From: a virus
Taxonomy: Duplodnaviria; Caudoviricetes
DNA length: 64,000 nucleotides
Virus record (IMG/VR): IMGVR_UViG_3300027914_000334
Location: 1 to 64,000 of that record
Direction: 5' to 3' (one strand)
Shown: one piece after another, positions 1 to 64,000 of the stretch
Layout of the letters: each line of letters opens with the position of its first letter
Numbering within the stretch: the stretch's first letter is position 1
The notes under the pieces: model-generated
Told to the model about the DNA's origin: nothing
Database searches by the model: none
Seen by the model: the letters and a program-made list of their open reading frames with translations, nothing else
Position numbers and translations under genes: made by a program

Positions 1-21
1 TCATAAGCAGTTATATCCTCC

Positions 22-366
22 TTAATGTGTGTGTTTTGTCATTATATCTTTGTGTTGTTTATCTACTTCATGTAACGGTAATTGCATAAACTCACCAATG
101 TTATTAGTGATAACACCGTTCATGATAAACATTTCATTATTTATCATTCCAAGGCAATAACCGTGATCCGCAAGCCATGTTATTCTTTCATATTCTTCCA
201 TCGTGGCTAAGTCTTCTGCTATTTTAGATGGAATAGTTAGATCGTATTTTTTCCATGCGTTATTTACAGGATCGAATCTGAAATTATTGCACGATAAAAA
301 CGATTTAAGCTCATCTTTGGTCATTTCTATTAACTCCTTTGTACGACGACTCTTTCCAAAAAACAA
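22..366 (-). CDS. hypothetical protein (likely start ATG at 324)
   Basis: ORF in minus-strand gene run; AAGGAG upstream of ATG at 324; no recognised domain. Confidence 0.6.
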   Translation of the reverse strand: MFFGKSRRTKELIEMTKDELKSFLSCNNFRFDPVNNAWKKYDLTIPSKIAEDLATMEEYERITWLADHGYCLGMINNEMFIMNGVITNNIGEFMQLPLHEVDKQHKDIMTKHTH

Positions 367-384
367 GTATCTATTTTCTGATAA

Positions 385-660
385 TCACAACCAGTCATTC
401 AGCATATCATCGAGGGTCTGAGACTCCTTCACAACCGTCTGTTTTGGCTCATTAGGTGCCGTCTGGGAGGGTTCTGGGTCTGGCGAGGTTGTTTCCTCGA
501 CCTTCACAGGCTCAGGGGAATGGCGATACTTGTAAAGTGGACATATTACAATCGGACAAGCATCAATTTCAGCATTTGAACCACACGAACATTCCTTACA
601 CTTAGCCCTGATAGCCTTTGATAATTTATTAACCATAGCAATAAGCTTATCGCTAGTCAT
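385..660 (-). CDS. small Cys-cluster (Zn-binding) phage protein with Pro/Glu-rich tail
   Basis: AIRAKCKECSCG...CPIVICPLYKYR motif; GGAG upstream. Confidence 0.65.
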   Translation of the reverse strand: MTSDKLIAMVNKLSKAIRAKCKECSCGSNAEIDACPIVICPLYKYRHSPEPVKVEETTSPDPEPSQTAPNEPKQTVVKESQTLDDMLNDWL

Positions 661-751
661 TAATCATTCTCCAAGATAACTTTATAATTTTACCAACACA
701 ATATCCAGCTCCAAGCATGAGCATAGCTTGAATAATCATATTAGCCTCCAT

Positions 752-781
752 AAATAACAACGGGGCAAATGCCCCCGTTGT
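752..781 (-). terminator. intrinsic terminator after clamp-loader gene
   Basis: ACAACGGGG/CCCCGTTGT stem followed by TATTT on minus strand. Confidence 0.65.
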
Positions 782-787
782 ATCTCT

Positions 788-1645
788 TTATTTATCTAAT
801 TTTTCTAAGAATGAAGCTAGGAATATCGATTTATGGACAGACATATTCATTTTTGCTTGACAGTCTGCAAGTGCGGTGAGATACTGCCATTTCTTTTCCA
901 TCTTTGTCATGTCAAACAACTTACCAAAGATTACATCAGGGTCAGCCTTGAAAGCAAGCAGGATTCTTTCGTCCTTTGGGATAGATATGAGCTTATCGTA
1001 AGTCATACCAGCCCAATATCTATCTTCATCTGTTTCAATATTTCCACCTTCAAGCAAGTTAAGGGCTTTCCTTAAATCTCCCCTAGCCTTCTTAGCCATT
1101 GCGATATATTCTGAATCTTTGAGCGTATATCCTTCCGCAACTCCGATTTTCTTCAACTGTAACGCAACTGTTTTTGTATCAATCTCTCCGAATTCAACTT
1201 GAACAAACCTAGAAAGGATAGGTTCGATCAACTTATATGGATAATTGGCGCAGAAGATAAAGCGTGTAATTGTACTGTATTGCTCGATGATGCGTCTGAA
1301 ACAAGCTTGTGCATCTGGTGTGATGTTATCTGCTTCATCCATAAGAATGATCTTATAACTACCGCTAATTGGATTTCTCTTAGCTATGTCTATGATTTGA
1401 GTCCTGATGAATTCAACACCACGATCTTTGGAAGCATTAAACTCAAAGAACAAGTCAGCCTTAGAATCTCCAAAAATCTCATTGGCAATTACATGCGCTA
1501 GTGTTGTCTTTCCGGTACCGGGCGGCCCATGAAACAGGAGATGTGGGATTCCATCTTTTGTACTCTTAGATTTAATTAGATCAATAACTTCATTACGTCC
1601 AACCAGTTCGGAATACTTCTTAGGACGATATTTTTCTGTCAACAT
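788..1645 (-). CDS. clamp loader AAA+ ATPase, RFC small subunit / T4 gp44-like
   Basis: TEKYRP, HLLFHGPPGTGKTT (Walker A), FNASKDRG, IILMDEAD (Walker B), SRF, ARGDLRKALN; ATG at 1645 overlaps upstream stop (TAATG). Confidence 0.93.
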   Translation of the reverse strand: MLTEKYRPKKYSELVGRNEVIDLIKSKSTKDGIPHLLFHGPPGTGKTTLAHVIANEIFGDSKADLFFEFNASKDRGVEFIRTQIIDIAKRNPISGSYKIILMDEADNITPDAQACFRRIIEQYSTITRFIFCANYPYKLIEPILSRFVQVEFGEIDTKTVALQLKKIGVAEGYTLKDSEYIAMAKKARGDLRKALNLLEGGNIETDEDRYWAGMTYDKLISIPKDERILLAFKADPDVIFGKLFDMTKMEKKWQYLTALADCQAKMNMSVHKSIFLASFLEKLDK

Positions 1646-1809
1646 TACTGCCACTTTTCCTTTGTAGGATTAATTTTAATCTTAGAAGGTACAGATGAAA
1701 TATTATCAAGTGATTCATCTTCCAACTGACAGGCGATACAACAATACTCTTTATTTTCTGGTATTTCTTTGCAACATACTGGGTTCTTACAAAAATTTGG
1801 GCTACTCAT
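1645..1809 (-). CDS. 54-aa Zn-ribbon-like protein (not in ORF track)
   Basis: Manual translation MSSPNFCKNPVCCKEIPENKEYCCIACQLEDE...KWQ*; overlaps both neighbours. Confidence 0.65.
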   Translation of the reverse strand: MSSPNFCKNPVCCKEIPENKEYCCIACQLEDESLDNISSVPSKIKINPTKEKWQ

Positions 1810-2365
1810 TGTTATCCTTCTTCTTAGGAAAATTCCATTTCACAAATCTAAAATAAGGTTCAACTTTCATTCTGTAAGCTATTATTGAATAAAGTATATC
1901 TGGTTCAACCCTCCATAGATTAAGATCGAGGAACTTTACTATCTGTTTATTTACTTCACATAAATCAGAATAGTTCGACGTTAAACACTTAACTGGCATA
2001 TACAAACTTACTTTGTTTGTCTTTAGAAAATTGTAGATGTAATCTCTATCTTTAACTGTTAAAATTGATTTCGTAATGTCAAATGGATTAACATCTACAA
2101 ATTCTCTTTCGTATGTTATTTTGAAATTCTTGCTTGATCGCATGTTTTTAACAAGACTTCGATCTTGAGCTATTATTCTGATGTTTGTCTTTGCTACGTC
2201 TTTGAGTAATGTAAGCCGCTCTTTCGTTAAGCCTACTTCCTCGGCTATCATAACATACGTTTTATCCTTATTAAACTCTGTGACGTTGAAAAAGTCACCT
2301 TCGAACTGAGTCAACAGGATATCGCTATTCCTAACAATATAATCACCAAAAACTACTTCTATCAT
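1802..2365 (-). CDS. hypothetical protein, possibly a degenerate clamp-loader partner subunit
   Basis: ORF; GGGGAG RBS before MIEVV; function guessed from position only. Confidence 0.55.
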   Translation of the reverse strand: MIEVVFGDYIVRNSDILLTQFEGDFFNVTEFNKDKTYVMIAEEVGLTKERLTLLKDVAKTNIRIIAQDRSLVKNMRSSKNFKITYEREFVDVNPFDITKSILTVKDRDYIYNFLKTNKVSLYMPVKCLTSNYSDLCEVNKQIVKFLDLNLWRVEPDILYSIIAYRMKVEPYFRFVKWNFPKKKDNNE

Positions 2366-2392
2366 GTCACTCCCCTGTATTAACGATATACA

Positions 2393-2438
2393 ATCGTACA
2401 ATGACTATTTCGACCTGTCAAGTATCTATTTTCTGATA
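2393..2438 (-). promoter_or_regulatory. sigma70-type promoter with adjoining TATC-N8-GATA site
   Basis: TTGACA(2421-2416)-17 nt-TACGAT with extended TG; site at 2423-2438. Confidence 0.7.
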
Positions 2439-2439
2439 A

Positions 2440-4170
2440 TCAATCAAACTCCTTCATGACGGCTCTTTCGATTTCATTTTCGAGCTTTGTTCTCTGTTCA
2501 TCGTCTAAATCCATGATTGTATCGATCAATTCTTTCTTGGCTTCGAACTGCTCATAAATTTTTTCCTCTACGGTATCGGCAACGTAGAAGTTGTAAATAT
2601 GCACGTCCTTTTCTTGTCCTTTTCGATACAACCTACCGATGCGTTGATCGTAAATGGTTGGCTTCAACGGCATGTCATAATTTACGACGAATCTACAAAA
2701 CTGGATGTTAAGCCCGTAATTAATAGCATCGGTTCCTATCAAACATCTTGCTTCATTGTCAACTCTAAATTTTTCTACCGTCTCTGTTGAATCGGCTCGT
2801 TCTTTACCAGTTATCTTGTAGTATTTAATTCCCTGTTCGTCAAGATATCTTGCTATTGCATCAACGCCGACATGATAGAACGTAAATATAACAACCTTTT
2901 CCGATGTTTGATCTAAGATATTCTGCAACTCTTCCATCTTCCGATTTGTTGTGATTTTCTCACGCATAGGATCACAAAGAAACTGTCTTGTTGCATGATA
3001 TCTTGCAGATGAACCTGTGCAATTCTTCTTTACTCTTTCGTAGGCTTCCTTAATTTTATCATCAATTTCTATTTCGATAAAATTAGGATACTTACCTACG
3101 GGAAGACTTAACTTCTTTCTTATAACAAGCGGCTTAATTAGCTTCTTCAAGAATTCATGATTCTTAAATCCAACTGCAACTGTTTCAGATTTCGTTATAG
3201 CCTTACTTGAGAACCTAGTCTTAACCTTAAAGAATCGTTCTTCGTATTCTATGAAGTTACATTCGAAGAAACGTTGCCCACCCAATATGTTACCACCATC
3301 CAAAAGTTTGAATACTGGAAACAAATCGAATAAGCGATTCTCAATCGGTGTTCCAGACATCGGATAACGATATGTAGGTTTCCATTGATTTTTGATTAAG
3401 CTAAAAAAGTTTATACTTCTCTTTGCTCCCATAAAGTTTTTCATGATATGAAATTCATCCACAATTATCATATCACACTTAACCTTAAGCAAATCATCAT
3501 AATCAAAATAGCACTTTTCGTAATTAGTAACTAAAATCTTTATATTATCGTTTGTTGCAAACTGCTTATACAGCAACGACCTCTTAGCCTTAGTTTCACT
3601 TCTAATGCTTATGATATGTTCCTTTCCGAAAAATCTTATATAGTCTTTCTTGTAATTATTAACTAGTTTAGCAGGAACCATTACGATAACTTTGCTAATA
3701 ATCTTGTTGTCGATAAGATAACGAGCAATCATATTAACTGTTAAAGTCTTTCCAGTTCCTATTTCGTTAGCAATAAGTATTCTGCGCCCAAGAACCCCAT
3801 AAACAACGCTATCAACCTGTTCGTCTGTTAACTTGTAATTTCCTGCGGCTTCCATCTTTCTGATGTAGGAAATTATATGGCTGACTTCTGGATCGTCTTT
3901 TGGATACTCACCCGACTTGATCCCTTCCAACAAGCCACGCTTTTGTATTACATGAGCATGGTGCGATTTCAGGGCATCGGTATAACGGATTGGGTAGCCA
4001 GACTTTTTGCAAGCGTTTACGACTATCGGAAGGGCAATATACGGAACTTGATATTTGCCATCCCTAATGCGCTCACACAACCTATAACTGGTCATATCCT
4101 GCAAGGTTAGGAAGGATTCATTTACTTCTTCTGTTAATATAATTTGATCGTTTGAGTAATCTATTAGCAT
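2440..4170 (-). CDS. SNF2-family (SF2) helicase/ATPase
   Basis: ANEIGTGKT, IVDEFH, MSGTPIENRLFDL, KVVIF, GLNIQ, QRIGRLYRKGQ motifs. Confidence 0.93.
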   Translation of the reverse strand: MLIDYSNDQIILTEEVNESFLTLQDMTSYRLCERIRDGKYQVPYIALPIVVNACKKSGYPIRYTDALKSHHAHVIQKRGLLEGIKSGEYPKDDPEVSHIISYIRKMEAAGNYKLTDEQVDSVVYGVLGRRILIANEIGTGKTLTVNMIARYLIDNKIISKVIVMVPAKLVNNYKKDYIRFFGKEHIISIRSETKAKRSLLYKQFATNDNIKILVTNYEKCYFDYDDLLKVKCDMIIVDEFHIMKNFMGAKRSINFFSLIKNQWKPTYRYPMSGTPIENRLFDLFPVFKLLDGGNILGGQRFFECNFIEYEERFFKVKTRFSSKAITKSETVAVGFKNHEFLKKLIKPLVIRKKLSLPVGKYPNFIEIEIDDKIKEAYERVKKNCTGSSARYHATRQFLCDPMREKITTNRKMEELQNILDQTSEKVVIFTFYHVGVDAIARYLDEQGIKYYKITGKERADSTETVEKFRVDNEARCLIGTDAINYGLNIQFCRFVVNYDMPLKPTIYDQRIGRLYRKGQEKDVHIYNFYVADTVEEKIYEQFEAKKELIDTIMDLDDEQRTKLENEIERAVMKEFD

Positions 4171-4188
4171 TTTTCGACCTCTGAAGTG

Positions 4189-4234
4189 TTTGTATCACAA
4201 GTATCCGATGGATTCAATTATCAGTTTTTTGATA
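4189..4234 (-). promoter_or_regulatory. putative promoter of the SNF2 gene with TATC-N8-GATA site
   Basis: TTGAAT-17 nt-TACAAA; ATTATCA-N6-TGATAAT palindrome abutting the -35. Confidence 0.55.
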
Positions 4235-4388
4235 ATACCCACCATCGACAGAAAAGGACTCCCGGCGAGGCGTAGCTTTTGTGTCTCTGGAAACTCTCGA
4301 TTTTCTAATCTACGATGCTTGCACGTCCGACCAAGCTTGCTTGCCGATAACGTACTTATCTTAAATTAATATCTTATATATATCTTGT

Positions 4389-4680
4389 CACCAAAAATTT
4401 GGTGTTATAATGACGCAAAAAAATTTGGTGTTATAAGGAGACACCAAAAATTTGGTGTCGTTTTGGGCATTTATAAAGGAAAATTTATTTTTTAGCAAAG
4501 AACGACACCAATTTTTTTGATATATAATTTATAACACCAAATCCGCAACTCGTAGTATCAAAATTTTTTGATATATAAACCATTTTCTTCAATTCCGATT
4601 TCGTTATATCACCAAATTTTTTGATATATAAACTGGAAAAAACGACCAAAATACAGTATCAAAATTTTTTGATATATAAC
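4389..4680. repeat. iteron-like/palindromic repeat array, putative replication origin or parS-like region
   Basis: CACCAAAAATTTGGTG at 4389 and 4442; AAATTTGGTGTTATAA at 4421 and inverted near 4529; four ATTTTTTGATATATAA copies (~4511, 4563, 4616, 4664); non-coding and AT-rich. Confidence 0.8.
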
Positions 4681-4714
4681 AAAATCAATTTCGTGCGATT
4701 AATTGCAAATTTAA

Positions 4715-5245
4715 TCATTCGAATTGCATATCTTCATTATTTTCTTCGTCATTTGCTTCCAATTCACATGTCATATTAGTCTGACCAACCAAGCTTCGAT
4801 ATTCTGTTATCTTAGTAATAATATCACTTCTATCAAACTCAAAATAATTTTCCAAGAAATCCATATAGGATTCTTGTATTTTTTTACTAATAAGAGGTAG
4901 GATTATATAAAAAGCTTTTCTTTTATACCTTCTTCCGAATTTATCCCAAACAGTGTATATAATATAATTATCTTTCAAATTACGAATAGCATTACCTATC
5001 GTTGCTTGTTTAACGTTAAATATATCTGCAAGATATTTATAGGATGGATAGACCATAAATAGACCCATGTTATTACAGTTATACGACAAAAAATAAATAG
5101 CCATGTTCTTACTAAATGAAGTTAGTTCTTTATGAGCTAGTATGTCCAAAAATGCCTTTTTGTGTAAGACAACTCTATCATCAGTGACTTTAAATGATTT
5201 TGAAGCCGCATCCATAATTGACTTAATATTCATTGACAACTCCAT
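4715..5245 (-). CDS. winged-HTH DNA-binding protein, replication-initiator-like
   Basis: YPSYKYLADIFNVKQATIGNAIRNLKDNYII is typical of HTH_36-type initiator N-domains; adjacent to the repeat array. Confidence 0.7.
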   Translation of the reverse strand: MELSMNIKSIMDAASKSFKVTDDRVVLHKKAFLDILAHKELTSFSKNMAIYFLSYNCNNMGLFMVYPSYKYLADIFNVKQATIGNAIRNLKDNYIIYTVWDKFGRRYKRKAFYIILPLISKKIQESYMDFLENYFEFDRSDIITKITEYRSLVGQTNMTCELEANDEENNEDMQFE

Positions 5246-5281
5246 TCAGACATTGTAATTTGAACGATAAAAAATTTGGAA

Positions 5282-5357
5282 GCCCAAAAAACGACACCAA
5301 ATTTTTATATCAATATAAACATGAGATTTCTATTTGTCAATTATCAAGATATTGATA
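5282..5357 (-). promoter_or_regulatory. promoter of the HTH gene, flanked by an array-type repeat and a TATC-N8-GATA site
   Basis: TTGACA(5340-5335)-17 nt-TATATT; ACGACACCAAATTTTT at 5291 over the predicted start site; site at 5342-5357. Confidence 0.7.
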
Positions 5358-5744
5358 GATGAAATAATGCTTGCAAACGCCCCAGAGGTATTGTATGGTG
5401 GATATATGGATGCATTTGAACCTTTTTTCAGAGATGACAAATATAAAGAGATCATTTCCAAGTTTTCAGAATTGGAAAGTAAACATCTTGATTATGTCTC
5501 CGTAAAGATCACGCCAGCAGATTTATCGAAAATCATAATTCCAAACTTAGTAAAAGAATATGCGATATCGATGTGTGCTGATGAAGTTACGATAATCAAT
5601 ATGATACTTAGGAGTTTTGTAGTAGAACAAAATGAAGGAACTACTGTTAACTTTAAGAAGTTCCTTAATTTGATTAAAACTTTTGATGGCTTAACGGACG
5701 AACAAAAATACAATCTTATTAAACACATTACATCTAATTATTAG
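5334..5744 (+). CDS. hypothetical protein (true start probably further downstream)
   Basis: ORF leading into parB-like gene; annotated TTG start overlaps the divergent promoter. Confidence 0.55.
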   Translation: MSIIKILIDEIMLANAPEVLYGGYMDAFEPFFRDDKYKEIISKFSELESKHLDYVSVKITPADLSKIIIPNLVKEYAISMCADEVTIINMILRSFVVEQNEGTTVNFKKFLNLIKTFDGLTDEQKYNLIKHITSNY

Positions 5745-5753
5745 GAGTTATTT

Positions 5754-7127
5754 ATGACGGATAAGGTTATCACTAATACTGATGAGTTCGAAGACATTTC
5801 GCTTGACATTGACGTTGAAGAAACGAAAGAGGTCAAAGAGGCTGTTGCTGTAACTCAAGTAGCCGATGCCGATGATGAGATTAACCTTTCTATCGACGAG
5901 CTTGAGCCTACTACCGTAGAAGCACCAGTTCCCCAACCAGAACCTATCCACACCGACCTTGTTAAGTCTAACCCTCTCGATGAGATTGATATCGAACTTG
6001 ATATGGAAGACATCGAAACTACAGTAGCTAAGAAGGTTGAAGAGAAAGTACAAGAATTGGCTACTGCTCAAGAACCAGAAAAGAAGAAACGCGGAAGAAA
6101 GTCCAAGGCTGAAAAGGCTTCAGAAGAAACAATCGTAGAGAATACTTCGTCTGATGTTATGGTGTTTGATCCTCTGTTTAACATTACACTGGTTGACAAT
6201 ACCAAGTATCAGACACGCGCAATCCTCCATACAGAAGAAGAAATCAATAGTCTAAAATCGTCTATTGAAAGCCAAGGACAAATCGAACCGATCCACCTGT
6301 ATTATGATGGTACCACCTATCATCTGCTTGCTGGATTCAAACGATATGAAGCCCTGAAAGCTCTTAACAAGACAACTGTTAAGGCTATCATCCATAATCA
6401 CATCACCGAAGAAGAATGTATTTCTATCTCTTCCGGTACAAATAGTGAGCGAACGGAACTGTCAGAATACGACAAGATCATGTCTGTTGGCTTGTTCAAT
6501 AAGAAGAACCCAATCGTGACCGTTGACAGAATGAAGGGTATCTTCGGATATGCTACCTCCACGATCTATCAGTATATCGCCCACTATAAGTTCTTTTCCA
6601 AGCATGAGGAATATGATGCCCTGTTCAGCAAGTATCGCCTTCCTCACTTTGTATATGGCTCACTTTATAAGGTATTTTCCGACGAGGAAGATTACAATGT
6701 CAAGGAAGTCATTGAATATCTGAATGATCGTATCTCTACCGGGAAGATCGAACGCAAAAACTTCGAATCAGACCTCATCTCCTACTTCTCGGAATCTCGT
6801 CTCAATGCACGGATCAAAAGAGAAACAGAGAATTCAAGTCTTGATGCCGACCTCAAAATGGACGATGATATTACCGATCCAAATCTTGAAAAAATGATTA
6901 ATGAAAAGCAATCAGAAGCTATAGAAAAAGACAACGCCATTATAGAAAAGAAGGATAAACTTAATAAATTACTGGATAATATGATTGCTTTCTCTGAAAA
7001 GATTGAAACCCTTGTTGATGAAGTTATTGCTATTGAAGGACATAAAGAATATATTGATACTACCAAGCTTAATATGTATGTTAAGAAGATTGGAAAGATT
7101 GCAGGTATGAACATAAAATTCATTTAA
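5754..7127 (+). CDS. ParB/Srx-domain protein with long acidic N-terminus and C-terminal coiled coil
   Basis: LKSSIESQGQIEPI...LLAGFKRYEALKAL (GxxRxxA), NSERTELS, then HTH-like segment; AGGAG RBS. Confidence 0.85.
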   Translation: MTDKVITNTDEFEDISLDIDVEETKEVKEAVAVTQVADADDEINLSIDELEPTTVEAPVPQPEPIHTDLVKSNPLDEIDIELDMEDIETTVAKKVEEKVQELATAQEPEKKKRGRKSKAEKASEETIVENTSSDVMVFDPLFNITLVDNTKYQTRAILHTEEEINSLKSSIESQGQIEPIHLYYDGTTYHLLAGFKRYEALKALNKTTVKAIIHNHITEEECISISSGTNSERTELSEYDKIMSVGLFNKKNPIVTVDRMKGIFGYATSTIYQYIAHYKFFSKHEEYDALFSKYRLPHFVYGSLYKVFSDEEDYNVKEVIEYLNDRISTGKIERKNFESDLISYFSESRLNARIKRETENSSLDADLKMDDDITDPNLEKMINEKQSEAIEKDNAIIEKKDKLNKLLDNMIAFSEKIETLVDEVIAIEGHKEYIDTTKLNMYVKKIGKIAGMNIKFI

Positions 7128-7137
7128 GGGTATCAAT

Positions 7138-7674
7138 ATGGAAAATGTAACTTTTGTAGAAAAGCAGTATCATTCAAACAAGGACAAACCAAAGGATAGA
7201 ATGATTTTTAAGGTTATTTCTCTTGGTTCGTTCATGCAAGAACTTCCAGACAATGTAACAGTTCTTAACCGACCTCAGATTTGTGTTGATGATAAGCGTA
7301 AAAAGTGGGGAAATGAATACATTCTCATGAACAAGAACGTATCTCAGCCCAACTACAAGTGCTTCCTTGGTTCGTTTGGTTTGGATAAGAAGCGAAGAAT
7401 GAATGTTCATCTCTTCAAGGAGATTGAGATTCCTATTCGTAAGCCTGATTATTATATCCTTACCATTAAACACGAAGGTAAACTGGACAAAGCTTTTGAC
7501 CTCATCAAAGCCGATGCTAGTTCATTTTCAAAAATCTTTTCGAGCGCATACCATTACTATCAGGATGAAGATAGGTATGTATGTGAGACTACAATGGTTC
7601 TTCAACATGGCGATAAAGTTATGTTAGAAGGTTCTGAGTATGTCTTCTCTGGAAAGAGCGAATCACTGGAATAG
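7138..7674 (+). CDS. hypothetical protein
   Basis: 178-aa ORF in operon, followed by terminator. Confidence 0.7.
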   Translation: MENVTFVEKQYHSNKDKPKDRMIFKVISLGSFMQELPDNVTVLNRPQICVDDKRKKWGNEYILMNKNVSQPNYKCFLGSFGLDKKRRMNVHLFKEIEIPIRKPDYYILTIKHEGKLDKAFDLIKADASSFSKIFSSAYHYYQDEDRYVCETTMVLQHGDKVMLEGSEYVFSGKSESLE

Positions 7675-7697
7675 CAGACGGCTTTTAACCCAATACG

Positions 7698-7732
7698 AGT
7701 AGCCCGTAATGCCCATATTACGGGCTACTTTT
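7698..7732 (+). terminator. intrinsic terminator
   Basis: AGTAGCCCGTAAT/ATTACGGGCTACT stem plus T run. Confidence 0.8.
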
Positions 7733-7752
7733 CAATCTACAAGGAATCGAAC

Positions 7753-8718
7753 ATGTTACATGCTATAGAGGCTGTTTTCGAGAAATTGGGTATTCAGGGT
7801 AGCTTGTATAAAGGTGGCAGAGAAATCCTTTTCAGGTGTCCATTCCACGACGATCATAAGGCGTCGATGTCAATGAATACAGAAACCACCCAATACCATT
7901 GCTTTTCGTGTAATGCCGGTGGTAGTAGCCTCAAAACCTTTATTGAACGAATAACCGGAGAGAAGATCGACTTTCGGCAATTCGTCAAAGAGGAAGATGA
8001 GCTTATAGCAAAGATCAATACAATATACAAGACCAGTGCAGACAATATTTTATGTTATGAAAACGATGCAGACTTTCAACTTAGATTCAGGGAAGAATTC
8101 TCTAATTTCATTCCTGCAACAAAAAGTGATGTAGCTTATACTTATTTAAAAGACAAGCGAAAGCTTACAGATGTTACTATCAATGCATTTCGTCTCAAGT
8201 ATGCTGTACGTGGAGATTATGAGAGTAGAGTCATAATTCCATATTTTAGTAAGACAACCCTACTTGGTTTCAACTCTCGACTTATTGGAGCTGATAAAGC
8301 ATTTCTCAAAGATTTAAGATATAGATATTTAATCAATACATCAGCATTTAAGGGCTATATATACAACTATGAAAATCTTGTAGGTAATGACTATTGTATT
8401 TTGGTAGAAGGTCCATTCGATCTTATGTGGATGGTTCAGTGTGGATTTAAGAATGTAATTTCAACTCTAACAACAAGGGTTGATTATGAGCATATCTTTA
8501 ATCTAACAAGGTTCAAAAACTTCATATTCTGCTTCGATAACGATGAAAATGAAGCTGGTTACAATGCTGTCATGAAGGCATCAGAGATGATCCACACATG
8601 CCTTCCAGACAGGAATATAATGATGATGACATTACCACCAGAAACAGACCCTAATGAGTGTTCCAAAGAAGTGCTTGAGTTATCGATGAAACGACTAAAA
8701 AGGATTATTTTCGAGTGA
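7753..8718 (+). CDS. DnaG-type DNA primase (CHC2 zinc finger + TOPRIM)
   Basis: CPFHDD...YHCFSC; LVEGPFD; CFDND..G; PETDPNE. Confidence 0.92.
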   Translation: MLHAIEAVFEKLGIQGSLYKGGREILFRCPFHDDHKASMSMNTETTQYHCFSCNAGGSSLKTFIERITGEKIDFRQFVKEEDELIAKINTIYKTSADNILCYENDADFQLRFREEFSNFIPATKSDVAYTYLKDKRKLTDVTINAFRLKYAVRGDYESRVIIPYFSKTTLLGFNSRLIGADKAFLKDLRYRYLINTSAFKGYIYNYENLVGNDYCILVEGPFDLMWMVQCGFKNVISTLTTRVDYEHIFNLTRFKNFIFCFDNDENEAGYNAVMKASEMIHTCLPDRNIMMMTLPPETDPNECSKEVLELSMKRLKRIIFE

Positions 8719-8721
8719 ATC

Positions 8722-8753
8722 GAAAAGCCCCCTGAAATTTCAGGGGGCTTTTC
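8722..8753. terminator. bidirectional terminator between convergent modules
   Basis: Perfect 32-bp palindrome GAAAAGCCCCCTGAAA/TTTCAGGGGGCTTTTC. Confidence 0.85.
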
Positions 8754-8803
8754 TTTGTGAGAGGATTGTGGAGGCAAACAAATCTTCTATTCGTTTACGT
8801 CGT
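8722..8803 (-). ncRNA. candidate ~80-nt small RNA
   Basis: Consensus promoter at 8809-8837 fires directly into the terminator with no ORF between. Confidence 0.45.
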
Positions 8804-8808
8804 AAACG

Positions 8809-8837
8809 ACTATATCATGTCGTTTTTCGTTTGTCAA
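8809..8837 (-). promoter_or_regulatory. sigma70-type promoter
   Basis: TTGACA-17 nt-TATAGT with extended TG; palindrome TCGTTTACG-T-CGTAAACGA at 8791-8809. Confidence 0.7.
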
Positions 8838-9080
8838 CTACCATGACCAAGATTTTTCAACCCACACAGACCCACCATCTTTCTTGTTTATAACAACCGT
8901 TAGATCGTTTTTCTTAAACACGATAGATGGTTCTATCTTAACTTTGCCGTCTACGTTGTAGTAGATTCCCTGCAATTTAAGCCCATCAGACTTAACCTGA
9001 TTAACGGCAGAATGGTTCTGGTTAATTACTTCGTTTCTGAAGGGCTTGAAGTTAAAGACTTGGAATCCGAAATCTTGGCA
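8838..9080 (-). CDS. ATG-less open frame, beta-strand-rich (possible frameshift extension of holin-like gene, or TTG-start small protein)
   Basis: 80 open codons ending ...KIEPSIVFKKNDLTVVINKKDGGSVWVEKSWSW*; fills the gap after the holin-like gene. Confidence 0.4.
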   Translation of the reverse strand, partial: CQDFGFQVFNFKPFRNEVINQNHSAVNQVKSDGLKLQGIYYNVDGKVKIEPSIVFKKNDLTVVINKKDGGSVWVEKSWSW

Positions 9081-9508
9081 TTAACAAGAGCAACCAAGTA
9101 CGACTTAACTGCGGCAGTAATATACTCAAGAACCATATCACCAACCAGATAAGACTTCAGGGTAGCGAGTTCTGGTTTCAGAATCTCCATAGCCTTAGCC
9201 GAAACCTTCGCAACCATGGCGGCTACTTCAGAATCATCAATCTTACCATCCTTGATAGCTTCGACGTATTCCTTGCGGAATACAACATTCTCTGCATCTA
9301 CGAGTGTGCTTACGATAACACCGACCTTCTTAATGGCATCTTTTACCCGCATAGATACCTTTTCTGACTTGATCTTTTCAGAAAGCTTCATAAGGTAATT
9401 GATGATGAATGGCATACATGCCGAAAGAGCAACAAGGAAAAGGATAATCAACACGCCAAGAATGAACAGAGAAGGCTGAGACGAAAGAATAGAAGTAATG
9501 TTTTGCAT
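9026..9508 (-). CDS. holin-like membrane protein (single N-terminal TM + helical domain)
   Basis: Hydrophobic LFILGVLIILFLVALSAC segment; in lysis region; AAGGAG RBS. Confidence 0.55.
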   Translation of the reverse strand: MQNITSILSSQPSLFILGVLIILFLVALSACMPFIINYLMKLSEKIKSEKVSMRVKDAIKKVGVIVSTLVDAENVVFRKEYVEAIKDGKIDDSEVAAMVAKVSAKAMEILKPELATLKSYLVGDMVLEYITAAVKSYLVALVNAKISDSKSLTSSPSETK

Positions 9509-9524
9509 ATATTTCTCCTTTATA

Positions 9525-10145
9525 TTACGGACGCTGAATAATATACTGAGTCCACTTATACTCTTGGTAGAACTTTTCTTCGTAGAAAGACGGCATGAAT
9601 TCCGATGTTACATCCTTGAATCCAGCCTTTTCAAACAACGGAAGCCAAAATCCAGCACCATAGCATGTGATATGAGTAGGATCATCACGATCTTCAAGCG
9701 GCTCGTCGGAATGTCCAAGAGTTGCTAAGTAAAGAATACAACCACGCTTAGAAATCCTGAATAATTCCTTGAATACGGAAGGCAATACGTCTTCTGGAAT
9801 GTGCTCGATTGTTTGTTGACTATGGATGAAGTCAAACGACTTAGTTGCGAAAGGCATCTTATTTGTATATGAGAACAACTTACCTTTCATATTTTCAAAA
9901 GGTGTATTTTCAACATACCAAGGCGAGCAATCAAGCCCAACCATATCAATGCCAGCATCGTTGAACGCCGATGTAGTAGCTCCAAGGGCACAACCAAAGT
10001 CCATAGCTTTTACACCGGGTTTCTTGATATCAGGAAACACCCTAGAAATAAATTCTACATACTGCTTCTGCCAATCGCCTTTACAAGTGAAATCCAATCC
10101 TTGCTTTGTCTTGGAAAATTCAGCATATTCTTTACCAAATTCCAT
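9525..10145 (-). CDS. class I SAM-dependent methyltransferase (paralog of 33423-34127)
   Basis: MDFGCALG motif I, GLDCS, FDFIHSQQTIEHI, DPTH. Confidence 0.85.
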   Translation of the reverse strand: MEFGKEYAEFSKTKQGLDFTCKGDWQKQYVEFISRVFPDIKKPGVKAMDFGCALGATTSAFNDAGIDMVGLDCSPWYVENTPFENMKGKLFSYTNKMPFATKSFDFIHSQQTIEHIPEDVLPSVFKELFRISKRGCILYLATLGHSDEPLEDRDDPTHITCYGAGFWLPLFEKAGFKDVTSEFMPSFYEEKFYQEYKWTQYIIQRP

Positions 10146-10157
10146 TATAATTACTCC

Positions 10158-10694
10158 TTATTTTGGTTCTTCGAACAATTGAATCTTACCATACTTGATA
10201 TCAAGAATGATAGGAAATAAATTCTTACCGGGGCAATCAGTCATCATGAATTCTTTGTGTCCATGAATACATTTTGGAATCTCCAACTGAATAAAAATGG
10301 TTTTAAGATAAATAATAAGTTCTTTGAGAGATTTAATCTGTTCTGGTGTTGGTTTCTCTACTTCAAAATTACCTATAATCATAATACCAATATTTCCGGT
10401 ATTATTGTTTTTTACATGCGCTCCAACAACATCAAACGGCCTACCCTGATAGATATCACCGTTTGGTGCTATTACGGCATGATAACTAATATCCGACCAA
10501 CCTCGACCATTCTGATGAAATGATTGAATTGCACGCATTGTCTTTGCACCTTCAAAGCAATTCAATTGGTGGATATCTGGATATGCGTCTGTTCCACCTT
10601 GATGGTGGACCGTGATTTTCCGAGGGAAATGTTTGATAAATGGAGTTCTAGGGCTTTTAGCCTTCCATTCTTCTCTGGTGATTATTTTGTTCAT
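10158..10694 (-). CDS. endolysin, N-acetylmuramoyl-L-alanine amidase (Amidase_2/PGRP-like)
   Basis: ITVHH, GWSDISYH, GR...GAH, GHKE...TDCPG Zn ligands. Confidence 0.93.
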   Translation of the reverse strand: MNKIITREEWKAKSPRTPFIKHFPRKITVHHQGGTDAYPDIHQLNCFEGAKTMRAIQSFHQNGRGWSDISYHAVIAPNGDIYQGRPFDVVGAHVKNNNTGNIGIMIIGNFEVEKPTPEQIKSLKELIIYLKTIFIQLEIPKCIHGHKEFMMTDCPGKNLFPIILDIKYGKIQLFEEPK

Positions 10695-10944
10695 CTATAC
10701 TCTTCCTTATCTGTAATCGTAAATTTTCTTGAGCTTTAATATCTGCATAATATTCTTTTGCTAATCTTGTAGATTCCTCACAATAACAATCTCCACAGAT
10801 TTGTGTATATTTATTAAATACAAATAACTCTTTTATAATACCACAGACGGAACATTTATGCTTCCAGCCTTGATTATAATCTACCTGAACTTCATTTGAT
10901 TGGTCGATAATATCATCTTGGAATTGATCTGGTAACTTTGACAT
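10657..10944 (-). CDS. small Zn-finger protein
   Basis: CSVC...CGDC; probable start MSKLPD. Confidence 0.5.
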   Translation of the reverse strand: MSKLPDQFQDDIIDQSNEVQVDYNQGWKHKCSVCGIIKELFVFNKYTQICGDCYCEESTRLAKEYYADIKAQENLRLQIRKSIDEQNNHQRRMEG

Positions 10945-11011
10945 TTGTTTTTCTTTTTTATTGCGAGTTTTTTCTTTAACATTCTTTGCTCGTTTTATGA
11001 GACTCGCCCCC

Positions 11012-11446
11012 TCACTTAAAAAACATGTCAAGCGTTATCCATCCTCCACCAAAACAGACAAGAAATATTATTACTTTTATAAAGTTGCCCCAAAATCCAG
11101 CGGGTAATCTCAAAAAAGATTTTTCATTTTTAACATCTTGAATATTTCTACAGTTTAAAAATTTTTCATCTAACATATTTCCAAACTGGATCATCAATAC
11201 TTTACAATGATCTTCGAATGCCATTGGAACATTTACTATAAACTGATTTACCGACTTATTCAACTCTTCTTGTTTGTTTTCTATACGAGAAAGGTGCTCT
11301 TTAAACATGGCAATCTCCCGTTCAACCGCATTAATACGAGTACCATGCTCGACTATCTCTTTGCGGATATCGATAATTGACTTATCGAGGTCAGCATGAG
11401 TTTTTTCCAAATGCAGTTTTAATACTTCTGGAATGTCCATAGTCAT
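11012..11446 (-). CDS. coiled-coil protein with C-terminal TM helix (holin/XhlA-like lysis protein)
   Basis: Heptad N-region, C-terminal VIIFLVCFGGGWITL; upstream of endolysin. Confidence 0.55.
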   Translation of the reverse strand: MTMDIPEVLKLHLEKTHADLDKSIIDIRKEIVEHGTRINAVEREIAMFKEHLSRIENKQEELNKSVNQFIVNVPMAFEDHCKVLMIQFGNMLDEKFLNCRNIQDVKNEKSFLRLPAGFWGNFIKVIIFLVCFGGGWITLDMFFK

Positions 11447-11529
11447 TTCTCCGGTATAATCTATATCTTAACTATACAAGCACATTTCTATAGCTTCACC
11501 AAGAATGTAACATGAAGCTACATTTTGTT

Positions 11530-12027
11530 TTATATGAATATATCTATTAAGACAGAATATAATTTTTGATACCAAGGAGTTATAGATTCTCCTTCTCCAA
11601 CAATATATGCGCACTGAGGCCAACCAGAATTGAATAGCTTTGTAAAATCACTTGGGAGAAATTTTCTAATTGTACCATCCCCATAATGAGCATATATAAA
11701 TTCGTCATTTTCCGCTGAAGATTTTGTCAAAACGATCCAATGTTGGTATAAGTATGGATTCTTGTCAAAATGTATCAGACACATCGTTTTGTTGGATGTA
11801 TAATTTCCAGACAAAATATCATCAATAGTTACCATTTTGTATTTTGTATGTAATTTATCCAACAATGAAAAGTGGTGATATGGCGAATCTTTCAAATTAT
11901 CACGGAAATCGTTGTAATTCTCCCAACCCCAGATATATTTAAGCTCATCATAATCTATCTGTAAAATGAAAGACAATGCACGTATTCCACAATCATATTT
12001 TGTTTTTTGTCTGTATGTTATGGTCAT
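11530..12027 (-). CDS. peptidase C39-like cysteine protease
   Basis: YRQKTKYDCG (Q-x4-DCG) and QHWIVL; ATG at 12027 just past a hairpin. Confidence 0.7.
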   Translation of the reverse strand: MTITYRQKTKYDCGIRALSFILQIDYDELKYIWGWENYNDFRDNLKDSPYHHFSLLDKLHTKYKMVTIDDILSGNYTSNKTMCLIHFDKNPYLYQHWIVLTKSSAENDEFIYAHYGDGTIRKFLPSDFTKLFNSGWPQCAYIVGEGESITPWYQKLYSVLIDIFI

Positions 12028-12034
12028 AAAACTT

Positions 12035-12060
12035 GGGGTGGTAGGAATTCCTACCACCCC
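12035..12060 (-). terminator. hairpin/terminator
   Basis: Perfect palindrome GGGGTGGTAGGAA/TTCCTACCACCCC. Confidence 0.7.
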
Positions 12061-12066
12061 TACTCC

Positions 12067-13062
12067 TTACGCGATTGCTGGTGGTTGTGAATCCGGAGCC
12101 GTGATATTTGGCTTTTGTTCTCTTTCAATTGCCTTCATCATTGAGTCTACGATCATATTGGATTTGAACTTCATACATTTGGCATTGAAAGGACACTTCC
12201 AAAGTTGGTCGTTTCCTACAAAGTCAAAGAGATAAGTATCTGGTCTTCCACAATGTAGATTGTTGCAAGCGTTTCCAACATCGAGATTGTTATTCTCAGA
12301 ATATCCAAGATTTACAGGACTCGTACCACCCCAAAGAACAACAGCATCCTTCTTACCAAGAGCCGCCCAAGCATGTTGGGCAAATGAGTCAATGAACAAC
12401 CCATGCTGGCACTTGTTAATAATGGCAAACAGATATCTCGCAGGAACTACCTGATTATTGAAAAGCTTGCTAATCGGAATAGCGTTCTGCAATTCCTTCT
12501 CGGAAGGAAGACCAATCTGGATAACACCAACACCCTTCTGAACAAGAGCCGTTACGATTTCCTGAGCAACATCATAAGGAAGATCGCGATAATGCTTCAT
12601 GCGAGTAGGATCATTTGCAGAATTTGGATCGTATAAAGAAGTACCACCGACATACTGGAAAGCAACCATAGGACGGTCGATTTTAAGCTGAGTCCAGATT
12701 GTATCAGCTACATTCTTTTCCTGCTCGTCTACAACGATAATACCATTCTTGCTCTTAGGAAGATCAAGACCAAGTTTCTGACACCATACATCTACGATAT
12801 GAGCTTTCTTATTTCTATAGTCATAATCAAGGTATGGCTCTGCTTCTAACACTTCAAAGTTCTTATGCTCGTCATAGAAATAAGGAACGGCCTTCAAAGG
12901 GAATACACGATCAACGAAATCAAGACCTACGAATACATCTGGATAGGAGCATTGAACGTGAATCTTGGCATCTGGGTACTTGTATCGAATCTGCTTTACA
13001 ACGGCAGTTGCGTTGATATTTCGACCAAGACCACCACCAGTACGAAACAGAATTTCCTTCAT
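12067..13062 (-). CDS. GT-B glycosyltransferase, GT9/heptosyltransferase-like
   Basis: GGLGRNI..TAV, YPD, IDSFAQHAWAALGK..VVLWGGTSP..LGY, C-terminal Cys cluster (ACNNLHC...CPFNAKCM). Confidence 0.8.
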   Translation of the reverse strand: MKEILFRTGGGLGRNINATAVVKQIRYKYPDAKIHVQCSYPDVFVGLDFVDRVFPLKAVPYFYDEHKNFEVLEAEPYLDYDYRNKKAHIVDVWCQKLGLDLPKSKNGIIVVDEQEKNVADTIWTQLKIDRPMVAFQYVGGTSLYDPNSANDPTRMKHYRDLPYDVAQEIVTALVQKGVGVIQIGLPSEKELQNAIPISKLFNNQVVPARYLFAIINKCQHGLFIDSFAQHAWAALGKKDAVVLWGGTSPVNLGYSENNNLDVGNACNNLHCGRPDTYLFDFVGNDQLWKCPFNAKCMKFKSNMIVDSMMKAIEREQKPNITAPDSQPPAIA

Positions 13063-13099
13063 AGTTAATCTCCATTTATTTTAAAATTATTCAGAAACA

Positions 13100-13134
13100 A
13101 GACAAGGGTATACCACAAGTGTATACCCTTGTCT
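13100..13134 (-). terminator. hairpin/terminator
   Basis: AGACAAGGGTATAC/GTATACCCTTGTCT stem followed by TGTTT on minus strand. Confidence 0.7.
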
Positions 13135-13143
13135 ATATGTTAA

Positions 13144-13491
13144 TTACAGAACATCAACGGCTCCAGAATAGTCTGGAAGAGACTTCACATACAGATAGAT
13201 CGCCTTCTTAACTACATCATCAAGAGTCTCACCTTCCGAAGCTGTAGGAATAGTAAGCTTGGAAGATTCAACGGAGAAAGGCTTGGAATTAACCCTCTTC
13301 AAACGTTGATCGTGAGGGGCTGGTTGATAATTCTCAGTCTCAGAATCCCTAGATTCCTTATCTGGATATGTAACAATGTCGAAATTAACCTTAGAACCTT
13401 CTATATGGACGTTATTAAGCTTAAAATAAGCATTTTCGAAGTTGAAATAGAGATTGTTATTTTCTCGCGAACTGAGCATCTTAAAACCCAT
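13144..13491 (-). CDS. tail-fibre-associated small protein (paralog of 13503-13844)
   Basis: F..AY.K, YP...SR, K.A.Y...K...D pattern shared with neighbour; downstream of fibre gene. Confidence 0.6.
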   Translation of the reverse strand: MGFKMLSSRENNNLYFNFENAYFKLNNVHIEGSKVNFDIVTYPDKESRDSETENYQPAPHDQRLKRVNSKPFSVESSKLTIPTASEGETLDDVVKKAIYLYVKSLPDYSGAVDVL

Positions 13492-13502
13492 AATATTTCT
13501 CC

Positions 13503-13844
13503 TTAAATTAAATCAATTCCTTGAGTCATGTCGATATAAACATTGGATGTTTTATTTATACATAAATTACTTTGCTTTTTCAACCAGTTATATGCTGCTT
13601 GTTTAATTCCATTCTTAGAAAAATCAACAAGTATTACTTCATTCAAAGGAACAATGATTGTCTTTTTAAGAATACTACAAGCACCTGTAGTATTTCTTGA
13701 ATCGGCAGAAGGATATCCGTTTAAATAAATCCACATCTCTTCATGCTCTGCTCTAATATCTACCTGAGATATTTTTAGATAAGCTGATTGAAATGGAAAC
13801 TTGATATCATTCTGCTCTTTTGTCAGAGAAATCTCAATAGCCAT
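13503..13844 (-). CDS. tail-fibre-associated small protein
   Basis: FPFQSAYLKI, YPSADSR, KQAAYNWLK; paralogous to neighbour. Confidence 0.6.
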   Translation of the reverse strand: MAIEISLTKEQNDIKFPFQSAYLKISQVDIRAEHEEMWIYLNGYPSADSRNTTGACSILKKTIIVPLNEVILVDFSKNGIKQAAYNWLKKQSNLCINKTSNVYIDMTQGIDLI

Positions 13845-14397
13845 GACACTTTACCACCTTCAAGTGAATTTCTATGGAGTTTACCACGTTATTATAGGTA
13901 CGTATAGCCATATCTAATTCATTTTGAGAAATCTTTCCAGAGAAGAATCGCTCTCTCCAATACGGATCAAGGTTATATTTAGCATAAATTTGTTTGAAAT
14001 TAATATTATAATCCAATCCAAGTGTTGAGTTTGAATATTTTTCACATTTACAGTAATTATTAAATGATTGATCGAAAAGAGAGAAAGTAGCCATTGTAAT
14101 ACATCTTACATGGGTTGGATCGGACTTAAAATCATCGTGATTATAATGAGGAACTATAATTTCAATAAATGCATCTGGTTTGCAGACTCTATAAATCTCT
14201 TTGAGTATATTAATAAATTGTTCTGGAGTTTGTCCTAGATGTTCAAGAACATGAATAGCTTTAATCTCATCAACTGAATTATCTTCAAAAGGCCAAGGAG
14301 TGACGTTCAAATCATGTTTAACATCAGGATTACCAGAAATATCAACATTTACATAACCATCTAATAACTTATTACCACAACCAAGATGTAATTTCAT
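13834..14397 (-). CDS. SAM-dependent methyltransferase (type 11-like)
   Basis: KLHLGCG, VNVD, DL...WPFEDNSVDEI...HVLEH, EIYRVCK, DPTHVR. Confidence 0.88.
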   Translation of the reverse strand: MKLHLGCGNKLLDGYVNVDISGNPDVKHDLNVTPWPFEDNSVDEIKAIHVLEHLGQTPEQFINILKEIYRVCKPDAFIEIIVPHYNHDDFKSDPTHVRCITMATFSLFDQSFNNYCKCEKYSNSTLGLDYNINFKQIYAKYNLDPYWRERFFSGKISQNELDMAIRTYNNVVNSIEIHLKVVKCHGY

Positions 14398-14409
14398 ATT
14401 AATACCCCT

Positions 14410-17400
14410 TTATTGTAATTTTGCTTCCAATGCAGAAAGACGATTATTTATACAATCAGTTAACGAACAAATGCAAGCTTTTAAGTCAGTAACGCAAGTA
14501 TCAAGTTCTTGTGCTGCTTTGAGTGCTATGCCATCAACAGGATATAAGTTGTCATTTTCAAATCTAAGTTTCCAAGCTTCTTGAACATCTTCAGCCACCG
14601 GTCCTATGAATTCATCATGTGTCAAATTATTATTATCTGTAAATGTCCATTTTTGAATTTTTATTGTTCTAAGACCATTCAACACATCTATATCTTCAAA
14701 ATTAGTCTTAATAGCCCTAGTAGATGCAGTATTCCATGCAGTATTACCACCACCAGAAATACCATTTACAACAACGGCATACATTCCATAGCAACATGTA
14801 GCTGTAAAATAACCACCATAACAACAAGCGCAACCATATACACCATATAAACAAGTAGCGCAACCATATACACCCGAATTAGCAGCTCCACCATAAGTAC
14901 CATAACTCCCGGCAGAAACTCCACGAACACCGTAATTCGTAGTAGCATACCCACAAACACCATAATTGTCAGCATATCCATATAATCCAACCCATTTAGC
15001 TTGTGATCGTATCCCCATTCCAAGACATGTGCATGTATTACAGAATATAGCAACATAGCAATTACACATTCCATTACATACACATAAATTATTACAAATC
15101 CAAGTCGATGTAGTACTACCACCTATCATCCACGATCCAGCACAATCAAGAATACCAAATGCATTACTATTTGTTCCATATATAGCACCCAACAAACAAC
15201 CACTACATGAATAAAATCTATGGTAAGCATAACTACAATTACCACTTCTTATATACAAACCACATGCATCTGCTTGGCATATTCTATTATTGGATATGTA
15301 TATATCTGGACTGTAAAATATATCTTGAACTTGCAGACACCCATAAACATAAGTACATTCACCCGTGCATCCACCACAAAGATAAAGAACAGCACCAGTA
15401 TCATTCTTTATACCACCACGCGCCATCATTAAATTCCGAGCATAAAAAGTCCCGCCGTTTACATACAAACCACCGGGCATTATCGTGTATGAGGCTGCAC
15501 AAATATATGGATTTGCACACGCAAAACATAACAGAGAATTTTTCAGTTCAAATTGTCCACATGCATATGCTCTGTTAATAGAATAATCAAATTTAATACA
15601 CGCAGAACATGTTGTTAATGTATTATATCCACAAAGACCATTTTTACTCATACAATTTATACAATAAGTCGAACCACAAATATATGCCGTTATAATTATT
15701 CCATCTATTACACTAGAAGTATTATATCCAGCACATGCGGTAAATCCTTTAGCATAAATATTAGCATAACCATTACAAATTCCATTGTAGAATATATAAC
15801 GACATATAGGACAACTGCCTTTACTACCACGGTAATTAATATATAACGCTCCTGTTGAACAATATCCATATGCTATAGTTGTTTCATTTCCATGTTCAAC
15901 ACATTTGGTTACATTATAATTAGATACCAAACTTCCATCATATTTCGCTATTCTATACCATGTATTCCATGTATTACAATTACATGCAATTCTCATCCAG
16001 ACATTACCATTGTCTGTAAAGCCAAGTTGCATTGGCAAACCACCACTCATATCACATCCAGAACCATACTTTCTAATAGTCATCACTCCTGAGTATGTTC
16101 CACCATCTGATAATCCGGCGCATGTATTTGATATGAAAGACAAGTAGATACCACCGGGACAATGATATGGTAACAATACACAATTTCTAATATCTTGATA
16201 ATAAACGTAACAAGAACCACCATATATTGTTCCACAAATACCATTCGGAATAATAACAGCACCAGAAGCACAAATATATGGATTTGCTTTTTCCCAATAA
16301 AGACCACAATTATCTAAGCACATTCTTGTAACACCAGCACAACACCACCATATACAGTGACTACAATAAAAACTATTTGCATTACTACCAGCAGTAGTAT
16401 ATAGCCATAAATGTCCTCTCCACATAGTAGCTTCACAACAAGATTGGTCTATATAAGGTAATTTTTTACGATCTATTGTAGATATGAAACCATCAGATAT
16501 ACTACTACTACATACACCATTTATACAACAATAACACAAACACGTACAGCATAACATACAATAACAACATGATGAAAAATTAATAGACGATGGGTATAAT
16601 AACGCACAATAATGATAAAATAATCCACATGCACTATCACTAGTTGGGTAATAAACCCTACATAAAAATAACTGTTGTTCTCCTGAAGCATTTGTAAATT
16701 CTGATTTGCCTATTTGATACATAGACCCACTATAATTTGTGCATATATACATATCTATACCTGTATTATTTATACAAAAATATGAATTTGCATTACATGA
16801 ATAAATACCACAAGCATTAATATTAAACGCGGCAATACAACCAGAACATGAACATAATGCTCCACCGAACGTACCGGCTGTAGCACAGATAGTTCCCTTC
16901 AATACAAGATCACAACCATCAAAATACAAATTAGGATTGCAATCACCACCAAGTTTTATAATCCCGGTTGTTAAATCTATACAGGTTCCACAATTATCTC
17001 CCCAATTGGAAGACTGAAGAAGTCCACCAAAGATATTACCGTTATTTGTCCACAAACCATATCCAGAAAGTCCTGCAATACCAGAAAGATTCCCAAGTCT
17101 TACCTGCGGTGTTAAGCAACACCATGGACATGAACCATTGGTGAATATATCTATAAATGGACTATTACTTCCTTGTCCGTTTAAAAGAATGGCCCCGGAT
17201 GTATTGGTAGCTGGTCCATAATTAGCAACAGCAATTCCGGATGGAACAGTACTCGAAGCATTTCCACTCATTAATTGAACGCAATAGGAGTAATACCCGG
17301 TACACGCAGTAGAACTTACTACTTTAACCCACATTTCGCGTATACCAGAACTATTAAACGTTTTGATTCTTAATATATCATTATTTGCAAAAACTATTCC

Positions 17401-20400
17401 GATTCCGGCTGGACTATTTTTAATACACAATATATTACAAGCATTTAGCGCAGGACTTGTCCAGCAGTTTGCAAGAATACCTGCTTCTGCCACTATCATT
17501 TGACCGCCAATAGCAGTTATTTCGTCATATGCAAATACACTTGATCTTAGTTCTCCACGAACAATTACGTTATTAAATTCAGAGTTGCCATAACAGTTAA
17601 TACACCATCCACGAAGACCGCTTACGAAATCAGATGTATAAATGGCACCACTGGAATTTATTGTTATATTATTTCCATAAATGCACGTTTCGTTAAAATT
17701 CCACCCAGCTATTGTAGCGCATAATGCGCTACCACAACTGTTGGTATGAACTTGGAATATTGTGTTCGATGCTGTATTTACTATAATTCCAAATCTACCA
17801 GAAAGGTAGGAGTAATTATAATTCATCAAACAATTACCAATGGTTATATTAGAGGCAACAGTATAATTACACAAAGAAGCTAAGAATATTCTTGGATAAT
17901 AGGAATCTAGTTCTATTGCTCCGTAACCATTATAACTACCAAGCCAATTTGAACAGATGCACCAACCGGCTATTTTACCATCCGTGCTACAAATAGTTCC
18001 TGAAATCGTTGCATTTGATGCATAAAGATTTCCGGTGTTTGTAACTCTAAATGGTGCTAATGTAGGTGTAGAACAACCAGCATAAAATGAAACAGTTCCA
18101 GCAGTAGCACAAGAATCCATTCCAACATTTCCAGAATAGAGATTAGTAGCACCAATGCACCATCCACCGATATGACCTGTGCAAGCACATACATATCCAG
18201 CGATACAGGCGTTTTGCGCTGTCAATGCTCCTGTAGCAGAATCAAGTTGGAAATTCTTTACAGCACCGTTCCATCCTTCGATACCAGCGGCAGTAATCTT
18301 AATACCAGAAACACAACCATCACCAGCATGGCAAGCTGTTCTAATGTCCTTACCTACGATCTGTTGTGATGTAATAGTTTCTGATGTAATAGCACCAGCG
18401 ACTATATCCTTTGTGTCAATCTTCATAGGAACAACCATAGAAGACCAAGAAGAATATGCGCTTGCGTTGTTGCTATTATCAAATGCCTTTACACGATAGA
18501 ACCAACAACTATAAGCATTATCTGGTTGTATATCGCTATATAGTTGCGTTTTAACATGGTCATTTAATACTGTAATATGAGCTAAATCTGGCGCACCGTC
18601 TACTGCGATTGCTCTTTCTACAGAGAAATGATTGAAGTCAGCAGGAATACCACCAGTTATATTTATAAGTAATGAAGCACCATTTATAATGCTTTGTGCA
18701 GTAACCGTAGGAAGACCGGGGGCTGATAAGTCACCTGTAATCGTAAGATATGTTTCAGCACCGGGCTGGCCTTTATAGTGAGTATCACCAGCAGAAATAG
18801 CTATTGGTGAATAAACACCTGTTGGTGATAACGTAACAGCACGAATGTAATAATTACCAGATTCTTTATCCCATATATAACTATGAGTTCCAGATGTAGC
18901 CATCTGGGTAAAGTATTCAAAGTTCGCATCTCCAACTTTCTTTCTGAAAAATACCACATATTGAGCATTTGAAGTTGGTTTTGTTGCTGTAAGATTTAAT
19001 GTTACCTGTGTAGTTCCATCTGTTCGTATACTTGCACTCGCTGTAACATTAAAATTTGTAGGCTTTGCAGGAATAGCATACATAGAAGGAGGAACAACTG
19101 GAGTTGGATATGTGATAGAAATAGCAGTATAGTCGTAAACTGTAGCATCGTATTCTTTAAGCTTTAATACAGTCTTAGTATCAGATTTTGACATTTCCAC
19201 AACAGTAAATGATTTATAAGTCCATAAGAATTTTGGAGCATTTACCAATACAACCTTACCAATATCCAGAGAATCTGGAATATCAACTTCGGTCGTTATA
19301 GTAACTGTTTTAAGTTGATTGAGCTTTTTCTTAAAATAATACTGTCCCAATCTAGCCGCAGTAACTTCGTCTTGAACAAGAGGAAGCTCAATCTTATCAT
19401 TGTTCCATTTATTTATTCTAAGAGCATGGGTTGAATTTTCTGTATAAATGGAAGCGGGGTCTGGAATCTTGTCATACTTTCCAGTTTCATGATTTCTACC
19501 AAATTCAACTTTTAATCTGTTAATTTGTTGAGACAAATCTGGTTCGTTCCAAGGTTCTACTATACAATGATATCCATTTTCGCCAGTCTCATCGAATGTT
19601 GCAACTGACGCCCCTCTTGCTTTATCGATAGAAAGGGTATATTTCCCATTTTCTTCTGTGAAAATACCACGACATGATTTAGCAAGCTCATCAACCCATT
19701 CTCTTCCTTCTTGTCGAGTATTTATAATGCCATCTACTTTGAATCCAAGAGCGGCACTATCTATAATGGCTTGAGTGCAATCTACAAGAGATACAGGAAT
19801 ACCAAGCCCCCAACCATTCGGCCCACCACCACTTATATTTCTTGCCGTAGTTGGGTTTGTAAGCAACCAATATGCTAATTGCGCTGGATTTCTTTCTGCA
19901 TCTGTTCTACCGGAATTTACGATACCTGACACATCAACAAATACTTCTGGGTCTGTATTGTCTGTCATTTGTGGCTTAACGGGATCGCCAGTGACCGCAT
20001 CGTAAAATTCGATATATGCCATACCGGGGTAAACAGAAGTATGGCTACCAAATTCATCAGTCACAGTTTCCAGAGAACCACCCCAACCTTTGCCTTTGAA
20101 AATACGCACCTTTATACCGTTGGAGTTTATGTCTGGACTATAACCATTAACTACAGGATTTGCATCTCCGTCATAAATAATTTCTGTATCAAAATACACT
20201 TTATGAACTTTGTATATTTCACCACTACCAATTCCATAGCGATGATAAACATAGTCAAAAGGAATAAGCTTATGGCGTCTTGCAGTTCCGAAAATAATAG
20301 GCACAGCATCCCAAGAATCATTGATACCCATATCTGAGTAATAATCATAAGCGATTTGCTCGTCTGGGATTGGCTGTGCCAAATATGGCAAAATACTTTC

Positions 20401-20736
20401 GGTTACTGTGATATCTATTTCCAGACCGAAAGAATTTATCTTTTCAATAGTTCCGTAAAATTTCTTTGAAGCTGTATCACCAGCACCAAAATAAACGGTA
20501 ACAATTTGATTCAAAAGCCCATAAGAAGTTTCCAGAGTTGTAAAAAAGTTATCTCTGTTATCTAATTTAAGATTTAGACTTCTTGCTTGCGAACCAGATT
20601 TCTCTGTATCAGAAAATATACGATTAAGACTAACGCCATTTACAAGTCTAGGTTCCCAATATTTATCGGCATAATCTAACGCTGAATCTGAAAAATAATA
20701 CGTCGTTGCATTTACAACTAATTCAACACGTATCAT
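14410..20736 (-). CDS. tail tip/central fibre protein with Cys-rich distal region and C-terminal S74 intramolecular chaperone
   Basis: N-terminal hub-like region (VPIIFG, RNPA), Fn3-like repeats, G.IAGW fibre motifs, C-terminal STRAIK...IGPVAED + coiled coil; about 114 Cys counted by hand from residue 802 onward. Confidence 0.85.
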   Translation of the reverse strand: MIRVELVVNATTYYFSDSALDYADKYWEPRLVNGVSLNRIFSDTEKSGSQARSLNLKLDNRDNFFTTLETSYGLLNQIVTVYFGAGDTASKKFYGTIEKINSFGLEIDITVTESILPYLAQPIPDEQIAYDYYSDMGINDSWDAVPIIFGTARRHKLIPFDYVYHRYGIGSGEIYKVHKVYFDTEIIYDGDANPVVNGYSPDINSNGIKVRIFKGKGWGGSLETVTDEFGSHTSVYPGMAYIEFYDAVTGDPVKPQMTDNTDPEVFVDVSGIVNSGRTDAERNPAQLAYWLLTNPTTARNISGGGPNGWGLGIPVSLVDCTQAIIDSAALGFKVDGIINTRQEGREWVDELAKSCRGIFTEENGKYTLSIDKARGASVATFDETGENGYHCIVEPWNEPDLSQQINRLKVEFGRNHETGKYDKIPDPASIYTENSTHALRINKWNNDKIELPLVQDEVTAARLGQYYFKKKLNQLKTVTITTEVDIPDSLDIGKVVLVNAPKFLWTYKSFTVVEMSKSDTKTVLKLKEYDATVYDYTAISITYPTPVVPPSMYAIPAKPTNFNVTASASIRTDGTTQVTLNLTATKPTSNAQYVVFFRKKVGDANFEYFTQMATSGTHSYIWDKESGNYYIRAVTLSPTGVYSPIAISAGDTHYKGQPGAETYLTITGDLSAPGLPTVTAQSIINGASLLINITGGIPADFNHFSVERAIAVDGAPDLAHITVLNDHVKTQLYSDIQPDNAYSCWFYRVKAFDNSNNASAYSSWSSMVVPMKIDTKDIVAGAITSETITSQQIVGKDIRTACHAGDGCVSGIKITAAGIEGWNGAVKNFQLDSATGALTAQNACIAGYVCACTGHIGGWCIGATNLYSGNVGMDSCATAGTVSFYAGCSTPTLAPFRVTNTGNLYASNATISGTICSTDGKIAGWCICSNWLGSYNGYGAIELDSYYPRIFLASLCNYTVASNITIGNCLMNYNYSYLSGRFGIIVNTASNTIFQVHTNSCGSALCATIAGWNFNETCIYGNNITINSSGAIYTSDFVSGLRGWCINCYGNSEFNNVIVRGELRSSVFAYDEITAIGGQMIVAEAGILANCWTSPALNACNILCIKNSPAGIGIVFANNDILRIKTFNSSGIREMWVKVVSSTACTGYYSYCVQLMSGNASSTVPSGIAVANYGPATNTSGAILLNGQGSNSPFIDIFTNGSCPWCCLTPQVRLGNLSGIAGLSGYGLWTNNGNIFGGLLQSSNWGDNCGTCIDLTTGIIKLGGDCNPNLYFDGCDLVLKGTICATAGTFGGALCSCSGCIAAFNINACGIYSCNANSYFCINNTGIDMYICTNYSGSMYQIGKSEFTNASGEQQLFLCRVYYPTSDSACGLFYHYCALLYPSSINFSSCCYCMLCCTCLCYCCINGVCSSSISDGFISTIDRKKLPYIDQSCCEATMWRGHLWLYTTAGSNANSFYCSHCIWWCCAGVTRMCLDNCGLYWEKANPYICASGAVIIPNGICGTIYGGSCYVYYQDIRNCVLLPYHCPGGIYLSFISNTCAGLSDGGTYSGVMTIRKYGSGCDMSGGLPMQLGFTDNGNVWMRIACNCNTWNTWYRIAKYDGSLVSNYNVTKCVEHGNETTIAYGYCSTGALYINYRGSKGSCPICRYIFYNGICNGYANIYAKGFTACAGYNTSSVIDGIIITAYICGSTYCINCMSKNGLCGYNTLTTCSACIKFDYSINRAYACGQFELKNSLLCFACANPYICAASYTIMPGGLYVNGGTFYARNLMMARGGIKNDTGAVLYLCGGCTGECTYVYGCLQVQDIFYSPDIYISNNRICQADACGLYIRSGNCSYAYHRFYSCSGCLLGAIYGTNSNAFGILDCAGSWMIGGSTTSTWICNNLCVCNGMCNCYVAIFCNTCTCLGMGIRSQAKWVGLYGYADNYGVCGYATTNYGVRGVSAGSYGTYGGAANSGVYGCATCLYGVYGCACCYGGYFTATCCYGMYAVVVNGISGGGNTAWNTASTRAIKTNFEDIDVLNGLRTIKIQKWTFTDNNNLTHDEFIGPVAEDVQEAWKLRFENDNLYPVDGIALKAAQELDTCVTDLKACICSLTDCINNRLSALEAKLQ

Positions 20737-20747
20737 GGTTCTTTCCT

Positions 20748-21533
20748 TTATACTATTTCTTCAAACGTAAAAGACTTGCTTTTTATATCAGGTCTTTCTA
20801 TATCAAACGAAGTTTCATCCTTCATAGGTCTAACAAGATATGCTTTAGTATTATCACTAAACATATCTAAAAACAATACAATTTCTGAATATGTTGTCTT
20901 TGCTAAGTCGAATGTTGTAGCGGCTACCTTATCCCAACTTCCAGTAAAGGAACGCTTTGTACGACCAAGAACATATCTATTCACATAACCACTATTATAT
21001 TCTACATCAGAAATCTTTGGAATATATGCAATTCTAAATCCAGATTTTGGATTCCATACTTCTGTATATGTTCCTACATACATATTCCCTATCTTGAAAT
21101 ATGTATTGTCAAATAAAGGAATCTGTGCTGGTATTACAACTTTTAAATATTTGAATGATACAGTTCCTAGATCGACGAAATAATGCATATAATTTTCGTC
21201 TTCTATCTCATCTCTGGTTATTCCACTTACTTCTTCGATCTTAGTATATGTAATGTCGTCATTACTAATATATACATCAAATGCAGCAAAGTTAATTCTA
21301 TTCAAGAATAATCCAGTATGAGAAACAGCAGTACTCCCAAAATAATATTTAACCCATGATTCTGTTATAACATTATTAGATTTCCACGCTCTAGTTGGGT
21401 CTTTGTATTTAAGATTTGAAGATGGAAAGCTTGCATGTGAGGATGAAGCGGTTATAGTTATTCCAGAATCATTTTCAGAATAAGGACGATAACCAGTGGT
21501 ATTTCTTGAACTGTATTTATACATTACTTTCAT
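20748..21533 (-). CDS. distal tail protein with galactose-binding/discoidin-like fold
   Basis: Between tape measure and tip; ASSS...NL...AWKS...WV, SND..Y, FKYLKV pattern. Confidence 0.6.
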   Translation of the reverse strand: MKVMYKYSSRNTTGYRPYSENDSGITITASSSHASFPSSNLKYKDPTRAWKSNNVITESWVKYYFGSTAVSHTGLFLNRINFAAFDVYISNDDITYTKIEEVSGITRDEIEDENYMHYFVDLGTVSFKYLKVVIPAQIPLFDNTYFKIGNMYVGTYTEVWNPKSGFRIAYIPKISDVEYNSGYVNRYVLGRTKRSFTGSWDKVAATTFDLAKTTYSEIVLFLDMFSDNTKAYLVRPMKDETSFDIERPDIKSKSFTFEEIV

Positions 21534-21544
21534 AGGTTATCTCC

Positions 21545-24500
21545 TTACTTCATTATACCAAGAAGCTTCTTCTTCAGGGCTTCTATAAGTGTTGCGGCGT
21601 TAGGATCGTTCTTAGCGATAAGGTCACGAATCTGATTAGCTATATTCTTAGCTTCTTCATTATTAATATTTCTCATATCGATAAACACAGTATCACCCTT
21701 TGCAGTATTGCGTTCTTCTGCAATTCTCATCTGAAGTGTCTTATCGATAGATTCTAACATATCAAGCCAAGCATCATTAACTTCCTGAGTCTTATCCTTG
21801 ATATGTTGTTGTTGTTCGATTTGAAGATTAAGAAGTTCCATCTGTGCAGAGTACCATTCTTCGGTTCCAGATTCAAGATTTGTGATCTTTGTTTTGGTTG
21901 TAGCTATCTGGAAGTCATACCAAGCTTGCCATGGATCACCAGTTTTATTTACTGTGCTAATCATATCAGTATACATACTTCCTATTGCAGTATTAACCTT
22001 AGTAGTTCCAGAAAGGGTATATCCTATACCAGACATATTTTTAATTCCAGAAAGTACATTCAAAGCATCCGTTTTATCCAAATCCTTTAATGAAGAGAAA
22101 GCATCCAATTTGAATTGTTGTTTTAATATTAACGAAGTAACTTCTTTGAATTTTGTTTCCATAGCACTAAGAGGTAAATTTACAATATTCTTAATATCTT
22201 TCGTTACAAACCCACTATTTATCCAATTTTCAGCTTGTTCGGCTACAGACTCATACATTCCAGCTATATCATTGTTGGTACTAGCCAGTAACTCCTGTAA
22301 TGAATCCCAAAGTTCTAAGTCAGCACCTTCTAAATTATCATGATTTGTTACACCTCTAAATTTATTAGCTATTGTCGTTTCTATTTGAGATTTTTGATTG
22401 AACATAAGTTCATAATTATCAAAATTCTTAGTAGTATCATTAGTATACAAGTTAGCCATTCTATATTTATATTCATTTTTAAGACCCATTACATTTGCTT
22501 CGTTATTACCATGTGTAATTAGTTCATTAATACGAGCATTTACATCATCTATATTGTTAGAAAATAATTTTTTATATGTAAGTTTAACAGAATCCCATAT
22601 TTTATCTCCAACACTACTATTACCAACACCAAGAATCTTGGATATTGTAGTGGCATTACCACCAGCCTTCTGAATAGCAGCATATTGTTCTGGTGTTATA
22701 GTAGCACTGCCATTCTTAGTTTCTCCGGGAATTGTTGCCCAATATTTCCAAAACCAGAATCGTTTTTGAACTCTCTGTGGATTATTAACCAGTGAATAAT
22801 TGGTATCGTATCCAGAAACCTTGCCATATTTTTCCATCTTCTGAGAATCTGTCATACCAAGATCGGAAAGATATGGATTAACACTTGCCGTAGCATTATA
22901 GTATCCATAATATCCACTTCCCTTGTATGCAAGACTTCTATTGTTAAGCATAGAGATACTAGAAGTGTTCATAGCACGTTTAACATCTTGTGCTTGATTC
23001 TTTGCTGCATCGGCAAGTTCTTTTGTAGCTGTAAGATATTCTATTTGGGCATCATACCATTCCCTTGAATTCTTTGTTAACTTTGACATATTATTGGCTT
23101 TTTCAGAAATACCTATCTGCATCTCAGTAAACGAAGAATTACCACCATATATATAATTTTCGTAACGTCTTTTAGACATAGACGTTGCCATCTTCTCAGC
23201 ATCTATTTGATCCATTAAGTCTGCTATTTCATTTGCGGTTTCATATACAGTATCTCTAAATTTATCAATAGTTTCTCTGTCATTATTTTTCAATGCAGTT
23301 TGATATATACTATCTATCTGACTCTTATAATTAGATTTAATTTTAATCTCTTCCTGAAGACCTTGTAAGTTATATTTTTCTTTTAATTTGTCAATACGTC
23401 TTGTGTTTTCATAATGCTCTTTGGCAGCAGTATTGAGTAATTGATAATATTGCTTCATTGAATTATAAAATGCAGTAGAGTCCGAAGCGGCATGTTTCTC
23501 CTTCGGCCCCTTCCATCCAAGGAATCCACCACCAGAATTCCACGTTCTAAACCCTATTTCGTCGAATCCAAATCTAGCAATTGTTCCATATTTGGAAGAC
23601 ATTTTATATTTTTCTGCATCATCGAAACGACGATTTACATAACCAGTTCTCATTTCGGTATCATTGGCATATTGTTGTTGGGCGGCACCTGTTTTATCTT
23701 TAGTTCCACCGAACAGACGACCGGGTTGTGTAAGGAAGCTTATAGCGGCAGCAGCAGGAAGTACCCAAGGATTACTAGCAAGGAAACCACCTTTACCAGC
23801 AAACGAATTCCACAATTTCGTAACAGTACCAGTTTTACCGAATAATTTAGCACCTGTCATCGCTTTACTAACAGCACTAGCACCAAAATTTCCAGCAACA
23901 CCCATCATTAAGCTTTCGGTTATTCCATTTCCAACAGACCCAACGCCGGGAATCATACCACCACCAGCAAGAGCCATAGCAGTTCCGATAGCTGGTTTAT
24001 TAACAGCGATGTTATTAAGAACACCACCCATATACTTAGGGCTTGCATTCGCACCAACGCCACCAGAGCCACCACCGAATACCGAAGGAAGAATGGTCTT
24101 AGCTAATCCACCAAGTAATCCACCACCTGTAAACGAAGACTGTCCTTGTGCATTTACATCTACACCAAGTACAATCTTCATGGTTTGTAACGCAAGCATC
24201 TTAGCAATTATCTTTACGATTTCATCGCGGATAGATACACCAATTTGCTTGAACATATCTCCAAGAGTATGAATCTTCATAGTCATGAAGTCGAAGAAAC
24301 CAGTTTCAAAGGCAGATGTCATCGAATTTACAAGATCATATGCTCCCTGCTCCATTATCTCAGAGAAGTTCTTCCATTCATTTACAGCACGACCAATACC
24401 AAGAGCGAATGAATCACCAAGAGCCTGTGGTTCCATTTCAAGGCGACCCTGCATAGCAGTAAACCAAGCACCCTTGGCTTCCCTATTAAGACCGGCCATT

Positions 24501-27500
24501 TCGCCCCTCATAGCCTTTAATTGAGAAATAGATTTATCGGTAAGGTTCTTCTTGAATAATTCTATAGCGGCATTAAATTTTATTATTGCAGAATTGGCAC
24601 CAACAGCATCTTTTGATTTGTTTAATACGTCTATTAATGCCTCAATATATTTGACAACACCCGGAATATTATTACCTATATTCGTCACATCATTTGGAAT
24701 AACAGACCCAAGAAAACCACCGATCCCACCACCAGCGACTAATGCGCCTATATTGTTTTTACCATTAACCTGATCTGTTATTTTTAATAAGTTTTCTGAG
24801 AAATTCTTTAATCTATTTATGGCTTCGTCGATATTACCACCAGACATTATATCAACTGCAATTTCGTTCAAAGCATTAACTATAGATGTTTTATCTGTAA
24901 TTGGGGCATATGCCATTACGAAGTCTTTTGCTTCGTTTATGGCATTTTTTTGAATCATAGTATCTAAGTTCGCTTGTATATTTGGGAAGAATTGATATGT
25001 GTTTTTTGATAGCTGTTCCATCATTATATTTTTAAATCTATTTGAAGCGGCAACCAATTCAGTATCCTTAGCTGTAGACAAGTCGGCTAATTGGTCTGTG
25101 ATAGATTTCTGCATATTATCTCTTGCAGTTTTTATATTCGATATAGAAACTCCAAAGTAATCTGCGAACATCTCAAGATCATCAACGGTCTTGTCGTTTA
25201 AAATTGGGCCGGTAAATGTGGTAAGAATTCCAGCACTTTCATACAACTTTGTTCTAATTGCGCTTTCATACCATTTATTTAAATTTTGGCCTTGTAAAGT
25301 TGATTTTTTGGAATTATATGTATCCATTATTTGTTCAACTTCGGCTGAACCAAATCGGCTATCACCTGTATTGAGTTCTGTTATTAATTTTTCAGCGTTC
25401 GATTGAAGAACCGATTGAATGAATTTATTTCTATTATCTGTTATAACACCATAAAACCCAGAAGATGCCGATTTTATTTCCTTTTCTGACTGATCGGCAA
25501 TGATTTTAGATTTTGCTATTATATCTTTTGGATCGAAGAATTTAGGAATATTACCGCCAAGAGACGTGTAGACCGATGCCTTTAATCCATCATAAACACT
25601 ATACAAATCATCTATAGAATCTCCAATGGCAGATGCCATATCCTTGGCTGGTTTAATAGCTCCATCTATATTCATATGAATATGTGAAGCACTAGCGGCT
25701 GAATTGGATTTGACTTGTAATAACTCCTGACCTATAGCATTATTAGCTTCATTAATCATCGGCTGAAGTATTTTTTCTTTAAATTTCTTATCACCACTGT
25801 TAATAGAATTTTCAAAAATGATGTCTGTTATTTTGTTCTCTTTAGCAACTATAGCTAGTCGGTTAAGAAAGTCTTGGTTGTATATACTTTCAATATCGAT
25901 ATCCTTAATACTGAAATCAAGAGCCTGTCCAGATGGGTGTTTGCTGTTTTTATTTTCTGGTCTGGTATCTTTACCGGAAGTAATCTTTAATTGATACCCA
26001 AGAATGTCTTTGAATTGTTTTTCTAATATATATCCAGCACGAATGGTTTCGTCTGTAACCCCAAGAAGGTCAACACTACCATTCTCTTTTTTCAGCAGGT
26101 TTAGAGATTCCCTCATCGATGAAATAGATACTGTTAAATCCTTAGCCCGTTCTGTTGCTTCCAATGCCTTATCTTTGATACCACCAAAAACAGTATCAAA
26201 AAATCCAAGTATTCCACTTTCTGATTCTTCTGATGCTTTTGCAACCTTATTAAACTCATCAGCAACTTTGGATTGGTCGATAGTTTCTCCAAACTTCGAA
26301 ACATCCTCTATGGAGTTTCTCAAATCTTGAATATTCATTAAAGTCTCTTTTAAAGACGGAACTTCAAGCATTCTACTCCAATCATACATCGGATAATTAC
26401 CAGATTGGAATTTCTTTAAAGAAACATCGTCATAAATAGCACCAATAGATTGTAATTTTGCTTTGGTATCAGATTCCAGTTTACGAATAGTGTTATTATG
26501 TTTTTCAAGCCAGCTATTAGCAGAATCTCTATTTTTCAAATCATTACTATTTATTTCAAGAGCCTGAACATTTTTATCTGTAGATGTTTCCTTGACCAAA
26601 TTCAATGTGGATTTAAGCGAGTCAACCTTTCTAAGCCATGTGTCATTTTTTCCCTTTTCATCAGAACCAAACAAATTAGCCAACCAGCCACTTGGACTGT
26701 AGTTGTCAAACCTCTTTAATAAGACATAAAGACTTGCGAACCCTGCTAATATAACCCCAAGCTGTATCGAGAATGACAACATAGAACCGGTTGCAAGGGC
26801 TTTGAATTTATCGCTGAGTGATGGAAGCGATTTTTGAGTAATATTAGCTAATGTTCCAGATAGTCCCTGTCCTGCATTTACAACCAATCCAAAAGTAGAT
26901 GCGATTAAATCCTTAACATTTCCAAAACCAAAAATCCAACCAATAATAAGCCCCTGCATTTGTTGATCTTTTGTAAAGATTCCTTCTATACTTCCGCTGA
27001 ACTTTTTAATGTAAGAATATACAGTAGTTCCAGCGGATACAATGTTATCAAGAACCCAAGATATATTACGAACAAGATTCTTAAGTTCTTCGTAGAGTTT
27101 TCCAGCACCATCAGTCATAGAATCAAACAAATCACCAAATGCCTTCTTAGCTTCAGGACTATTAAGGTATGCTGCTATGCCTCGTAATATCTGAGCATAT
27201 TTTTCTACAAAACCAACAATAAGTTTAATCGAATCGGTTCCTTGTATATTGGTACCAAATATAGAATCTATAATTCCCTTGATACCAGTAGCCATGTTCT
27301 TAAGAGATTCGTACATGGAGATATATACATCGGAAATTCTCTTGGCAAAAGCTTTACCGTCTTCACTAGAAGCGAAATCTCCGAAGGCATCCCTGACCTT
27401 CTTAAGATCGCCAGTGATAACGTTGTAAATTCCACCTTCACCGATGTTGTTCTTGAAGATTTCCCAATAACCTTGAATCTTAGCCATTAATGAACCGAAC

Positions 27501-29584
27501 TGCATCGATGTTGCTTCAAGAGCATCTTTTCCATAAATAGGAGACAGATAATCATAAAGACCAGAAAGCATCTGTTCTGGATTGTTTTTAACATCTGTTA
27601 TTTTTTTACCATCCAATGTGGTAATCATATTAACTGGAATTTCGAACCTTCTCTTAAGTGAAAGAAGGTCGCCAGAAAGTGCTTCACGCAGGGAGAAGAT
27701 AGCACCCTGAATACCCCACTCTGGTTCGATCTGAGATAACGCCATTACGATTACATAGAGTTTTTCCAGATTACCTTCGGCCTTGGACGAATCTGTAAGC
27801 ATTTGGCGTAATGGAGAGATCATAGAGAAGGCTTTTGTAGAAGCAAATATCTGATCGTAGGCAATAGGAAGGTCTTTTGTAACGTTTAGTGACTTAGCCA
27901 TTAAATCGTTTACAGCACCCTGCGTTTTCATCATACCAAGCAAACCGATATTATATCCTCTCATCTTCTCAGTAGAAAGGATAACATCGGTGAGGAATGA
28001 CTTCATAGCATAACCAATTCCAACGAATGCGGCGGCTACAGCCGTTATGCTCATTACCAACTTAGAAAGAAGACTAGTTAAATTTTCAACTCCGGTACTA
28101 ATAGTTCCAATTAAAGAATCAACTAAGGTTGCTCTTGGAACTACAAGTCCGACAGAACTTGCAATATCTGTCAGTTGAGATTGTAATTGTGGTATATATG
28201 GATTTGATGAAGGAGTTTGGGATTTTTTATCCTTTTCTTTATCATAAGCCTTGGATAACTCTCTATTAATTTTTTCTTGAAGTTTCTCTTGTTTATCTCT
28301 TAATTTTGCATCTGTTACAATTTTAGAAGCTGCATTTAATGCTTCATCATAAGCTTTCATTTCAGCTTTTGTATTGGCGAAAACATTAGCCTTAACACCA
28401 TTAGCGATAGAATTTAAATTAGCTCTATCATTTTTGAATTTTGGATCGGCTAATGAATTATTATAATTATTTATTTTATTAAAAAATGCTGACTTCTTTT
28501 TTGAAAGTTCTGCAACTTCCCTTTCCATAACTTTTTGATCTGTAGAAAGTTCCTTCTTTGCTTTATTAAGGTCTTCAAGAAGGAACTTAAGATTCCCCAT
28601 TTGCGTGGAAAATGGTTGATCTTTATACTGATCCATCAAACCCTTAGCTATATTTTTATACCTAGAACCTTTCTCACTAGAAAACAAAGCATCATTAAGG
28701 GCATTGTCAATCTTAATTCTTGCGTTCTTTAATTCACCTTGAGCATCTTTTGCAACTTTATTTAAGTTCAACTTTGCAAGTTGTTTAACAAGAACATCGG
28801 TAGGTTCTTTCTGCATCTTATCTATAAATTCTTGCATGGCTCTTGGATCTTCTACATCAACTCCACCAATCATAGACTTCATAAGGCGGCTTATAACACC
28901 AGTTTTTCTTAAATCATTCTTTGATTCGTTTGTTAAGTTTAATGCATCATTTGCCGATTTCTTTGCATCGGACATTACCTTTGAAAGAAATTTATTCGCT
29001 ACCTTTGTCTTACCCTTGGACAATTGATTTCTAATTATAGAAGTATATTTTGAATCGGTAGCATCCCATGCCTTTGTTACGGCATCTGGATTGATACCAT
29101 AAATCCAAGATGTTTCCGCAAACATATCTGTTAATTTTTTAACAGTATCAGAATCCGTTAATGATTTAGATTTCTTTTTAGAAGATGAGCCAAGAGCTTT
29201 CTTCATATTTGCTATAGAAGTATCTGCCTTTTTTGTTAAATCTTTTATTTTCTTAGTTGATGCTTCCAAAGTAGCATCGACATTAGTAACAGTTATAGCT
29301 TTCTTGATTTCTTTAAATTCAGAATTTAAGAAATCTGCAATACTATCTTTACCCCAACCTCTTTTGTTTTTTCTATTGCCAAAAAATGCTTTGGATAATG
29401 ATTCGTCTATTTTATTTCCGGCCGAATTTAGATTGGTTGAAATACTATTCATCTGAGAAACAAACTGTTTCATCTTATTGATGAATCCAGTCATATCATC
29501 ATTCATAGACTTAAGAGATTTAGAGAAAGCATCTACACCTTCAACAACTACTTTAAGTTTCTGTTCAAATGCTTGTGAAGCCAT
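21545..29584 (-). CDS. tape measure protein with internal peptidase M15-like domain
   Basis: ~2,680-aa helical protein after chaperone genes; AGGAG RBS before MASQAF; ITSG...SKHPSGQALDF...HIH motif. Confidence 0.88.
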   Translation of the reverse strand: MASQAFEQKLKVVVEGVDAFSKSLKSMNDDMTGFINKMKQFVSQMNSISTNLNSAGNKIDESLSKAFFGNRKNKRGWGKDSIADFLNSEFKEIKKAITVTNVDATLEASTKKIKDLTKKADTSIANMKKALGSSSKKKSKSLTDSDTVKKLTDMFAETSWIYGINPDAVTKAWDATDSKYTSIIRNQLSKGKTKVANKFLSKVMSDAKKSANDALNLTNESKNDLRKTGVISRLMKSMIGGVDVEDPRAMQEFIDKMQKEPTDVLVKQLAKLNLNKVAKDAQGELKNARIKIDNALNDALFSSEKGSRYKNIAKGLMDQYKDQPFSTQMGNLKFLLEDLNKAKKELSTDQKVMEREVAELSKKKSAFFNKINNYNNSLADPKFKNDRANLNSIANGVKANVFANTKAEMKAYDEALNAASKIVTDAKLRDKQEKLQEKINRELSKAYDKEKDKKSQTPSSNPYIPQLQSQLTDIASSVGLVVPRATLVDSLIGTISTGVENLTSLLSKLVMSITAVAAAFVGIGYAMKSFLTDVILSTEKMRGYNIGLLGMMKTQGAVNDLMAKSLNVTKDLPIAYDQIFASTKAFSMISPLRQMLTDSSKAEGNLEKLYVIVMALSQIEPEWGIQGAIFSLREALSGDLLSLKRRFEIPVNMITTLDGKKITDVKNNPEQMLSGLYDYLSPIYGKDALEATSMQFGSLMAKIQGYWEIFKNNIGEGGIYNVITGDLKKVRDAFGDFASSEDGKAFAKRISDVYISMYESLKNMATGIKGIIDSIFGTNIQGTDSIKLIVGFVEKYAQILRGIAAYLNSPEAKKAFGDLFDSMTDGAGKLYEELKNLVRNISWVLDNIVSAGTTVYSYIKKFSGSIEGIFTKDQQMQGLIIGWIFGFGNVKDLIASTFGLVVNAGQGLSGTLANITQKSLPSLSDKFKALATGSMLSFSIQLGVILAGFASLYVLLKRFDNYSPSGWLANLFGSDEKGKNDTWLRKVDSLKSTLNLVKETSTDKNVQALEINSNDLKNRDSANSWLEKHNNTIRKLESDTKAKLQSIGAIYDDVSLKKFQSGNYPMYDWSRMLEVPSLKETLMNIQDLRNSIEDVSKFGETIDQSKVADEFNKVAKASEESESGILGFFDTVFGGIKDKALEATERAKDLTVSISSMRESLNLLKKENGSVDLLGVTDETIRAGYILEKQFKDILGYQLKITSGKDTRPENKNSKHPSGQALDFSIKDIDIESIYNQDFLNRLAIVAKENKITDIIFENSINSGDKKFKEKILQPMINEANNAIGQELLQVKSNSAASASHIHMNIDGAIKPAKDMASAIGDSIDDLYSVYDGLKASVYTSLGGNIPKFFDPKDIIAKSKIIADQSEKEIKSASSGFYGVITDNRNKFIQSVLQSNAEKLITELNTGDSRFGSAEVEQIMDTYNSKKSTLQGQNLNKWYESAIRTKLYESAGILTTFTGPILNDKTVDDLEMFADYFGVSISNIKTARDNMQKSITDQLADLSTAKDTELVAASNRFKNIMMEQLSKNTYQFFPNIQANLDTMIQKNAINEAKDFVMAYAPITDKTSIVNALNEIAVDIMSGGNIDEAINRLKNFSENLLKITDQVNGKNNIGALVAGGGIGGFLGSVIPNDVTNIGNNIPGVVKYIEALIDVLNKSKDAVGANSAIIKFNAAIELFKKNLTDKSISQLKAMRGEMAGLNREAKGAWFTAMQGRLEMEPQALGDSFALGIGRAVNEWKNFSEIMEQGAYDLVNSMTSAFETGFFDFMTMKIHTLGDMFKQIGVSIRDEIVKIIAKMLALQTMKIVLGVDVNAQGQSSFTGGGLLGGLAKTILPSVFGGGSGGVGANASPKYMGGVLNNIAVNKPAIGTAMALAGGGMIPGVGSVGNGITESLMMGVAGNFGASAVSKAMTGAKLFGKTGTVTKLWNSFAGKGGFLASNPWVLPAAAAISFLTQPGRLFGGTKDKTGAAQQQYANDTEMRTGYVNRRFDDAEKYKMSSKYGTIARFGFDEIGFRTWNSGGGFLGWKGPKEKHAASDSTAFYNSMKQYYQLLNTAAKEHYENTRRIDKLKEKYNLQGLQEEIKIKSNYKSQIDSIYQTALKNNDRETIDKFRDTVYETANEIADLMDQIDAEKMATSMSKRRYENYIYGGNSSFTEMQIGISEKANNMSKLTKNSREWYDAQIEYLTATKELADAAKNQAQDVKRAMNTSSISMLNNRSLAYKGSGYYGYYNATASVNPYLSDLGMTDSQKMEKYGKVSGYDTNYSLVNNPQRVQKRFWFWKYWATIPGETKNGSATITPEQYAAIQKAGGNATTISKILGVGNSSVGDKIWDSVKLTYKKLFSNNIDDVNARINELITHGNNEANVMGLKNEYKYRMANLYTNDTTKNFDNYELMFNQKSQIETTIANKFRGVTNHDNLEGADLELWDSLQELLASTNNDIAGMYESVAEQAENWINSGFVTKDIKNIVNLPLSAMETKFKEVTSLILKQQFKLDAFSSLKDLDKTDALNVLSGIKNMSGIGYTLSGTTKVNTAIGSMYTDMISTVNKTGDPWQAWYDFQIATTKTKITNLESGTEEWYSAQMELLNLQIEQQQHIKDKTQEVNDAWLDMLESIDKTLQMRIAEERNTAKGDTVFIDMRNINNEEAKNIANQIRDLIAKNDPNAATLIEALKKKLLGIMK

Positions 29585-29610
29585 TTTAAATCTCCTAGTC
29601 TCGTAAATGA

Positions 29611-29640
29611 AGATAGGGGTGAAAGAACTCACCCCTATCT
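29611..29640 (-). terminator. hairpin between chaperone and tape measure genes
   Basis: AGATAGGGGTGA/TCACCCCTATCT stem. Confidence 0.6.
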
Positions 29641-29646
29641 GACTTT

Positions 29647-30029
29647 TTACTTCTGCTTAACCGTATTCTGTTTATTAACCAACTGTTCGGATCGTGCTTT
29701 CATCCTTGCAGTATCTATAATTTGTATCTTTTCGAACAAATCCAACCTTTCGTCTCTGTCAATTATACCATAAATATCGAACAAGAATTGTATAGCTTCG
29801 AACTTGATACCTAGTATATCACCCATTCCAGCTACAATTACTTGCCCTGCTACCTTCTGATATAACTCCCAAGCGTAATGATTAGATACCCACAAGTCTA
29901 CCTTACCAAATTCACATCCTCCTAAAGCACATGGAGGTAATTGTTTCTTTATCTTCTGGTAATGGTTCGCACAATCATCACATGAACCTCTTTGCGGAGT
30001 GAAGATAAACTCCGCAAAGTCAATTAGTT
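29647..30029 (-). CDS. tail assembly chaperone frameshift extension (gpT-like)
   Basis: -1 frame open from the slippery site: LIDFAEFIFTPQRGSCDDC...PPCALGGC...LWVSNH to stop at 29647. Confidence 0.85.
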
Positions 30030-30455
30030 TTTTCGTTCGGCTTCCTTCTTCTCGTTGAAGTTGGCTGCATCACGAACTGTATCGAGTAACCACGAATCCA
30101 GACCGTAGGCGTTCTTCATAAGGAACTGAAGATTCTCGTTGGTGAAAGGAAGTTCAGCTTCCATATTTTCGATCTTAGCAGTATCCAGAGGGAAGATGGT
30201 TGACAGCCACTTATATGTTACGCCATGCCAACCCTTAACGCAAGTACTTGCTATTTCATTAGAAAGAGCATCAGAATCAAGCTTCTCTTCCTTGCTATGA
30301 GTTCTGGCATCAAAGCTGATCTTAGTGTTGCGACCAAGCATTTGCTGAAGCTGAGAGCGACCAAGGAACATAACATCAAACGAAACGTTGTAATCCTTAT
30401 CATAAACTACATTCTTAACAACACCATTCTTAGCTACTAAATCAGAAAGATTCAT
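30024..30455 (-). CDS. tail assembly chaperone (gpG-like)
   Basis: Between tube and tape measure; AAGGAG RBS before MNLSDL; ends CGA AAA AAC TAA. Confidence 0.85.
   Translation of the reverse strand: MNLSDLVAKNGVVKNVVYDKDYNVSFDVMFLGRSQLQQMLGRNTKISFDARTHSKEEKLDSDALSNEIASTCVKGWHGVTYKWLSTIFPLDTAKIENMEAELPFTNENLQFLMKNAYGLDSWLLDTVRDAANFNEKKEAERKN
30027..30033 (-). other. -1 ribosomal frameshift slippery heptamer A AAA AAC
   Basis: X XXY YYZ in frame immediately before the stop; joins the two chaperone frames. Confidence 0.85.
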
Positions 30456-30566
30456 ATTAGAACACTCCTTAATAATTTGGTTAATGTGAGGAATCACGTC
30501 AAAAATACTAGGACAGTTAATTTGGTACCACAACATGCTTAACATTGCAACATCCTAAAATAAAAA

Positions 30567-30596
30567 TCGTGTTAGGGCTAGATCACCCTAACACGA
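30567..30596 (-). terminator. intrinsic terminator after tail tube gene
   Basis: TCGTGTTAGGG/CCCTAACACGA stem followed by TTTTTATTTT on minus strand. Confidence 0.8.
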
Positions 30597-30613
30597 CTTC
30601 TACGTTAAATCAA

Positions 30614-31603
30614 TTACTCACCGGGGGCTGGATCGATAGCTGAGAGACTATTGACGATAGTAACGATTACGTCTGTCTGCTCGGTATCATCACGACGAGC
30701 TTGGAAGTTGAGTGGCAGGTTAAGACCACCGGCACCAGCAATCTTCGGGGCTTCACCACCGACCTTAACGGCGGGGAATTCGAAGGTCATTGTATCACCG
30801 ATACCATTGTCGAACACGAACTTGATACCACATTCTACACCACTGGAATAGACGTTGTAGAGGTCGGCGTTCTCAAAGAACACAGTGAAGTCGCCGGTGC
30901 ACTGACGCTTACCATAAGAAGCAGAGGCGCGATAGGGCGAACCAAGAACATAACCGTCGGTTTCGATGTTGTTGTTGATCGAGATCGAACCACTAACAAC
31001 GTTACCAAGGGCTACATAGTCAACACCATTGGTATGGTTTGTATAAACGGTGCACTGGAAACCAGTGAAACCATTCTTTGTGCCATACACGGCAACGCCG
31101 TTAATCTGGGTTGTCTGAGCGATGCTTTCTGTCTTACCGATGAAGTCGAAGGTAACTTCGTGGAAGCCTTCTTGAACGAGGTTAATCGTCATCGAGTTAA
31201 CGCGAAGACCGGTATACTTGAAGTACTGTCCTACGTTAACGAAGCCCTTCTCCAGAGAGATGCCTTCCAGATAGTTAGCATCACCCTTCATTACATGGGT
31301 GTATGGGCCTGAACCGGTTGTGGTAACTGTGGGCTTACCAAGAAGGTGACGAATAAGAACTTCTAGACCTTCTGGGAAAAGTTCGGTTACTACGTTACCA
31401 GCAACGGCTTTATTACCATCACCAAGACCTACTACGGAACGATACTGGTTAATGGTGTCGGACTGGAAGAGATTCTTTGTGGAACCAATAGTCTCAGAAC
31501 GAATGTTAAGACCGTAGACTTTCGTAGGTGCTACAGGAGTAGTACCCCATGTCTGCTCTTGGCAAAATTTTAACGCGGCATTGGAACCAATTGCACGAGC
31601 CAT
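30614..31603 (-). CDS. major tail tube protein
   Basis: E.TWGTTP, GPYTH, SLEKG...KYTGLRVNSM pattern; biased codon usage; position. Confidence 0.85.
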   Translation of the reverse strand: MARAIGSNAALKFCQEQTWGTTPVAPTKVYGLNIRSETIGSTKNLFQSDTINQYRSVVGLGDGNKAVAGNVVTELFPEGLEVLIRHLLGKPTVTTTGSGPYTHVMKGDANYLEGISLEKGFVNVGQYFKYTGLRVNSMTINLVQEGFHEVTFDFIGKTESIAQTTQINGVAVYGTKNGFTGFQCTVYTNHTNGVDYVALGNVVSGSISINNNIETDGYVLGSPYRASASYGKRQCTGDFTVFFENADLYNVYSSGVECGIKFVFDNGIGDTMTFEFPAVKVGGEAPKIAGAGGLNLPLNFQARRDDTEQTDVIVTIVNSLSAIDPAPGE

Positions 31604-31625
31604 ATTCTATTTCTCCTTTTTTGAG

Positions 31626-32108
31626 TTACAAACTTGTCCCTGTGAATGAGTAATTGATATCCAGTTCGATCACGAATCCACCCATAGGATTAATCATTTC
31701 TTCCACCGGATAGACCCTTTGTGGCATAACATAGGTGCAAAGATGAGAGAGCGTTTCATCTGTAAGAATAGCTACAAGTATATCTTTTTGCAAGCAGTTC
31801 ATCATTGTATCTAAGTTTTGTGTATCTGTTAGCAATTTAACGAAGCCTACTATCTGAACTTTTATAATATTGTCGAAATTTCTACTTGGAAGTGGGTTAA
31901 ACTCTTCGCCTTCATTATTTATAATAACCCATGGCATAGGACGAGCTTCTAAGTCGTCTATAGTTACTGCCGCATATTGTCTATCAACATAACACACGGA
32001 GTTTTCATAATATACGTCTGAGAACTCACTTGGCTTTGTATTGAGTTGGATAGCGGCTATAATAGCTTCAAGCCGTTTTAAGATTATTTCCTTTTTCGAG
32101 TCTGCCAT
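31626..32108 (-). CDS. tail terminator-like protein
   Basis: Position before tube gene; size; acidic alpha/beta pattern. Confidence 0.6.
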   Translation of the reverse strand: MADSKKEIILKRLEAIIAAIQLNTKPSEFSDVYYENSVCYVDRQYAAVTIDDLEARPMPWVIINNEGEEFNPLPSRNFDNIIKVQIVGFVKLLTDTQNLDTMMNCLQKDILVAILTDETLSHLCTYVMPQRVYPVEEMINPMGGFVIELDINYSFTGTSL

Positions 32109-32109
32109 A

Positions 32110-32736
32110 TTAGTTACCTTTCATTCTTTTTCTAATTTCATCTCTAATTTCATTGATATAATCAGCTATAGATTTAACTCCAGCTTCCAACATCAATGTT
32201 CCATTACTATATATCTTACTCTTTTTACGCATTACATGTATTCGTCGTCTTTTACTCTTCCAATCCCACTTGACTTGACCTTTTGGACGTTTACCATAAT
32301 ACCATACTAATGGTGAGCTTGCGGTTAAGTTAGAAGTAGATGGGATTACATAGTTTTCTCGACCATAATTCAACAATTTAATAATTGTTGAACCTTTTAC
32401 TTTGTGTTGATTATTGGAAGAATTATATACAAATGTATGGTCTGCTCCTTCAAAATAATCATGAGTAAATTTATACAATTGGTTATCTCTATTTTTTGAT
32501 GTATTATATACTTTAAATCCTCTTAATATTTTTGGTAGTCGTTTTCCAAATCTAACATTATAGCTAGAAAGCCTATCCATAATTGCATCTACATATATTG
32601 TTTTTAACTCTTTTTGATTTACTCGTTTTAATTGTTCAGTAACACCAGAATATATTTTATTATAATTGCGTATCATTTTAACAAGATCGTTAGTTTTGCC
32701 TTGTTTGAATTCAAATTTGAAATATCTTGTAGCCAT
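32110..32736 (-). CDS. basic neck/tail completion protein
   Basis: Position in head-tail joining block. Confidence 0.5.
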   Translation of the reverse strand: MATRYFKFEFKQGKTNDLVKMIRNYNKIYSGVTEQLKRVNQKELKTIYVDAIMDRLSSYNVRFGKRLPKILRGFKVYNTSKNRDNQLYKFTHDYFEGADHTFVYNSSNNQHKVKGSTIIKLLNYGRENYVIPSTSNLTASSPLVWYYGKRPKGQVKWDWKSKRRRIHVMRKKSKIYSNGTLMLEAGVKSIADYINEIRDEIRKRMKGN

Positions 32737-33419
32737 TATAATTTCATCACTTTCAGTTTAATACTTTTAATGATTTCATTATAAGCAGAATTTCTATTTT
32801 TAACACCATCGACGGTTTCTTTGTCTACGCTTATGTTTCCGCGTCTATCGAAGTTGTATTTATTTCCACCTTGCAAATAAGCAGATTCTTTGAATGTCTT
32901 GTCTCCAAGTTTATAGAACACAAGATTTATAAGATCATCTTCGAACATATCTGGGATTTCCGTAATTGTCCTATATTTCTCATATTCATAATAAACAGTC
33001 ACTACAGACGTTGGAGTTGGGATAAGATCGAATTTATCTGCGGCAACTATTTCTGCATCTTTTGGATTTAACTTCCTTATGATATCAAGACGCTGAATCA
33101 ATTCAACAGTCTGTGATGGATAGAAAGTACTTAAACTTGAAGATATATCTAAATTGGTTTTAATTTCTGGATCGTTAAATAAAGAAGTAGATTCTTGTGT
33201 GTAATAAACTTGTTTGAGTTTAATCAGATTAGAATCTGTTACGGTATATCTAGTCTGACCAGCAACTGTGTGAATGTGTCCTATTTCAACTAATGGATAA
33301 TATTCGGAAATTGTCTTTACAGCTTTATTAATCATTCTAGTAAGCATAGCATTATCGTATGTTGTTGCTGAAAGACCATAATCTGTTCTAAGTATATCTA
33401 AAATGGTTTCTAATAACAT
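32736..33419 (-). CDS. head-tail adaptor/connector
   Basis: INKAV..IS.YYP, TVAGQTRY, L.PTP motifs; position. Confidence 0.65.
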   Translation of the reverse strand: MLLETILDILRTDYGLSATTYDNAMLTRMINKAVKTISEYYPLVEIGHIHTVAGQTRYTVTDSNLIKLKQVYYTQESTSLFNDPEIKTNLDISSSLSTFYPSQTVELIQRLDIIRKLNPKDAEIVAADKFDLIPTPTSVVTVYYEYEKYRTITEIPDMFEDDLINLVFYKLGDKTFKESAYLQGGNKYNFDRRGNISVDKETVDGVKNRNSAYNEIIKSIKLKVMKL

Positions 33420-33422
33420 AAA

Positions 33423-34127
33423 TTATCCTTTCTTACACACCTTATACAATAGGAACTTCCAGTTGTATTTCTTCATGAATTCCCAACCGGGAATATACAG
33501 GTTGAACATCTTCTGATAGTATGACTTTACACCACATTTCATACCAAACTTAGAAGCAATCTCGTCAAATTGGGCTTTTGTGAAGATTGTTTCGTTTTCA
33601 GAAACTTTCTTTTCTTCATTATCCATGTTTAGGATGCAGAACACAATAGCTCCATCCTTACATACTTTATTAATCTGATCCATTACAATATACAACTTGT
33701 TACGTGGAATATAATTCATCATAAACATCGAATGAACAAAGTCTATAGAGTTGGGTTCTATCATCTCCAAATCCCAAGCAGGAGAACATACAGTTTTAAT
33801 ATTTTTAAATGGAGACTTAGAAATAGCATAATTAGAAATATCAACACCAATGCTATTTGCTCCATAATCTGCAAATGCCGATGTAATAGCTCCCATAGCA
33901 GAACCAAGATCGAGCACATTCTTTCCTTTGATACCAAAAATCTTATCTATAAAATAGGCATACATCATCTGCCAAGCACCCTTGGATGATACGTCAATAC
34001 CATGCATTTTTAATCCATCAAAATACTCTTGTTCAAACGATATAGGTGTTTCAAGCGACTGTTCTGTTTGTTGTATAGTTTCATCTTTAATTTCTTCAGT
34101 TACTACATTCTTACTTCTCTTAGTCAT
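33423..34127 (-). CDS. class I SAM-dependent methyltransferase
   Basis: VLDLGSAMG, GVDIS, SIDFVHS; G.WQ..Y..FI...F shared with 9525-10145. Confidence 0.85.
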   Translation of the reverse strand: MTKRSKNVVTEEIKDETIQQTEQSLETPISFEQEYFDGLKMHGIDVSSKGAWQMMYAYFIDKIFGIKGKNVLDLGSAMGAITSAFADYGANSIGVDISNYAISKSPFKNIKTVCSPAWDLEMIEPNSIDFVHSMFMMNYIPRNKLYIVMDQINKVCKDGAIVFCILNMDNEEKKVSENETIFTKAQFDEIASKFGMKCGVKSYYQKMFNLYIPGWEFMKKYNWKFLLYKVCKKG

Positions 34128-34128
34128 A

Positions 34129-35166
34129 TTATTCTCCTACTATTGATTCGATCTTGGTTTGTATTTTTGATATTAATTCATCTTCATTGAAACTTCGCAT
34201 ACAATTTATCTTTCTTTCGCAAAACTTTTGCGTTTCAAAGCAAGGTTTACAACCGATCATTTCCGCTATAGAAATAGACTTAGCCTTTTCTGGATATTGT
34301 GGATGTAAAGAAACTCGTTCTTCTTCTCTAGTAGGCCCAAGTATTACGAGTACAGGACAATTTGCTGAATGAGCCATCCACAACATTCCAGAATCCATTG
34401 TTATACAACAATCCAATTGCATAAGAGTTGCTATAACCTGATATGTGTCTAATTTACCACATGTGTTAATGATGTTCGTACCTTCAAAACCCTTAGAAGC
34501 ATCAGCATCGAGTAAAACAACTGTATACTTTTCTGCTAGTTTATGGCTTATTCTCTTAACTAGTTCATAGTTAAGAGTTTTTAGCATACCAGAACCACGA
34601 ATTTGGATGCCTATTTTCTTTCTTTTTGTATCCATATAGCTAACAACATCCTTGCTTAGATGTGTAGGGTTCCAGTCAAGGTCTTCTTTATTTATGCCAT
34701 GAATTCCTAATATATTCAAATAGATTTCTACTCTATGTAACTGATTCTCATCATTACTAAGACTATGATCCTTCTCAAGACACCCATTTAGATTGAAACA
34801 AATATCGTTGTTAGTGAAAGTTACAGCAGAAGATTCGGTATTAAATCTGATATCTCTGTATATATTTCTAAGTTTCATACAATATTCATCGGTTGTTGTT
34901 ATCCATACATTTTTAATATTATAATACTTTTTAAAATATCTAGCTACTGCTATTAGTTGTATTAAGTCACCAAGCGCATAATTTCTCAATAAGTATACAT
35001 TATTTAAATTTTTAAACATATCGGTATTAAATTTTACAAAAGCATATTCTGGCAAATACTTAAATGCTGTAGATTCAACAACCATACCGGGAGCAACAGC
35101 AACTGGAAATATTGATGTCGGAACATCAAGTACTTGTGTTAGTTTGCTTCTATTAACCATTAACAT
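34129..35166 (-). CDS. GT9 (heptosyltransferase-like) glycosyltransferase
   Basis: RNYALGDLI, DSGMLWMAHS...VILGPT, CKPC...C...CM. Confidence 0.87.
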   Translation of the reverse strand: MLMVNRSKLTQVLDVPTSIFPVAVAPGMVVESTAFKYLPEYAFVKFNTDMFKNLNNVYLLRNYALGDLIQLIAVARYFKKYYNIKNVWITTTDEYCMKLRNIYRDIRFNTESSAVTFTNNDICFNLNGCLEKDHSLSNDENQLHRVEIYLNILGIHGINKEDLDWNPTHLSKDVVSYMDTKRKKIGIQIRGSGMLKTLNYELVKRISHKLAEKYTVVLLDADASKGFEGTNIINTCGKLDTYQVIATLMQLDCCITMDSGMLWMAHSANCPVLVILGPTREEERVSLHPQYPEKAKSISIAEMIGCKPCFETQKFCERKINCMRSFNEDELISKIQTKIESIVGE

Positions 35167-35776
35167 TTAATATGTTCTCCGCATAAGAAATCTCATCTTG
35201 GGTTATAGGTATTGAAAAATCATAATTATCAACGTTTATTCCAAAAAATCTTTCGTATAGTTTAGTTCTGTGTATGAGTCTTTCGCTATTCGTTAAACTA
35301 TGATCTTGTTCAAGAACACCATCTAAGCAAACTGTTTTATCATAGTTTGACTTTTTATACAAATTAAGATTTATCACATCATCAAATGCATCTACAACCC
35401 TCTTCATTGGCCCAACAAATCTTTCTTGTGTTATTAAAGATATCCTAAAGTTATATATCTTTTTAAGATGTCTAGCTACTGGCAATAACATAATTAAATC
35501 ACCAAGAGCACCAAATCTAATGATACCAAGTTTAAATCTGATATCCTTATTTTCCTTTGATGTTTGATCTATTACTTTTGTTTCTTGTGGTATTGACTCT
35601 AAAGGTTTATTGAATTTCAAATCATCTTCTGATAAAAAATATTCCTCTTTCAATAATATTTCTGCTATCTTGTCTGGAACATCAGTCCAATTATTTCTAA
35701 CAAACTGTTTGAAATAAGAATATTGCATTAGACATATCTGTATTTTCTCATATAATCCAGTGTATTTTATTTTCAT
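35153..35776 (-). CDS. GT9-like protein, N-terminal (acceptor) half only, with an extra N-terminal domain
   Basis: IRFGALGDLIMLLP; LDGVLEQDHSLTNSE..IHR paralogous to 34129-35166; no C-terminal Rossmann domain. Confidence 0.72.
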   Translation of the reverse strand: MKIKYTGLYEKIQICLMQYSYFKQFVRNNWTDVPDKIAEILLKEEYFLSEDDLKFNKPLESIPQETKVIDQTSKENKDIRFKLGIIRFGALGDLIMLLPVARHLKKIYNFRISLITQERFVGPMKRVVDAFDDVINLNLYKKSNYDKTVCLDGVLEQDHSLTNSERLIHRTKLYERFFGINVDNYDFSIPITQDEISYAENILNVNG

Positions 35777-35819
35777 ATAATACTCCTATATTATGATATA
35801 CAGCTACATATAGAAATAA

Positions 35820-35847
35820 ACAAGGGGTGGATTTCTCCACCCCTTGT
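35820..35847 (-). terminator. intrinsic terminator after capsid gene
   Basis: ACAAGGGGTGGA/TCCACCCCTTGT stem followed by TTATTT. Confidence 0.8.
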
Positions 35848-35893
35848 AGTTGTCATAAGCGTTTAATGATCTTAAACGCTTATTTTATGCATT

Positions 35894-37039
35894 TCACGAA
35901 CCGGTAATTGTTAATACTCCTAACAAATCCCCTCTGACGCACTTCATACCGGCGCGGCTAAGGATAGCGCGTGTGGTAACGAAGGTATCAGGATTGGTGA
36001 AAGGATCGGAGAAGTAGGACAGGATGTAAGGTGCCCACACGTAGCAGGTATCCATCCAGTTAGAGGCGTTGTTGTAACCCATGAGAACCTTGTTGGCGGG
36101 GAAGAATGGGTCAACATAGATGCGCCAGCGGCTATTCAGGGTACCCATGAAGTAACGGCCACCGGTAGAAATGATCTTCTGTTCAACGGTAGCGGCATCA
36201 TCGGCGCGGAAACCAGCCATCTTCTCCATGAAACCAGCTACTTCGGCAGGAACCACGATCCAGTTGGTCTTGCGATAGGTCTTCTTGAAGATTTGCGTAT
36301 CGATATCGATAAGCTTCTCGTAGAAGGTTTCCATCCAAACCTTGCGGTCGGTATAGGTGATACCAGCAGGAACGCTCTGGTCGAAGGTAGCGGCACCACC
36401 GGTAGCTCCATCAAGCATGTCTTGAAGAACCATGCGATCCCACTCACGAACGATTTCAGCACCGAGAGCGAAGTTAAGATCGGAAGCAACGTTGATACCA
36501 TGATAAGCCATGATATCTTGATAGCTTTCGATTGTATTCGACGCCTTAAGCTTCTTCTCTACAGCGGTGAGTGAGCTATCGGTGATCTTCAGTACGATTT
36601 CTTTGATAGCCTTGGGAGAATTTGGGTTGTATTCCTCGTTATCAGCATAGGTGCGGCGGTTGTGGATGTCGGCACTTACGGAAGTGGCATCGTCGCGCTG
36701 AATGTCATAGTAGAAAATCTTGGTGGTAGGCTGACTCATCGGCTGAACGCTAACGAGTTCCTGCGAAATCATCGAAGGGAATACCTTGCGAATGAGAGGA
36801 AGTTGGGTCTTGACGAAGGTAGCCGCAGAAGCGTTGGTAGTCATAGCTTCCTTGATAGCTTCGTAAGAAGGCAGACCGGTCTTCAGACCGAAATCCTTGA
36901 TGGCGTTGTCGATGAGGACAGCCATCTTGTTTTGCTGAACTTTGGCGAGGTCTTCATTTTTGGTGTAGTGAGTAACACCTTCCATGAGATGACCAAAGGT
37001 CTTGAAAATCTGCTCATTGCGTTCGGTAAAGGTTTGCAT
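35894..37039 (-). CDS. major capsid protein, T4 gp23-like
   Basis: LPLIRKVFP, VSVQPMSQPT..IFY, EI..E.DR, IYVDP, WAPY; strong codon bias. Confidence 0.93.
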   Translation of the reverse strand: MQTFTERNEQIFKTFGHLMEGVTHYTKNEDLAKVQQNKMAVLIDNAIKDFGLKTGLPSYEAIKEAMTTNASAATFVKTQLPLIRKVFPSMISQELVSVQPMSQPTTKIFYYDIQRDDATSVSADIHNRRTYADNEEYNPNSPKAIKEIVLKITDSSLTAVEKKLKASNTIESYQDIMAYHGINVASDLNFALGAEIVREWDRMVLQDMLDGATGGAATFDQSVPAGITYTDRKVWMETFYEKLIDIDTQIFKKTYRKTNWIVVPAEVAGFMEKMAGFRADDAATVEQKIISTGGRYFMGTLNSRWRIYVDPFFPANKVLMGYNNASNWMDTCYVWAPYILSYFSDPFTNPDTFVTTRAILSRAGMKCVRGDLLGVLTITGS

Positions 37040-37069
37040 ACTAGATTTCTCCTTTTAAATTTTTCTTAA

Positions 37070-38275
37070 TTACAGAATTTTCTTGTAATCTTCAACTGAC
37101 AGAATCGCAAGACCTGCGCTCTTACGTTGATCGTTCATGAGTTTGAGATCGGCAAGTAACTTAGCATCCGTAACAACCTGAGCTTCGTTTTCGGTCTTAG
37201 GCTTCGCGGCGGCTTCGTCTGTAACCTTTTTGAACTCATCAAGGAATGTCTTATTTGCATCATATACCTTGCGAACTTCTTCGGCATTGATACAAGCTTC
37301 GAACTTAGCCATCAGAGAGTCGAATTTGGCAAACTCTGGATCGTTAGCTTTGATGGTTTCGATTTCCTTGTCCTTCGAAATCTTGACCTTCTCAGCTTCG
37401 ATAGCTGTGAGTTGTTCATTAGCAGATTCAAGAGCCTTCTTAGCTACATTAAGCTCATCAGTAAGCTTCTTAATTTCGGCATCCTTAGCGGAAATAATTT
37501 CCGACTCAGGAAGGGATACAAACATTTCGGGCTTAATAGCTTTGATGCTTTCAACAAGCTTCTCAAAGTTGGCAGAGATAGCTTCCGCTTTCTGCTTGAA
37601 AGATTCCACCATAACATTCGACTCGTTAAGCTTCGTTGTAAACGATGCTTCATACTCATCGAAAATCGAAGGGAATTCTTTCTTAAGTTCATCAAGAGAC
37701 TTAGGCATAGATTCTTCGCTCCTTTTACTTTCTAAAGTCATACCATTCTCGGTTTCGGAAACAGCGGGTGTATCTACAAAATCGATATTTTCAAGGACAT
37801 ATCCCTTTTGTATTACATCATGCTTCCCATCAACTCCGGGATATTCCTGATCGCATACTGAAGGGCCATAGCCACGGGTTGAAACGCCCACCATTGCACC
37901 GGCATCCAGTATTGCTTTCAAGTCTTTCCCGTAGGTTGTGTCAATAATTTGAGCCTTATAATAAGCAAAACCATCGTCCTGAATATCACTAACATCAAGC
38001 AGAACCGCACAAGTCTTTGATAAAGTACCACCATCTAACATACCGGGATGATCCATAGCCATCTTAATCTGGCGTTTCTGAACCTTCTCACGGAACTTAG
38101 AAATGGCTTCATTCATAACTTCCTTGGGATAAATACGGTTGTTGAGATTTGGGCGATCTGCCATAGTGAATGGGCCAGAAATAACATATTTCTTACCATT
38201 ACCAGATTCATCTACCATTTCTTCTAACTTTGTACTTCCAAAGTAGGTTTCGAGAATTCTGTTCTTCTTAGCCAT
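37070..38275 (-). CDS. prohead protease (T4 gp21-like) fused to coiled-coil scaffold
   Basis: NLNNRIYP, DHP, GVSTRGYG, DFVDTPA; coiled-coil C-terminal half. Confidence 0.9.
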   Translation of the reverse strand: MAKKNRILETYFGSTKLEEMVDESGNGKKYVISGPFTMADRPNLNNRIYPKEVMNEAISKFREKVQKRQIKMAMDHPGMLDGGTLSKTCAVLLDVSDIQDDGFAYYKAQIIDTTYGKDLKAILDAGAMVGVSTRGYGPSVCDQEYPGVDGKHDVIQKGYVLENIDFVDTPAVSETENGMTLESKRSEESMPKSLDELKKEFPSIFDEYEASFTTKLNESNVMVESFKQKAEAISANFEKLVESIKAIKPEMFVSLPESEIISAKDAEIKKLTDELNVAKKALESANEQLTAIEAEKVKISKDKEIETIKANDPEFAKFDSLMAKFEACINAEEVRKVYDANKTFLDEFKKVTDEAAAKPKTENEAQVVTDAKLLADLKLMNDQRKSAGLAILSVEDYKKIL

Positions 38276-38330
38276 GTTATTTATTCCTTCGTTAAATTCA
38301 CTTTTATCTTATCTTCGGACTTAAGTAAAG

Positions 38331-38477
38331 TCAAACTGTTAGACGAGCAATCGCGTAATATAGTGGATAAGGTAATCCATTAGAAACAGCATGATTATAA
38401 AATTCAATTACTTTCGCAATTTCCACTTCTGAAAACTTATACATCCGTAATGCGTTTTTAATTTCTTTCTCGCTCAT
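38331..38477 (-). CDS. 48-aa hypothetical protein (not in ORF track)
   Basis: MSEKEIKNALRMYKF...ARLTV*; ATGA overlap with upstream stop. Confidence 0.5.
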   Translation of the reverse strand: MSEKEIKNALRMYKFSEVEIAKVIEFYNHAVSNGLPYPLYYAIARLTV

Positions 38478-38950
38478 CTGTATCTTAATATACCTCGCTT
38501 TTTGGCTCTGCCTAATTTAACAGCGGCACCAAGTTGTCCACGCTTTGATCGATATGAATATATACCATGAGCTTTTAAGTTAACCTTAAATTGAAGAATA
38601 CTACCGTCTTTCCTGTTTACATCTACGATTGCAGTATGCCATGTCTTAGGTTTAACATGGATAGATGTTCCTTCATATGCAACTTTGAATGAGTTTAAAA
38701 AAGTCTTAGACTTCTTCAAGAACCTAGCATAAGATGCTCTAATTTTTTTAGAGAACCTTTGAATTCTCTTGGATGGGTAAATATATACATATTGTCCGGG
38801 AGTTCCGAATCTCTGAATGTATTTGGTTCCAGCACCCATAGTACCTAAACGGTACTCATACAAATCACCCTCTATTTGTTCCTTGCTTATTATCGTATCG
38901 AATGAAACATTTGGCATGAAATCATTAACAACTTCCATTAATTGTTCCAT
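38474..38950 (-). CDS. basic head-associated hypothetical protein
   Basis: AGGAG RBS before MEQLM; KYIQR.G.PG.YVYIY motif. Confidence 0.6.
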   Translation of the reverse strand: MEQLMEVVNDFMPNVSFDTIISKEQIEGDLYEYRLGTMGAGTKYIQRFGTPGQYVYIYPSKRIQRFSKKIRASYARFLKKSKTFLNSFKVAYEGTSIHVKPKTWHTAIVDVNRKDGSILQFKVNLKAHGIYSYRSKRGQLGAAVKLGRAKKRGILRYR

Positions 38951-38951
38951 T

Positions 38952-40055
38952 TTATTTCTCCCTAAAAAGGATAGCACTTTTTGGGTCAATCATAAGCTCA
39001 CTCTTATCCATAAGTCGTATCCTTATGAACTTATCATATCTTCCGACTACTTTGCCATAAATTTGTTTATCGCCAGCAAAGAATGAAATCATATCATTGG
39101 CATTGACATCAGTTGATAGTGTTACAAGAGAGAACTTTGCATTTGTATTGAATTCTTTTATATCACCAAGAAATCGCCTAACTGGAAATGCATCACTGAT
39201 ATAGAGATTGTATCGTGTCTTGTATTCTGAGAATCTTCTCTTAATGCTATTGCAGTTATCTTGGTATTCTTTCATGCCAGTTATAGCATACATACCTTTA
39301 TTATAATAGAACTCATTACGCAATGTCATTAAGTCAAAATATTGTTCTTCTGAAGGTAAATCACCTTTTTGATTAAAATTCTTAACAATAAACGTATCAT
39401 AATCTCCAGAATTCATAGTATTTGTATATAAATACAATAAAGAACATTTACAATTCGATAGACATCTACTAGCACCAGATTTAGGATAACCGGGTAGTGA
39501 TTTTTTTGTATATGGATTCTTAGCATTGAATACTATACAATCAAGACAATGTTTATCCGTTTCTCCAAGATTCCATAAAATCTTAGCTTCTTCTGGCATG
39601 TATACAAGTCTACCAAATCCAAACATAGCATCTAGGCTGTCAGAATACATTCCCATACGCCTTACATATGGCATCTTACCAGAACCAGTTATGATATCGT
39701 CGGCAAATTTAGACATATAATCCATTTCACGCTTTACTTGATAACCTACGAATCTTCGTTCTGTTTCATCAAGACCATTATAATGGCCTTGTCCGAATAC
39801 TTTACCATTAGCATAAGCTTCTGTGAATGCTAGCTTCATAGATTCTTTTTGCATCTTTAGATAGTCTGCTTTTGTTATCCTACCAGCAATCAATAATTGC
39901 ATATTACCAATAAGCTTATCATGGTAATCTTTTTTAATCTTGATATAGTCACCTATGACCTTTTTCTTCATACGTGGAGAAAGGTTAATAGGCAAAGATA
40001 CACCACGATTCTTCTTTAGAAGGTTCTTAGAGAATTTTTCGCATTTTTCGCACAT
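38952..40055 (-). CDS. head morphogenesis/minor capsid protein (Mu gpF/SPP1 gp7-like)
   Basis: W......HCLDC...LP..P....CLSNCKC; follows portal. Confidence 0.65.
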   Translation of the reverse strand: MCEKCEKFSKNLLKKNRGVSLPINLSPRMKKKVIGDYIKIKKDYHDKLIGNMQLLIAGRITKADYLKMQKESMKLAFTEAYANGKVFGQGHYNGLDETERRFVGYQVKREMDYMSKFADDIITGSGKMPYVRRMGMYSDSLDAMFGFGRLVYMPEEAKILWNLGETDKHCLDCIVFNAKNPYTKKSLPGYPKSGASRCLSNCKCSLLYLYTNTMNSGDYDTFIVKNFNQKGDLPSEEQYFDLMTLRNEFYYNKGMYAITGMKEYQDNCNSIKRRFSEYKTRYNLYISDAFPVRRFLGDIKEFNTNAKFSLVTLSTDVNANDMISFFAGDKQIYGKVVGRYDKFIRIRLMDKSELMIDPKSAILFREK

Positions 40056-41767
40056 TAAAATTCACCAATTCTTGTATTTGTGAGATGTATAAATTGGTAT
40101 AACAAATTCCTAAGTTCTTTGTTTTGTTCAACAAGATTGCTCATTTTTTCGAATTGATTGTATTGTCGCTTTGTCATCCTAGACTTAGCCATTTCCATAT
40201 ATTTGTCTTTGGTCATGGCTTCCATTTCGTCATCTTCCTCGTCATCTTCATCCTCTTCATCAGTTGACTTGGTAGACTTCTTTGGCTTGTTTGGATTGAC
40301 CTTTGCCGCTTGAGCATCTGGGTCTTCATCGTCCATCGACATATATTCAGACTCAGCATCGGGATCGCCAGTATCATTCTTAGCCAGTGCCAACTGAGCA
40401 TTGAATTCTTCTTCGGCGGCATCTTCAGCGGCTTCCATGCGTTCTTTCACTTCGGCTATAGTGGCATCATCCCAACCAAGTATATTCTCGTAGATATATT
40501 GGTCATCGATGATGGACATATCTTGACTCATCATAGCGGCTACTTGGCACTTAATCTGTTCGATCTTCCACTTGCGTTCTTCGTCAATAGTACCACAAAC
40601 AGGCCAATCGACATATAACGTATCATCTTGTATCTTTTCAGCTTCAAGTGCGTTCTTAAAGAAGCGAATAATTTCTGATTCAAGTACAGTCTGGATCATG
40701 CGTATCATACGAAGGAAACAAATAAATTGCATATCAGAAGTCGATTTAGAATTTACATCTTCTTCCTTACCTATCAAAAGTTTAGGAACACCTACAGCAT
40801 AAATCATTTTATTCTGAAAGTAATTTACATCTTCGATGTTCTTTCCAGTTCCTTCGCCCTTGTTAAGAGCAACAACATTTCCACCAGAACCTTGGCGGGT
40901 AGGTACGTAAATATCTTCCATTGTAGAAAGAGGATTGTACTTGTAAGACATTTGACCTGTAGCTGGATCGATATACTTTCGGCGAATAATTCTTTGTTGG
41001 TATTTCTTCAGATAATCAAGAGCATCATCACCATCAAGATCACCTACGTCTACAATAATGGCATAATTCTGATTCGACCTAGAAAGGCGAGAGATCATAA
41101 GACCCTCTTCCATAAGGCGAACTTGACGATAAATTAACCTAGCTTTCTCTATCCTAGATACGCCTTTGCCAGTGATACCATAACGCCTTCTGTCTGTCTT
41201 TAAAGAGAAGTGAAGACATTCTTTATCTGGCAGTTCAGCTACAACTTTACGATCACTGTTAATCTGTTGGATCATAGGGCTAACGCCCTTGATACCATTC
41301 TCCATTTTAACAATAACTGTTTCAACCGGTATCGATTTGAAGCCAACTACGCGACGAGTCTTTTCACCGAAAAGAATTTCTTCAAAATCATCTCCATACT
41401 TACATACATCACGAACTATGCTGTGAAATTCTGTTTGAAATTTAGTTCGCTTCTCTATCTCATCGATAATTTTTTGATTTTCTTTATTCTTACTCTTAAC
41501 CTTGAAAACACGACTTTTGTTGACGTTATCTGGATACACAACGAAATCAGCTATAACATCCAGTGCTGTTGAAATCTCTGGAATCTCAGCATCCATAAGT
41601 TCATAATCTGTATATTTGGCTCGATCTTCTGAGTTCCTTCCCAACTGAGCATCTAAGTACGAAGACCAATTAGACTGTTCTGCGTAATCAGGATCGGCTT
41701 GTGTCTTTGCCTTCTTAGGCGCTTCTTCACCCTTGAATATTCGTTTAAGAGCTTCTATGATACTCAT
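40055..41767 (-). CDS. portal protein, T4 gp20-like
   Basis: PEISTALD, LMEE...I.R, VDVG, ED.Y.P.R..G, IEDVNYFQNK.....VP. Confidence 0.92.
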   Translation of the reverse strand: MSIIEALKRIFKGEEAPKKAKTQADPDYAEQSNWSSYLDAQLGRNSEDRAKYTDYELMDAEIPEISTALDVIADFVVYPDNVNKSRVFKVKSKNKENQKIIDEIEKRTKFQTEFHSIVRDVCKYGDDFEEILFGEKTRRVVGFKSIPVETVIVKMENGIKGVSPMIQQINSDRKVVAELPDKECLHFSLKTDRRRYGITGKGVSRIEKARLIYRQVRLMEEGLMISRLSRSNQNYAIIVDVGDLDGDDALDYLKKYQQRIIRRKYIDPATGQMSYKYNPLSTMEDIYVPTRQGSGGNVVALNKGEGTGKNIEDVNYFQNKMIYAVGVPKLLIGKEEDVNSKSTSDMQFICFLRMIRMIQTVLESEIIRFFKNALEAEKIQDDTLYVDWPVCGTIDEERKWKIEQIKCQVAAMMSQDMSIIDDQYIYENILGWDDATIAEVKERMEAAEDAAEEEFNAQLALAKNDTGDPDAESEYMSMDDEDPDAQAAKVNPNKPKKSTKSTDEEDEDDEEDDEMEAMTKDKYMEMAKSRMTKRQYNQFEKMSNLVEQNKELRNLLYQFIHLTNTRIGEF

Positions 41768-41783
41768 TTGGATTACTCCTTAA

Positions 41784-42818
41784 TTATTTCGAAAAAAAAT
41801 TTCTATAAAACATAACAGATTCATTAATAGTATCAGCTATGTTCTTATTTGAAAATCTGTTATTTTTAACGATTTCGATTATACTAGAACTTTTAAAATT
41901 ACTCAATGGTATTACAGGAATTCCTAATTCTTCAGCAGCAATACCTCTAGTATCTACTCTAATTAATACAGTTCTGCCACCAATACCGTGAATTGGTAAT
42001 GCAGTGTGTAGTCTAGTCGAAATACATATATCAACATGACTATAAAATTCAATCATTTCTTTGGAATTATTAAATCGCACACATTCACCAAATGTATTAT
42101 TAGTAAATTCATAGTCGATTATATTTACCTGTGCGAAAAATTTACATGGCTTACCAGTATAATTTTCTATGAATTGTTTGGTTTCTTTTATTTCCGTTAT
42201 TAATTCTTCTTTATCTTCTCTGTTTTTAATATAATCGGCTGTGATATTAATTGCATTATATTGTTTATCTGTATTAAAGATTCCATGTTTCAAACAAGCA
42301 AATGTTCCAGTACATGGAAGTAGCGTTGAATTAACATTATTTGTTTCTAAGTATCTTTGAGCCATCTTGTCTCTAGTTGTAATTAATTTTGTGTTATTAC
42401 AGGCTTTATCCAAAATTATTTCATTGAGAAGTGATTTGTTAAGATGTGCAGCAAATTCATCTGGAGTTATAGACTCAGATGGATAACCACCACCACCGGC
42501 CAATCTTAGAATAGGAACACCTGTATAGTTTAAATAATCCCATATTTCATTATCGTAGAAAAATCTCCACTCTTCAAAATTGTTATATTGTGGCATACCA
42601 CCATAAATTATAAAATCACACGTTCTCATAATCTCCATCTGTTCTCTAGTGAAAGGTTCCCATCTACTTATAAGCACCCATTCAATAGGTATTGGTTTAA
42701 GTGCTTCTTCAATAATATATTGAAGACCATGACCAATGAAACAATCACCCACATTTGAATTGTTATAGCTTTCTTGATTTGTCTCATCAATAATCCTTGT
42801 CAGCAATGCTATTTTCAT
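41784..42818 (-). CDS. polysaccharide pyruvyl transferase-like protein
   Basis: NVGD, YGG, TTRD, ISTRLH..LP, D.R motifs. Confidence 0.75.
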   Translation of the reverse strand: MKIALLTRIIDETNQESYNNSNVGDCFIGHGLQYIIEEALKPIPIEWVLISRWEPFTREQMEIMRTCDFIIYGGMPQYNNFEEWRFFYDNEIWDYLNYTGVPILRLAGGGGYPSESITPDEFAAHLNKSLLNEIILDKACNNTKLITTRDKMAQRYLETNNVNSTLLPCTGTFACLKHGIFNTDKQYNAINITADYIKNREDKEELITEIKETKQFIENYTGKPCKFFAQVNIIDYEFTNNTFGECVRFNNSKEMIEFYSHVDICISTRLHTALPIHGIGGRTVLIRVDTRGIAAEELGIPVIPLSNFKSSSIIEIVKNNRFSNKNIADTINESVMFYRNFFSK

Positions 42819-43105
42819 TTTTTTATTCCCTTCACATAATCGTCAAAGTCTTTCAGTATGCTCTCTAGTGTCTCTTCATTGCTTGGCTCATTATTGGTAA
42901 GAGTTGTTGGTAATAATGAATCGTCTTGAAATTTCATATTCACATGACAATTATATACTAACTGTCCTACGGCGTCAGCTAAGTCCTTACTATTATGAAC
43001 ATATGGACCATCACTTAATTTAAAATTATTAAATTTTTCAACTTCTATATCATAAACAGGTACAGCTATTTTTAATTGAATCCTAGTTGTTTTCTTTATT
43101 TTCAT
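42815..43105 (-). CDS. terL: terminase C-fragment: 38-aa C-intein + C-extein
   Basis: MKIKK...VYDIEV...NF...VHN|SKDLADAV; intein blocks F/G followed by terminase nuclease KD.ADA motif. Confidence 0.9.
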   Translation of the reverse strand: MKIKKTTRIQLKIAVPVYDIEVEKFNNFKLSDGPYVHNSKDLADAVGQLVYNCHVNMKFQDDSLLPTTLTNNEPSNEETLESILKDFDDYVKGIKK

Positions 43106-43787
43106 TTGATTTCATCCATTCTTCTAAAAAATTTATAGCGTCCTGTTCTGTTAAAAACCATCCTAAATGTTTTTTATATTTTACAACTCTCCACTTTTCT
43201 TTTGCTTTACGGCAATGAGAGTATGATACTCCTGTAACTTTTGAAGTTCTATTGCATTTATTATGTGGTTGGCTTTTAATAACTCCAGAATAATCTATAA
43301 CATCTGGATAATTTAATATGGCAAATTCTCCACGCTTTTCTCTAGCTTCCTTATCATATGCTAGGGCTGCAATATTTGCTGTCTTATAATATCCAATCGA
43401 TTTACCATCTATGGACGCTTTATAACAATTTTGACTTTCCTTTGTAACACCAATAAACCCACATTCGTTTGGAGTTCTAATGGAATTCCACGCATTACCT
43501 TTGTAATCTGTCAATCTTAAATTTTCTTTTCGATTATCAAGGCGATTATGATTCTTATGGTCTATAACTACACCATCTCCAATTTCCAAATTAAACACAT
43601 ATCTATGAGCAATTATATTTTTTTGAACAATATTATTTTTTGAATGGCTTCCAGATATATGTTTTACAGTAATGGCATAGCCATCATGATAGTACCACTT
43701 ATGTTGTATAAATTTCTCATAATCCTCATCATCTACTAACATTACTTTTCCACAGCCACTATTACCGTTAAGTTTAATTTCTTTCAT
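43083..43787 (-). CDS. HNH-AP2 homing endonuclease
   Basis: LVDDED, AHR, IDHKNHNRLDNRKENLR; AP2-like GFIGV...AALAYD...GEFAILN; second AP2-like repeat. Confidence 0.92.
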   Translation of the reverse strand: MKEIKLNGNSGCGKVMLVDDEDYEKFIQHKWYYHDGYAITVKHISGSHSKNNIVQKNIIAHRYVFNLEIGDGVVIDHKNHNRLDNRKENLRLTDYKGNAWNSIRTPNECGFIGVTKESQNCYKASIDGKSIGYYKTANIAALAYDKEAREKRGEFAILNYPDVIDYSGVIKSQPHNKCNRTSKVTGVSYSHCRKAKEKWRVVKYKKHLGWFLTEQDAINFLEEWMKSNENKENN

Positions 43788-43825
43788 ATTTCCCTCCATA
43801 TGATCTTTAGTATATAACAGTATGG

Positions 43826-45889
43826 TCAGTCTTGTAAATCATCATTATCGTTAAGTTCATCAGCTCGTTTATAAATACCACTTTTTAATAAAAATCTATG
43901 ATCTGGAGTGCATCTTATCTTTTTACCATTTTCAAATTCCAATTCTATTAATTCATCAACATATTTTGTCAATTTCCAATCTTTAACTTGAGATATGGTT
44001 TCGTTTTTATTATTAATATCATAACATTTGCACATTTTACCCACCAATTTGTCTTTATCGTCTATTCGGACTAATGATCCATCTGCCAATTCTATTTCAG
44101 TATCTCCAATGAAACAACCCTTCACCGGATGGTCTATCTTATCATTAACATAATTTCTTTCTAGTCTATTAAGCTCATCTTCCAATACTGGATGATATAT
44201 GCATTTAACTCTATTTTCATACAATGCTGTTCTAAATGTCTCATATGGTTCTGTTGTTTTATCCATAGATATATAATCGAAATTAACTCCGTTTCTTCGC
44301 AAAATTTGTTGCATATCTGCCGACTGGAATCCGTCAGCAGAACCATACTTGATCTTATATCCAAGCTTTTTGAGCTTGAATATCAAGAAACGTAGCCTAG
44401 ACAATTCTACTTCTCCAAACTCTGCCTCTGGATAAACCTGTAATAACATTTCAACTTTTACTATAGGTAATCTTGCTTTTACCACTTGCATTTGCTGTAT
44501 TTCATCATTAAAAAATTCTCGCTCAATAGATACCAAGTCTTCGATATATCCCATAGCAAAACCAAGCTTATCTTTTTTAAGACCAATATCCATGGCGATA
44601 TATCGAATCTTATCTCTATTATCTGGCTTGAATTTAACGATCTTCTCTATACATTCATACTGTGGTTTTGGAGACAGGGTAGCCTTATCAACTGAGAATA
44701 CTCGTTCGATAGATTCATCGAACATCTCTTGAATCTTTTCTTTCTGACCAACAAAAGGCTGGACAGAGTAAACGGCAACACCGGCTATATCTCTAAGAGC
44801 ATTGTCTATGTCCTTCTTGAACTTGTCATAAAAGTCAACAGGAATAGAGATAACATCACCAACAACATCGGTTTCGTTACCATCGAGAATTCGACTTTTT
44901 CTGTTAAGACCACCGACCTCAACCTTGAACTCTTCCTTAGAATACCTATCTCTATTAACTTTCCAAAGGTTATAATCTAAGACATAGGTTGTCTTATCTT
45001 CGGCTTCCTTTGCTAACTTAATGCGTTGTTCTGTGAAGTCATTTGGATACACACGAGAAGAACCGACATATAGAATACCGGGCTTTCTTCCTGCTTTTAA
45101 GAAGCGTGATTCCTGTCTTCTAAGTAGCGAGTTGTAGAGAACAAGAGCCTCATCATACATACCATCTGGGTTGTTTCCGCGTTTTGAATTCTCTACTACC
45201 TTGAAGAAGTTGGCTTCGTCCAGTGCGGCTGAGAATATATTCAAACCAATAGCTGATGACTGTGAAGATGATCCATTGAAGAATTCTATATTGCTTGGAA
45301 ATTGCAAAGATTCGCTTGCTCTTTTATCATCGAAGTAAAAATTCTCTTTAAAGTAGTCGATAGCCTTAACCATTTCCTTAACAGCACCGAAGATATTTTT
45401 CTTCGATTGTTTCTCTGTAATAGATATTACCATGATACCTATCTTGGATACTTGCGACAATCCGAAGTATCTTTGTGGGTTCTTGAAACATGACAGTAAA
45501 TACAGATGCCATAACAATCCAAGTTCCATGAAGAATGATTTTCCAAATCCAATACCACCAGTAGCAACAACTTCTCTATATACTGCGTTTATATCATGTA
45601 CCTTACAGAACTCATCTTTAAGAACCGGATACATGGTTTCAGCAACACCAGTTCCTGTTTTGGGGTTTCTTCCACAATAATAGCCATCTTCTAGGAATAC
45701 TCTAGGAGTGACAGGTTCATGTTTAAAAGGATACATATCTTCTATAACGTCTGAAAACAAATCCTCAATCACCAAATTTAATATTTCTGTATTATTTTGA
45801 TGTTTCTCGACAATATGACGGGTTTCTGGCTTTGCCATTAACATTTTATTGATAGCAGATTTTATCTGGTCTTTATTAAAAAATTGCAT
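43826..45889 (-). CDS. terL: terminase large subunit N-fragment + 96-aa N-intein (43829-44116)
   Basis: GGIGFGKS Walker A, ALDEANF Walker B, AMDIG, DGFQS, IDHP; then CFIGDT...CTPDHRF (intein blocks A and B). Confidence 0.92.
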   Translation of the reverse strand: MQFFNKDQIKSAINKMLMAKPETRHIVEKHQNNTEILNLVIEDLFSDVIEDMYPFKHEPVTPRVFLEDGYYCGRNPKTGTGVAETMYPVLKDEFCKVHDINAVYREVVATGGIGFGKSFFMELGLLWHLYLLSCFKNPQRYFGLSQVSKIGIMVISITEKQSKKNIFGAVKEMVKAIDYFKENFYFDDKRASESLQFPSNIEFFNGSSSQSSAIGLNIFSAALDEANFFKVVENSKRGNNPDGMYDEALVLYNSLLRRQESRFLKAGRKPGILYVGSSRVYPNDFTEQRIKLAKEAEDKTTYVLDYNLWKVNRDRYSKEEFKVEVGGLNRKSRILDGNETDVVGDVISIPVDFYDKFKKDIDNALRDIAGVAVYSVQPFVGQKEKIQEMFDESIERVFSVDKATLSPKPQYECIEKIVKFKPDNRDKIRYIAMDIGLKKDKLGFAMGYIEDLVSIEREFFNDEIQQMQVVKARLPIVKVEMLLQVYPEAEFGEVELSRLRFLIFKLKKLGYKIKYGSADGFQSADMQQILRRNGVNFDYISMDKTTEPYETFRTALYENRVKCIYHPVLEDELNRLERNYVNDKIDHPVKGCFIGDTEIELADGSLVRIDDKDKLVGKMCKCYDINNKNETISQVKDWKLTKYVDELIELEFENGKKIRCTPDHRFLLKSGIYKRADELNDNDDLQD

Positions 45890-45953
45890 TTTTTACCCCT
45901 TGACTTTTGCCAAAATACGTTGTACAAACACATTATCATTAATGGAGGTTTGT

Positions 45954-46778
45954 ATGGCTGATAATTTAGTTATTTTAATTCATGGTAAAGCGTTTGCAGG
46001 TAAAGATAGTGTTTACAACACTCTAAGAATAATGACCTCAAAATACTTCCAGAACATAACATACAATGATTATCAGAGTTTTGTAAACAACGTATATACC
46101 GAAACAGTTCCAGAATTTCTAATGCAACATGTAGAACACTGTATTCGCGTTCCATTTGCTGATGAAGTGAAGAAAGAATTATGTAGGATAAATCCAAAAG
46201 TAGATTACCAGAGGCTTATGTCCGATCCAGTATATAAGTCTTCATTCAGGAAAGAACTCGTAGAAATAGGAGATGGATATAGGCAGGATGATCCGGCTAT
46301 CTGGGTTAAGAAACATAGAGAAACATTCTTCCCACTCCTGAAGAAAATATCCAAGAAAGTTGTATTTATTACTGATGTAAGGTACGTCAATGAATATAAC
46401 TATGGGGAAGAGATCGAAAAAGAGACAAACAATATAGTGTTAAGAATCAAGATAGATGCCCCACTTCCAGATAGGCTTACTAGAATGTCGTATGATGCTG
46501 TTAAGAAGTATGTGAAATACAGCAAATATAACGCTGGTGAAAATATGGAAGAGATTTCTGAAAGGGCTGGCTGTAAGCTGAAATGGGATTTGGTAATAGA
46601 TAATCCAAATTTCACACCAAGTAATAGCTTCAATGCGATACCATATATCCCATTTCTTCCTGTCATAACAAATACAATAGCATATAACGGTTATTATACA
46701 GATTTATTTAAAATGCTGTCTCCACAATTACAAACAATAGCAAAATTATATGAAAATATGAGGGAAGCTAGAATATGA
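45954..46778 (+). CDS. deoxynucleoside monophosphate kinase-like P-loop kinase
   Basis: IHGKAFAGKD, FADEVK, ITDVRY.NE; GGAGG RBS before MADNL. Confidence 0.75.
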   Translation: MADNLVILIHGKAFAGKDSVYNTLRIMTSKYFQNITYNDYQSFVNNVYTETVPEFLMQHVEHCIRVPFADEVKKELCRINPKVDYQRLMSDPVYKSSFRKELVEIGDGYRQDDPAIWVKKHRETFFPLLKKISKKVVFITDVRYVNEYNYGEEIEKETNNIVLRIKIDAPLPDRLTRMSYDAVKKYVKYSKYNAGENMEEISERAGCKLKWDLVIDNPNFTPSNSFNAIPYIPFLPVITNTIAYNGYYTDLFKMLSPQLQTIAKLYENMREARI

Positions 46779-47416
46779 ACGTTAAACTTTTGCGATATAC
46801 GAAAGACCCGCTCCAAACAATCATAGATGCCTATCGGCGTTGTCATTTATCAGAAGAAAAGTCCGATACACAATGCGAATGTATTGGTGATAGTGATGAA
46901 AAACTGCTCAAGAAGTGTATTAAGTTAGGACACCATTCACCTTTGGAGTTTGTAGATTTTGAATTTGATATCACTCTCTCTAAGGTTGCCGATAGACAAT
47001 TGTGCCGTCATAGAATGGCTTCCTATGCTGGAGAGAGCATGAGATATGTCACAGCTAATGATTATTTTACACCCAAGACTATATTCAATAACGATAAGGC
47101 AATGTCTATCTTTATGGCATCGATGTTGCACTCGTTTTCCAAGTACCAAGAACTTATAGAAAACGGGGTGAATATTGAAGATGCACGATATGTATTACCT
47201 CTGGCAACTACTGGCAAGTTTCTTTATAAGACCAATCTTAGATCACTCAGAAACGCTATTGCCGAAAGAACCTGTAAATACGCACAGACCGAAATAAGAG
47301 AAATCTTCTTACAGATAAAGGAACTTGTAGCGAGTATCCAGCCTATTTTCCTTTATCGAACAGAAAAGATGTATTCCTGTGAAGTTAAGTGTGGACAGTG
47401 TATGGGAGTTATGTAA
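46775..47416 (+). CDS. thyX: FAD-dependent thymidylate synthase
   Basis: GHHSPLEF, QLCRHRMASYAGESMRY, EDARYVLP, AQTEIR. Confidence 0.93.
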   Translation: MNVKLLRYTKDPLQTIIDAYRRCHLSEEKSDTQCECIGDSDEKLLKKCIKLGHHSPLEFVDFEFDITLSKVADRQLCRHRMASYAGESMRYVTANDYFTPKTIFNNDKAMSIFMASMLHSFSKYQELIENGVNIEDARYVLPLATTGKFLYKTNLRSLRNAIAERTCKYAQTEIREIFLQIKELVASIQPIFLYRTEKMYSCEVKCGQCMGVM

Positions 47417-47949
47417 TGAATTATCATTTATTTGATAATATATTGAATAACATAACAAACGAAGCTATCCGCAAGTTTACAATCAACGTTCTTGATGCCT
47501 GTGATCCAATCCTAGAAAAGATTCCAGCGTCTACATCTGGTAAGTATCATCCAGAAGAATGTTGTAGAGAAGGTGGGCTTGTGATTCATATTTTACGAGC
47601 TTGCTTCTTCGGTAATATGTTAATAAATTCTATGAATTTAGATAAGAATGACATAAAAGGAGATATAATTCTTTCTTCATTGCTTCTTCACGATATTGCA
47701 AAGAAGGAAAAATATAAAAACTATCAAGAATACGATTTTCATCCAGTTAATGCGGCTAGACACGTTGAAGTTTTCAAAGGTAATTTAAACGAAACGTATT
47801 TTAAATTGATACAGGAATGTATTAAGCATCATATGGGTCCATTCATGGGAAATACATACAAGAAATCACTATCCAAATATAATATTTTGGAATTGATTGT
47901 TTATCAGTCAGACTACCTAGCTTCAAAGAAGGAAATAGATATTAAATGA
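47416..47949 (+). CDS. HD-domain phosphohydrolase
   Basis: PASTSGKYH, GGLVIH, LLHDIAK, HP, HHMG, SDYLAS. Confidence 0.85.
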   Translation: MNYHLFDNILNNITNEAIRKFTINVLDACDPILEKIPASTSGKYHPEECCREGGLVIHILRACFFGNMLINSMNLDKNDIKGDIILSSLLLHDIAKKEKYKNYQEYDFHPVNAARHVEVFKGNLNETYFKLIQECIKHHMGPFMGNTYKKSLSKYNILELIVYQSDYLASKKEIDIK

Positions 47950-48719
47950 AATATATAGATATCCCAAATAAAAATATTAAGAATGTAATATATATGGTAA
48001 CAAATATCATAAATGGGAAGTCATATATAGGTCAAACAATATATTTGCTTAGAAAGAGAATGACTAAACATAAGTCCGGTAATAATACATATCCATTGGG
48101 AATGGCTATTAGGAAGTATGGTTGTGAAAACTTCGAAGTAAGAATCCTACACAAATGTTCATCTTTAGATGAACTAAATAGGTTAGAAGTAGAAGAAATT
48201 AAAAACAGAAATACGTTAATACCAAATGGGTATAATATAGAAATTGGAGGAAATAATAAATGTTCAAACGAGGAAAGTATTAAAAAGATAAAAAATTGGT
48301 ACAAAAATAACAAAAGAAAATTCTCTGATATAATTAATAGTAAAGAAAACCGAGATAAAGTTTCAACAAATACGAAAATTGGGATATATAAAAAAGTTGG
48401 GGAGATTGAACGACGACGTAGTTTAATGTTTGAGAGAAATAAAAATGATTTTGACAAAAATTTACTATTGATGACAAAACTAGTGGAATATATTAGATAC
48501 GAAGATGCGTTTATTTTAAATGAACATATGATTAATGACATAGTAAGATTTATAAAAGCCAAGTATTCAATACCTTCTATATGGAAGTCACTCAAAACGA
48601 AAAGATATCTAAGAAATATCTATGGAGATTGCACAATGTTATCAATAGGTAATATTAGAGGTATTATAAAACGTCATGATCTATTGGCAACTTCCCAAAA
48701 ATGCATTGAAATCAAGTAA
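47946..48719 (+). CDS. GIY-YIG homing endonuclease
   Basis: VIYMVTNIINGKSYIGQT, R..KH, E...I...NT..PNGYN; very AT-rich. Confidence 0.88.
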   Translation: MKYIDIPNKNIKNVIYMVTNIINGKSYIGQTIYLLRKRMTKHKSGNNTYPLGMAIRKYGCENFEVRILHKCSSLDELNRLEVEEIKNRNTLIPNGYNIEIGGNNKCSNEESIKKIKNWYKNNKRKFSDIINSKENRDKVSTNTKIGIYKKVGEIERRRSLMFERNKNDFDKNLLLMTKLVEYIRYEDAFILNEHMINDIVRFIKAKYSIPSIWKSLKTKRYLRNIYGDCTMLSIGNIRGIIKRHDLLATSQKCIEIK

Positions 48720-48805
48720 GAACTATCGTAGAATCTATACAGTAACGGCGAATGGAGTATTTAAAATTTTACTCCATTCGCCTATTTATACTACCGGAGA
48801 AGGAT

Positions 48806-51739
48806 ATGTTCACAAAACTTTCACAAGAGCAAATTAATTCTAAGAAAGATTTTATTCGTCATTTTATTGGAAGTAAAAATGCGGCAGATGGAAGCACAGT
48901 CGATGCCAATGCTAACGTTACAACCAAGAACATAGCTAATCTACATGGAGAAATCCATAAAGATATCAATATTCAATTAAACAGAGCTATGAATTACGAT
49001 AAGATTAAGGAACTGTTTGGTGAACATTTAGCAAAAGAATACTTACGGCAGATAAATAGCCATGAAATCTACGTTCATGATGAGTCTAATATAAACCTCC
49101 CGTATTGTGTTGCATTATCTTTGCATCCTTTCATTACAAATGGATTAAAACAGCTTGGGGGAGAATCAAAGGCTCCTAAACATATTTCTAGTTTCTGTGG
49201 TGGATTTGTAAACCTTTTGCTTGCTGTAAGTGGACAATTCGCCGGAGCATGTGCAACCACCGAATTTTTTATTTATATGGATTATTTTGCCAGAAAAGAT
49301 TACGGAGAAAATTACCTTGAGACACATAAAGCGGAAATAACTCAGCATTTACAGCATGTAGTATATGTAATCAACCAACCAGCGGTAGCTAGGAATAGTC
49401 AATCTGTATTCTGGAATGTTTCTATCCTCGATAAGTATTTCATGAAAGGTTTATTTGAACATTTCAGATATCCAGATAATTCCGAATTGAATTACGAAAG
49501 CGTTGATAAGTTACAATTCTTCTTCTTAAATTGGTTTAATAAAGAACGAGAGAGAACTGTTCTTACGTTTCCTGTTGTTTCTGTTTCTATGTTAAGTGAT
49601 ACAAAAACAAATACTCCTAAAGATTATGAATTCGCTAATAAGATAGCCGAAGAAATGGAAAGGAAGAATAGCTTCTTTATATATCATAGTAATAGCGTTG
49701 ATTCGTTAAGTTCTTGTTGCTTTACAGGAGATCAAAAGACGCTTACAAAATCTTCTAATGGTGTAAATTATATGTCATTCGAAGAACTTGAAAGGTCTAA
49801 ATATAATGACACAAAACGCAATTTTACTATATTTCATAACGGATCATGGTGCAAAGGAAATATTGTAAAAATTCAATATGGTGGAAAAATTACAGAGGTT
49901 GTTACTGTTAATAACAAAGTAATAAAAGTTACAGAAGATCATATTCATGCTACGTTAGATGGCGACAAAAAAACTTCCGAATTGACAGAAAACGACTATC
50001 TATTATTTTCAAAATTGGAACTCAATACATTCCCAGAAAAAGACCTCAATCTTAAGGAATATCACGGTATGCTTATAGGAGCATATCTTGGTGATGGAAG
50101 CTGTTATGTAAATGAAGCACTTTCAGAAGACGCAGAAACAAAATATGCTGTTAATCTTTCTATTAACGAAGATAAATACAAAAAACTTATTGTTGCTTTA
50201 AGAATGGTATGTAAGTCTATACATGGAAGTTATGACTGCTTAAAATTACATAAGTCATATAATAATGTATATCCTGTTGTTATTTATTCTAAGAAAATAT
50301 ATGACTTTATCAAATATTGGGTTGGTGGCAATTATGCCGTAAGCAAACAGTTAAATCTTGAATGTTTATTACAATCATCTGATTTTAGAAAAGGTATTTA
50401 CAAAGGTTATTATATTACTGATGGTGGTAATTCAAATCGAATATATACCACATCAGAAGCCCTCTGTATGCAAATGGAAGTATTGTTCACAAGTCTTGGT
50501 ATGCCAACCATCATTGATGTTTCTGATAGGACAGACGAACCAGTTATAATCAGAGGTCAACATTTTAACAGGAATCATAAATTATACTGTATTAGATGGT
50601 ATGCTTCTAACAACAAGCGTTCTATGCAAGATGTATATGTTGTTAGAAACAACAATGTTTACTTTAAGATTAAAAGTCTCAAAGAAGTTAAATATGATGA
50701 AATGTTCGTTTATTGTTTCCAAATGGCCGATCAATCTGAACCATACTTTACACTTCCAAATGGAATCATAACGCACAACTGTAGACTTCGCAACGCTATC
50801 CAGTCTAATGAATTCTCCTATACACTTGGGAATATAGGTATTATGACTGGTTCTATTCATGTAATAACTCTAAATATGAATAGGTTGATTCAGAAATATC
50901 ATAGGAAGTGGATGTATGAAGAAAGAGTTGGAAAACATAGTGAAATGACAGACTTCATAGCTAACAACATACGAGAAGAAATACAAACCATTCACAAATA
51001 TCATGTGGCATTTAGACAGATATTAAAAGATTACCAGTCAGCAGGACTATTACCCGTATATGATGCTGGCTTTATCACTCTGGATAAACAATATTCGACT
51101 ATAGGTATTAATGGACTTGTAGAAGGTTGTGAGTATCTTGGTTTTGAAATCTCTAACAACCCAGATTATATTAGATTTGTCTCTTCTCTTCTCAAAGTAA
51201 TAAGTGATGAAAATAAAAAGGCCAAAGAATCCTATAAGTGTATGTTTAATACTGAATTTGTTCCAGCCGAAAATCTCGGTGTTAAAAATGCCAAATGGGA
51301 CAAAGAAGATGACTATAAAGTAACAAGAGATTGTTACAATTCATATTTTTATATTGTTGAAAATGAGTCTGTAAATGTTATAGATAAATTCATACTTCAT
51401 GGAGATCAAATAACAAAATATCTTGATGGTGGGTCTGCTTTGCATCTTAATCTCCAAGAACATCTGACCAAAGAACAATATTTACATCTCATGAACATAG
51501 CAATAAAAACTGGATGTAGTTATTGGACAATTAATGTTCTAGCTACTTGTTGTGAAGAGTGTGAACATATCGACAAGGATACTCTACTTAAATGTTCTAA
51601 GTGTGGGAGTAGTAATATTACATATGCCACCAGAATTATTGGGTATCTTAAAAAGATATCCTCATTCTCGACACCAAGACAAATTGAAACGTCAAAGCGT
51701 TACAGACATGGAGCAATAACCAATGACATTCGAAGATGA
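48806..51739 (+). CDS. nrdD: anaerobic (class III) ribonucleotide reductase, intein-containing
   Basis: IYVHD, PYC, TFPV, SSC|CRL, PAENL, CEEC...CSKC, TRIIGYL glycyl-radical loop. Confidence 0.95.
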   Translation: MFTKLSQEQINSKKDFIRHFIGSKNAADGSTVDANANVTTKNIANLHGEIHKDINIQLNRAMNYDKIKELFGEHLAKEYLRQINSHEIYVHDESNINLPYCVALSLHPFITNGLKQLGGESKAPKHISSFCGGFVNLLLAVSGQFAGACATTEFFIYMDYFARKDYGENYLETHKAEITQHLQHVVYVINQPAVARNSQSVFWNVSILDKYFMKGLFEHFRYPDNSELNYESVDKLQFFFLNWFNKERERTVLTFPVVSVSMLSDTKTNTPKDYEFANKIAEEMERKNSFFIYHSNSVDSLSSCCFTGDQKTLTKSSNGVNYMSFEELERSKYNDTKRNFTIFHNGSWCKGNIVKIQYGGKITEVVTVNNKVIKVTEDHIHATLDGDKKTSELTENDYLLFSKLELNTFPEKDLNLKEYHGMLIGAYLGDGSCYVNEALSEDAETKYAVNLSINEDKYKKLIVALRMVCKSIHGSYDCLKLHKSYNNVYPVVIYSKKIYDFIKYWVGGNYAVSKQLNLECLLQSSDFRKGIYKGYYITDGGNSNRIYTTSEALCMQMEVLFTSLGMPTIIDVSDRTDEPVIIRGQHFNRNHKLYCIRWYASNNKRSMQDVYVVRNNNVYFKIKSLKEVKYDEMFVYCFQMADQSEPYFTLPNGIITHNCRLRNAIQSNEFSYTLGNIGIMTGSIHVITLNMNRLIQKYHRKWMYEERVGKHSEMTDFIANNIREEIQTIHKYHVAFRQILKDYQSAGLLPVYDAGFITLDKQYSTIGINGLVEGCEYLGFEISNNPDYIRFVSSLLKVISDENKKAKESYKCMFNTEFVPAENLGVKNAKWDKEDDYKVTRDCYNSYFYIVENESVNVIDKFILHGDQITKYLDGGSALHLNLQEHLTKEQYLHLMNIAIKTGCSYWTINVLATCCEECEHIDKDTLLKCSKCGSSNITYATRIIGYLKKISSFSTPRQIETSKRYRHGAITNDIRR
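49718..50779 (+). mobile_element. 354-aa intein with LAGLIDADG endonuclease in nrdD
   Basis: CFTGDQ start, VTEDH block B, LIGAYLGDG and GYYITDG, ends ITHN before Cys. Confidence 0.93.
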
Positions 51740-52175
51740 TATGAAATACACAGGACATACTATTGTATTTAAAGAACATCCAGAATATGTATCTCTTTTG
51801 ATATCCATCTCAAATTGTCCGGTTAAATGTCCAGATTGCCATACACCGGAATTGCAAAAAGATATCGGAGAAGTATTAACAATCGAAAAATTAAAGGATT
51901 TGATTGTTAAATATTATGGACTTGTCCAGAACGTTATATTCTTTGGTGGAGATCAATATCCTATCCAGATTGTAGAAATGTTAAAGTTATGTCATGATTT
52001 TGGGCTTAAAACTACTATATGGACAGGCAGAGAAGATATAACGCCATGTATAAAGATGTACGTAGACTATTTAAAGACAGGCCCATATATTGAATCTAAA
52101 GGTGGATTAGAATGTCCTAGTACGAATCAAATGTACATCGAAGTTAAAACAGGAAAGGATATTGTTATCAGATGA
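51723..52175 (+). CDS. nrdG: anaerobic RNR activating radical-SAM protein
   Basis: CPVKCPDCH, FFGGD, YLKTGPY...GGL...TNQ. Confidence 0.92.
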   Translation: MTFEDDMKYTGHTIVFKEHPEYVSLLISISNCPVKCPDCHTPELQKDIGEVLTIEKLKDLIVKYYGLVQNVIFFGGDQYPIQIVEMLKLCHDFGLKTTIWTGREDITPCIKMYVDYLKTGPYIESKGGLECPSTNQMYIEVKTGKDIVIR

Positions 52176-52675
52176 GAAAGATAGAGATTGTTAAAGTCAA
52201 GAAACTTACAGAAGATGCTATTCTACCAACCTACGCAAAAGAAGGCGATTGTTGCGCCGATCTTTATGCAAACGCCGATATAAAGTGGACCCCACTTGAA
52301 ATCAATATCAGTGAAGATGATGAAAAGACCGATTATAAAAGAGTAGGATATAAAGCAATTGTTCCTACAGGTATTGCTGTAGCATTACCAATCGGATATG
52401 AGTGGCAAGTTAGACCTCGTTCTGGAAATGCCGCTAAGTATAATATAAGCGTACTTAATACACCCGGTACTTGCGACGAGGAATATCGTGGAGAAGTTAT
52501 GGTAATCCTCGTATGTATCGGAGAACCTATTGGGCCATTTGCAAATGGTATCAAGAAAGGTATGCGAGTAGCGCAAGTAAAACTGTCCGAGGTCACTGTA
52601 GCTAAGTTTGAAGAGGTTGCTACATTACCAACAACTGATCGTGGGGAGGGTGGGTTAGGTAGTACTGGAGTATAA
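52172..52675 (+). CDS. dut: dUTPase (trimeric)
   Basis: ADL, RPRSG, NTPGTCDEEYRGE, RVAQ, RGEGGLGSTG. Confidence 0.95.
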   Translation: MRKIEIVKVKKLTEDAILPTYAKEGDCCADLYANADIKWTPLEINISEDDEKTDYKRVGYKAIVPTGIAVALPIGYEWQVRPRSGNAAKYNISVLNTPGTCDEEYRGEVMVILVCIGEPIGPFANGIKKGMRVAQVKLSEVTVAKFEEVATLPTTDRGEGGLGSTGV

Positions 52676-52691
52676 AAGCCCACAACACACT

Positions 52692-52970
52692 ATGGTATTT
52701 AAGTTCAATGACACAGGTAAGACCATAAAACCACTTGCAATAATCGTAGAAACAACAAGCTTTCAGAAGGTTAATTGTCTGTTAATTAAGCAAGTCATTG
52801 GAAATGCTATGTCTCTTGACATGCTTAATTATAAAGACAATAAGACTCTTAATCGTGATATCGAGAACTTATATAATAAGCTCAACGACTATTACAAGTC
52901 AGAAGAAGAAAAGAAAGCTAAGATAGGGTTTGCTCCGTCTGCCGAAGGAGACGATGACGGCCATGAATAA
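52692..52970 (+). CDS. hypothetical protein
   Basis: ORF in co-oriented run. Confidence 0.55.
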   Translation: MVFKFNDTGKTIKPLAIIVETTSFQKVNCLLIKQVIGNAMSLDMLNYKDNKTLNRDIENLYNKLNDYYKSEEEKKAKIGFAPSAEGDDDGHE

Positions 52971-53166
52971 GAATGTGACGAAGAAGATACTGAATAGCTT
53001 ATGTATAGAAGGCAAATGCACAAAGCTTATACAAGAAGAAAGTAAGTTATCTTGTTCGGAAAAATGCAAAGAATTCTGGGAATATTTGCAGGGTTATACA
53101 GCCAACGAAAAACACACAACATTCAAACCATGCCAGAAATACGATAAAGGTGAAGAATATGCTTAA
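52930..53166 (+). CDS. hypothetical Cys-containing protein
   Basis: Overlapping ORF in run; start likely MNKNV. Confidence 0.5.
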   Translation: MLRLPKETMTAMNKNVTKKILNSLCIEGKCTKLIQEESKLSCSEKCKEFWEYLQGYTANEKHTTFKPCQKYDKGEEYA

Positions 53167-53374
53167 ACTAGAAACGAAAATTACCGTTGATTTTATAAAG
53201 GGATTTGATTGTCCGATTGTATTCCACAATGAAGATTATACGATCTGGGAAACTAAGCATGGTGATGTTCTTATGAATAAAAAAGGTGATTACTATTTAA
53301 TGACAAAAGGAGAGTCGGCTATCTTTATATCTCAATATGATGCTCAATATCGGGCAAACAAACCAATAGGATAA
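53150..53374 (+). CDS. hypothetical protein
   Basis: ORF in co-oriented run. Confidence 0.5.
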   Translation: MKNMLKLETKITVDFIKGFDCPIVFHNEDYTIWETKHGDVLMNKKGDYYLMTKGESAIFISQYDAQYRANKPIG

Positions 53375-53390
53375 TTAGCCGAAACAAGAC

Positions 53391-54146
53391 ATGCAACCAA
53401 AAATTTTACTAGATACCAAATTGGATGCTATTGAGCTTCTACCTCTTTTCGATTTACATCTTGGGTCGTATGAATGTGATGAAGGTCTTATCGACAGTGC
53501 CATTAATTACATAAGACATCACAACAAATGTTTCACCTTCCTTGGTGGTGATATCATAGAATGTAACGTATATGGCAAAACCAACAATGTTCATACTCAA
53601 AAAATGCAACTGGATGAACAGGTAGAACGCATTAAAGAGAAGTTATATCCTATAAGGAACAAGATACTTTTCTCAGTTACTGGAAACCATGAGCATAGGA
53701 TTGAAAAAGCTACTGGTCTTAACCTTTCTAAGATCATAGCGGATAGTCTGAATGTTAATTTTTGCGATTGGGAAAGTCATTTTATAATTAAATTTAAGAA
53801 CAAGTTATGTAAGCTATATGCTCATCATGGAACAGGTTCTTCTGTAACAAGCGGTGCTAAACTTAACTCAGCAGAAAAGTTACACTTCCGTTCCCCAATG
53901 GCTAATATAATTATTTGTGGTCATTTGCATTTCCCTATAAATTCAGAAAGGGAGATTCGGTATCTTGATAACAGTGGTAACATTAAGAAATTTACTCAGC
54001 ATTATGTCGTGTGCGGGTCTGCTCATGGTAGTAATGGATATGCGTCGATGAAAGCGTATTCCCCCGTGCCCCGATCTATGACAAAGATCACAGTTGTACC
54101 ACATGCATCGGATTTCAATGTATATATCAATAAACTTAAGGAATAA
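53391..54146 (+). CDS. calcineurin-like metallophosphoesterase
   Basis: DLHLG, GGD, GNHE, HHG, GHLH. Confidence 0.9.
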   Translation: MQPKILLDTKLDAIELLPLFDLHLGSYECDEGLIDSAINYIRHHNKCFTFLGGDIIECNVYGKTNNVHTQKMQLDEQVERIKEKLYPIRNKILFSVTGNHEHRIEKATGLNLSKIIADSLNVNFCDWESHFIIKFKNKLCKLYAHHGTGSSVTSGAKLNSAEKLHFRSPMANIIICGHLHFPINSEREIRYLDNSGNIKKFTQHYVVCGSAHGSNGYASMKAYSPVPRSMTKITVVPHASDFNVYINKLKE

Positions 54147-54148
54147 AT

Positions 54149-54352
54149 ATGAATCACATTACACTTTTGCGAATTATGGCTGTTGTTCAGGCATGGGATG
54201 AAACAACCTTCCCGGTGATACTGTGGGTCTATGCCGCCATCCTCGAAATCGAGTGGTGGGGCATGGTTGCGAGAAATACCTTCCTTGAAAATTATGCGAT
54301 TAAAAACGTGAAACTCGAAAAAGAGAGCAATCAATTATCAGAAAATGAATAA
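54149..54352 (+). CDS. hypothetical protein
   Basis: ORF with AAGGA upstream. Confidence 0.45.
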   Translation: MNHITLLRIMAVVQAWDETTFPVILWVYAAILEIEWWGMVARNTFLENYAIKNVKLEKESNQLSENE

Positions 54353-54391
54353 TAACAACCCCTTGACATGGCGTTAATCTTGGTGTATCAT
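54336..54391 (+). promoter_or_regulatory. sigma70-type promoter with upstream TATC-N8-AATA site
   Basis: TTGACA(54363)-17 nt-TATCAT. Confidence 0.7.
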
Positions 54392-54462
54392 CCTTCCATG
54401 TGAAGCTCTTTAATAACATTTAAAAATTATATTATACATACGCTTTTATTGGAGGCATTTTC

Positions 54463-54822
54463 ATGGGAGCTGTCAAAAAAGAGCATGGGGTTCGTTTTCT
54501 TAAAAAGTTTCACCAGAAGAAGCTTAAAGAAATCCAGAGGAAAATTACCAGAGAAGAACGCCAAGATTACATTGACAAGTTAGAAACAAAAGATGTCGAA
54601 ATTTCTGGTTGTAAGAAGTTAGAAAGTTCTGCTATACTGCGTATCCTGTCCGAGAAAGAATGTCCTGTATGTGGAACAACGGTATATCCACCGAGGATTT
54701 ATTGTGATGTCTGTAGACCATCAGTTAAAAAACAAGAATCATCGGTGGCTGTTAACGACTCAGTAGATACGTTCGAATGTGAAGATAAAGTAGGTACATC
54801 TGGAATACGAGATCAACTATAA
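54463..54822 (+). CDS. Zn-finger protein
   Basis: CPVCG...YCDVC; GGAGG RBS. Confidence 0.65.
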   Translation: MGAVKKEHGVRFLKKFHQKKLKEIQRKITREERQDYIDKLETKDVEISGCKKLESSAILRILSEKECPVCGTTVYPPRIYCDVCRPSVKKQESSVAVNDSVDTFECEDKVGTSGIRDQL

Positions 54823-56078
54823 TGGCGATAAACTTAAGTATCAAGAATCGTGATGTATTGGAAGATTGCAAAACTAAAGAAGATTGTAGTTTTGACATAA
54901 TATTTTCCGATCCACCATACAACTTGAATACTAAGTGGAAAATCGACAAGACTACCGGCAGTTACGAGACAAATAGCGCAGTAGATTTCCTTGGTAAATG
55001 GGAAGGTCTAAATGGTAAGTTCTTAGATTCCATGTTTCGACAATTTTACAGGATCATGAAACATGGAGGTTACTGTGTATTATATTGCGCTTCTAGGCAA
55101 TCTAGTCCGTTTTATTATTATGCTGTTAAACATGGGTTTGAAATTATGGAACCGCTGTATTGGTTTTATACTAAATCATTCCCAAAAGTTACAGACGTAT
55201 CAAAAGCCCTCAAATACAAAGGTATCGAAAATAACGACTTCCAAGGTTATAAGTATTCTCAGACACCACTGAAGCAAGTCTTAGACATGATCCTTGTTTT
55301 TCGTAAACCGGCAAAATTTGGAATCCAAGATGACATACTGGCGGCTTACAAGGATGATAAGATTCATCCATCATGCTTAAACATTGACGATAACAGAGTT
55401 CCGTTCGTATCGGAAGCCGACAAACGAGTATGTTCTAGTGTTCTTGGTGAACGTTCATGTGATACTGGTAGTGTATTTAACAAAGACACATGCCGTTTTC
55501 ACAATCCCGGTTATGTTATAACTGCTCATGATAATGGTAGATTTCCTTCACAATTATTTATAGATGAACATTGTAAAGATGTAATAGATGAACAAAGTGG
55601 TGAACGTAGAAGTGGTTCTCCTGTAAATAACCGACCTTTAAAACACTATAACTTTGAAAGAGATAACAAATACGCAGGTACTGTTAATTTCGAAGGTTAT
55701 GAGGATAAAGGTGGAGCAAGTAAAATATTACATGTATGCTCATACGAACAAGAACATGACCTTGTAATGTTTGCATCTAAAGTTGGTAAGTCTGAACGTA
55801 ATGCTGGTTGTGGGATGAATGTTCATCCATGTGTCAAACCGATTTCACTAAATTACAGAATTTTAAAATTGTTCAAACTCCCAAAGACATTTATGGAAAG
55901 AATTTATATTCCATTCTCTGGTTCTGGTTCTGAAGTAATAGCCGCAGTTAAGAATGGATACAACGAAATTCATGCCGTGGAGATTGACAAAGAACACATC
56001 AAAGTATCTGTTGAACGAATCAAATACTGGTCTAAGACTAAGATTAAAGAAGAAACAACTAAACCTAAATTATATTAA
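54822..56078 (+). CDS. DNA N6-adenine/N4-cytosine methyltransferase (beta-type motif order)
   Basis: FSDPPY near N-terminus, HPCVKP, IPFSGSGS near C-terminus. Confidence 0.9.
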   Translation: MAINLSIKNRDVLEDCKTKEDCSFDIIFSDPPYNLNTKWKIDKTTGSYETNSAVDFLGKWEGLNGKFLDSMFRQFYRIMKHGGYCVLYCASRQSSPFYYYAVKHGFEIMEPLYWFYTKSFPKVTDVSKALKYKGIENNDFQGYKYSQTPLKQVLDMILVFRKPAKFGIQDDILAAYKDDKIHPSCLNIDDNRVPFVSEADKRVCSSVLGERSCDTGSVFNKDTCRFHNPGYVITAHDNGRFPSQLFIDEHCKDVIDEQSGERRSGSPVNNRPLKHYNFERDNKYAGTVNFEGYEDKGGASKILHVCSYEQEHDLVMFASKVGKSERNAGCGMNVHPCVKPISLNYRILKLFKLPKTFMERIYIPFSGSGSEVIAAVKNGYNEIHAVEIDKEHIKVSVERIKYWSKTKIKEETTKPKLY

Positions 56079-56089
56079 GGATTAATGTT

Positions 56090-58231
56090 ATGCTAATGAA
56101 TACTGAGACGATTGATATAGTCCGTTCTTCCACCATGCAGGAACAATCCTTCGGGATTGGAAATCTTTCTGTCATTCTTTCCATTCTCAGAAGTAAATTA
56201 TATTCTAATCCTGTTAGGTCGATGATTCAGGAAATCCTTTCTAATGCGCGTGACGCTCACAGGGAAGCCGGGTTTGCCGATAAACCTATCGTCATTCAAT
56301 TCCCATGTGATATCGATCCATATTTCTACATTAAGGATTTCGGTCTTGGAATAACCCCAGATAGGATGAGTAACGTTTTCCTGCAATACGGTGCCAGTAC
56401 TAAACGTGGGGATAACGTTCAAACTGGTGGATTTGGTATTGGTGCCAAATCGCCATTTGCCTATTCCGATTCATTCTCTATCGAGACGATCACGAACGAG
56501 CTTGGATATAACATGCTTCGTTCCTATACGGCATATATCGACGAGACACAAATCGGTAAGATCGCTCTTATGAACGAGGAACGTACCAACGATCCTACTG
56601 GAACAAAGATTACCGTTCCTGTTAAGGAGCAAGATTATACCTATTTTTATCAGATGGCTCAGGATATCTGTAGGTGGTGGAAAGTAACACCTATTTCTAA
56701 TATTTCAATTAATAGAATTGAAATTCAAAAAGAAACAGACGATTATATCATCATGGATAACATCGGTAATAACATCGTACTTATCGACGAGATTCCGTAT
56801 GAACTTAGTAAGTCTTCTATCACAAGCCATCCAAAATACACAACTATAATGAACCAGTGTGATATGTTGCAAGCATCGTTAAAATTACACTTTAATAATT
56901 ATTCTAATTGTGTATTGAAGTTTAAGACTGGTGAACTAAGCATATCTGCCAATCGTGAAAATATTGATTATACCGATGAGAATATGGAAGTGTTTGCCTA
57001 TAAAACTAAGATAGTTATTGAAGATATTATTAAAACAATAACAGATGATTTGGCGTCATCAGAAACATATAAAGATGCTGTTAGTTATATTTATCGACTT
57101 AATCAAATATACCGTGAAATGTTTAAGGAACTAACCGGACAAATTACTTGGAAGGGGTTGCCTATATATGAAACGCTTAGAGATGGCAATCTGGTTAGGT
57201 ATTACTCGTACCTTGGAGAAATTGAAAGAGATACTAAAGATGTTGTTCATTCTTTCAGTGGTAATCATCTATTGTTTTATGATGACACAACTGATTTTTC
57301 TATTGCTCCGCGTATTCGGACTATCCTCCTAGATGATGAAAACGAAAATGTAAGAATCAATGTTATAAGACCGGAATATTGTTGGGATGTAGAACATACC
57401 GTTAAAGACACAATTTCCGGTAATGATATTATAACAAAGACAACATCCTATGCATATAAAGTACCTAAGCACATCAAGAACTATGAGGTATCTCCTAGAT
57501 TTCTTGCTTTTTATGAAAAGGCGATAAATGTATTGTTGGCGGCTGGTATGAAAATGCTGTCAACCGTAGGTTGCACTAAGAAAGAACGAGAATACACGAA
57601 GATATGTGGATATTATCTGAATGACAAATACGAAACTGGCGAAATGCCAGATAAAAACGCTAAATTCATATTCGCTAGTTCGAATAATACCAAGCTTTTC
57701 TTGGATGAAACCCATGGTAAGCATATTAATAAAATTAGCGATTATTATGATGCCTGTCCAGAATTAAAAAACCAAAAGATATACATCCTTACAAATACTG
57801 AATTGAAGCGTTATAAAAATAAAATATCTCTAAAGAATTATCTATTGCGTTATTTCCGAAAAAAGAGCAACGATCCAGTGTATATGGAGAAGTTTGATCT
57901 TGCTTGTAGGAGAAGTGTAATAGAGAACAAATATCCAAGACTTTTATATGATGGGGTTAATATCCCAGAGGTTGTTTCTATAAGGGATAGAATTCTCTCT
58001 ACAGATACATCAGATATGAATAAAGATATTAAAGTATTAAAGGCTCTTGGATTTTATTTTATAGAAGAAGATCGATATAAATCTGAAATAGAACTTGAAT
58101 TGGAGGAATTAGTTAAAAAATATACAATTCTCGATTATTACTTAAAATCAACAAGATGGTTCGCTACTGAAGATATTCGTTTATTTGAAATTATTTATTA
58201 TAAGGAGAAGGCGTATGCAGAAAAAGTATAA
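56090..58231 (+). CDS. rIIA: rIIA-like protein (GHKL ATPase N-domain)
   Basis: LYSNP...EILSNARDAH, IKDFGLG, YGASTK, GGFGIGAKSPFAYSD. Confidence 0.9.
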   Translation: MLMNTETIDIVRSSTMQEQSFGIGNLSVILSILRSKLYSNPVRSMIQEILSNARDAHREAGFADKPIVIQFPCDIDPYFYIKDFGLGITPDRMSNVFLQYGASTKRGDNVQTGGFGIGAKSPFAYSDSFSIETITNELGYNMLRSYTAYIDETQIGKIALMNEERTNDPTGTKITVPVKEQDYTYFYQMAQDICRWWKVTPISNISINRIEIQKETDDYIIMDNIGNNIVLIDEIPYELSKSSITSHPKYTTIMNQCDMLQASLKLHFNNYSNCVLKFKTGELSISANRENIDYTDENMEVFAYKTKIVIEDIIKTITDDLASSETYKDAVSYIYRLNQIYREMFKELTGQITWKGLPIYETLRDGNLVRYYSYLGEIERDTKDVVHSFSGNHLLFYDDTTDFSIAPRIRTILLDDENENVRINVIRPEYCWDVEHTVKDTISGNDIITKTTSYAYKVPKHIKNYEVSPRFLAFYEKAINVLLAAGMKMLSTVGCTKKEREYTKICGYYLNDKYETGEMPDKNAKFIFASSNNTKLFLDETHGKHINKISDYYDACPELKNQKIYILTNTELKRYKNKISLKNYLLRYFRKKSNDPVYMEKFDLACRRSVIENKYPRLLYDGVNIPEVVSIRDRILSTDTSDMNKDIKVLKALGFYFIEEDRYKSEIELELEELVKKYTILDYYLKSTRWFATEDIRLFEIIYYKEKAYAEKV

Positions 58232-59237
58232 GAATTCAATAATCACTCCGAAAACGATTACATTGTGCTTCACTCCTTCGGAAACAGTTATAATCCCGAA
58301 GGACAATCCTAAGTTTGATGAGGTTAAGCGTCTTCTTTTCGAGGAACGTTTCGATGAGATTTATAGCTCCATCTCGATCAAAAACAGCATCCTTACAAAA
58401 TCAAAAGGTAAGATTCAATACGAGAATACGAAATTCAAGATCGGCAAAGACGAGCTTCCAGAATGTATCACCAAGTATCTTGTGGATTTCGATCTTAACA
58501 GAATTCCTCTGAAGTTCATCATCAACTTCTGGAATAGGCTTAAAAACAATCCTTCTGAAGAATCGAAGAAAGACCTGTTTGCTTTCATAAAGGCGGCCAA
58601 AATAGCTATTACTGAGAACGGTTGTTTTGTCGCATACAAGTACGTGCGAAATGATTTCATGGACTGTTATAGCGGCAAGTTCGACAACCATCCCGGCAAA
58701 ACTCCTACTATGAATCGCAAGGATGTTGATCCAGACAGGACTCGCACATGCTCCAATGGACTGCATGTTTGTTCTTGGGATTATTTACATGTGTCATCTA
58801 ACAACAAAATTGTGGAATGTCTTGTTGATCCGGTAGATGTAGTTACCGTTCCTATTGATTATAACGATACCAAGATGCGCGTCTGTAAGTATAAGGTCAT
58901 TCGTGAATGTAAGGAAAAGCTGGAACTTCCTCTTTACGAAGATCACTACAAGGAAGAAGGTCTTAAATTCATAAGGACTTCCAAGGATGGGCGTCTCAAG
59001 ATTGCGGCTTGTCACATCAATAGGCTCAATACCGATTCTCAGGTTTCAGCGTCTATCAATAATGGCAATATCTACGTGAAGTCTGAATATAATGCAACCA
59101 AGAATGGTGTAGTATTTTATGTTAATTCTGACGGCACTGTTAGACTTCCAAAGACATTCATGGAAAAGGCTGGTCTATTAAATAAAGACCTTGTGATAAC
59201 ATACGATTCAAAGTCCAGACATTTGAAAATCTCCTGA
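58215..59237 (+). CDS. rIIB-like protein
   Basis: FWNRL..NPS, ITENGCFVAYK.VR.DF.D, CSNGLH, VDPVDVVTVP.DY...KMRVC.Y; follows rIIA. Confidence 0.88.
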   Translation: MQKKYKNSIITPKTITLCFTPSETVIIPKDNPKFDEVKRLLFEERFDEIYSSISIKNSILTKSKGKIQYENTKFKIGKDELPECITKYLVDFDLNRIPLKFIINFWNRLKNNPSEESKKDLFAFIKAAKIAITENGCFVAYKYVRNDFMDCYSGKFDNHPGKTPTMNRKDVDPDRTRTCSNGLHVCSWDYLHVSSNNKIVECLVDPVDVVTVPIDYNDTKMRVCKYKVIRECKEKLELPLYEDHYKEEGLKFIRTSKDGRLKIAACHINRLNTDSQVSASINNGNIYVKSEYNATKNGVVFYVNSDGTVRLPKTFMEKAGLLNKDLVITYDSKSRHLKIS

Positions 59238-59247
59238 CCTGAGCCAA

Positions 59248-59316
59248 AAGAGACTCCTATTATCGAAAAATAGATAATAGGAGTCTCTTGACAACAGGGT
59301 GGTGTTTTGATATATT
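59248..59316 (+). promoter_or_regulatory. hairpin containing a TATC-N8-GATA site, overlapping a sigma70 promoter
   Basis: 17-bp arms AAGAGACTCCTATTATC/GATAATAGGAGTCTCTT; TTGACA(59288)-17 nt-TATATT. Confidence 0.7.
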
Positions 59317-59322
59317 CATCTC

Positions 59323-59613
59323 ATGAGAAGAACCACCGCAAGCGATATCCAAATGATCCGATGCCGGGGAAACCGGCTGGCGACCCGTTCTGAAGACCTT
59401 TTCAAACAGTTAAAACCCTTGTTTGAAAAGGGAACCACAGTCAAAGAAATTTCCTACCATATAGACTTTTCCCGAGACTACATCACTCATCTCTTGGAGG
59501 GGATAGAGGATATGGGATTGATCTATAAGAAGAGAATCGGTAGGTATTACCACTGGTTTGTAAATGATGTGGAGGACGATGAATATGAAAACGAGAGAGG
59601 ATATATTGATTGA
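59323..59613 (+). CDS. winged-HTH transcription regulator-like protein
   Basis: TVKEISYHIDFSRDYITHLLEGIEDMGLIYKKRIGR..HW. Confidence 0.7.
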   Translation: MRRTTASDIQMIRCRGNRLATRSEDLFKQLKPLFEKGTTVKEISYHIDFSRDYITHLLEGIEDMGLIYKKRIGRYYHWFVNDVEDDEYENERGYID

Positions 59614-59782
59614 ACTTAGATTACTTAGAAGGTCACAGATACAGGTACTTAACAAGTTCTGTAAGGAAAATGGCATCTGTGATAGGTGCCACAATCCAAA
59701 CAGGCCGGTAATCGGGGCAAGTAAGTGTCAGTTCTGCCTTGATTATCTAAAGAAGTATGCGAAGGACAGGAGAACACTATGA
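59579..59782 (+). CDS. small Zn-finger protein (paralog of next ORF)
   Basis: CKENGICDRCHNPNRP...CQFCL. Confidence 0.65.
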   Translation: MNMKTREDILIELRLLRRSQIQVLNKFCKENGICDRCHNPNRPVIGASKCQFCLDYLKKYAKDRRTL

Positions 59783-59985
59783 ACAAGATCGAACAGAAGG
59801 TCAAAGATTTCTTGGAATTCAAAAAGAAGCACAACAAAGAGTTTACAGATTACTGTCGGGAGAATCAAATTTGTCTTAAATGCCACAATCCAAACAAGCC
59901 TATTAAAGAAGGTAATAGTTCTTGTGATGACTGCCTTCATAAAATGAGAAGTTATTATTACAACAGAAATAAGGATGAAGAATGA
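59779..59985 (+). CDS. small Zn-finger protein
   Basis: CRENQICLKCHNPNKP...CDDCL. Confidence 0.65.
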   Translation: MNKIEQKVKDFLEFKKKHNKEFTDYCRENQICLKCHNPNKPIKEGNSSCDDCLHKMRSYYYNRNKDEE

Positions 59986-60158
59986 TGAAAGAACTATTGA
60001 TAATAGTAGCGGCAATTATAATATGGTTTCATGGTGTAATTTTTGGATTTGGTAAAGGTGAAGAATATGCATACAAAGAAGCAATTAGCAAAGGTGCTGG
60101 TACATACGTTGTTGATAACAACAAAACCATAAGCTTTAAGTGGAATTGTGAGAAATAG
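59982..60158 (+). CDS. small membrane-anchored protein (not in ORF track)
   Basis: MMKELLIIVAAIIIWFHGVIFGFG...FKWNCEK*; ATGA overlap. Confidence 0.55.
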   Translation: MMKELLIIVAAIIIWFHGVIFGFGKGEEYAYKEAISKGAGTYVVDNNKTISFKWNCEK

Positions 60159-60159
60159 A

Positions 60160-60285
60160 ATGTGTTATACGGGCAAGTGTAAACACGAAGGTTACATGGG
60201 TGATTGTATTGCTATCATGGAAAATGGAAACGATGCGCGTGTGCGAAATGCGGTGTGTATCAAGAGTTATTTTGAGGAGAAATAA
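60160..60285 (+). CDS. 41-aa Cys-rich protein (not in ORF track)
   Basis: MCYTGKCKHEGYMGDC, similar to N-terminus of 61115-61300. Confidence 0.5.
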   Translation: MCYTGKCKHEGYMGDCIAIMENGNDARVRNAVCIKSYFEEK

Positions 60286-60286
60286 T

Positions 60287-60610
60287 ATGGATATTGGATT
60301 AGCTGCGTTGAAAAAGCTTCGGGAGGAGATTTCCAAAATCACATTGGAAGAGTATGAAAATCTCCTGGAAGAGAGTAAATCCTTTAATCCAAAACCTCAC
60401 TATTTTTTGGAAATCAATCGCACACACATCAGTGTTAGTTTAGAGTATTCTAGCGAAGTGCGAAGAAGTCTAATTGGAAAGTCTATTTATCAAATATGCG
60501 CTGAGTCAGACAATTCATTTCAAGTCACACAGAAAAATGAACTCAGCATAAACGTTGAAGGGCAAAATTTGTATCCTGCAAATGAAGTCTCAATAGGGGA
60601 AGCATCGTAA
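60287..60610 (+). CDS. hypothetical protein coupled to SecB-like gene
   Basis: GAGGAG RBS before MDIG; TAATG overlap with next gene. Confidence 0.6.
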   Translation: MDIGLAALKKLREEISKITLEEYENLLEESKSFNPKPHYFLEINRTHISVSLEYSSEVRRSLIGKSIYQICAESDNSFQVTQKNELSINVEGQNLYPANEVSIGEAS

Positions 60611-61010
60611 TGGAGAATCAAGAATTTCGATTCTTGGGATATCGAATTAGCAAGTATTCATTTGAGATAGCAGAAACTTTTGGACAAACAGAAACAAATT
60701 TCTCGCAGGACATTAAGGTCACTAACCGTGTTTTTGAGGAAGAAAGGCGCGTTGTCGAGGTTACTATGGATCATAAAGTTGATACCGACACTAAGACCTT
60801 TTCTTCATTTACGCGAATTGTTGGTGTTTTTGAGGTAAGCAAAAGCATGGATCAAGCATTGTTTGAAAGAGCTAGAGACGATTTATTTAACGCTCACGTT
60901 AGATTTGGCAAGGCAATAAAGGATTTATTTCTAGTTCTACATCACAGGCGGGGATTCCTGCGGTAATTGTTCCAATCGTAAATTTGACAAAGGCTAAACC
61001 AGCAACCTAA
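60610..61010 (+). pseudogene. SecB-like chaperone with C-terminus out of frame
   Basis: Frame 0 has SecB-like beta strands (FRFLGYRI...IVGVFEV); the -1 frame (60921-61010) has FISSSTSQAGIPAVIVPIVNL. Confidence 0.65.
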
Positions 61011-61114
61011 CTGCTAATCTGATTTGGAACAAGTTTGTGTGCTATCTCACAGGAAAGATGTGGTAGTTGATTATTTAAAACATCACTGTTATACTTTTAG
61101 TCGAGGAATAAGAT

Positions 61115-61300
61115 ATGTGCAAAAGCGGGAAATGTTCTTACGAAGACCATAAAGGTATGTGTTCATTGGATTGCGTAGAAAATCTACCATGCCACCCAGA
61201 GGTTCTGAAAGTCAAGAAATATGAAACTGGACTTCATCTAGTTTCTGTTGTAGCATTGTTTCTTCTGGGAATTCTACTTGGCATAATGACGGCGCATTAA
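61115..61300 (+). CDS. small Cys-rich protein with C-terminal TM
   Basis: MCKSGKC..E...G.C; hydrophobic C-terminus; GAGG RBS. Confidence 0.55.
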   Translation: MCKSGKCSYEDHKGMCSLDCVENLPCHPEVLKVKKYETGLHLVSVVALFLLGILLGIMTAH

Positions 61301-61301
61301 T

Positions 61302-61433
61302 ATGAACATAGACTGGATTTTATTTGCTGGATGTTCGCTATTACTTAGCGTAATAGTGGTCTTTGTAATGGAAGAAGCATATTCCGTATTTATATCGCAA
61401 AAATCAAAAGAAAAGGACAATAACCATGTGTAA
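61302..61433 (+). CDS. small membrane protein (not in ORF track)
   Basis: MNIDWILFAGCSLLLSVIVVFV... Confidence 0.45.
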   Translation: MNIDWILFAGCSLLLSVIVVFVMEEAYSVFISQKSKEKDNNHV

Positions 61434-61668
61434 CTGTGATGAAGCCTGTGAAAGCTGTTCCTGTGAATCAAAGGAAACCATGACCGAACTTCTGGCGCGG
61501 CTGATGTTCGATAGTAACATTACCGTAGAGGACTTTTCCAAGAAAGCCCAGATTCCGGTAAAGCATATCGAAGCTATTCTTTCTCAAGATAGTGACAATA
61601 TCGATACTGAATGTCTGTTTAATGCCTTCATGGAAAATTACAGACCGGTATTCGCTAAGATGGTATGA
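61426..61668 (+). CDS. XRE-type HTH protein
   Basis: ITVEDFSKKAQIPVKHIEAILS. Confidence 0.55.
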   Translation: MCNCDEACESCSCESKETMTELLARLMFDSNITVEDFSKKAQIPVKHIEAILSQDSDNIDTECLFNAFMENYRPVFAKMV

Positions 61669-61817
61669 GTTGCGAAAACTGTAAGCTTCGTAAAATCATA
61701 GAGGACTTGTTAAAAGCATTGTCCTGTATTTTTGACGAGACTGAAGAAGAGAAAATCGAAGATATATCGATCCATGCTATAAGACAAGCAGAAAAGGATT
61801 ATAGCGAGTTTAAATAA
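61665..61817 (+). CDS. 50-aa hypothetical protein (not in ORF track)
   Basis: MSCENCKLRKIIE...; ATGA overlap. Confidence 0.45.
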   Translation: MSCENCKLRKIIEDLLKALSCIFDETEEEKIEDISIHAIRQAEKDYSEFK

Positions 61818-61832
61818 TTTCTGGAGGTTACA

Positions 61833-62210
61833 GTGTTTTATTATCGTTTAGGTAGTTATGGTTATGAATGTAGCGATTTTGTCACCCTTGCAAACGACAA
61901 AGAATTCACAGAATCTGAATTCGAACAATGCGTGATCGATGTAACCCCGTCTGTAATCGCGCAATATATAGAAGATTGTATCAAAGAATGTAACTACTCC
62001 CCAAACGCAGTCAAATTCGACGACATTGATAACATGGTAGTCGAAGCCCTGTGTAACAAGTACGGCTTCCAGAAGGTAACTCCCGTTTCGACAATCGCAA
62101 TATGGAAGTTTCTTGATCTTTGTCGTAAATATTCTGTCAACGAATACATGGATACCAACGTCACCAAAAATATAAGAAAGGCATACATGGAAAAATATGT
62201 TCAGCGATAA
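61833..62210 (+). CDS. hypothetical protein
   Basis: GGAGG RBS, GTG start. Confidence 0.65.
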   Translation: MFYYRLGSYGYECSDFVTLANDKEFTESEFEQCVIDVTPSVIAQYIEDCIKECNYSPNAVKFDDIDNMVVEALCNKYGFQKVTPVSTIAIWKFLDLCRKYSVNEYMDTNVTKNIRKAYMEKYVQR

Positions 62211-62365
62211 AGATGTGATTACGATGCAGTATGAAATGATGAAAATGGAAGAACTTCTACAGAATGTTAAATGCAAATCAAACAGTCAGTATGAGGTTGA
62301 TAGGATAGCCGAGTTTTTAAGTGCTATAAGGGAGTTTCAGGCATACCTTAACCGAGTTTACTAAC

Positions 62366-62638
62366 ATGGTGGTAAACGAATACCGACAAACAGGTGTATG
62401 GAAGAAATGTTCCAAGTGTGGAAATGTAATAAGTGTTGCTAGAGATAGCGACACGACTACAAATTACTCTGGAAATACAGAAAGCTCATATTCCTGTCCA
62501 CAATGTAAGACCACATACATTTCCACTAAGCCATATGATAGATGTATTACACCTAAGTCAAAACCAAAACATTACTGTAAGATTTGCAATAATTCTGGAT
62601 ATGATCGTAAAGGTAAACCTTGTAGAGATTGTAGATAA
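62366..62638 (+). CDS. Zn-ribbon protein
   Basis: Four CxxC pairs. Confidence 0.6.
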   Translation: MVVNEYRQTGVWKKCSKCGNVISVARDSDTTTNYSGNTESSYSCPQCKTTYISTKPYDRCITPKSKPKHYCKICNNSGYDRKGKPCRDCR

Positions 62639-62649
62639 GGAGCTAATAA

Positions 62650-62811
62650 ATGTATCACTTATTGTATAAGTCGAAGATCGGAGGCGTCTTTCTTGCCTCT
62701 TTCGAGCATATAGCAGAATTCGATGCCTTTATCGAAAGAACCGGAGACAATACGATATGGGCAAAGGCTATCGATGACGATGGGAAGGTTCTGAGGATAT
62801 ACAATCAATGA
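62650..62811 (+). CDS. 53-aa hypothetical protein (not in ORF track)
   Basis: AAGGAG RBS; MYHLLYKSKIGG...; ATGA overlap with next gene. Confidence 0.55.
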   Translation: MYHLLYKSKIGGVFLASFEHIAEFDAFIERTGDNTIWAKAIDDDGKVLRIYNQ

Positions 62812-63191
62812 AGCGAGATACATTTGATACGTTTAAAGCTGTAGAACAACGATACCATGAACTGAAAGAAGAGATTTCTACAGATGCGATAATGGTAGCG
62901 AAGAATGTAGCGAAAATTCGCGGGGAACACATCAATGGTTCTTCGTATAACGTGGAGTTTGACGAAGAAAACGTAACAATAACGGCTTTTAACAACGATG
63001 ATTATGATATTATGACCTACCCATTGGAATATCTCTGGAATAAGGACTATCTCGCAATAGAACAGAAGAGGCAAGAACTTCTGAGGATGGAGATGGAACT
63101 ACAACGGAAAGAAAGAGAAAAACTACGGGAGATAGCAGAATACGAACGATATCTTGTGATGAAAAGGAAATACGAACCAGATGAGCAATGA
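62808..63191 (+). CDS. hypothetical protein (paralog of 63420-63665)
   Basis: VAKNVAKIR...YPLEYLWN, coiled-coil tail. Confidence 0.65.
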   Translation: MKRDTFDTFKAVEQRYHELKEEISTDAIMVAKNVAKIRGEHINGSSYNVEFDEENVTITAFNNDDYDIMTYPLEYLWNKDYLAIEQKRQELLRMEMELQRKEREKLREIAEYERYLVMKRKYEPDEQ

Positions 63192-63420
63192 AGTAAAAGT
63201 AACTTATAATGGAATTGGATTTTTCGGGCTTCTTACAATCGTATTGATTGCTCTTAAATTAACTGGACAAATCACATTGGGGTGGTTGTGGATTCTTGGA
63301 ATTCCGTTCATTCCTGTGTTAATAGCCAATGGAATTTGGCTGATTATAGGATTCTTTGCCTTAGCTGGAGCAACGGTAGTATGTGTGACTAAGTATATAC
63401 AAGACAGGAAATACCGATAA
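63181..63420 (+). CDS. small two-TM membrane protein
   Basis: GIGFFGLLTIVLIALKLTGQITLGWLWIL motif. Confidence 0.7.
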   Translation: MSNEVKVTYNGIGFFGLLTIVLIALKLTGQITLGWLWILGIPFIPVLIANGIWLIIGFFALAGATVVCVTKYIQDRKYR

Positions 63421-63665
63421 TGGATAAAGATTTAATAGAACAATATATCCTACTAAAATCACAATTGGATATGATTGAAAGCGATATCAAGGCTCACGCA
63501 TCCAATGTTGCTAAGGAAGTTGCCAAACTTAGAAAAATAGAGACAAGTGAACGGTGCGATATCAATATAAGCGATACTAATATTTGTGCAACATGGAGAA
63601 CAATGTTTGGAGTTTCATGGGTTAATTTCCCACTTAGCTACTTATGGGACGGCATAGATGAGTAA
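63420..63665 (+). CDS. hypothetical protein
   Basis: VAKEVAKLR...FPLSYLWD. Confidence 0.6.
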   Translation: MDKDLIEQYILLKSQLDMIESDIKAHASNVAKEVAKLRKIETSERCDINISDTNICATWRTMFGVSWVNFPLSYLWDGIDE

Positions 63666-63763
63666 AAAGTTGGAAAATGAAATCTGGTTGATGCTTCTTA
63701 AATTTCTAGGAATTTGTTTATCTGTAGGCACTACATTACTCTATATCATATCTGGAGAATAAA

Positions 63764-64000
63764 ATGAACAAACCAAAAATAGGATATAAGGTTGTAGAGA
63801 TAAGAGATGGCAAATATTTTTCTTCGTCCACCAATTCAAGTGCCAAAAAGCGATACCATATTAATCGTTTTGTAAAAAGACGCCCCTATTTTGGGGCACT
63901 GTGTCTCTTTAAAAATCTAAAAGACGCAAGAAAATATTCTGAAATGTTCGTTCAACAGTTTGTTATATTTCAAGCAGAATATATTCCTAGTGAGGATAAA
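63764..64000 (+). CDS. hypothetical protein, runs off window end
   Basis: GGAG RBS; MNKPKIGYKVVE... open to the end. Confidence 0.55.
   Translation, partial: MNKPKIGYKVVEIRDGKYFSSSTNSSAKKRYHINRFVKRRPYFGALCLFKNLKDARKYSEMFVQQFVIFQAEYIPSEDK

Follow-up and report, generated by a model that had tools for sequence, protein, structure and literature searches.

A cassette in which a cysteine-rich tail fibre is encoded together with a GT9-fold glycosyltransferase-like protein (GT) was characterized in the window, i.e. the whole stretch of 64,000 nucleotides analysed here. The same pairing was found in many unrelated phages, which suggests that the enzyme probably decorates the fibre. We tentatively read the cassette as a conserved phage module for the modification of its own receptor-binding fibre, with the GT9-fold enzyme acting on the shaft and Cys thiols as the likely acceptors, and give this reading a little short of an even chance. 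No publication on such a Cys-rich fibre/GT phage system was found in the literature searched, which agrees with the earlier note, whose author knew of no description of one. If the reading is true, a sugar-sulfur bond on a virus protein would be unreported for any virus in that literature.

The genes for the fibre, a methyltransferase, two small proteins, the GT9-fold protein and a C39-fold protein are co-oriented (minus strand, as are all features given below) and tightly spaced. The gene order and the annotations proposed in the earlier note, including the 4-Cys cluster of the GT, were confirmed, and both enzyme folds were backed by structure prediction.

Domain organization and cysteine content of the fibre

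The product of the fibre ORF (14410-20736) is 2,108 aa long and contains 118 Cys in total. On recounting, the uneven distribution already described was reproduced, with 4 Cys in the first 800 residues and 114 in residues 801-2108 (110 in residues 801-2004, the other 4 in the chaperone domain at the C-terminus). The Cys-poor residues 1-800 (18337-20736) form a lambda-J-like central tail fibre/tail-tip part. The family phrog_31 ('central tail fiber J') matches residues 282-1068 (E 1.4e-25), and the domains PF13550 (Phage-tail_3) and PF24801 (FNIII-A_GpJ) are present in the homologues P0071 and P0075. Residues 801-2004 (14725-18336) constitute the distal shaft and tip, in which Cys reaches 9.2%; about 20 Cys are predicted there from background, versus the 110 counted (binomial test, p ~1e-45). 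The Cys content elsewhere in the phage proteome is 1.67%, and the 2,695-aa tape measure contains none. The shaft is rich in G, S, N, I, A, Y and T, and charged residues are scarce. The C-terminus (residues 2005-2108 plus the stop codon, 14410-14724) corresponds to an S74-type intramolecular chaperone, as indicated by PF13884 (Peptidase_S74; E 2.2e-4, 21.9 bits with a cut-off of 22) and by matches to the tail-fibre C-termini phrog_1980 and phrog_6921. The motif STRAIK (Ser-x4-Lys) is located at Ser2005, where self-cleavage probably takes place, judging from the sequence.

The shaft cysteines were found to align with T, S, A or G of Cys-poor homologues, and the sum of Ser, Thr and Cys is approximately constant between Cys-rich and Cys-poor fibres. 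They alternate with hydrophobic residues in the same pattern as Thr and Tyr and fall on the non-aliphatic face of the beta-strands. Only 47% of them are conserved in the sister phage, below the average residue (59%). The replacement of Ser/Thr by Cys, the location on one strand face and the fast turnover are more easily reconciled with many redundant sites at the surface than with fixed positions for disulfides or metal. Structural disulfides and metal ligands usually belong to the best-conserved positions of a protein.

Alternatively, the GT could glycosylate the fibre on Ser/Thr (O-linked, as by the bacterial autotransporter heptosyltransferases, BAHT) while the cysteines have a separate role, forming a post-lysis disulfide lattice or binding metal and thereby stiffening the long fibre. 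The shaft still contains 16% Ser+Thr, and its dense Cys runs (CC, CxC and CxxC, with 12 Cys in one 22-residue stretch) resemble cross-linking or metal-binding motifs. BAHT enzymes modify Ser (PMC4358343), and disulfides hold together the tail fibres and baseplate of cyanophage Pam3 (PMC9942802). The low conservation between the sister phages argues against structural cysteines, although a statistical lattice could absorb such changes. Moreover, an O-linked modification leaves unexplained why the GT tracks Cys-rich, and not merely Ser/Thr-rich, fibres, and why the GT family has lost the Asp base that activates a hydroxyl. This alternative is given a fairly low probability.

Structure and conserved residues of the GT9-fold protein

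The GT gene (12067-13062) encodes 331 aa without any Pfam match, PF01075 included, and was assigned from the fold of the AF2 model (pLDDT 94.8). The protein has a G-G-x-G-K/R loop and, near the C-terminus, a 4-Cys cluster. When the model was compared by Foldseek and VIA-align, the closest structures were GT9 enzymes, namely 3tov (Z 25.3), RfaF (22.7), TibC (22.4) and WaaC (20), the best other GT-B enzymes giving Z values of at most 11.5. A plant NDH subunit was also among the fold matches (Z 18.7-19.7). Alignment to E. coli WaaC with hhalign placed R159, D225 and H230 opposite the donor-binding motif K192, D261 and H266. These donor-binding residues, together with S226, are almost invariant among 144 representatives of the GT family, which comprises 274 clusters at E<=1e-30. 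Position 14, which in GT9 enzymes is the site of the catalytic Asp, is Lys or Arg in 47/52 and 131/144 sequences (>90%), the equivalence of Lys14 with WaaC Asp13 being based on topology and alignment ranges, not on residue-level superposition. A second GT9 of the same phage, encoded beside the capsid gene, keeps the G-D motif. The cysteines of the cluster (266, 271, 290 and 296) are near-invariant, and about half of the GT family has no such 4-Cys site. In some members of the family the GT is fused to a GT25 or an FkbM methyltransferase domain.

The conserved donor-binding residues and the fusions to glycan-building enzymes point to real nucleotide-sugar chemistry, and the GT, with its predicted GT9 fold, looks active. 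It is improbable that the protein is not a transferase here and instead assists the assembly of Cys-rich fibres, as a factor or chaperone partnered by the C39-like protein, for example by holding thiol-rich strands or by delivering metal through the 4-Cys site. Such a role would account for the absent catalytic Asp, non-enzymatic GT9-fold proteins do exist (the plant NDH subunit above), and the iron finger of TibC touches the substrate beta-helix (PMC4358343). In contrast, it is at odds with the near-invariance of D225, S226, H230 and R159, with the enzymatic fusion partners and with the lack of the 4-Cys site in half of the family.

Co-occurrence of the GT and Cys-rich fibres

At 90% identity the GT sequences formed 25 lineages, and for 15 of them the contig includes an upstream ORF of 300 aa or longer. 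The nearest such ORF contains 10-19 Cys per 100 aa in 13 lineages; in lineage L002 the Cys-rich ORF is the next one upstream, which brings the total to 14/15. Among the other large ORFs, 40/42 have 7 or fewer Cys per 100 aa (Mann-Whitney, p 1.7e-7). Starting from the fibre, the Cys-rich homologues L026, L020 and L022 carry the GT, while no GT was found near the Cys-poor homologues L023, L024 and L025. The co-occurrence was thus positive in both directions and supports a functional link between GT and fibre. For two Cys-rich fibres, L021 and L027, the available downstream DNA (5.4 kb and 1.8 kb, respectively) contains no GT, so the GT is not demonstrably obligatory; these two cases would also suit a role of the cysteines that is separate from glycosylation.

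The linkage spans several phage types, including J-type siphoviruses, a contig (L006) whose portal and adaptor genes are of the P22 and SU10 types, respectively, and phage P-SSM2, in which a distant GT homologue (PSSM2_307) lies beside two 10%-Cys proteins and a heptose-pathway gene set. In AG-345-L05 and HTVC111P, the fibres adjacent to distant GT homologues are ordinary or modest in Cys. The Cys-rich fibre segments are mosaic and common to several loci, and part of the linkage could therefore be due to co-inheritance.

This mosaicism also speaks for the idea that host envelope glycans (LPS core, capsule) are the target of the GT and the methyltransferase, which might mask receptors or alter the lysing cell. 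The place of the GT next to the fibre would then reflect no more than the frequent use of this site, ahead of the lysis genes, by accessory genes, fibre and GT being inherited as a block. GT9 enzymes are classically LPS heptosyltransferases, the GT family shows fusions to GT25 'LPS biosynthesis' domains, and the GT gene adjoins the lysis cassette. Nevertheless, host glycans as targets predict no Cys-rich neighbours, and the linkage to such neighbours recurs on unrelated backbones with a varied position relative to the lysis genes (L006, P-SSM2). The enzymes are 96-100% identical between the sister phages while the fibres have diverged, which fits a conserved tool with a changing substrate but is no proof of it. 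We regard this explanation as rather unlikely.

Proposed mechanism and comparison with known systems

The replacement of the Asp base by Lys/Arg throughout a family that travels with Cys-rich fibres points to Cys thiols as the likely acceptors. In fibre glycosylation on Cys, the modification would occur in the reducing cytoplasm as the fibre folds. A host-made nucleotide sugar, most likely ADP-heptose, would be bound by the GT9-fold enzyme; a point against this is that no heptose-pathway gene was found in the phage itself. The sugar would be transferred many times onto the shaft, comparable to the action of TibC and Aah on autotransporter beta-helices, and joined to the Cys thiols as an S-linkage. 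The capped thiols would then be guarded against oxidation after lysis. The earlier note had interpreted the cysteines as sites of mass S-glycosylation. Its annotations were confirmed, a link between GT and fibre was supported by the co-occurrence, and we still infer the S-linkage, which agrees with the Ser/Thr replacement, the fast Cys turnover and the lost Asp base.

One of the closest known parallels is provided by the BAHT enzymes (TibC/TibA, Aah/AIDA-I; PDB 4RAP/4RB4), which hyperglycosylate beta-helical adhesins (PMC4358343). Both they and the phage GT have a GT9-type GT-B catalytic domain (269 residues aligned, Z 22.4) and a four-Cys cluster inserted directly before the C-terminal helix, and the gene adjoins that of a long repetitive beta-rich surface protein, which is multiply modified in the cytoplasm (putatively so in the phage). 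On the other hand, the phage GT has no N-terminal beta-barrel, the model beginning opposite TibC residue 94, and has Lys/Arg in place of TibC Asp110. Its cysteines are spaced C-x4-C-x18-C-x5-C, those of TibC C-x2-C-x15-C-x11-C. Its putative substrate, a phage fibre, is rich in Cys and not, like the autotransporters, in Ser, and the two sequences are only 12-14% identical. WaaC, WaaF and other GT9 enzymes (PDB 2H1H, 1PSW, 3TOV) are the best structural matches (Z 20-25) and share the donor-binding motif with the phage GT. They differ in that the phage protein has no PF01075 match, does not conserve the Asp13 base and is encoded in a tail module, not in an LPS core operon.

To our knowledge, glycocins are the sole well-established case of enzymatic Cys S-glycosylation in bacteria. 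Known S-glycosyltransferases, however, belong to GT2 and have the GT-A fold, not GT9. Glycocins are S-glycosylated on Cys, and their clusters (SunS/SunT, PalS/PalT) also encode a SunT-like peptidase-transporter of the class carrying C39 peptidase domains (PMC6405829). Like the phage cassette, these clusters combine the gene of a Cys-containing substrate with genes for a glycosyltransferase and for a peptidase, in both cases of the papain-like class. The SunS-type enzymes differ in fold from the GT9-fold phage protein, and the glycocin peptidase is part of an ABC transporter and cleaves a leader peptide, whereas the phage C39-like protein stands alone. Furthermore, glycocin precursors are short and glycosylated at one or two residues, unlike a 2,000-aa fibre with >100 Cys.

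Virions of the cluster F1 mycobacteriophages Che8 and Rita are glycosylated (Freeman et al. 2023, cited in PMC11256854), so that virion proteins decorated by phage-encoded glycosyltransferases, putative here, have a parallel. As cited there, the reported targets are major capsid proteins, other enzymes are involved and no Cys-rich substrate is described. In Pam3 (PMC9942802), the tail-protein cysteines have a demonstrated structural role, but through a few specific mapped disulfides, compared with the roughly 110 Cys per chain at poorly conserved positions found here.

Neighbouring genes

The gene next to the fibre (13834-14397) encodes a class-I SAM-dependent methyltransferase of 187 aa (Methyltransf_11, E 1e-6, partial; phrog_6636, E 9e-18), which is 96% identical in the sister phage L026. 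No homologue was found in the other GT loci. It is confined to the closest relatives and is an accessory gene outside the conserved core module, so that its inclusion in the cassette by the earlier note holds for its presence beside the fibre and not for a conserved module. As a lineage-specific extra, it may methylate the sugar, by analogy with the GT-FkbM fusions elsewhere in the GT family.

Two small proteins, sm1 (113 aa, 13503-13844) and sm2 (115 aa, 13144-13491), are encoded between the methyltransferase and the GT. Their similarity is limited to the N-terminal 52 aa (29% identity, E 3e-6), and the paralogy proposed before was borne out over this part only. No match to sm1 was found in Pfam or PHROG, and its family is encoded directly 3' of Cys-rich fibres, with homologues directly after the fibre in L002/L010, L006/L011, L005 and L021. 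Homologues of sm2 occur in L005, L004, L002 and L009. With 65% identity to the sister phage, like the fibre, sm2 diverges in step with the fibre. Both small proteins would be fibre-specific partners in the proposed pathway. The genes for sm2 and the GT are 81 nt apart, and in this gap a hairpin with a 14-bp stem (13100-13134) overlaps a promoter-like site; judged from pattern matching, this could be a possible transcription-unit boundary.

The C39-like gene (11530-12057) encodes a stand-alone papain-fold protein with a C-terminal hydrophobic helix, of 175 aa from GTG or about 165 aa from the ATG at 12027. The ATG is the likelier start, since residues 1-13 of the GTG ORF have pLDDT <50 and several homologues begin at the position of Met11. 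For the AF2 model (pLDDT 81.7), the best Foldseek matches were the C39 domains of PCAT1, ComA and HlyB (TM 0.55-0.59), and the fold also resembles pseudomurein endoisopeptidase. C23 is present in 17/17 sequences covering the site, H106 is invariant and residue 127 is D or N. The gene directly follows the GT in L002, L004, L007, L009, L012, L015 and L026, and its product is probably a peptidase of the same pathway, with a role in processing or editing. The location of the gene, which is adjacent to the lysis genes, and the likeness to the endoisopeptidase speak against this. A GC-rich hairpin with an 11-bp stem (12035-12060) separates the GT stop codon from the likely ATG.

Results

The window covers the initial 64 kb of a 106.7-kb IMG/VR virus record, which is about 86% complete. 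Its GC content is about 35%, and among its products are a major capsid protein resembling Gp23, a tail tube of siphovirus type and a tape measure of 2,695 aa. The Cys-rich fibre block closes the tail operon, on the minus strand, and a holin-like gene and an Amidase_2 endolysin come next. The uneven Cys content first counted by hand in the fibre was confirmed: the ORF at 14410-20736 encodes 2,108 residues with 118 Cys, of which four lie in residues 1-800, 110 in residues 801-2004 and four in the last 104. Cys makes up 1.67% of the remaining proteome, a background from which about 20 would be expected in residues 801-2004 (p ~1e-45). The tape measure encoded beside the fibre (21545-29632, minus strand) contains no Cys at all. 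Among the ORFs of 100 aa or more in the genome, just one other is strongly rich in Cys; it lies outside the window (G000:C1:91886-92689, minus strand; 267 aa, 20 Cys, 7.5%).

The N-terminal part of the fibre corresponds to a lambda-J-type central tail fibre (phrog_31, E 1.4e-25), and fibre homologues carry PF13550 and PF24801 and are positioned after Phage_tail_L and NlpC/P60 genes. The protein is probably a trimer. Its C-terminus, to judge from the sequence, is probably an S74-type intramolecular chaperone, putatively self-cleaving, with a score of 21.9 bits against PF13884 (Peptidase_S74, cut-off 22) and a candidate Ser-Lys dyad in the motif S2005-x4-K2010. The Cys-rich shaft is dominated by G, S, N, I, A, Y and T with few charged residues, and its motifs are of the ordinary fibre type G-x-I-x-G-W-x-I, with Thr/Ser positions occupied by Cys. 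A tblastn search of 50,697 deposited phage genome records gave no close relatives of this shaft. A recoded genetic code or a phage tRNA-Cys as the source of the Cys was rejected, since Cys are scarce in residues 1-800 of that ORF; the fibre ORF is also open in this frame only, and the window holds no tRNA genes. A periodic Cys repeat was likewise rejected, as the Cys-Cys spacings are broadly spread with a mild excess at 2-3 residues only.

The gene order after the fibre was as originally read, namely a methyltransferase (13834-14397), the small proteins sm1 (13503-13844) and sm2 (13144-13491), the glycosyltransferase (GT, 12067-13062) and a C39-like protein (11530-12057). The first of these is a short class-I SAM methyltransferase, and its annotation stands; it is restricted to the closest relatives of the window and does not belong to the conserved core. 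In their N-terminal 52 residues sm1 and sm2 are paralogues (E 3e-6). Across loci the same set recurs: a Cys-rich fibre, immediately followed by a small protein of the sm family, together with the GT; in seven of the loci read, the C39-like protein comes directly after the GT. Two strong hairpins were seen, by pattern matching only, on the minus strand, one of 14 bp (13100-13134) in the gap after sm2 and before the GT gene, and one of 11 bp with eight GC pairs (12035-12060) in the gap after the GT gene; they may split the cassette into transcription units.

The GT had been proposed to be GT9-like, and structural modelling agreed. The AF2 model of the 331-aa protein, built from an alignment of 52 sequences (pLDDT 94.8), has a GT-B fold, and its nearest solved structures are all GT9 enzymes. 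Comparison by VIA-align gave Z scores of 25.3 for 3tov (rmsd 2.6, 273 aligned), 22.7 for RfaF (1psw), 22.4 for TibC and about 20 for WaaC, against at most 11.5 for the best GT-B enzymes outside GT9; the Foldseek E value was 5e-12. All strong matches were GT-B, unlike the SunS-type S-glycosyltransferases, which are of the GT-A/GT2 type. The models were needed to make the calls for both the GT and the C39-like protein, because searches on sequence alone (Pfam, NCBIfam, phmmer, and profiles run against PDB sequences) brought no significant match for either. The GT itself matched neither PF01075 at E ≤ 0.1 nor any NCBIfam entry, and a few fused family members reach PF01075 at 22-26 bits (cut-off 22). 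An HMM search of 1.84 billion representatives returned 274 clusters (50% identity) at E ≤ 1e-30 and 955 at E ≤ 1e-10. The GT family is therefore a large one without a Pfam model, and for this reason its annotation would touch many phage genomes.

The donor-binding residues R159, D225 and H230 pair with K192, D261 and H266 of E. coli WaaC when the 52-sequence alignment is compared by hhalign. In a wider set of 144 representatives D225 is kept in 140, S226 in 141 and H230 in 142, and R159 is almost invariant. The first loop reads G-G-[LMF]-G-[KR]; position 14 is Lys or Arg in 47 of the 52 sequences and in 131 of the 144 (K 125, R 6), and Asp in only 2. GT9 enzymes have G-D at that loop, with the catalytic Asp (D13 in WaaC, D110 in TibC). 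Position 14 was equated with these residues from topology and alignment ranges (model 2..314 against WaaC 1..322), not from residue-level superposition, and on this footing we infer that the catalytic Asp of GT9 enzymes is replaced by Lys/Arg across the family.

Four Cys (C266, C271, C290 and C296) located before the C-terminal helix are near-invariant in the 52-sequence alignment, but only 64 of the 144 representatives keep all four. The cluster is a candidate counterpart of the iron finger of TibC, whose Cys (339, 342, 358 and 370; PMC4358343) also precede the C-terminal helix, although the Cys spacing differs; it is not taken as evidence that the substrate is a protein. A further difference is that the GT model begins directly with strand 1 of the catalytic domain, its residue 1 aligning to TibC residue 94, whereas TibC has an N-terminal beta-barrel (1-97). 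Bacterial autotransporter heptosyltransferases such as TibC and Aah form a dodecameric ring and heptosylate Ser residues of the adjacent beta-helical adhesin. The GT gene likewise adjoins a repetitive beta-rich fibre, a likeness seen here in genomic adjacency alone.

Fused forms of the GT occur with GT25 domains (P0149; P0155, 1,169 aa; P0176), with FkbM methyltransferase domains (P0144, P0177) and with unidentified extensions (P0112, P0207); P0137 and P0163 are also listed as fused. The GT25 and FkbM partners point to a glycan-building role for the family, with methylation as a step that repeatedly goes along with it. The GT might instead be a non-catalytic chaperone, which is considered less likely.

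In order to assess the linkage, GT homologues were gathered from protein, viral, genome and metagenome collections, their flanks were read, and they were collapsed to 25 lineages at 90% identity, 15 of which had, on the contig, an ORF of 300 aa or more upstream of the GT. The nearest such ORF contained 10-19 Cys in its densest 100-aa window in 13 of these 15 lineages. In one of the two others (L002) the Cys-rich ORF is the next one further upstream, and the second, L029, was intermediate at 6 Cys. Other large same-strand ORFs in the GT loci had at most 7 Cys in 40 of 42 cases, many of them none (Mann-Whitney p 1.7e-7). Among the loci are J-type siphoviruses and phages of about 120 kb, as well as a contig (L006) whose portal gene is of P22 type and whose adaptor gene is of SU10 type. 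Starting from the GT, the co-occurrence with Cys-rich fibres that the earlier note had put forward as a check was thus positive (13/15 plus L002). It was judged less likely that the enzyme works on host glycans.

The search was also run from the fibre side, with shaft residues 801-2000 as query, and gave five homologues rich in Cys (3.2-5.1%) and seven that are poor in it (0-0.8%). A GT lies just downstream of three of the Cys-rich fibres (L020, L022 and the sister phage L026). For the other two, L021 and L027, no GT was present within the available 5.4 kb and 1.8 kb downstream, respectively, so a Cys-rich fibre can be encoded without an adjacent GT. None of the three Cys-poor fibres L023, L024 and L025 had a GT in the flanking DNA read. 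In small numbers, this agrees with the result obtained from the GT side. L024 and L025 belong to recoded phages, whose genes translate correctly only with TAG as Gln. The host of the phage was not identified, the genome collection giving only two MAG contigs, both phage-like.

The Cys of the window fibre align mainly with Thr, Ser, Ala and Gly in Cys-poor homologues. When 13 fibres were compared, a Cys gain of 5.9 points was offset mostly by loss of Ser (-3.2) and Thr (-1.6), and for this reason S+T+C stays near 22-26%. In three fibres, beta-strand alternation was strongest for Cys among all residues, and aliphatic neighbours of Cys were enriched at ±1 and depleted at ±2, as they are for Thr and Tyr.

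Comparison with the sister phage showed how fast these positions change. Between the two phages, identity is 96-100% for the GT, the C39-like protein, the holin-like protein, the amidase and the methyltransferases, but the sister fibre (3508-10875 of contig L026, 2,455 aa) is 66% identical over the first 1,289 residues and rearranged or mosaic thereafter. The upstream F5/8-type-C protein (window 20748-21533) and sm2 are only about 65% identical. This looks like a rapidly diversifying host-range block with conserved genes on both sides, and the divergence of sm2 together with the fibre suggests that it partners physically with the variable part of the latter. In the collinear part (residues 801-1295) 14 of 30 Cys are kept (47%), whereas the figure is 59% over all residues and reaches 82-91% for Gly, Trp and Pro. 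Where a Cys is lost, it mostly becomes Thr, Ser or Ala. Residues fixed in disulfides or as metal ligands normally rank among the most conserved ones. The fibre Cys, as far as these alignments tell, behave like interchangeable surface positions. In the main rival reading the GT does act on the fibre, but the Cys serve cross-linking or metal binding, with the tail disulfides of cyanophage Pam3 (PMC9942802) as a precedent.

The C39-like assignment of 11530-12057 was upheld by a papain-like fold nearest to C39 domains and by a Cys/His/Asp triad. The top Foldseek matches of the AF2 model (pLDDT 81.7) were PCAT1 (7n87, E 1.8e-5, TM 0.59), ComA (3k8u, 5xe8), HlyB and LahT. The triad residue C23 is present in 17 of 17 sequences covering the position, and H106 and D/N127 in 19 of 19 each. 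The score against PF03412 was 13.8 bits (cut-off 22) and an ESM-feature neighbour likewise points to C39; a profile search against PDB sequences gave no match, and tblastn detected no close relatives in the 50,697 deposited phage records. At the place of the oxyanion Gln, which precedes the Cys, the protein has Gln17, but 13 of 19 homologues have Met. The protein, of 175 aa, stands alone, with no ABC transporter in any locus read, and direct reading of sm1 and sm2 showed no double-glycine leader. It has a hydrophobic C-terminal helix, which in the L004 homologue is a clear transmembrane-like segment. The 12035-12060 hairpin overlaps a GTG-started N-terminal extension of this ORF, and the true start is therefore probably the ATG at 12027.

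The modelled protein is thus clearly a predicted papain-fold Cys/His/Asp enzyme. It is not a canonical C39 peptidase, since it scores under the Pfam threshold, the oxyanion Gln is absent from most homologues, and neither a transporter nor a double-glycine leader was seen. A lytic role is a possible alternative, with lysis genes as neighbours and a fold resembling pseudomurein endoisopeptidase, and the fixed position after the GT favours a place in the pathway of the latter. A second class-I methyltransferase (9525-10145, minus strand; phrog_22502, Methyltransf_23/11/25 in the sister copy) lies directly after the amidase endolysin, which is an odd place, and is 98% conserved in the sister phage. 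A polysaccharide pyruvyl transferase (41784-42818, minus strand; PF04230, E 1.7e-9) is encoded between the terminase and portal genes, and a homologous domain lies between lysozyme and amidase genes in L002 (13058-14077), an unrelated GT-carrying phage.

Distant GT homologues without the 4-Cys cluster are present in deposited phages. That of Prochlorococcus phage P-SSM2, PSSM2_307, is located among tail-fibre-like genes. Directly upstream of it is a pair of hypothetical paralogues of 356 aa, PSSM2_304 and PSSM2_306 (L019 6967-8037 and 8766-9833), each with 36 Cys (10%), which by eye give the impression of glycine-rich fibre-tip domains with Cys at expected Gly positions. The immediate downstream neighbours of PSSM2_307 encode a phosphoheptose isomerase, a sugar kinase, nucleotidyltransferases and an epimerase. 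This context supports heptose as the sugar and a link to Cys that reaches a T4-like phage. No SIS/GmhA domain indicating phage-encoded heptose synthesis was found in the 106.7-kb record. The link between GT and Cys is weaker among the distant homologues, because in Pelagibacter phage HTVC111P the GT follows a tail fibre with only 1.5% Cys and in marine virus AG-345-L05 it has no Cys-rich neighbour.

Discussion

Action of the GT on the fibre is likely in view of the genomic linkage, the intact donor site and the domain fusions, and of the precedent set by the autotransporter heptosyltransferases. As to the acceptor, the earlier note had proposed mass S-glycosylation of the Cys. Cys is indeed the more economical acceptor, since the catalytic Asp appears to be changed to Lys/Arg, Cys stands where Ser/Thr would be, and the enzyme tracks Cys rather than Ser/Thr density. 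The sugar attached to the fibre thiols would be heptose or another one. To our knowledge, no GT9 or GT-B enzyme has been found to form S-glycosides, and an S-linkage to the fibre Cys is regarded as a tentative proposal, with the odds somewhat against it. Equally speculative is the wider suggestion that the widespread, unannotated GT9-fold branch with Lys for the catalytic Asp might be an S-glycosyltransferase coating fibres at dozens to hundreds of Cys per chain, with the C39-like protein as its dedicated partner.

The elements are known separately, namely GT9 protein heptosylation (PMC4358343), bacteriocin S-glycosylation (PMC6405829) and virion glycosylation (PMC11256854). Literature searches on Cys-rich phage fibres paired with a glycosyltransferase, phage S-glycosylation and glycosylated tails found nothing relevant. 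If the GT decorates the fibre, it would represent a new way for a phage to build and protect its host-recognition organ, and a second, chemically different example of virion glycosylation beyond the mycobacteriophages. If the sugar is on sulfur, enzymatic S-glycosylation, so far a matter of a few small bacteriocins, would be extended to large structural proteins and to an enzyme fold new to it. As far as is known, this would be the first S-glycosylated virus particle, the first GT-B-fold S-glycosyltransferase and by far the densest S-glycosylation. S-linked sugars withstand glycosidases and hydrolysis, and such enzymes would therefore help in the production of stable glycoproteins. Because the cultured P-SSM2 has a distant homologue, Cys-rich neighbours and heptose-pathway genes, the question is open to direct laboratory tests.

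A second GT9 is encoded beside the capsid gene (34129-35166, minus strand; PF01075, E 2.4e-7), with a CxxC...C...C tail. It keeps the canonical G-D motif, which indicates that the Lys substitution is specific to the fibre-linked enzyme. Together with a class-I methyltransferase (33423-34127) and a 207-aa protein (35153-35776) it forms a second modification cassette, on the capsid side (33423-35776, minus strand); both head and fibre of the phage may be decorated. The 207-aa protein resembles the N-terminal half of the second GT9.

Follow-up and report, generated by a model that had tools for sequence, protein, structure and literature searches.

We provide evidence that the locus at positions 42815-45889 (minus strand) of the analysed window is a working 'fractured' gene for the terminase large subunit (TerL). 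The window is a 64,000-nucleotide stretch of a metagenomic contig from an uncultured virus, estimated to be 86% complete. On our reading of the sequence, with a probability of about 87%, the gene carries a class 1 intein and is broken into two pieces, with an HNH-AP2 homing-endonuclease gene placed between them.

The intein occupies terL at a conserved motif of the nuclease domain, DHPxxG/SKDxxDA (here and below the slash marks a splice junction). In the mechanism we propose, TerL(1-591)-IntN and IntC-TerL(C58) would be made by separate translation. The acidic IntN would then bind IntC through the basic head of the latter, and both would fold into a HINT domain. A thioester at Cys1 would be attacked by Ser+1, and upon cyclisation of Asn38 a peptide bond would be formed between Gly591 and Ser+1. 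The resulting terminase would have 649 aa and an uninterrupted nuclease motif. As this terminase would only be complete after splicing, DNA packaging probably needs protein trans-splicing. A search with the TerL profile found no second TerL in the genome record; since the contig is estimated to be 86% complete, the virus may still have another terminase gene.

Layout of the locus and the terminase exteins

Three co-oriented open reading frames (ORFs) are found on the minus strand, exactly as described in the earlier note: TerL-N/IntN, the HNH-AP2 endonuclease and IntC/TerL-C. The first ORF (45889..43826, 687 aa) ends in ...KIDHPVKG/CFIGDT...CTPDH...NDNDDLQD and consists of the N-extein (44117..45889, 591 codons) and IntN (43826..44116, 96 codons plus a TGA stop). 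It is followed by a spacer of 38 nt (43788..43825) in which a GGAGG Shine-Dalgarno sequence, also kept in the relative L004, precedes the ATG of the HNH-AP2 gene by 5 nt. This gene (43083..43787) encodes 234 aa; a second possible in-frame start is the ATG at 43799. The third ORF (43105..42815, 96 aa) reads MKIKKTTRIQLK...VYDIEV...YVHN/SKDLADAV. This ORF overlaps the last 23 nt of the HNH gene in a different frame, and its ATG has only a weak Shine-Dalgarno-like GGA upstream. It is composed of IntC (42992..43105, 38 codons, with the basic head MKIKKTTRIQLK, block F VYDIEV..NF and block G YVHN) and the C-extein (42815..42991, 58 codons plus stop), which starts with Ser+1 (SKDLADAVGQLVYN...). No terminator was found between the three ORFs, and the spacer shows no unusual fold.

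The identity of the host gene is clear from several sides. Against annotated large terminase subunits of Vibrio phages the N-extein yields E values of 2e-73 to 4e-78 (tblastn), the TerL ORF is assigned to phrog_2 (terminase large subunit) and a T4-like portal gene lies downstream of terL. Both ATPase motifs, Walker A (GGIGFGKS) and Walker B (LDEANFF), are found in the N-extein, which also covers most of the nuclease domain and ends in ...NDKIDHPVKG. The C-extein can be aligned with the C-terminal ends of TerLs that lack an intein. Positions 1-584 of the TerL family profile match 44117-45889 and positions 583-634 match 42830-42997. On the profile the two pieces therefore meet exactly, which is far beyond chance.

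When the exteins are joined, the predicted product reads DHPVKG/SKDLADAV and aligns without a gap to intein-less terminases, among them the Vibrio phage TerLs (DHPPGF SKDVSDAV) and P0003, an 84%-identical relative (DHPVKF SKDVADAV). This agrees with the earlier proposal that splicing would restore DHPVKG-SKDLADA. Residues S39, K40, D41, D44 and A45 are invariant across all aligned C-halves, and around the junction there is little or no variation at D569, H570, D577 and D580 (numbered as in P0003). From this motif conservation we infer that the junction may lie within the nuclease active site; neither P0003 nor the family profile gave a sequence match to a solved TerL structure.

Intein halves and the endonuclease gene between them

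All splicing residues of a class 1 intein are present (Cys1, TPDH, the terminal HN and Ser+1), and the Cys1/Ser+1 pair that had been noted before is seen in DHPVKG/CFIGDT and VHN/SKD. IntN scores 38 bits against Pfam Intein_splicing (PF14890, curated cut-off 35.8), and a read-through search with this family gives 57 bits over 42992-44044. The best solved relatives of both halves are natural split inteins: NrdJ-1 for IntN (8ubs, E 4e-7) and Npu DnaE for IntC, whose profile matches the IntC chains 4qfq_B and 4lx3_B at E ~1e-3. The reported lengths of 96 and 38 aa are confirmed, as are the acidic tail of IntN (...ELNDNDDLQD; net charge of IntN -6) and the basic start of IntC (first 12 residues +5, whole half +3). 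The sequence features of a canonically split class 1 intein were found: a nucleophile at position 1, TxxH, blocks F and G, a profile match and a colinear host product.

The middle ORF matches HNH_3 (PF13392) at E 2.4e-8 over residues 60-92 and phrog_99 (HNH endonuclease) at E 9e-30; H77, N79 and N89 are shared by all of 36 homologues. The HNH region is followed by an AP2 domain (~104-165) and by a second AP2-like beta-sheet and helix (~178-233). The same order, an HNH motif and then AP2-type DNA-binding domains, is known from HNH-AP2 homing endonucleases and I-HmuI (1u3e). The AP2 domains of the present protein are too diverged for Pfam to call them on this sequence alone, although PF00847 is carried by many of its homologues. 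The HNH-AP2 identity given in the earlier note is nonetheless borne out, for the AP2 part by a homologue profile and a structure model. The profile hits plant AP2/ERF structures at E 4e-25 (7wq5) to 7e-11 (1gcc) and I-HmuI at E 4e-5. The AF2 model (pLDDT 93.5) has AP2 domains and I-HmuI as its top folds and aligns to AtERF1 with a TM score of 0.70 and an rmsd of 2.2 Å.

The protein is predicted to be an active homing endonuclease, just as trans-splicing is predicted from the residues described above. It would cut intein-less terL alleles during co-infection, and repair would then copy the IntN-HNH-IntC cassette together with flanking DNA.

The same terminase site in related phages

Among 58 IMG/VR loci, ~44 carry contiguous inteins of 136-455 aa at the same TerL site and seven carry split inteins, with an IntN of 96-101 aa. 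Using the junction motif H[NQ][SCT][KR]D, we recovered free-standing C-halves in 71 of the best 150 library representatives (46 with an IntC of 38 aa); these representatives stand for clusters at 50% identity, which puts the number of clusters with a split C-half at 71 or more. An isolated phage, Streptococcus phage vB_SagM-GXN1, likewise has its IntC in an ORF of its own at this site. The split-intein layout is common in phages. Six HNH-type split inteins form one group in the tree (SH-aLRT 84), and in distant pairs the inteins are more similar (40-45% identity) than the N-exteins (25-32%). The break between IntN and IntC is found where contiguous relatives (P0020, P0022 and the inteins of 200-455 aa) have their endonuclease domain, at ...EDSLMP[domain]NHK..PVYDIEV; the internal HNH domain of P0020 and P0022 could not be matched to the free-standing HNH-AP2 protein (E above 2).

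It might be argued that the two intein halves only dimerise, or that the terminase pieces associate by themselves, such that the enzyme works by non-covalent complementation and no peptide bond is formed. Fractured phage genes without an intein do function in this manner (Aeh1 nrdA and phage 25 gp43; PMC2677866). Nevertheless, residues that serve splicing only (Cys1, the block B Thr/His, His-Asn and Ser+1) are strictly conserved, which is not expected if binding alone mattered. In IntC, V17, Y18, D19, I20, N27, V36, H37 and N38 together with S39 are invariant in 16/16 aligned C-halves, Cys1 and the block B Thr/His are invariant across the seven split N-halves, and the splicing residues also hold in the 71 free-standing C-halves among the best 150. 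Moreover, with the break where it is, the bulky HINT domain would stay only 2-3 residues away from K576-D577, an invariant part of the nuclease motif. We therefore regard complementation as improbable.

Slightly less probable still is a decaying or dead terminase, in which a recent endonuclease insertion has broken a contiguous intein in a defective or mis-assembled genome. The contig is uncultured and estimated to be 86% complete, and the endonuclease gene does decay in relatives: L008 has a frameshifted HNH-AP2 gene (52% identical) and L038 a stump of 45 codons. Two diverged genomes point the other way. The relative L003/L004 (92% aa identity) keeps the same three ORFs intact, and no indel is found across 3075 nt at a background of ~82% nt identity. 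With dN/dS values of 0.027 (N-extein), 0.125 (IntN), 0.12 (HNH), 0.05 (IntC) and 0.025 (C-extein), all three ORFs are under purifying selection (0.03-0.13). Besides, the 96/38 split recurs with TerL exteins that share only 25-32% identity and in no fewer than 71 clusters (50% identity level), the isolated phage is split at the same site, and the record contains no second TerL.

The least probable option, removal of the HNH region as a group I or II intron RNA that would restore a contiguous mini-intein, draws on endonuclease-bearing introns in phage structural and packaging genes (PMC10055350, PMC12350094) and on the shared reading frame of IntN and IntC, but it is contradicted by an Rfam search that found no intron at an E cut-off as lax as 10, by the absence of an unusual RNA fold, by the start of IntC, which is always a Met-Lys/Arg of its own in an unchanged place, and by a layout without room for an intron core, since only 38 nt separate the IntN stop from the HNH start and the HNH gene overlaps IntC. 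Nor would an intron be a general solution, given that the halves are 62 nt apart in L017 (which has no endonuclease gene), 142 nt apart in L038 (a gap that includes the stump) and separated by 5.7 kb of unrelated genes in L011, a record estimated to be 100% complete.

Hence the preferred reading remains that of a functional split intein, and the relatives show that the split arrangement persists after the endonuclease gene has decayed or been lost. The comparison with L003/L004 also reveals a drop in synonymous divergence, which is 1.53 for the N-extein and 0.28-0.62 for the two intein halves, the HNH gene and the C-extein. We take this as a sign of exchange and, since the cassette and its 3' flank are both affected, as indirect support for the predicted cleavage of intein-less alleles near the insertion site, though ordinary recombination instead of homing could explain the drop.

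A broader reading is tentative and, taken as a whole, rather doubtful. According to this reading, the locus belongs to a very large family of canonical split inteins (96/38, Cys1/Ser+1) at TerL DHPxxG/SKD, apparently not described so far and comprising at least 71 clusters at 50% identity. This family would have spread among phages with no more than 25-32% identity between their terminases, and it would outlive its endonuclease gene. In the present phage the endonuclease cassette would form the edge of a recent exchange tract, by which an inserted pyruvyltransferase gene (98-100% nt identity, against a background of 82%) passed between two phage lineages. Natural charge-swapped pairs, such as that of L038 (IntN +5, IntC -6), could then be orthogonal ligation tools.

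Protein ligation relies mainly on natural split inteins, and pairs that are both fast and orthogonal are sought. The locus and its many relatives offer a canonical Cys1/Ser+1 pair of 96 and 38 aa, hosted by a phage enzyme that is essential. The pair is related to NrdJ-1 without being the same, and it also differs from the atypical TerL inteins in use. Furthermore, a single TerL site shows the empty state, a mini-intein, an internal endonuclease domain, a split intein (with the endonuclease gene intact, frameshifted, truncated or lost) and halves that lie kilobases apart. Because nearly every stage of fracturing is present at one site, these phages form a good natural series for the model of Dassa et al. 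For the virus itself it would mean that the packaging nuclease is completed only once two separately made proteins meet.

Comparison with known systems

The locus belongs to the 'fractured gene' type of Dassa, London, Stoddard, Schueler-Furman & Pietrokovski 2009 (PMC2677866), the source of gp41-1, NrdJ-1 and IMPDH-1, and represents no new principle; the earlier statement that this layout is known from phage genes is correct. As in those genes, all parts share a strand and come in the order N-part with IntN, free-standing endonuclease gene, IntC with C-part. The intein is broken between blocks N4 and C2, where an endonuclease is usually inserted, and the source is phage or metagenomic. The published ranges (IntN 88-105 aa, IntC 33-54 aa) include the present 96/38, and the acidic IntN and basic IntC are shared as well. 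The endonucleases described there are GIY-YIG or Vsr-like, whereas the present one is HNH-AP2; HNH enzymes were nonetheless predicted to be able to fracture genes (PMC2677866). The single terminase locus of that study has an unusual break with an IntC of 122 aa, against 38 aa here.

Among solved inteins, NrdJ-1 (for IntN) and Npu DnaE (for IntC) are nearest. GOS-TerL, AceL-TerL and the consensus Cat-TerL (PMC11766414) are naturally split TerL inteins from metagenomes too, but they are split atypically: their IntN measures 25-37 aa and their IntC 104-115 aa, and the +1 residue is Cys (Ser1/Cys+1 in GOS-TerL). As both the split and the +1 residue differ from the canonical 96/38 Cys1/Ser+1 intein described here, the latter is a different allele at a different insertion site. 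We found no description in the literature of this canonical TerL split-intein family, in line with the earlier judgement that the pair is probably uncharacterised.

Similar in layout is a known split-intein locus of phage DNA polymerase B, also an essential gene, where an HNH homing-endonuclease gene likewise lies between the halves and the C-junction, ...VHN/S, is similar; its host gene is not TerL, and neither AP2 domains nor a family-wide analysis were reported. Finally, TerL is the commonest phage intein host, and invasion by a free-standing endonuclease has been proposed as the origin of splits (bioRxiv 10.1101/2025.01.02.630785). In the actinobacteriophages of that study mini, full-size and empty alleles coexist, similar to what we observe; there the TerL inteins are single polypeptides with mostly LAGLIDADG endonucleases, whereas the present intein is split and accompanied by an HNH-AP2 gene.

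Layout of the fractured terL gene and its predicted splice junction

The ORF map of the window contains three ORFs head to tail on the minus strand: a 687-aa ORF (45889..43826) in which the N-part of TerL (591 residues) runs directly into IntN (96 residues), a 234-aa HNH protein (43787..43083, with an alternative ATG at 43799) and a 96-aa ORF (43105..42815) made up of IntC (38 residues) and 58 TerL residues. IntN begins with CFIGDT, has CTPDH inside and ends in an acidic tail. IntC begins with MKIKK, contains VYDIEV..NF and ends in YVHN, followed by SKDLADAV. Net charge is -6 for IntN and +3 for IntC, whose opening 12 residues carry +5. The description of the ORFs and intein halves in the earlier note is correct in every detail. 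The full residue set for class 1 splicing chemistry is present, and IntN scores above the Pfam Intein_splicing cut-off (57 bits for the read-through region). Among solved inteins, IntN is closest to the natural split intein NrdJ-1 (8ubs, E 4e-7); with the C-half profile, the same span is matched by 36-aa Npu DnaE IntC chains. A conserved GGAGG precedes the HNH ATG, and the IntC start, located inside the HNH ORF, has only a weak GGA upstream.

The long ORF is about 34% identical to Vibrio siphophage proteins annotated as terminase large subunits (E 2e-73 to 4e-78), matches phrog_2 and has both Walker motifs (A, GGIGFGKS; B, LDEANFF); a T4-type portal gene lies downstream of terL. When the exteins are joined, ...NDKIDHPVKG is followed directly by SKDLADAVGQLVYN..., and the product aligns gap-free to TerL of Vibrio phages PJ32 and KarBoss (...DHPPGF SKDVSDAV...) and also to P0003, an 84%-identical intein-less TerL (...DHPVKF SKDVADAV...). 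A TerL profile built from 35 intein-less family members aligns in two pieces, with 44117-45889 covering its positions 1-584 and 42830-42997 its positions 583-634, and no second TerL is detected elsewhere in the 106.7-kb record (estimated 86% complete). On either side of the junction the intein-less family shows little or no variation at D569, H570, D577 and D580 (P0003 numbering), a pattern that fits the acidic motif near the C-terminus of RNase H-like terminase nucleases. Neither P0003 nor the 35-member profile matched a solved terminase in the PDB by sequence; in the light of what is generally known of TerL, the predicted splice junction would lie within the nuclease active site. Of the earlier proposal that splicing restores the nuclease site, the junction itself is borne out by the gap-free alignments to intein-less TerLs.

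The earlier note had named removal of an RNA intron as one finding that would speak against a split intein. At the sequence level there is no sign of one: Rfam, with matches accepted up to E 10, returned no intron and only chance snoRNA-like hits, the IntN stop and HNH start are 38 nt apart, the HNH ORF and the IntC start overlap by 23 nt, and no unusual RNA folds are seen at either internal start (z -0.9 and +1.4). The promoter and terminator scan stayed at chance level with no terminator between the three ORFs, and a sigma-70-like match (10/12, 43838-43809) is equalled in shuffles. Judged on its sequence, the split-intein fractured terL is real and the interpretation in the earlier note correct.

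The HNH-AP2 endonuclease and possible exchange with a close relative

The middle ORF matches HNH_3 (E 2.4e-8) and phrog_99 (9e-30). Pfam makes no AP2 call in the window protein alone; PF00847 and PF13392 occur together in many of its homologues. A 36-sequence profile of the HNH protein matches the plant AP2/ERF structures WRI1, TEM1, ERF096 and AtERF1 (E 4e-25 to 7e-11) as well as the HNH homing endonuclease I-HmuI (4e-5), and the top folds for an AlphaFold model from the same alignment (pLDDT 93.5) are the structures found by the profile (TM 0.70 and rmsd 2.2 A for AtERF1). Given the agreement between homologue domains, profile matches and model folds, the HNH-AP2 label proposed earlier is right, and the protein probably contains two AP2-like modules. 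The gene does not derive from the internal domain of the contiguous inteins P0020 and P0022, which have an internal HNH domain and occupy the same TerL site: there is no detectable similarity to that domain (E above 2). It is more likely that an independent free-standing endonuclease gene invaded a mini-intein, as in the model of Dassa et al.

The same three ORFs are present in IMG/VR contig 3300028624_000103 (L003/L004), with TerL-N 92% identical and zero indels over 3075 nt; among 50,697 phage records megablast found no match to the region. Against this contig dN/dS is 0.027 for the N-extein, 0.125 for IntN, 0.12 for HNH, 0.05 for IntC and 0.025 for the C-extein: every part is under purifying selection, the endonuclease included. 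Throughout the cassette and the C-extein dS is far below the N-extein value of 1.53 (0.53 for IntN, 0.38 for HNH, 0.62 for IntC and 0.28 for the C-extein). In a sliding comparison, identity rises from a background of ~82% to 88-95% from ~44220 through the cassette, reaches 98-100% over the next gene (41820-42720) and is ~82% again in the portal gene. Endonuclease-promoted gene conversion with co-conversion of the flanks would produce such a pattern, which matches one reported by Barth et al. (PMC10055350), though ordinary recombination could also have reduced the divergence around the cassette.

The gene between TerL-C and the portal gene belongs to the polysaccharide pyruvyltransferase family (41784-42818, minus strand; PF04230, E 1.7e-9), its start overlapping the TerL stop (ATGA). 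Since the portal gene directly follows TerL in related phages (L005-L007 and L009), the pyruvyltransferase gene is an insertion. Its DNA is 98-100% identical to the L004 copy, against ~82% for TerL and portal on either side, which suggests a very recent exchange beside the endonuclease cassette.

NrdD, an anaerobic ribonucleotide reductase (48752-51739, plus strand; PF13597, E 1e-94), carries a second intein of this phage, a contiguous one of roughly 300 aa (CFTGDQ ... ITHN/C) with a LAGLIDADG-like segment. Between an HD-domain-like gene and nrdD lies a free-standing GIY-YIG (SegE-like) endonuclease gene (47946-48719, plus strand); with ThyX (PF02511) at 46775-47416, it is another homing-endonuclease-type gene near nucleotide-metabolism genes.

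A natural series at one insertion site

Homologues of TerL-N include many intein-less proteins of ~650 aa, a second split N-half (P0004, for which no related loci were found in IMG/VR) and two contiguous mini-inteins (P0012 and P0021). Five close relatives (P0006, P0009, P0011, P0013 and P0016) have LAGLIDADG inteins at another TerL site, the P-loop (LTG/C...VHN/SIGYGKS), which is empty in the window phage (ATGGIGFGKS). Querying with the 96-aa C-fragment in a word-indexed search gave 15 clusters of free-standing C-halves, and scanning IMG/VR for VHNSKD[LI][AS] gave 58 loci, of which about 44 carry a contiguous intein (136-455 aa) and 7 a split one. An exhaustive profile search retrieved 1618 proteins with E values of 1e-3 or lower; a free-standing short IntC plus TerL-C accounts for 71 of the 150 best representatives, with IntC exactly 38 aa in 46 of the 71. 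In distant pairs intein identity (40-45%) exceeds N-extein identity (25-32%), which suggests that the intein has spread horizontally or been retained for long.

In the splicing-domain tree the six HNH-type split inteins form one group (SH-aLRT 84), with L039 placed elsewhere. The split loci show the endonuclease gene in several states: L008 has an HNH-AP2 gene 52% identical to ours and broken by a frameshift, L038 retains only a 45-codon stump in the 142-nt gap between the halves, and in L017 the split persists without an endonuclease gene (62-nt gap). The L038 pair (L038:3024-5303) is charge-swapped at the same TerL site, IntN having a net charge of +5 and IntC of -6, against -3 to -14 and 0 to +4 in the other six split pairs, and could be naturally orthogonal to them. 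L011/L062 (IMGVR_UViG_3300001765_000001, about 30.4-38.3 kb; 56-58% GC, estimated 100% complete) is a dispersed split terminase and not a compact fractured gene: some 5.7 kb containing a dozen small, unrelated ORFs separates the halves. In L039 (L039:1386-2660) a 424-aa TnsA-like endonuclease ORF with HTH-like motifs (PF08722, E 1.2e-16) lies between the intein halves of another TerL, a restriction-endonuclease-fold gene there occupying the slot held by the HNH-AP2 gene in the window phage.

IntN is fused to an endonuclease-like domain, and IntC is a separate overlapping ORF, in L024 and in the isolated Streptococcus phage vB_SagM-GXN1 (PQ819873.1:122577-125538), whose 176-kb genome record leaves the terL ORFs unannotated. 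One vB_SagM-GXN1 ORF starts with an IntC ending SHN/CALMDE (the Walker B site) and ends with an IntN at the nuclease site, fused to a PD-(D/E)xK-like domain; the separate IntC plus TerL-C ORF comes next, and terL appears to be in at least three pieces.

Proposed mechanism and comparison with known systems

In the proposed mechanism the two halves would be translated separately and IntN and IntC would associate with the assistance of electrostatics, after which standard class 1 trans-splicing would proceed through a Cys1 thioester, transesterification by Ser+1 and cyclisation of Asn38 to yield a 649-aa terminase; homing would be driven by the HNH-AP2 enzyme. What makes the system valuable is how large and complete a natural series it offers at a single insertion site, together with a possible ligation tool; it brings no new principle.

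Besides NrdJ-1, the comparison with known split inteins proposed earlier involves the atypical GOS-TerL and AceL-TerL, whose IntN measures 25-37 aa and whose +1 residue is Cys (PMC11766414). The present intein is split at a different point and has Ser at +1, so it falls outside that family and is a different allele. Within the incomplete library searched we found no published description of the canonical TerL split-intein family, and 'probably uncharacterised', as the earlier note had put it, holds within that scope. In actinophages TerL is the commonest intein host, and a split-by-invasion model is discussed there (bioRxiv 10.1101/2025.01.02.630785). The layout is, as anticipated, that of the fractured genes described by Dassa et al. 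2009 (PMC2677866), but their endonucleases are GIY-YIG or Vsr-like, whereas ours is HNH-AP2, and their sole terminase case is split atypically. Phage MIJ3 has already been noted to have an HNH gene between the halves of a split intein; this feature is common to both systems, the host gene in MIJ3 being PolB.
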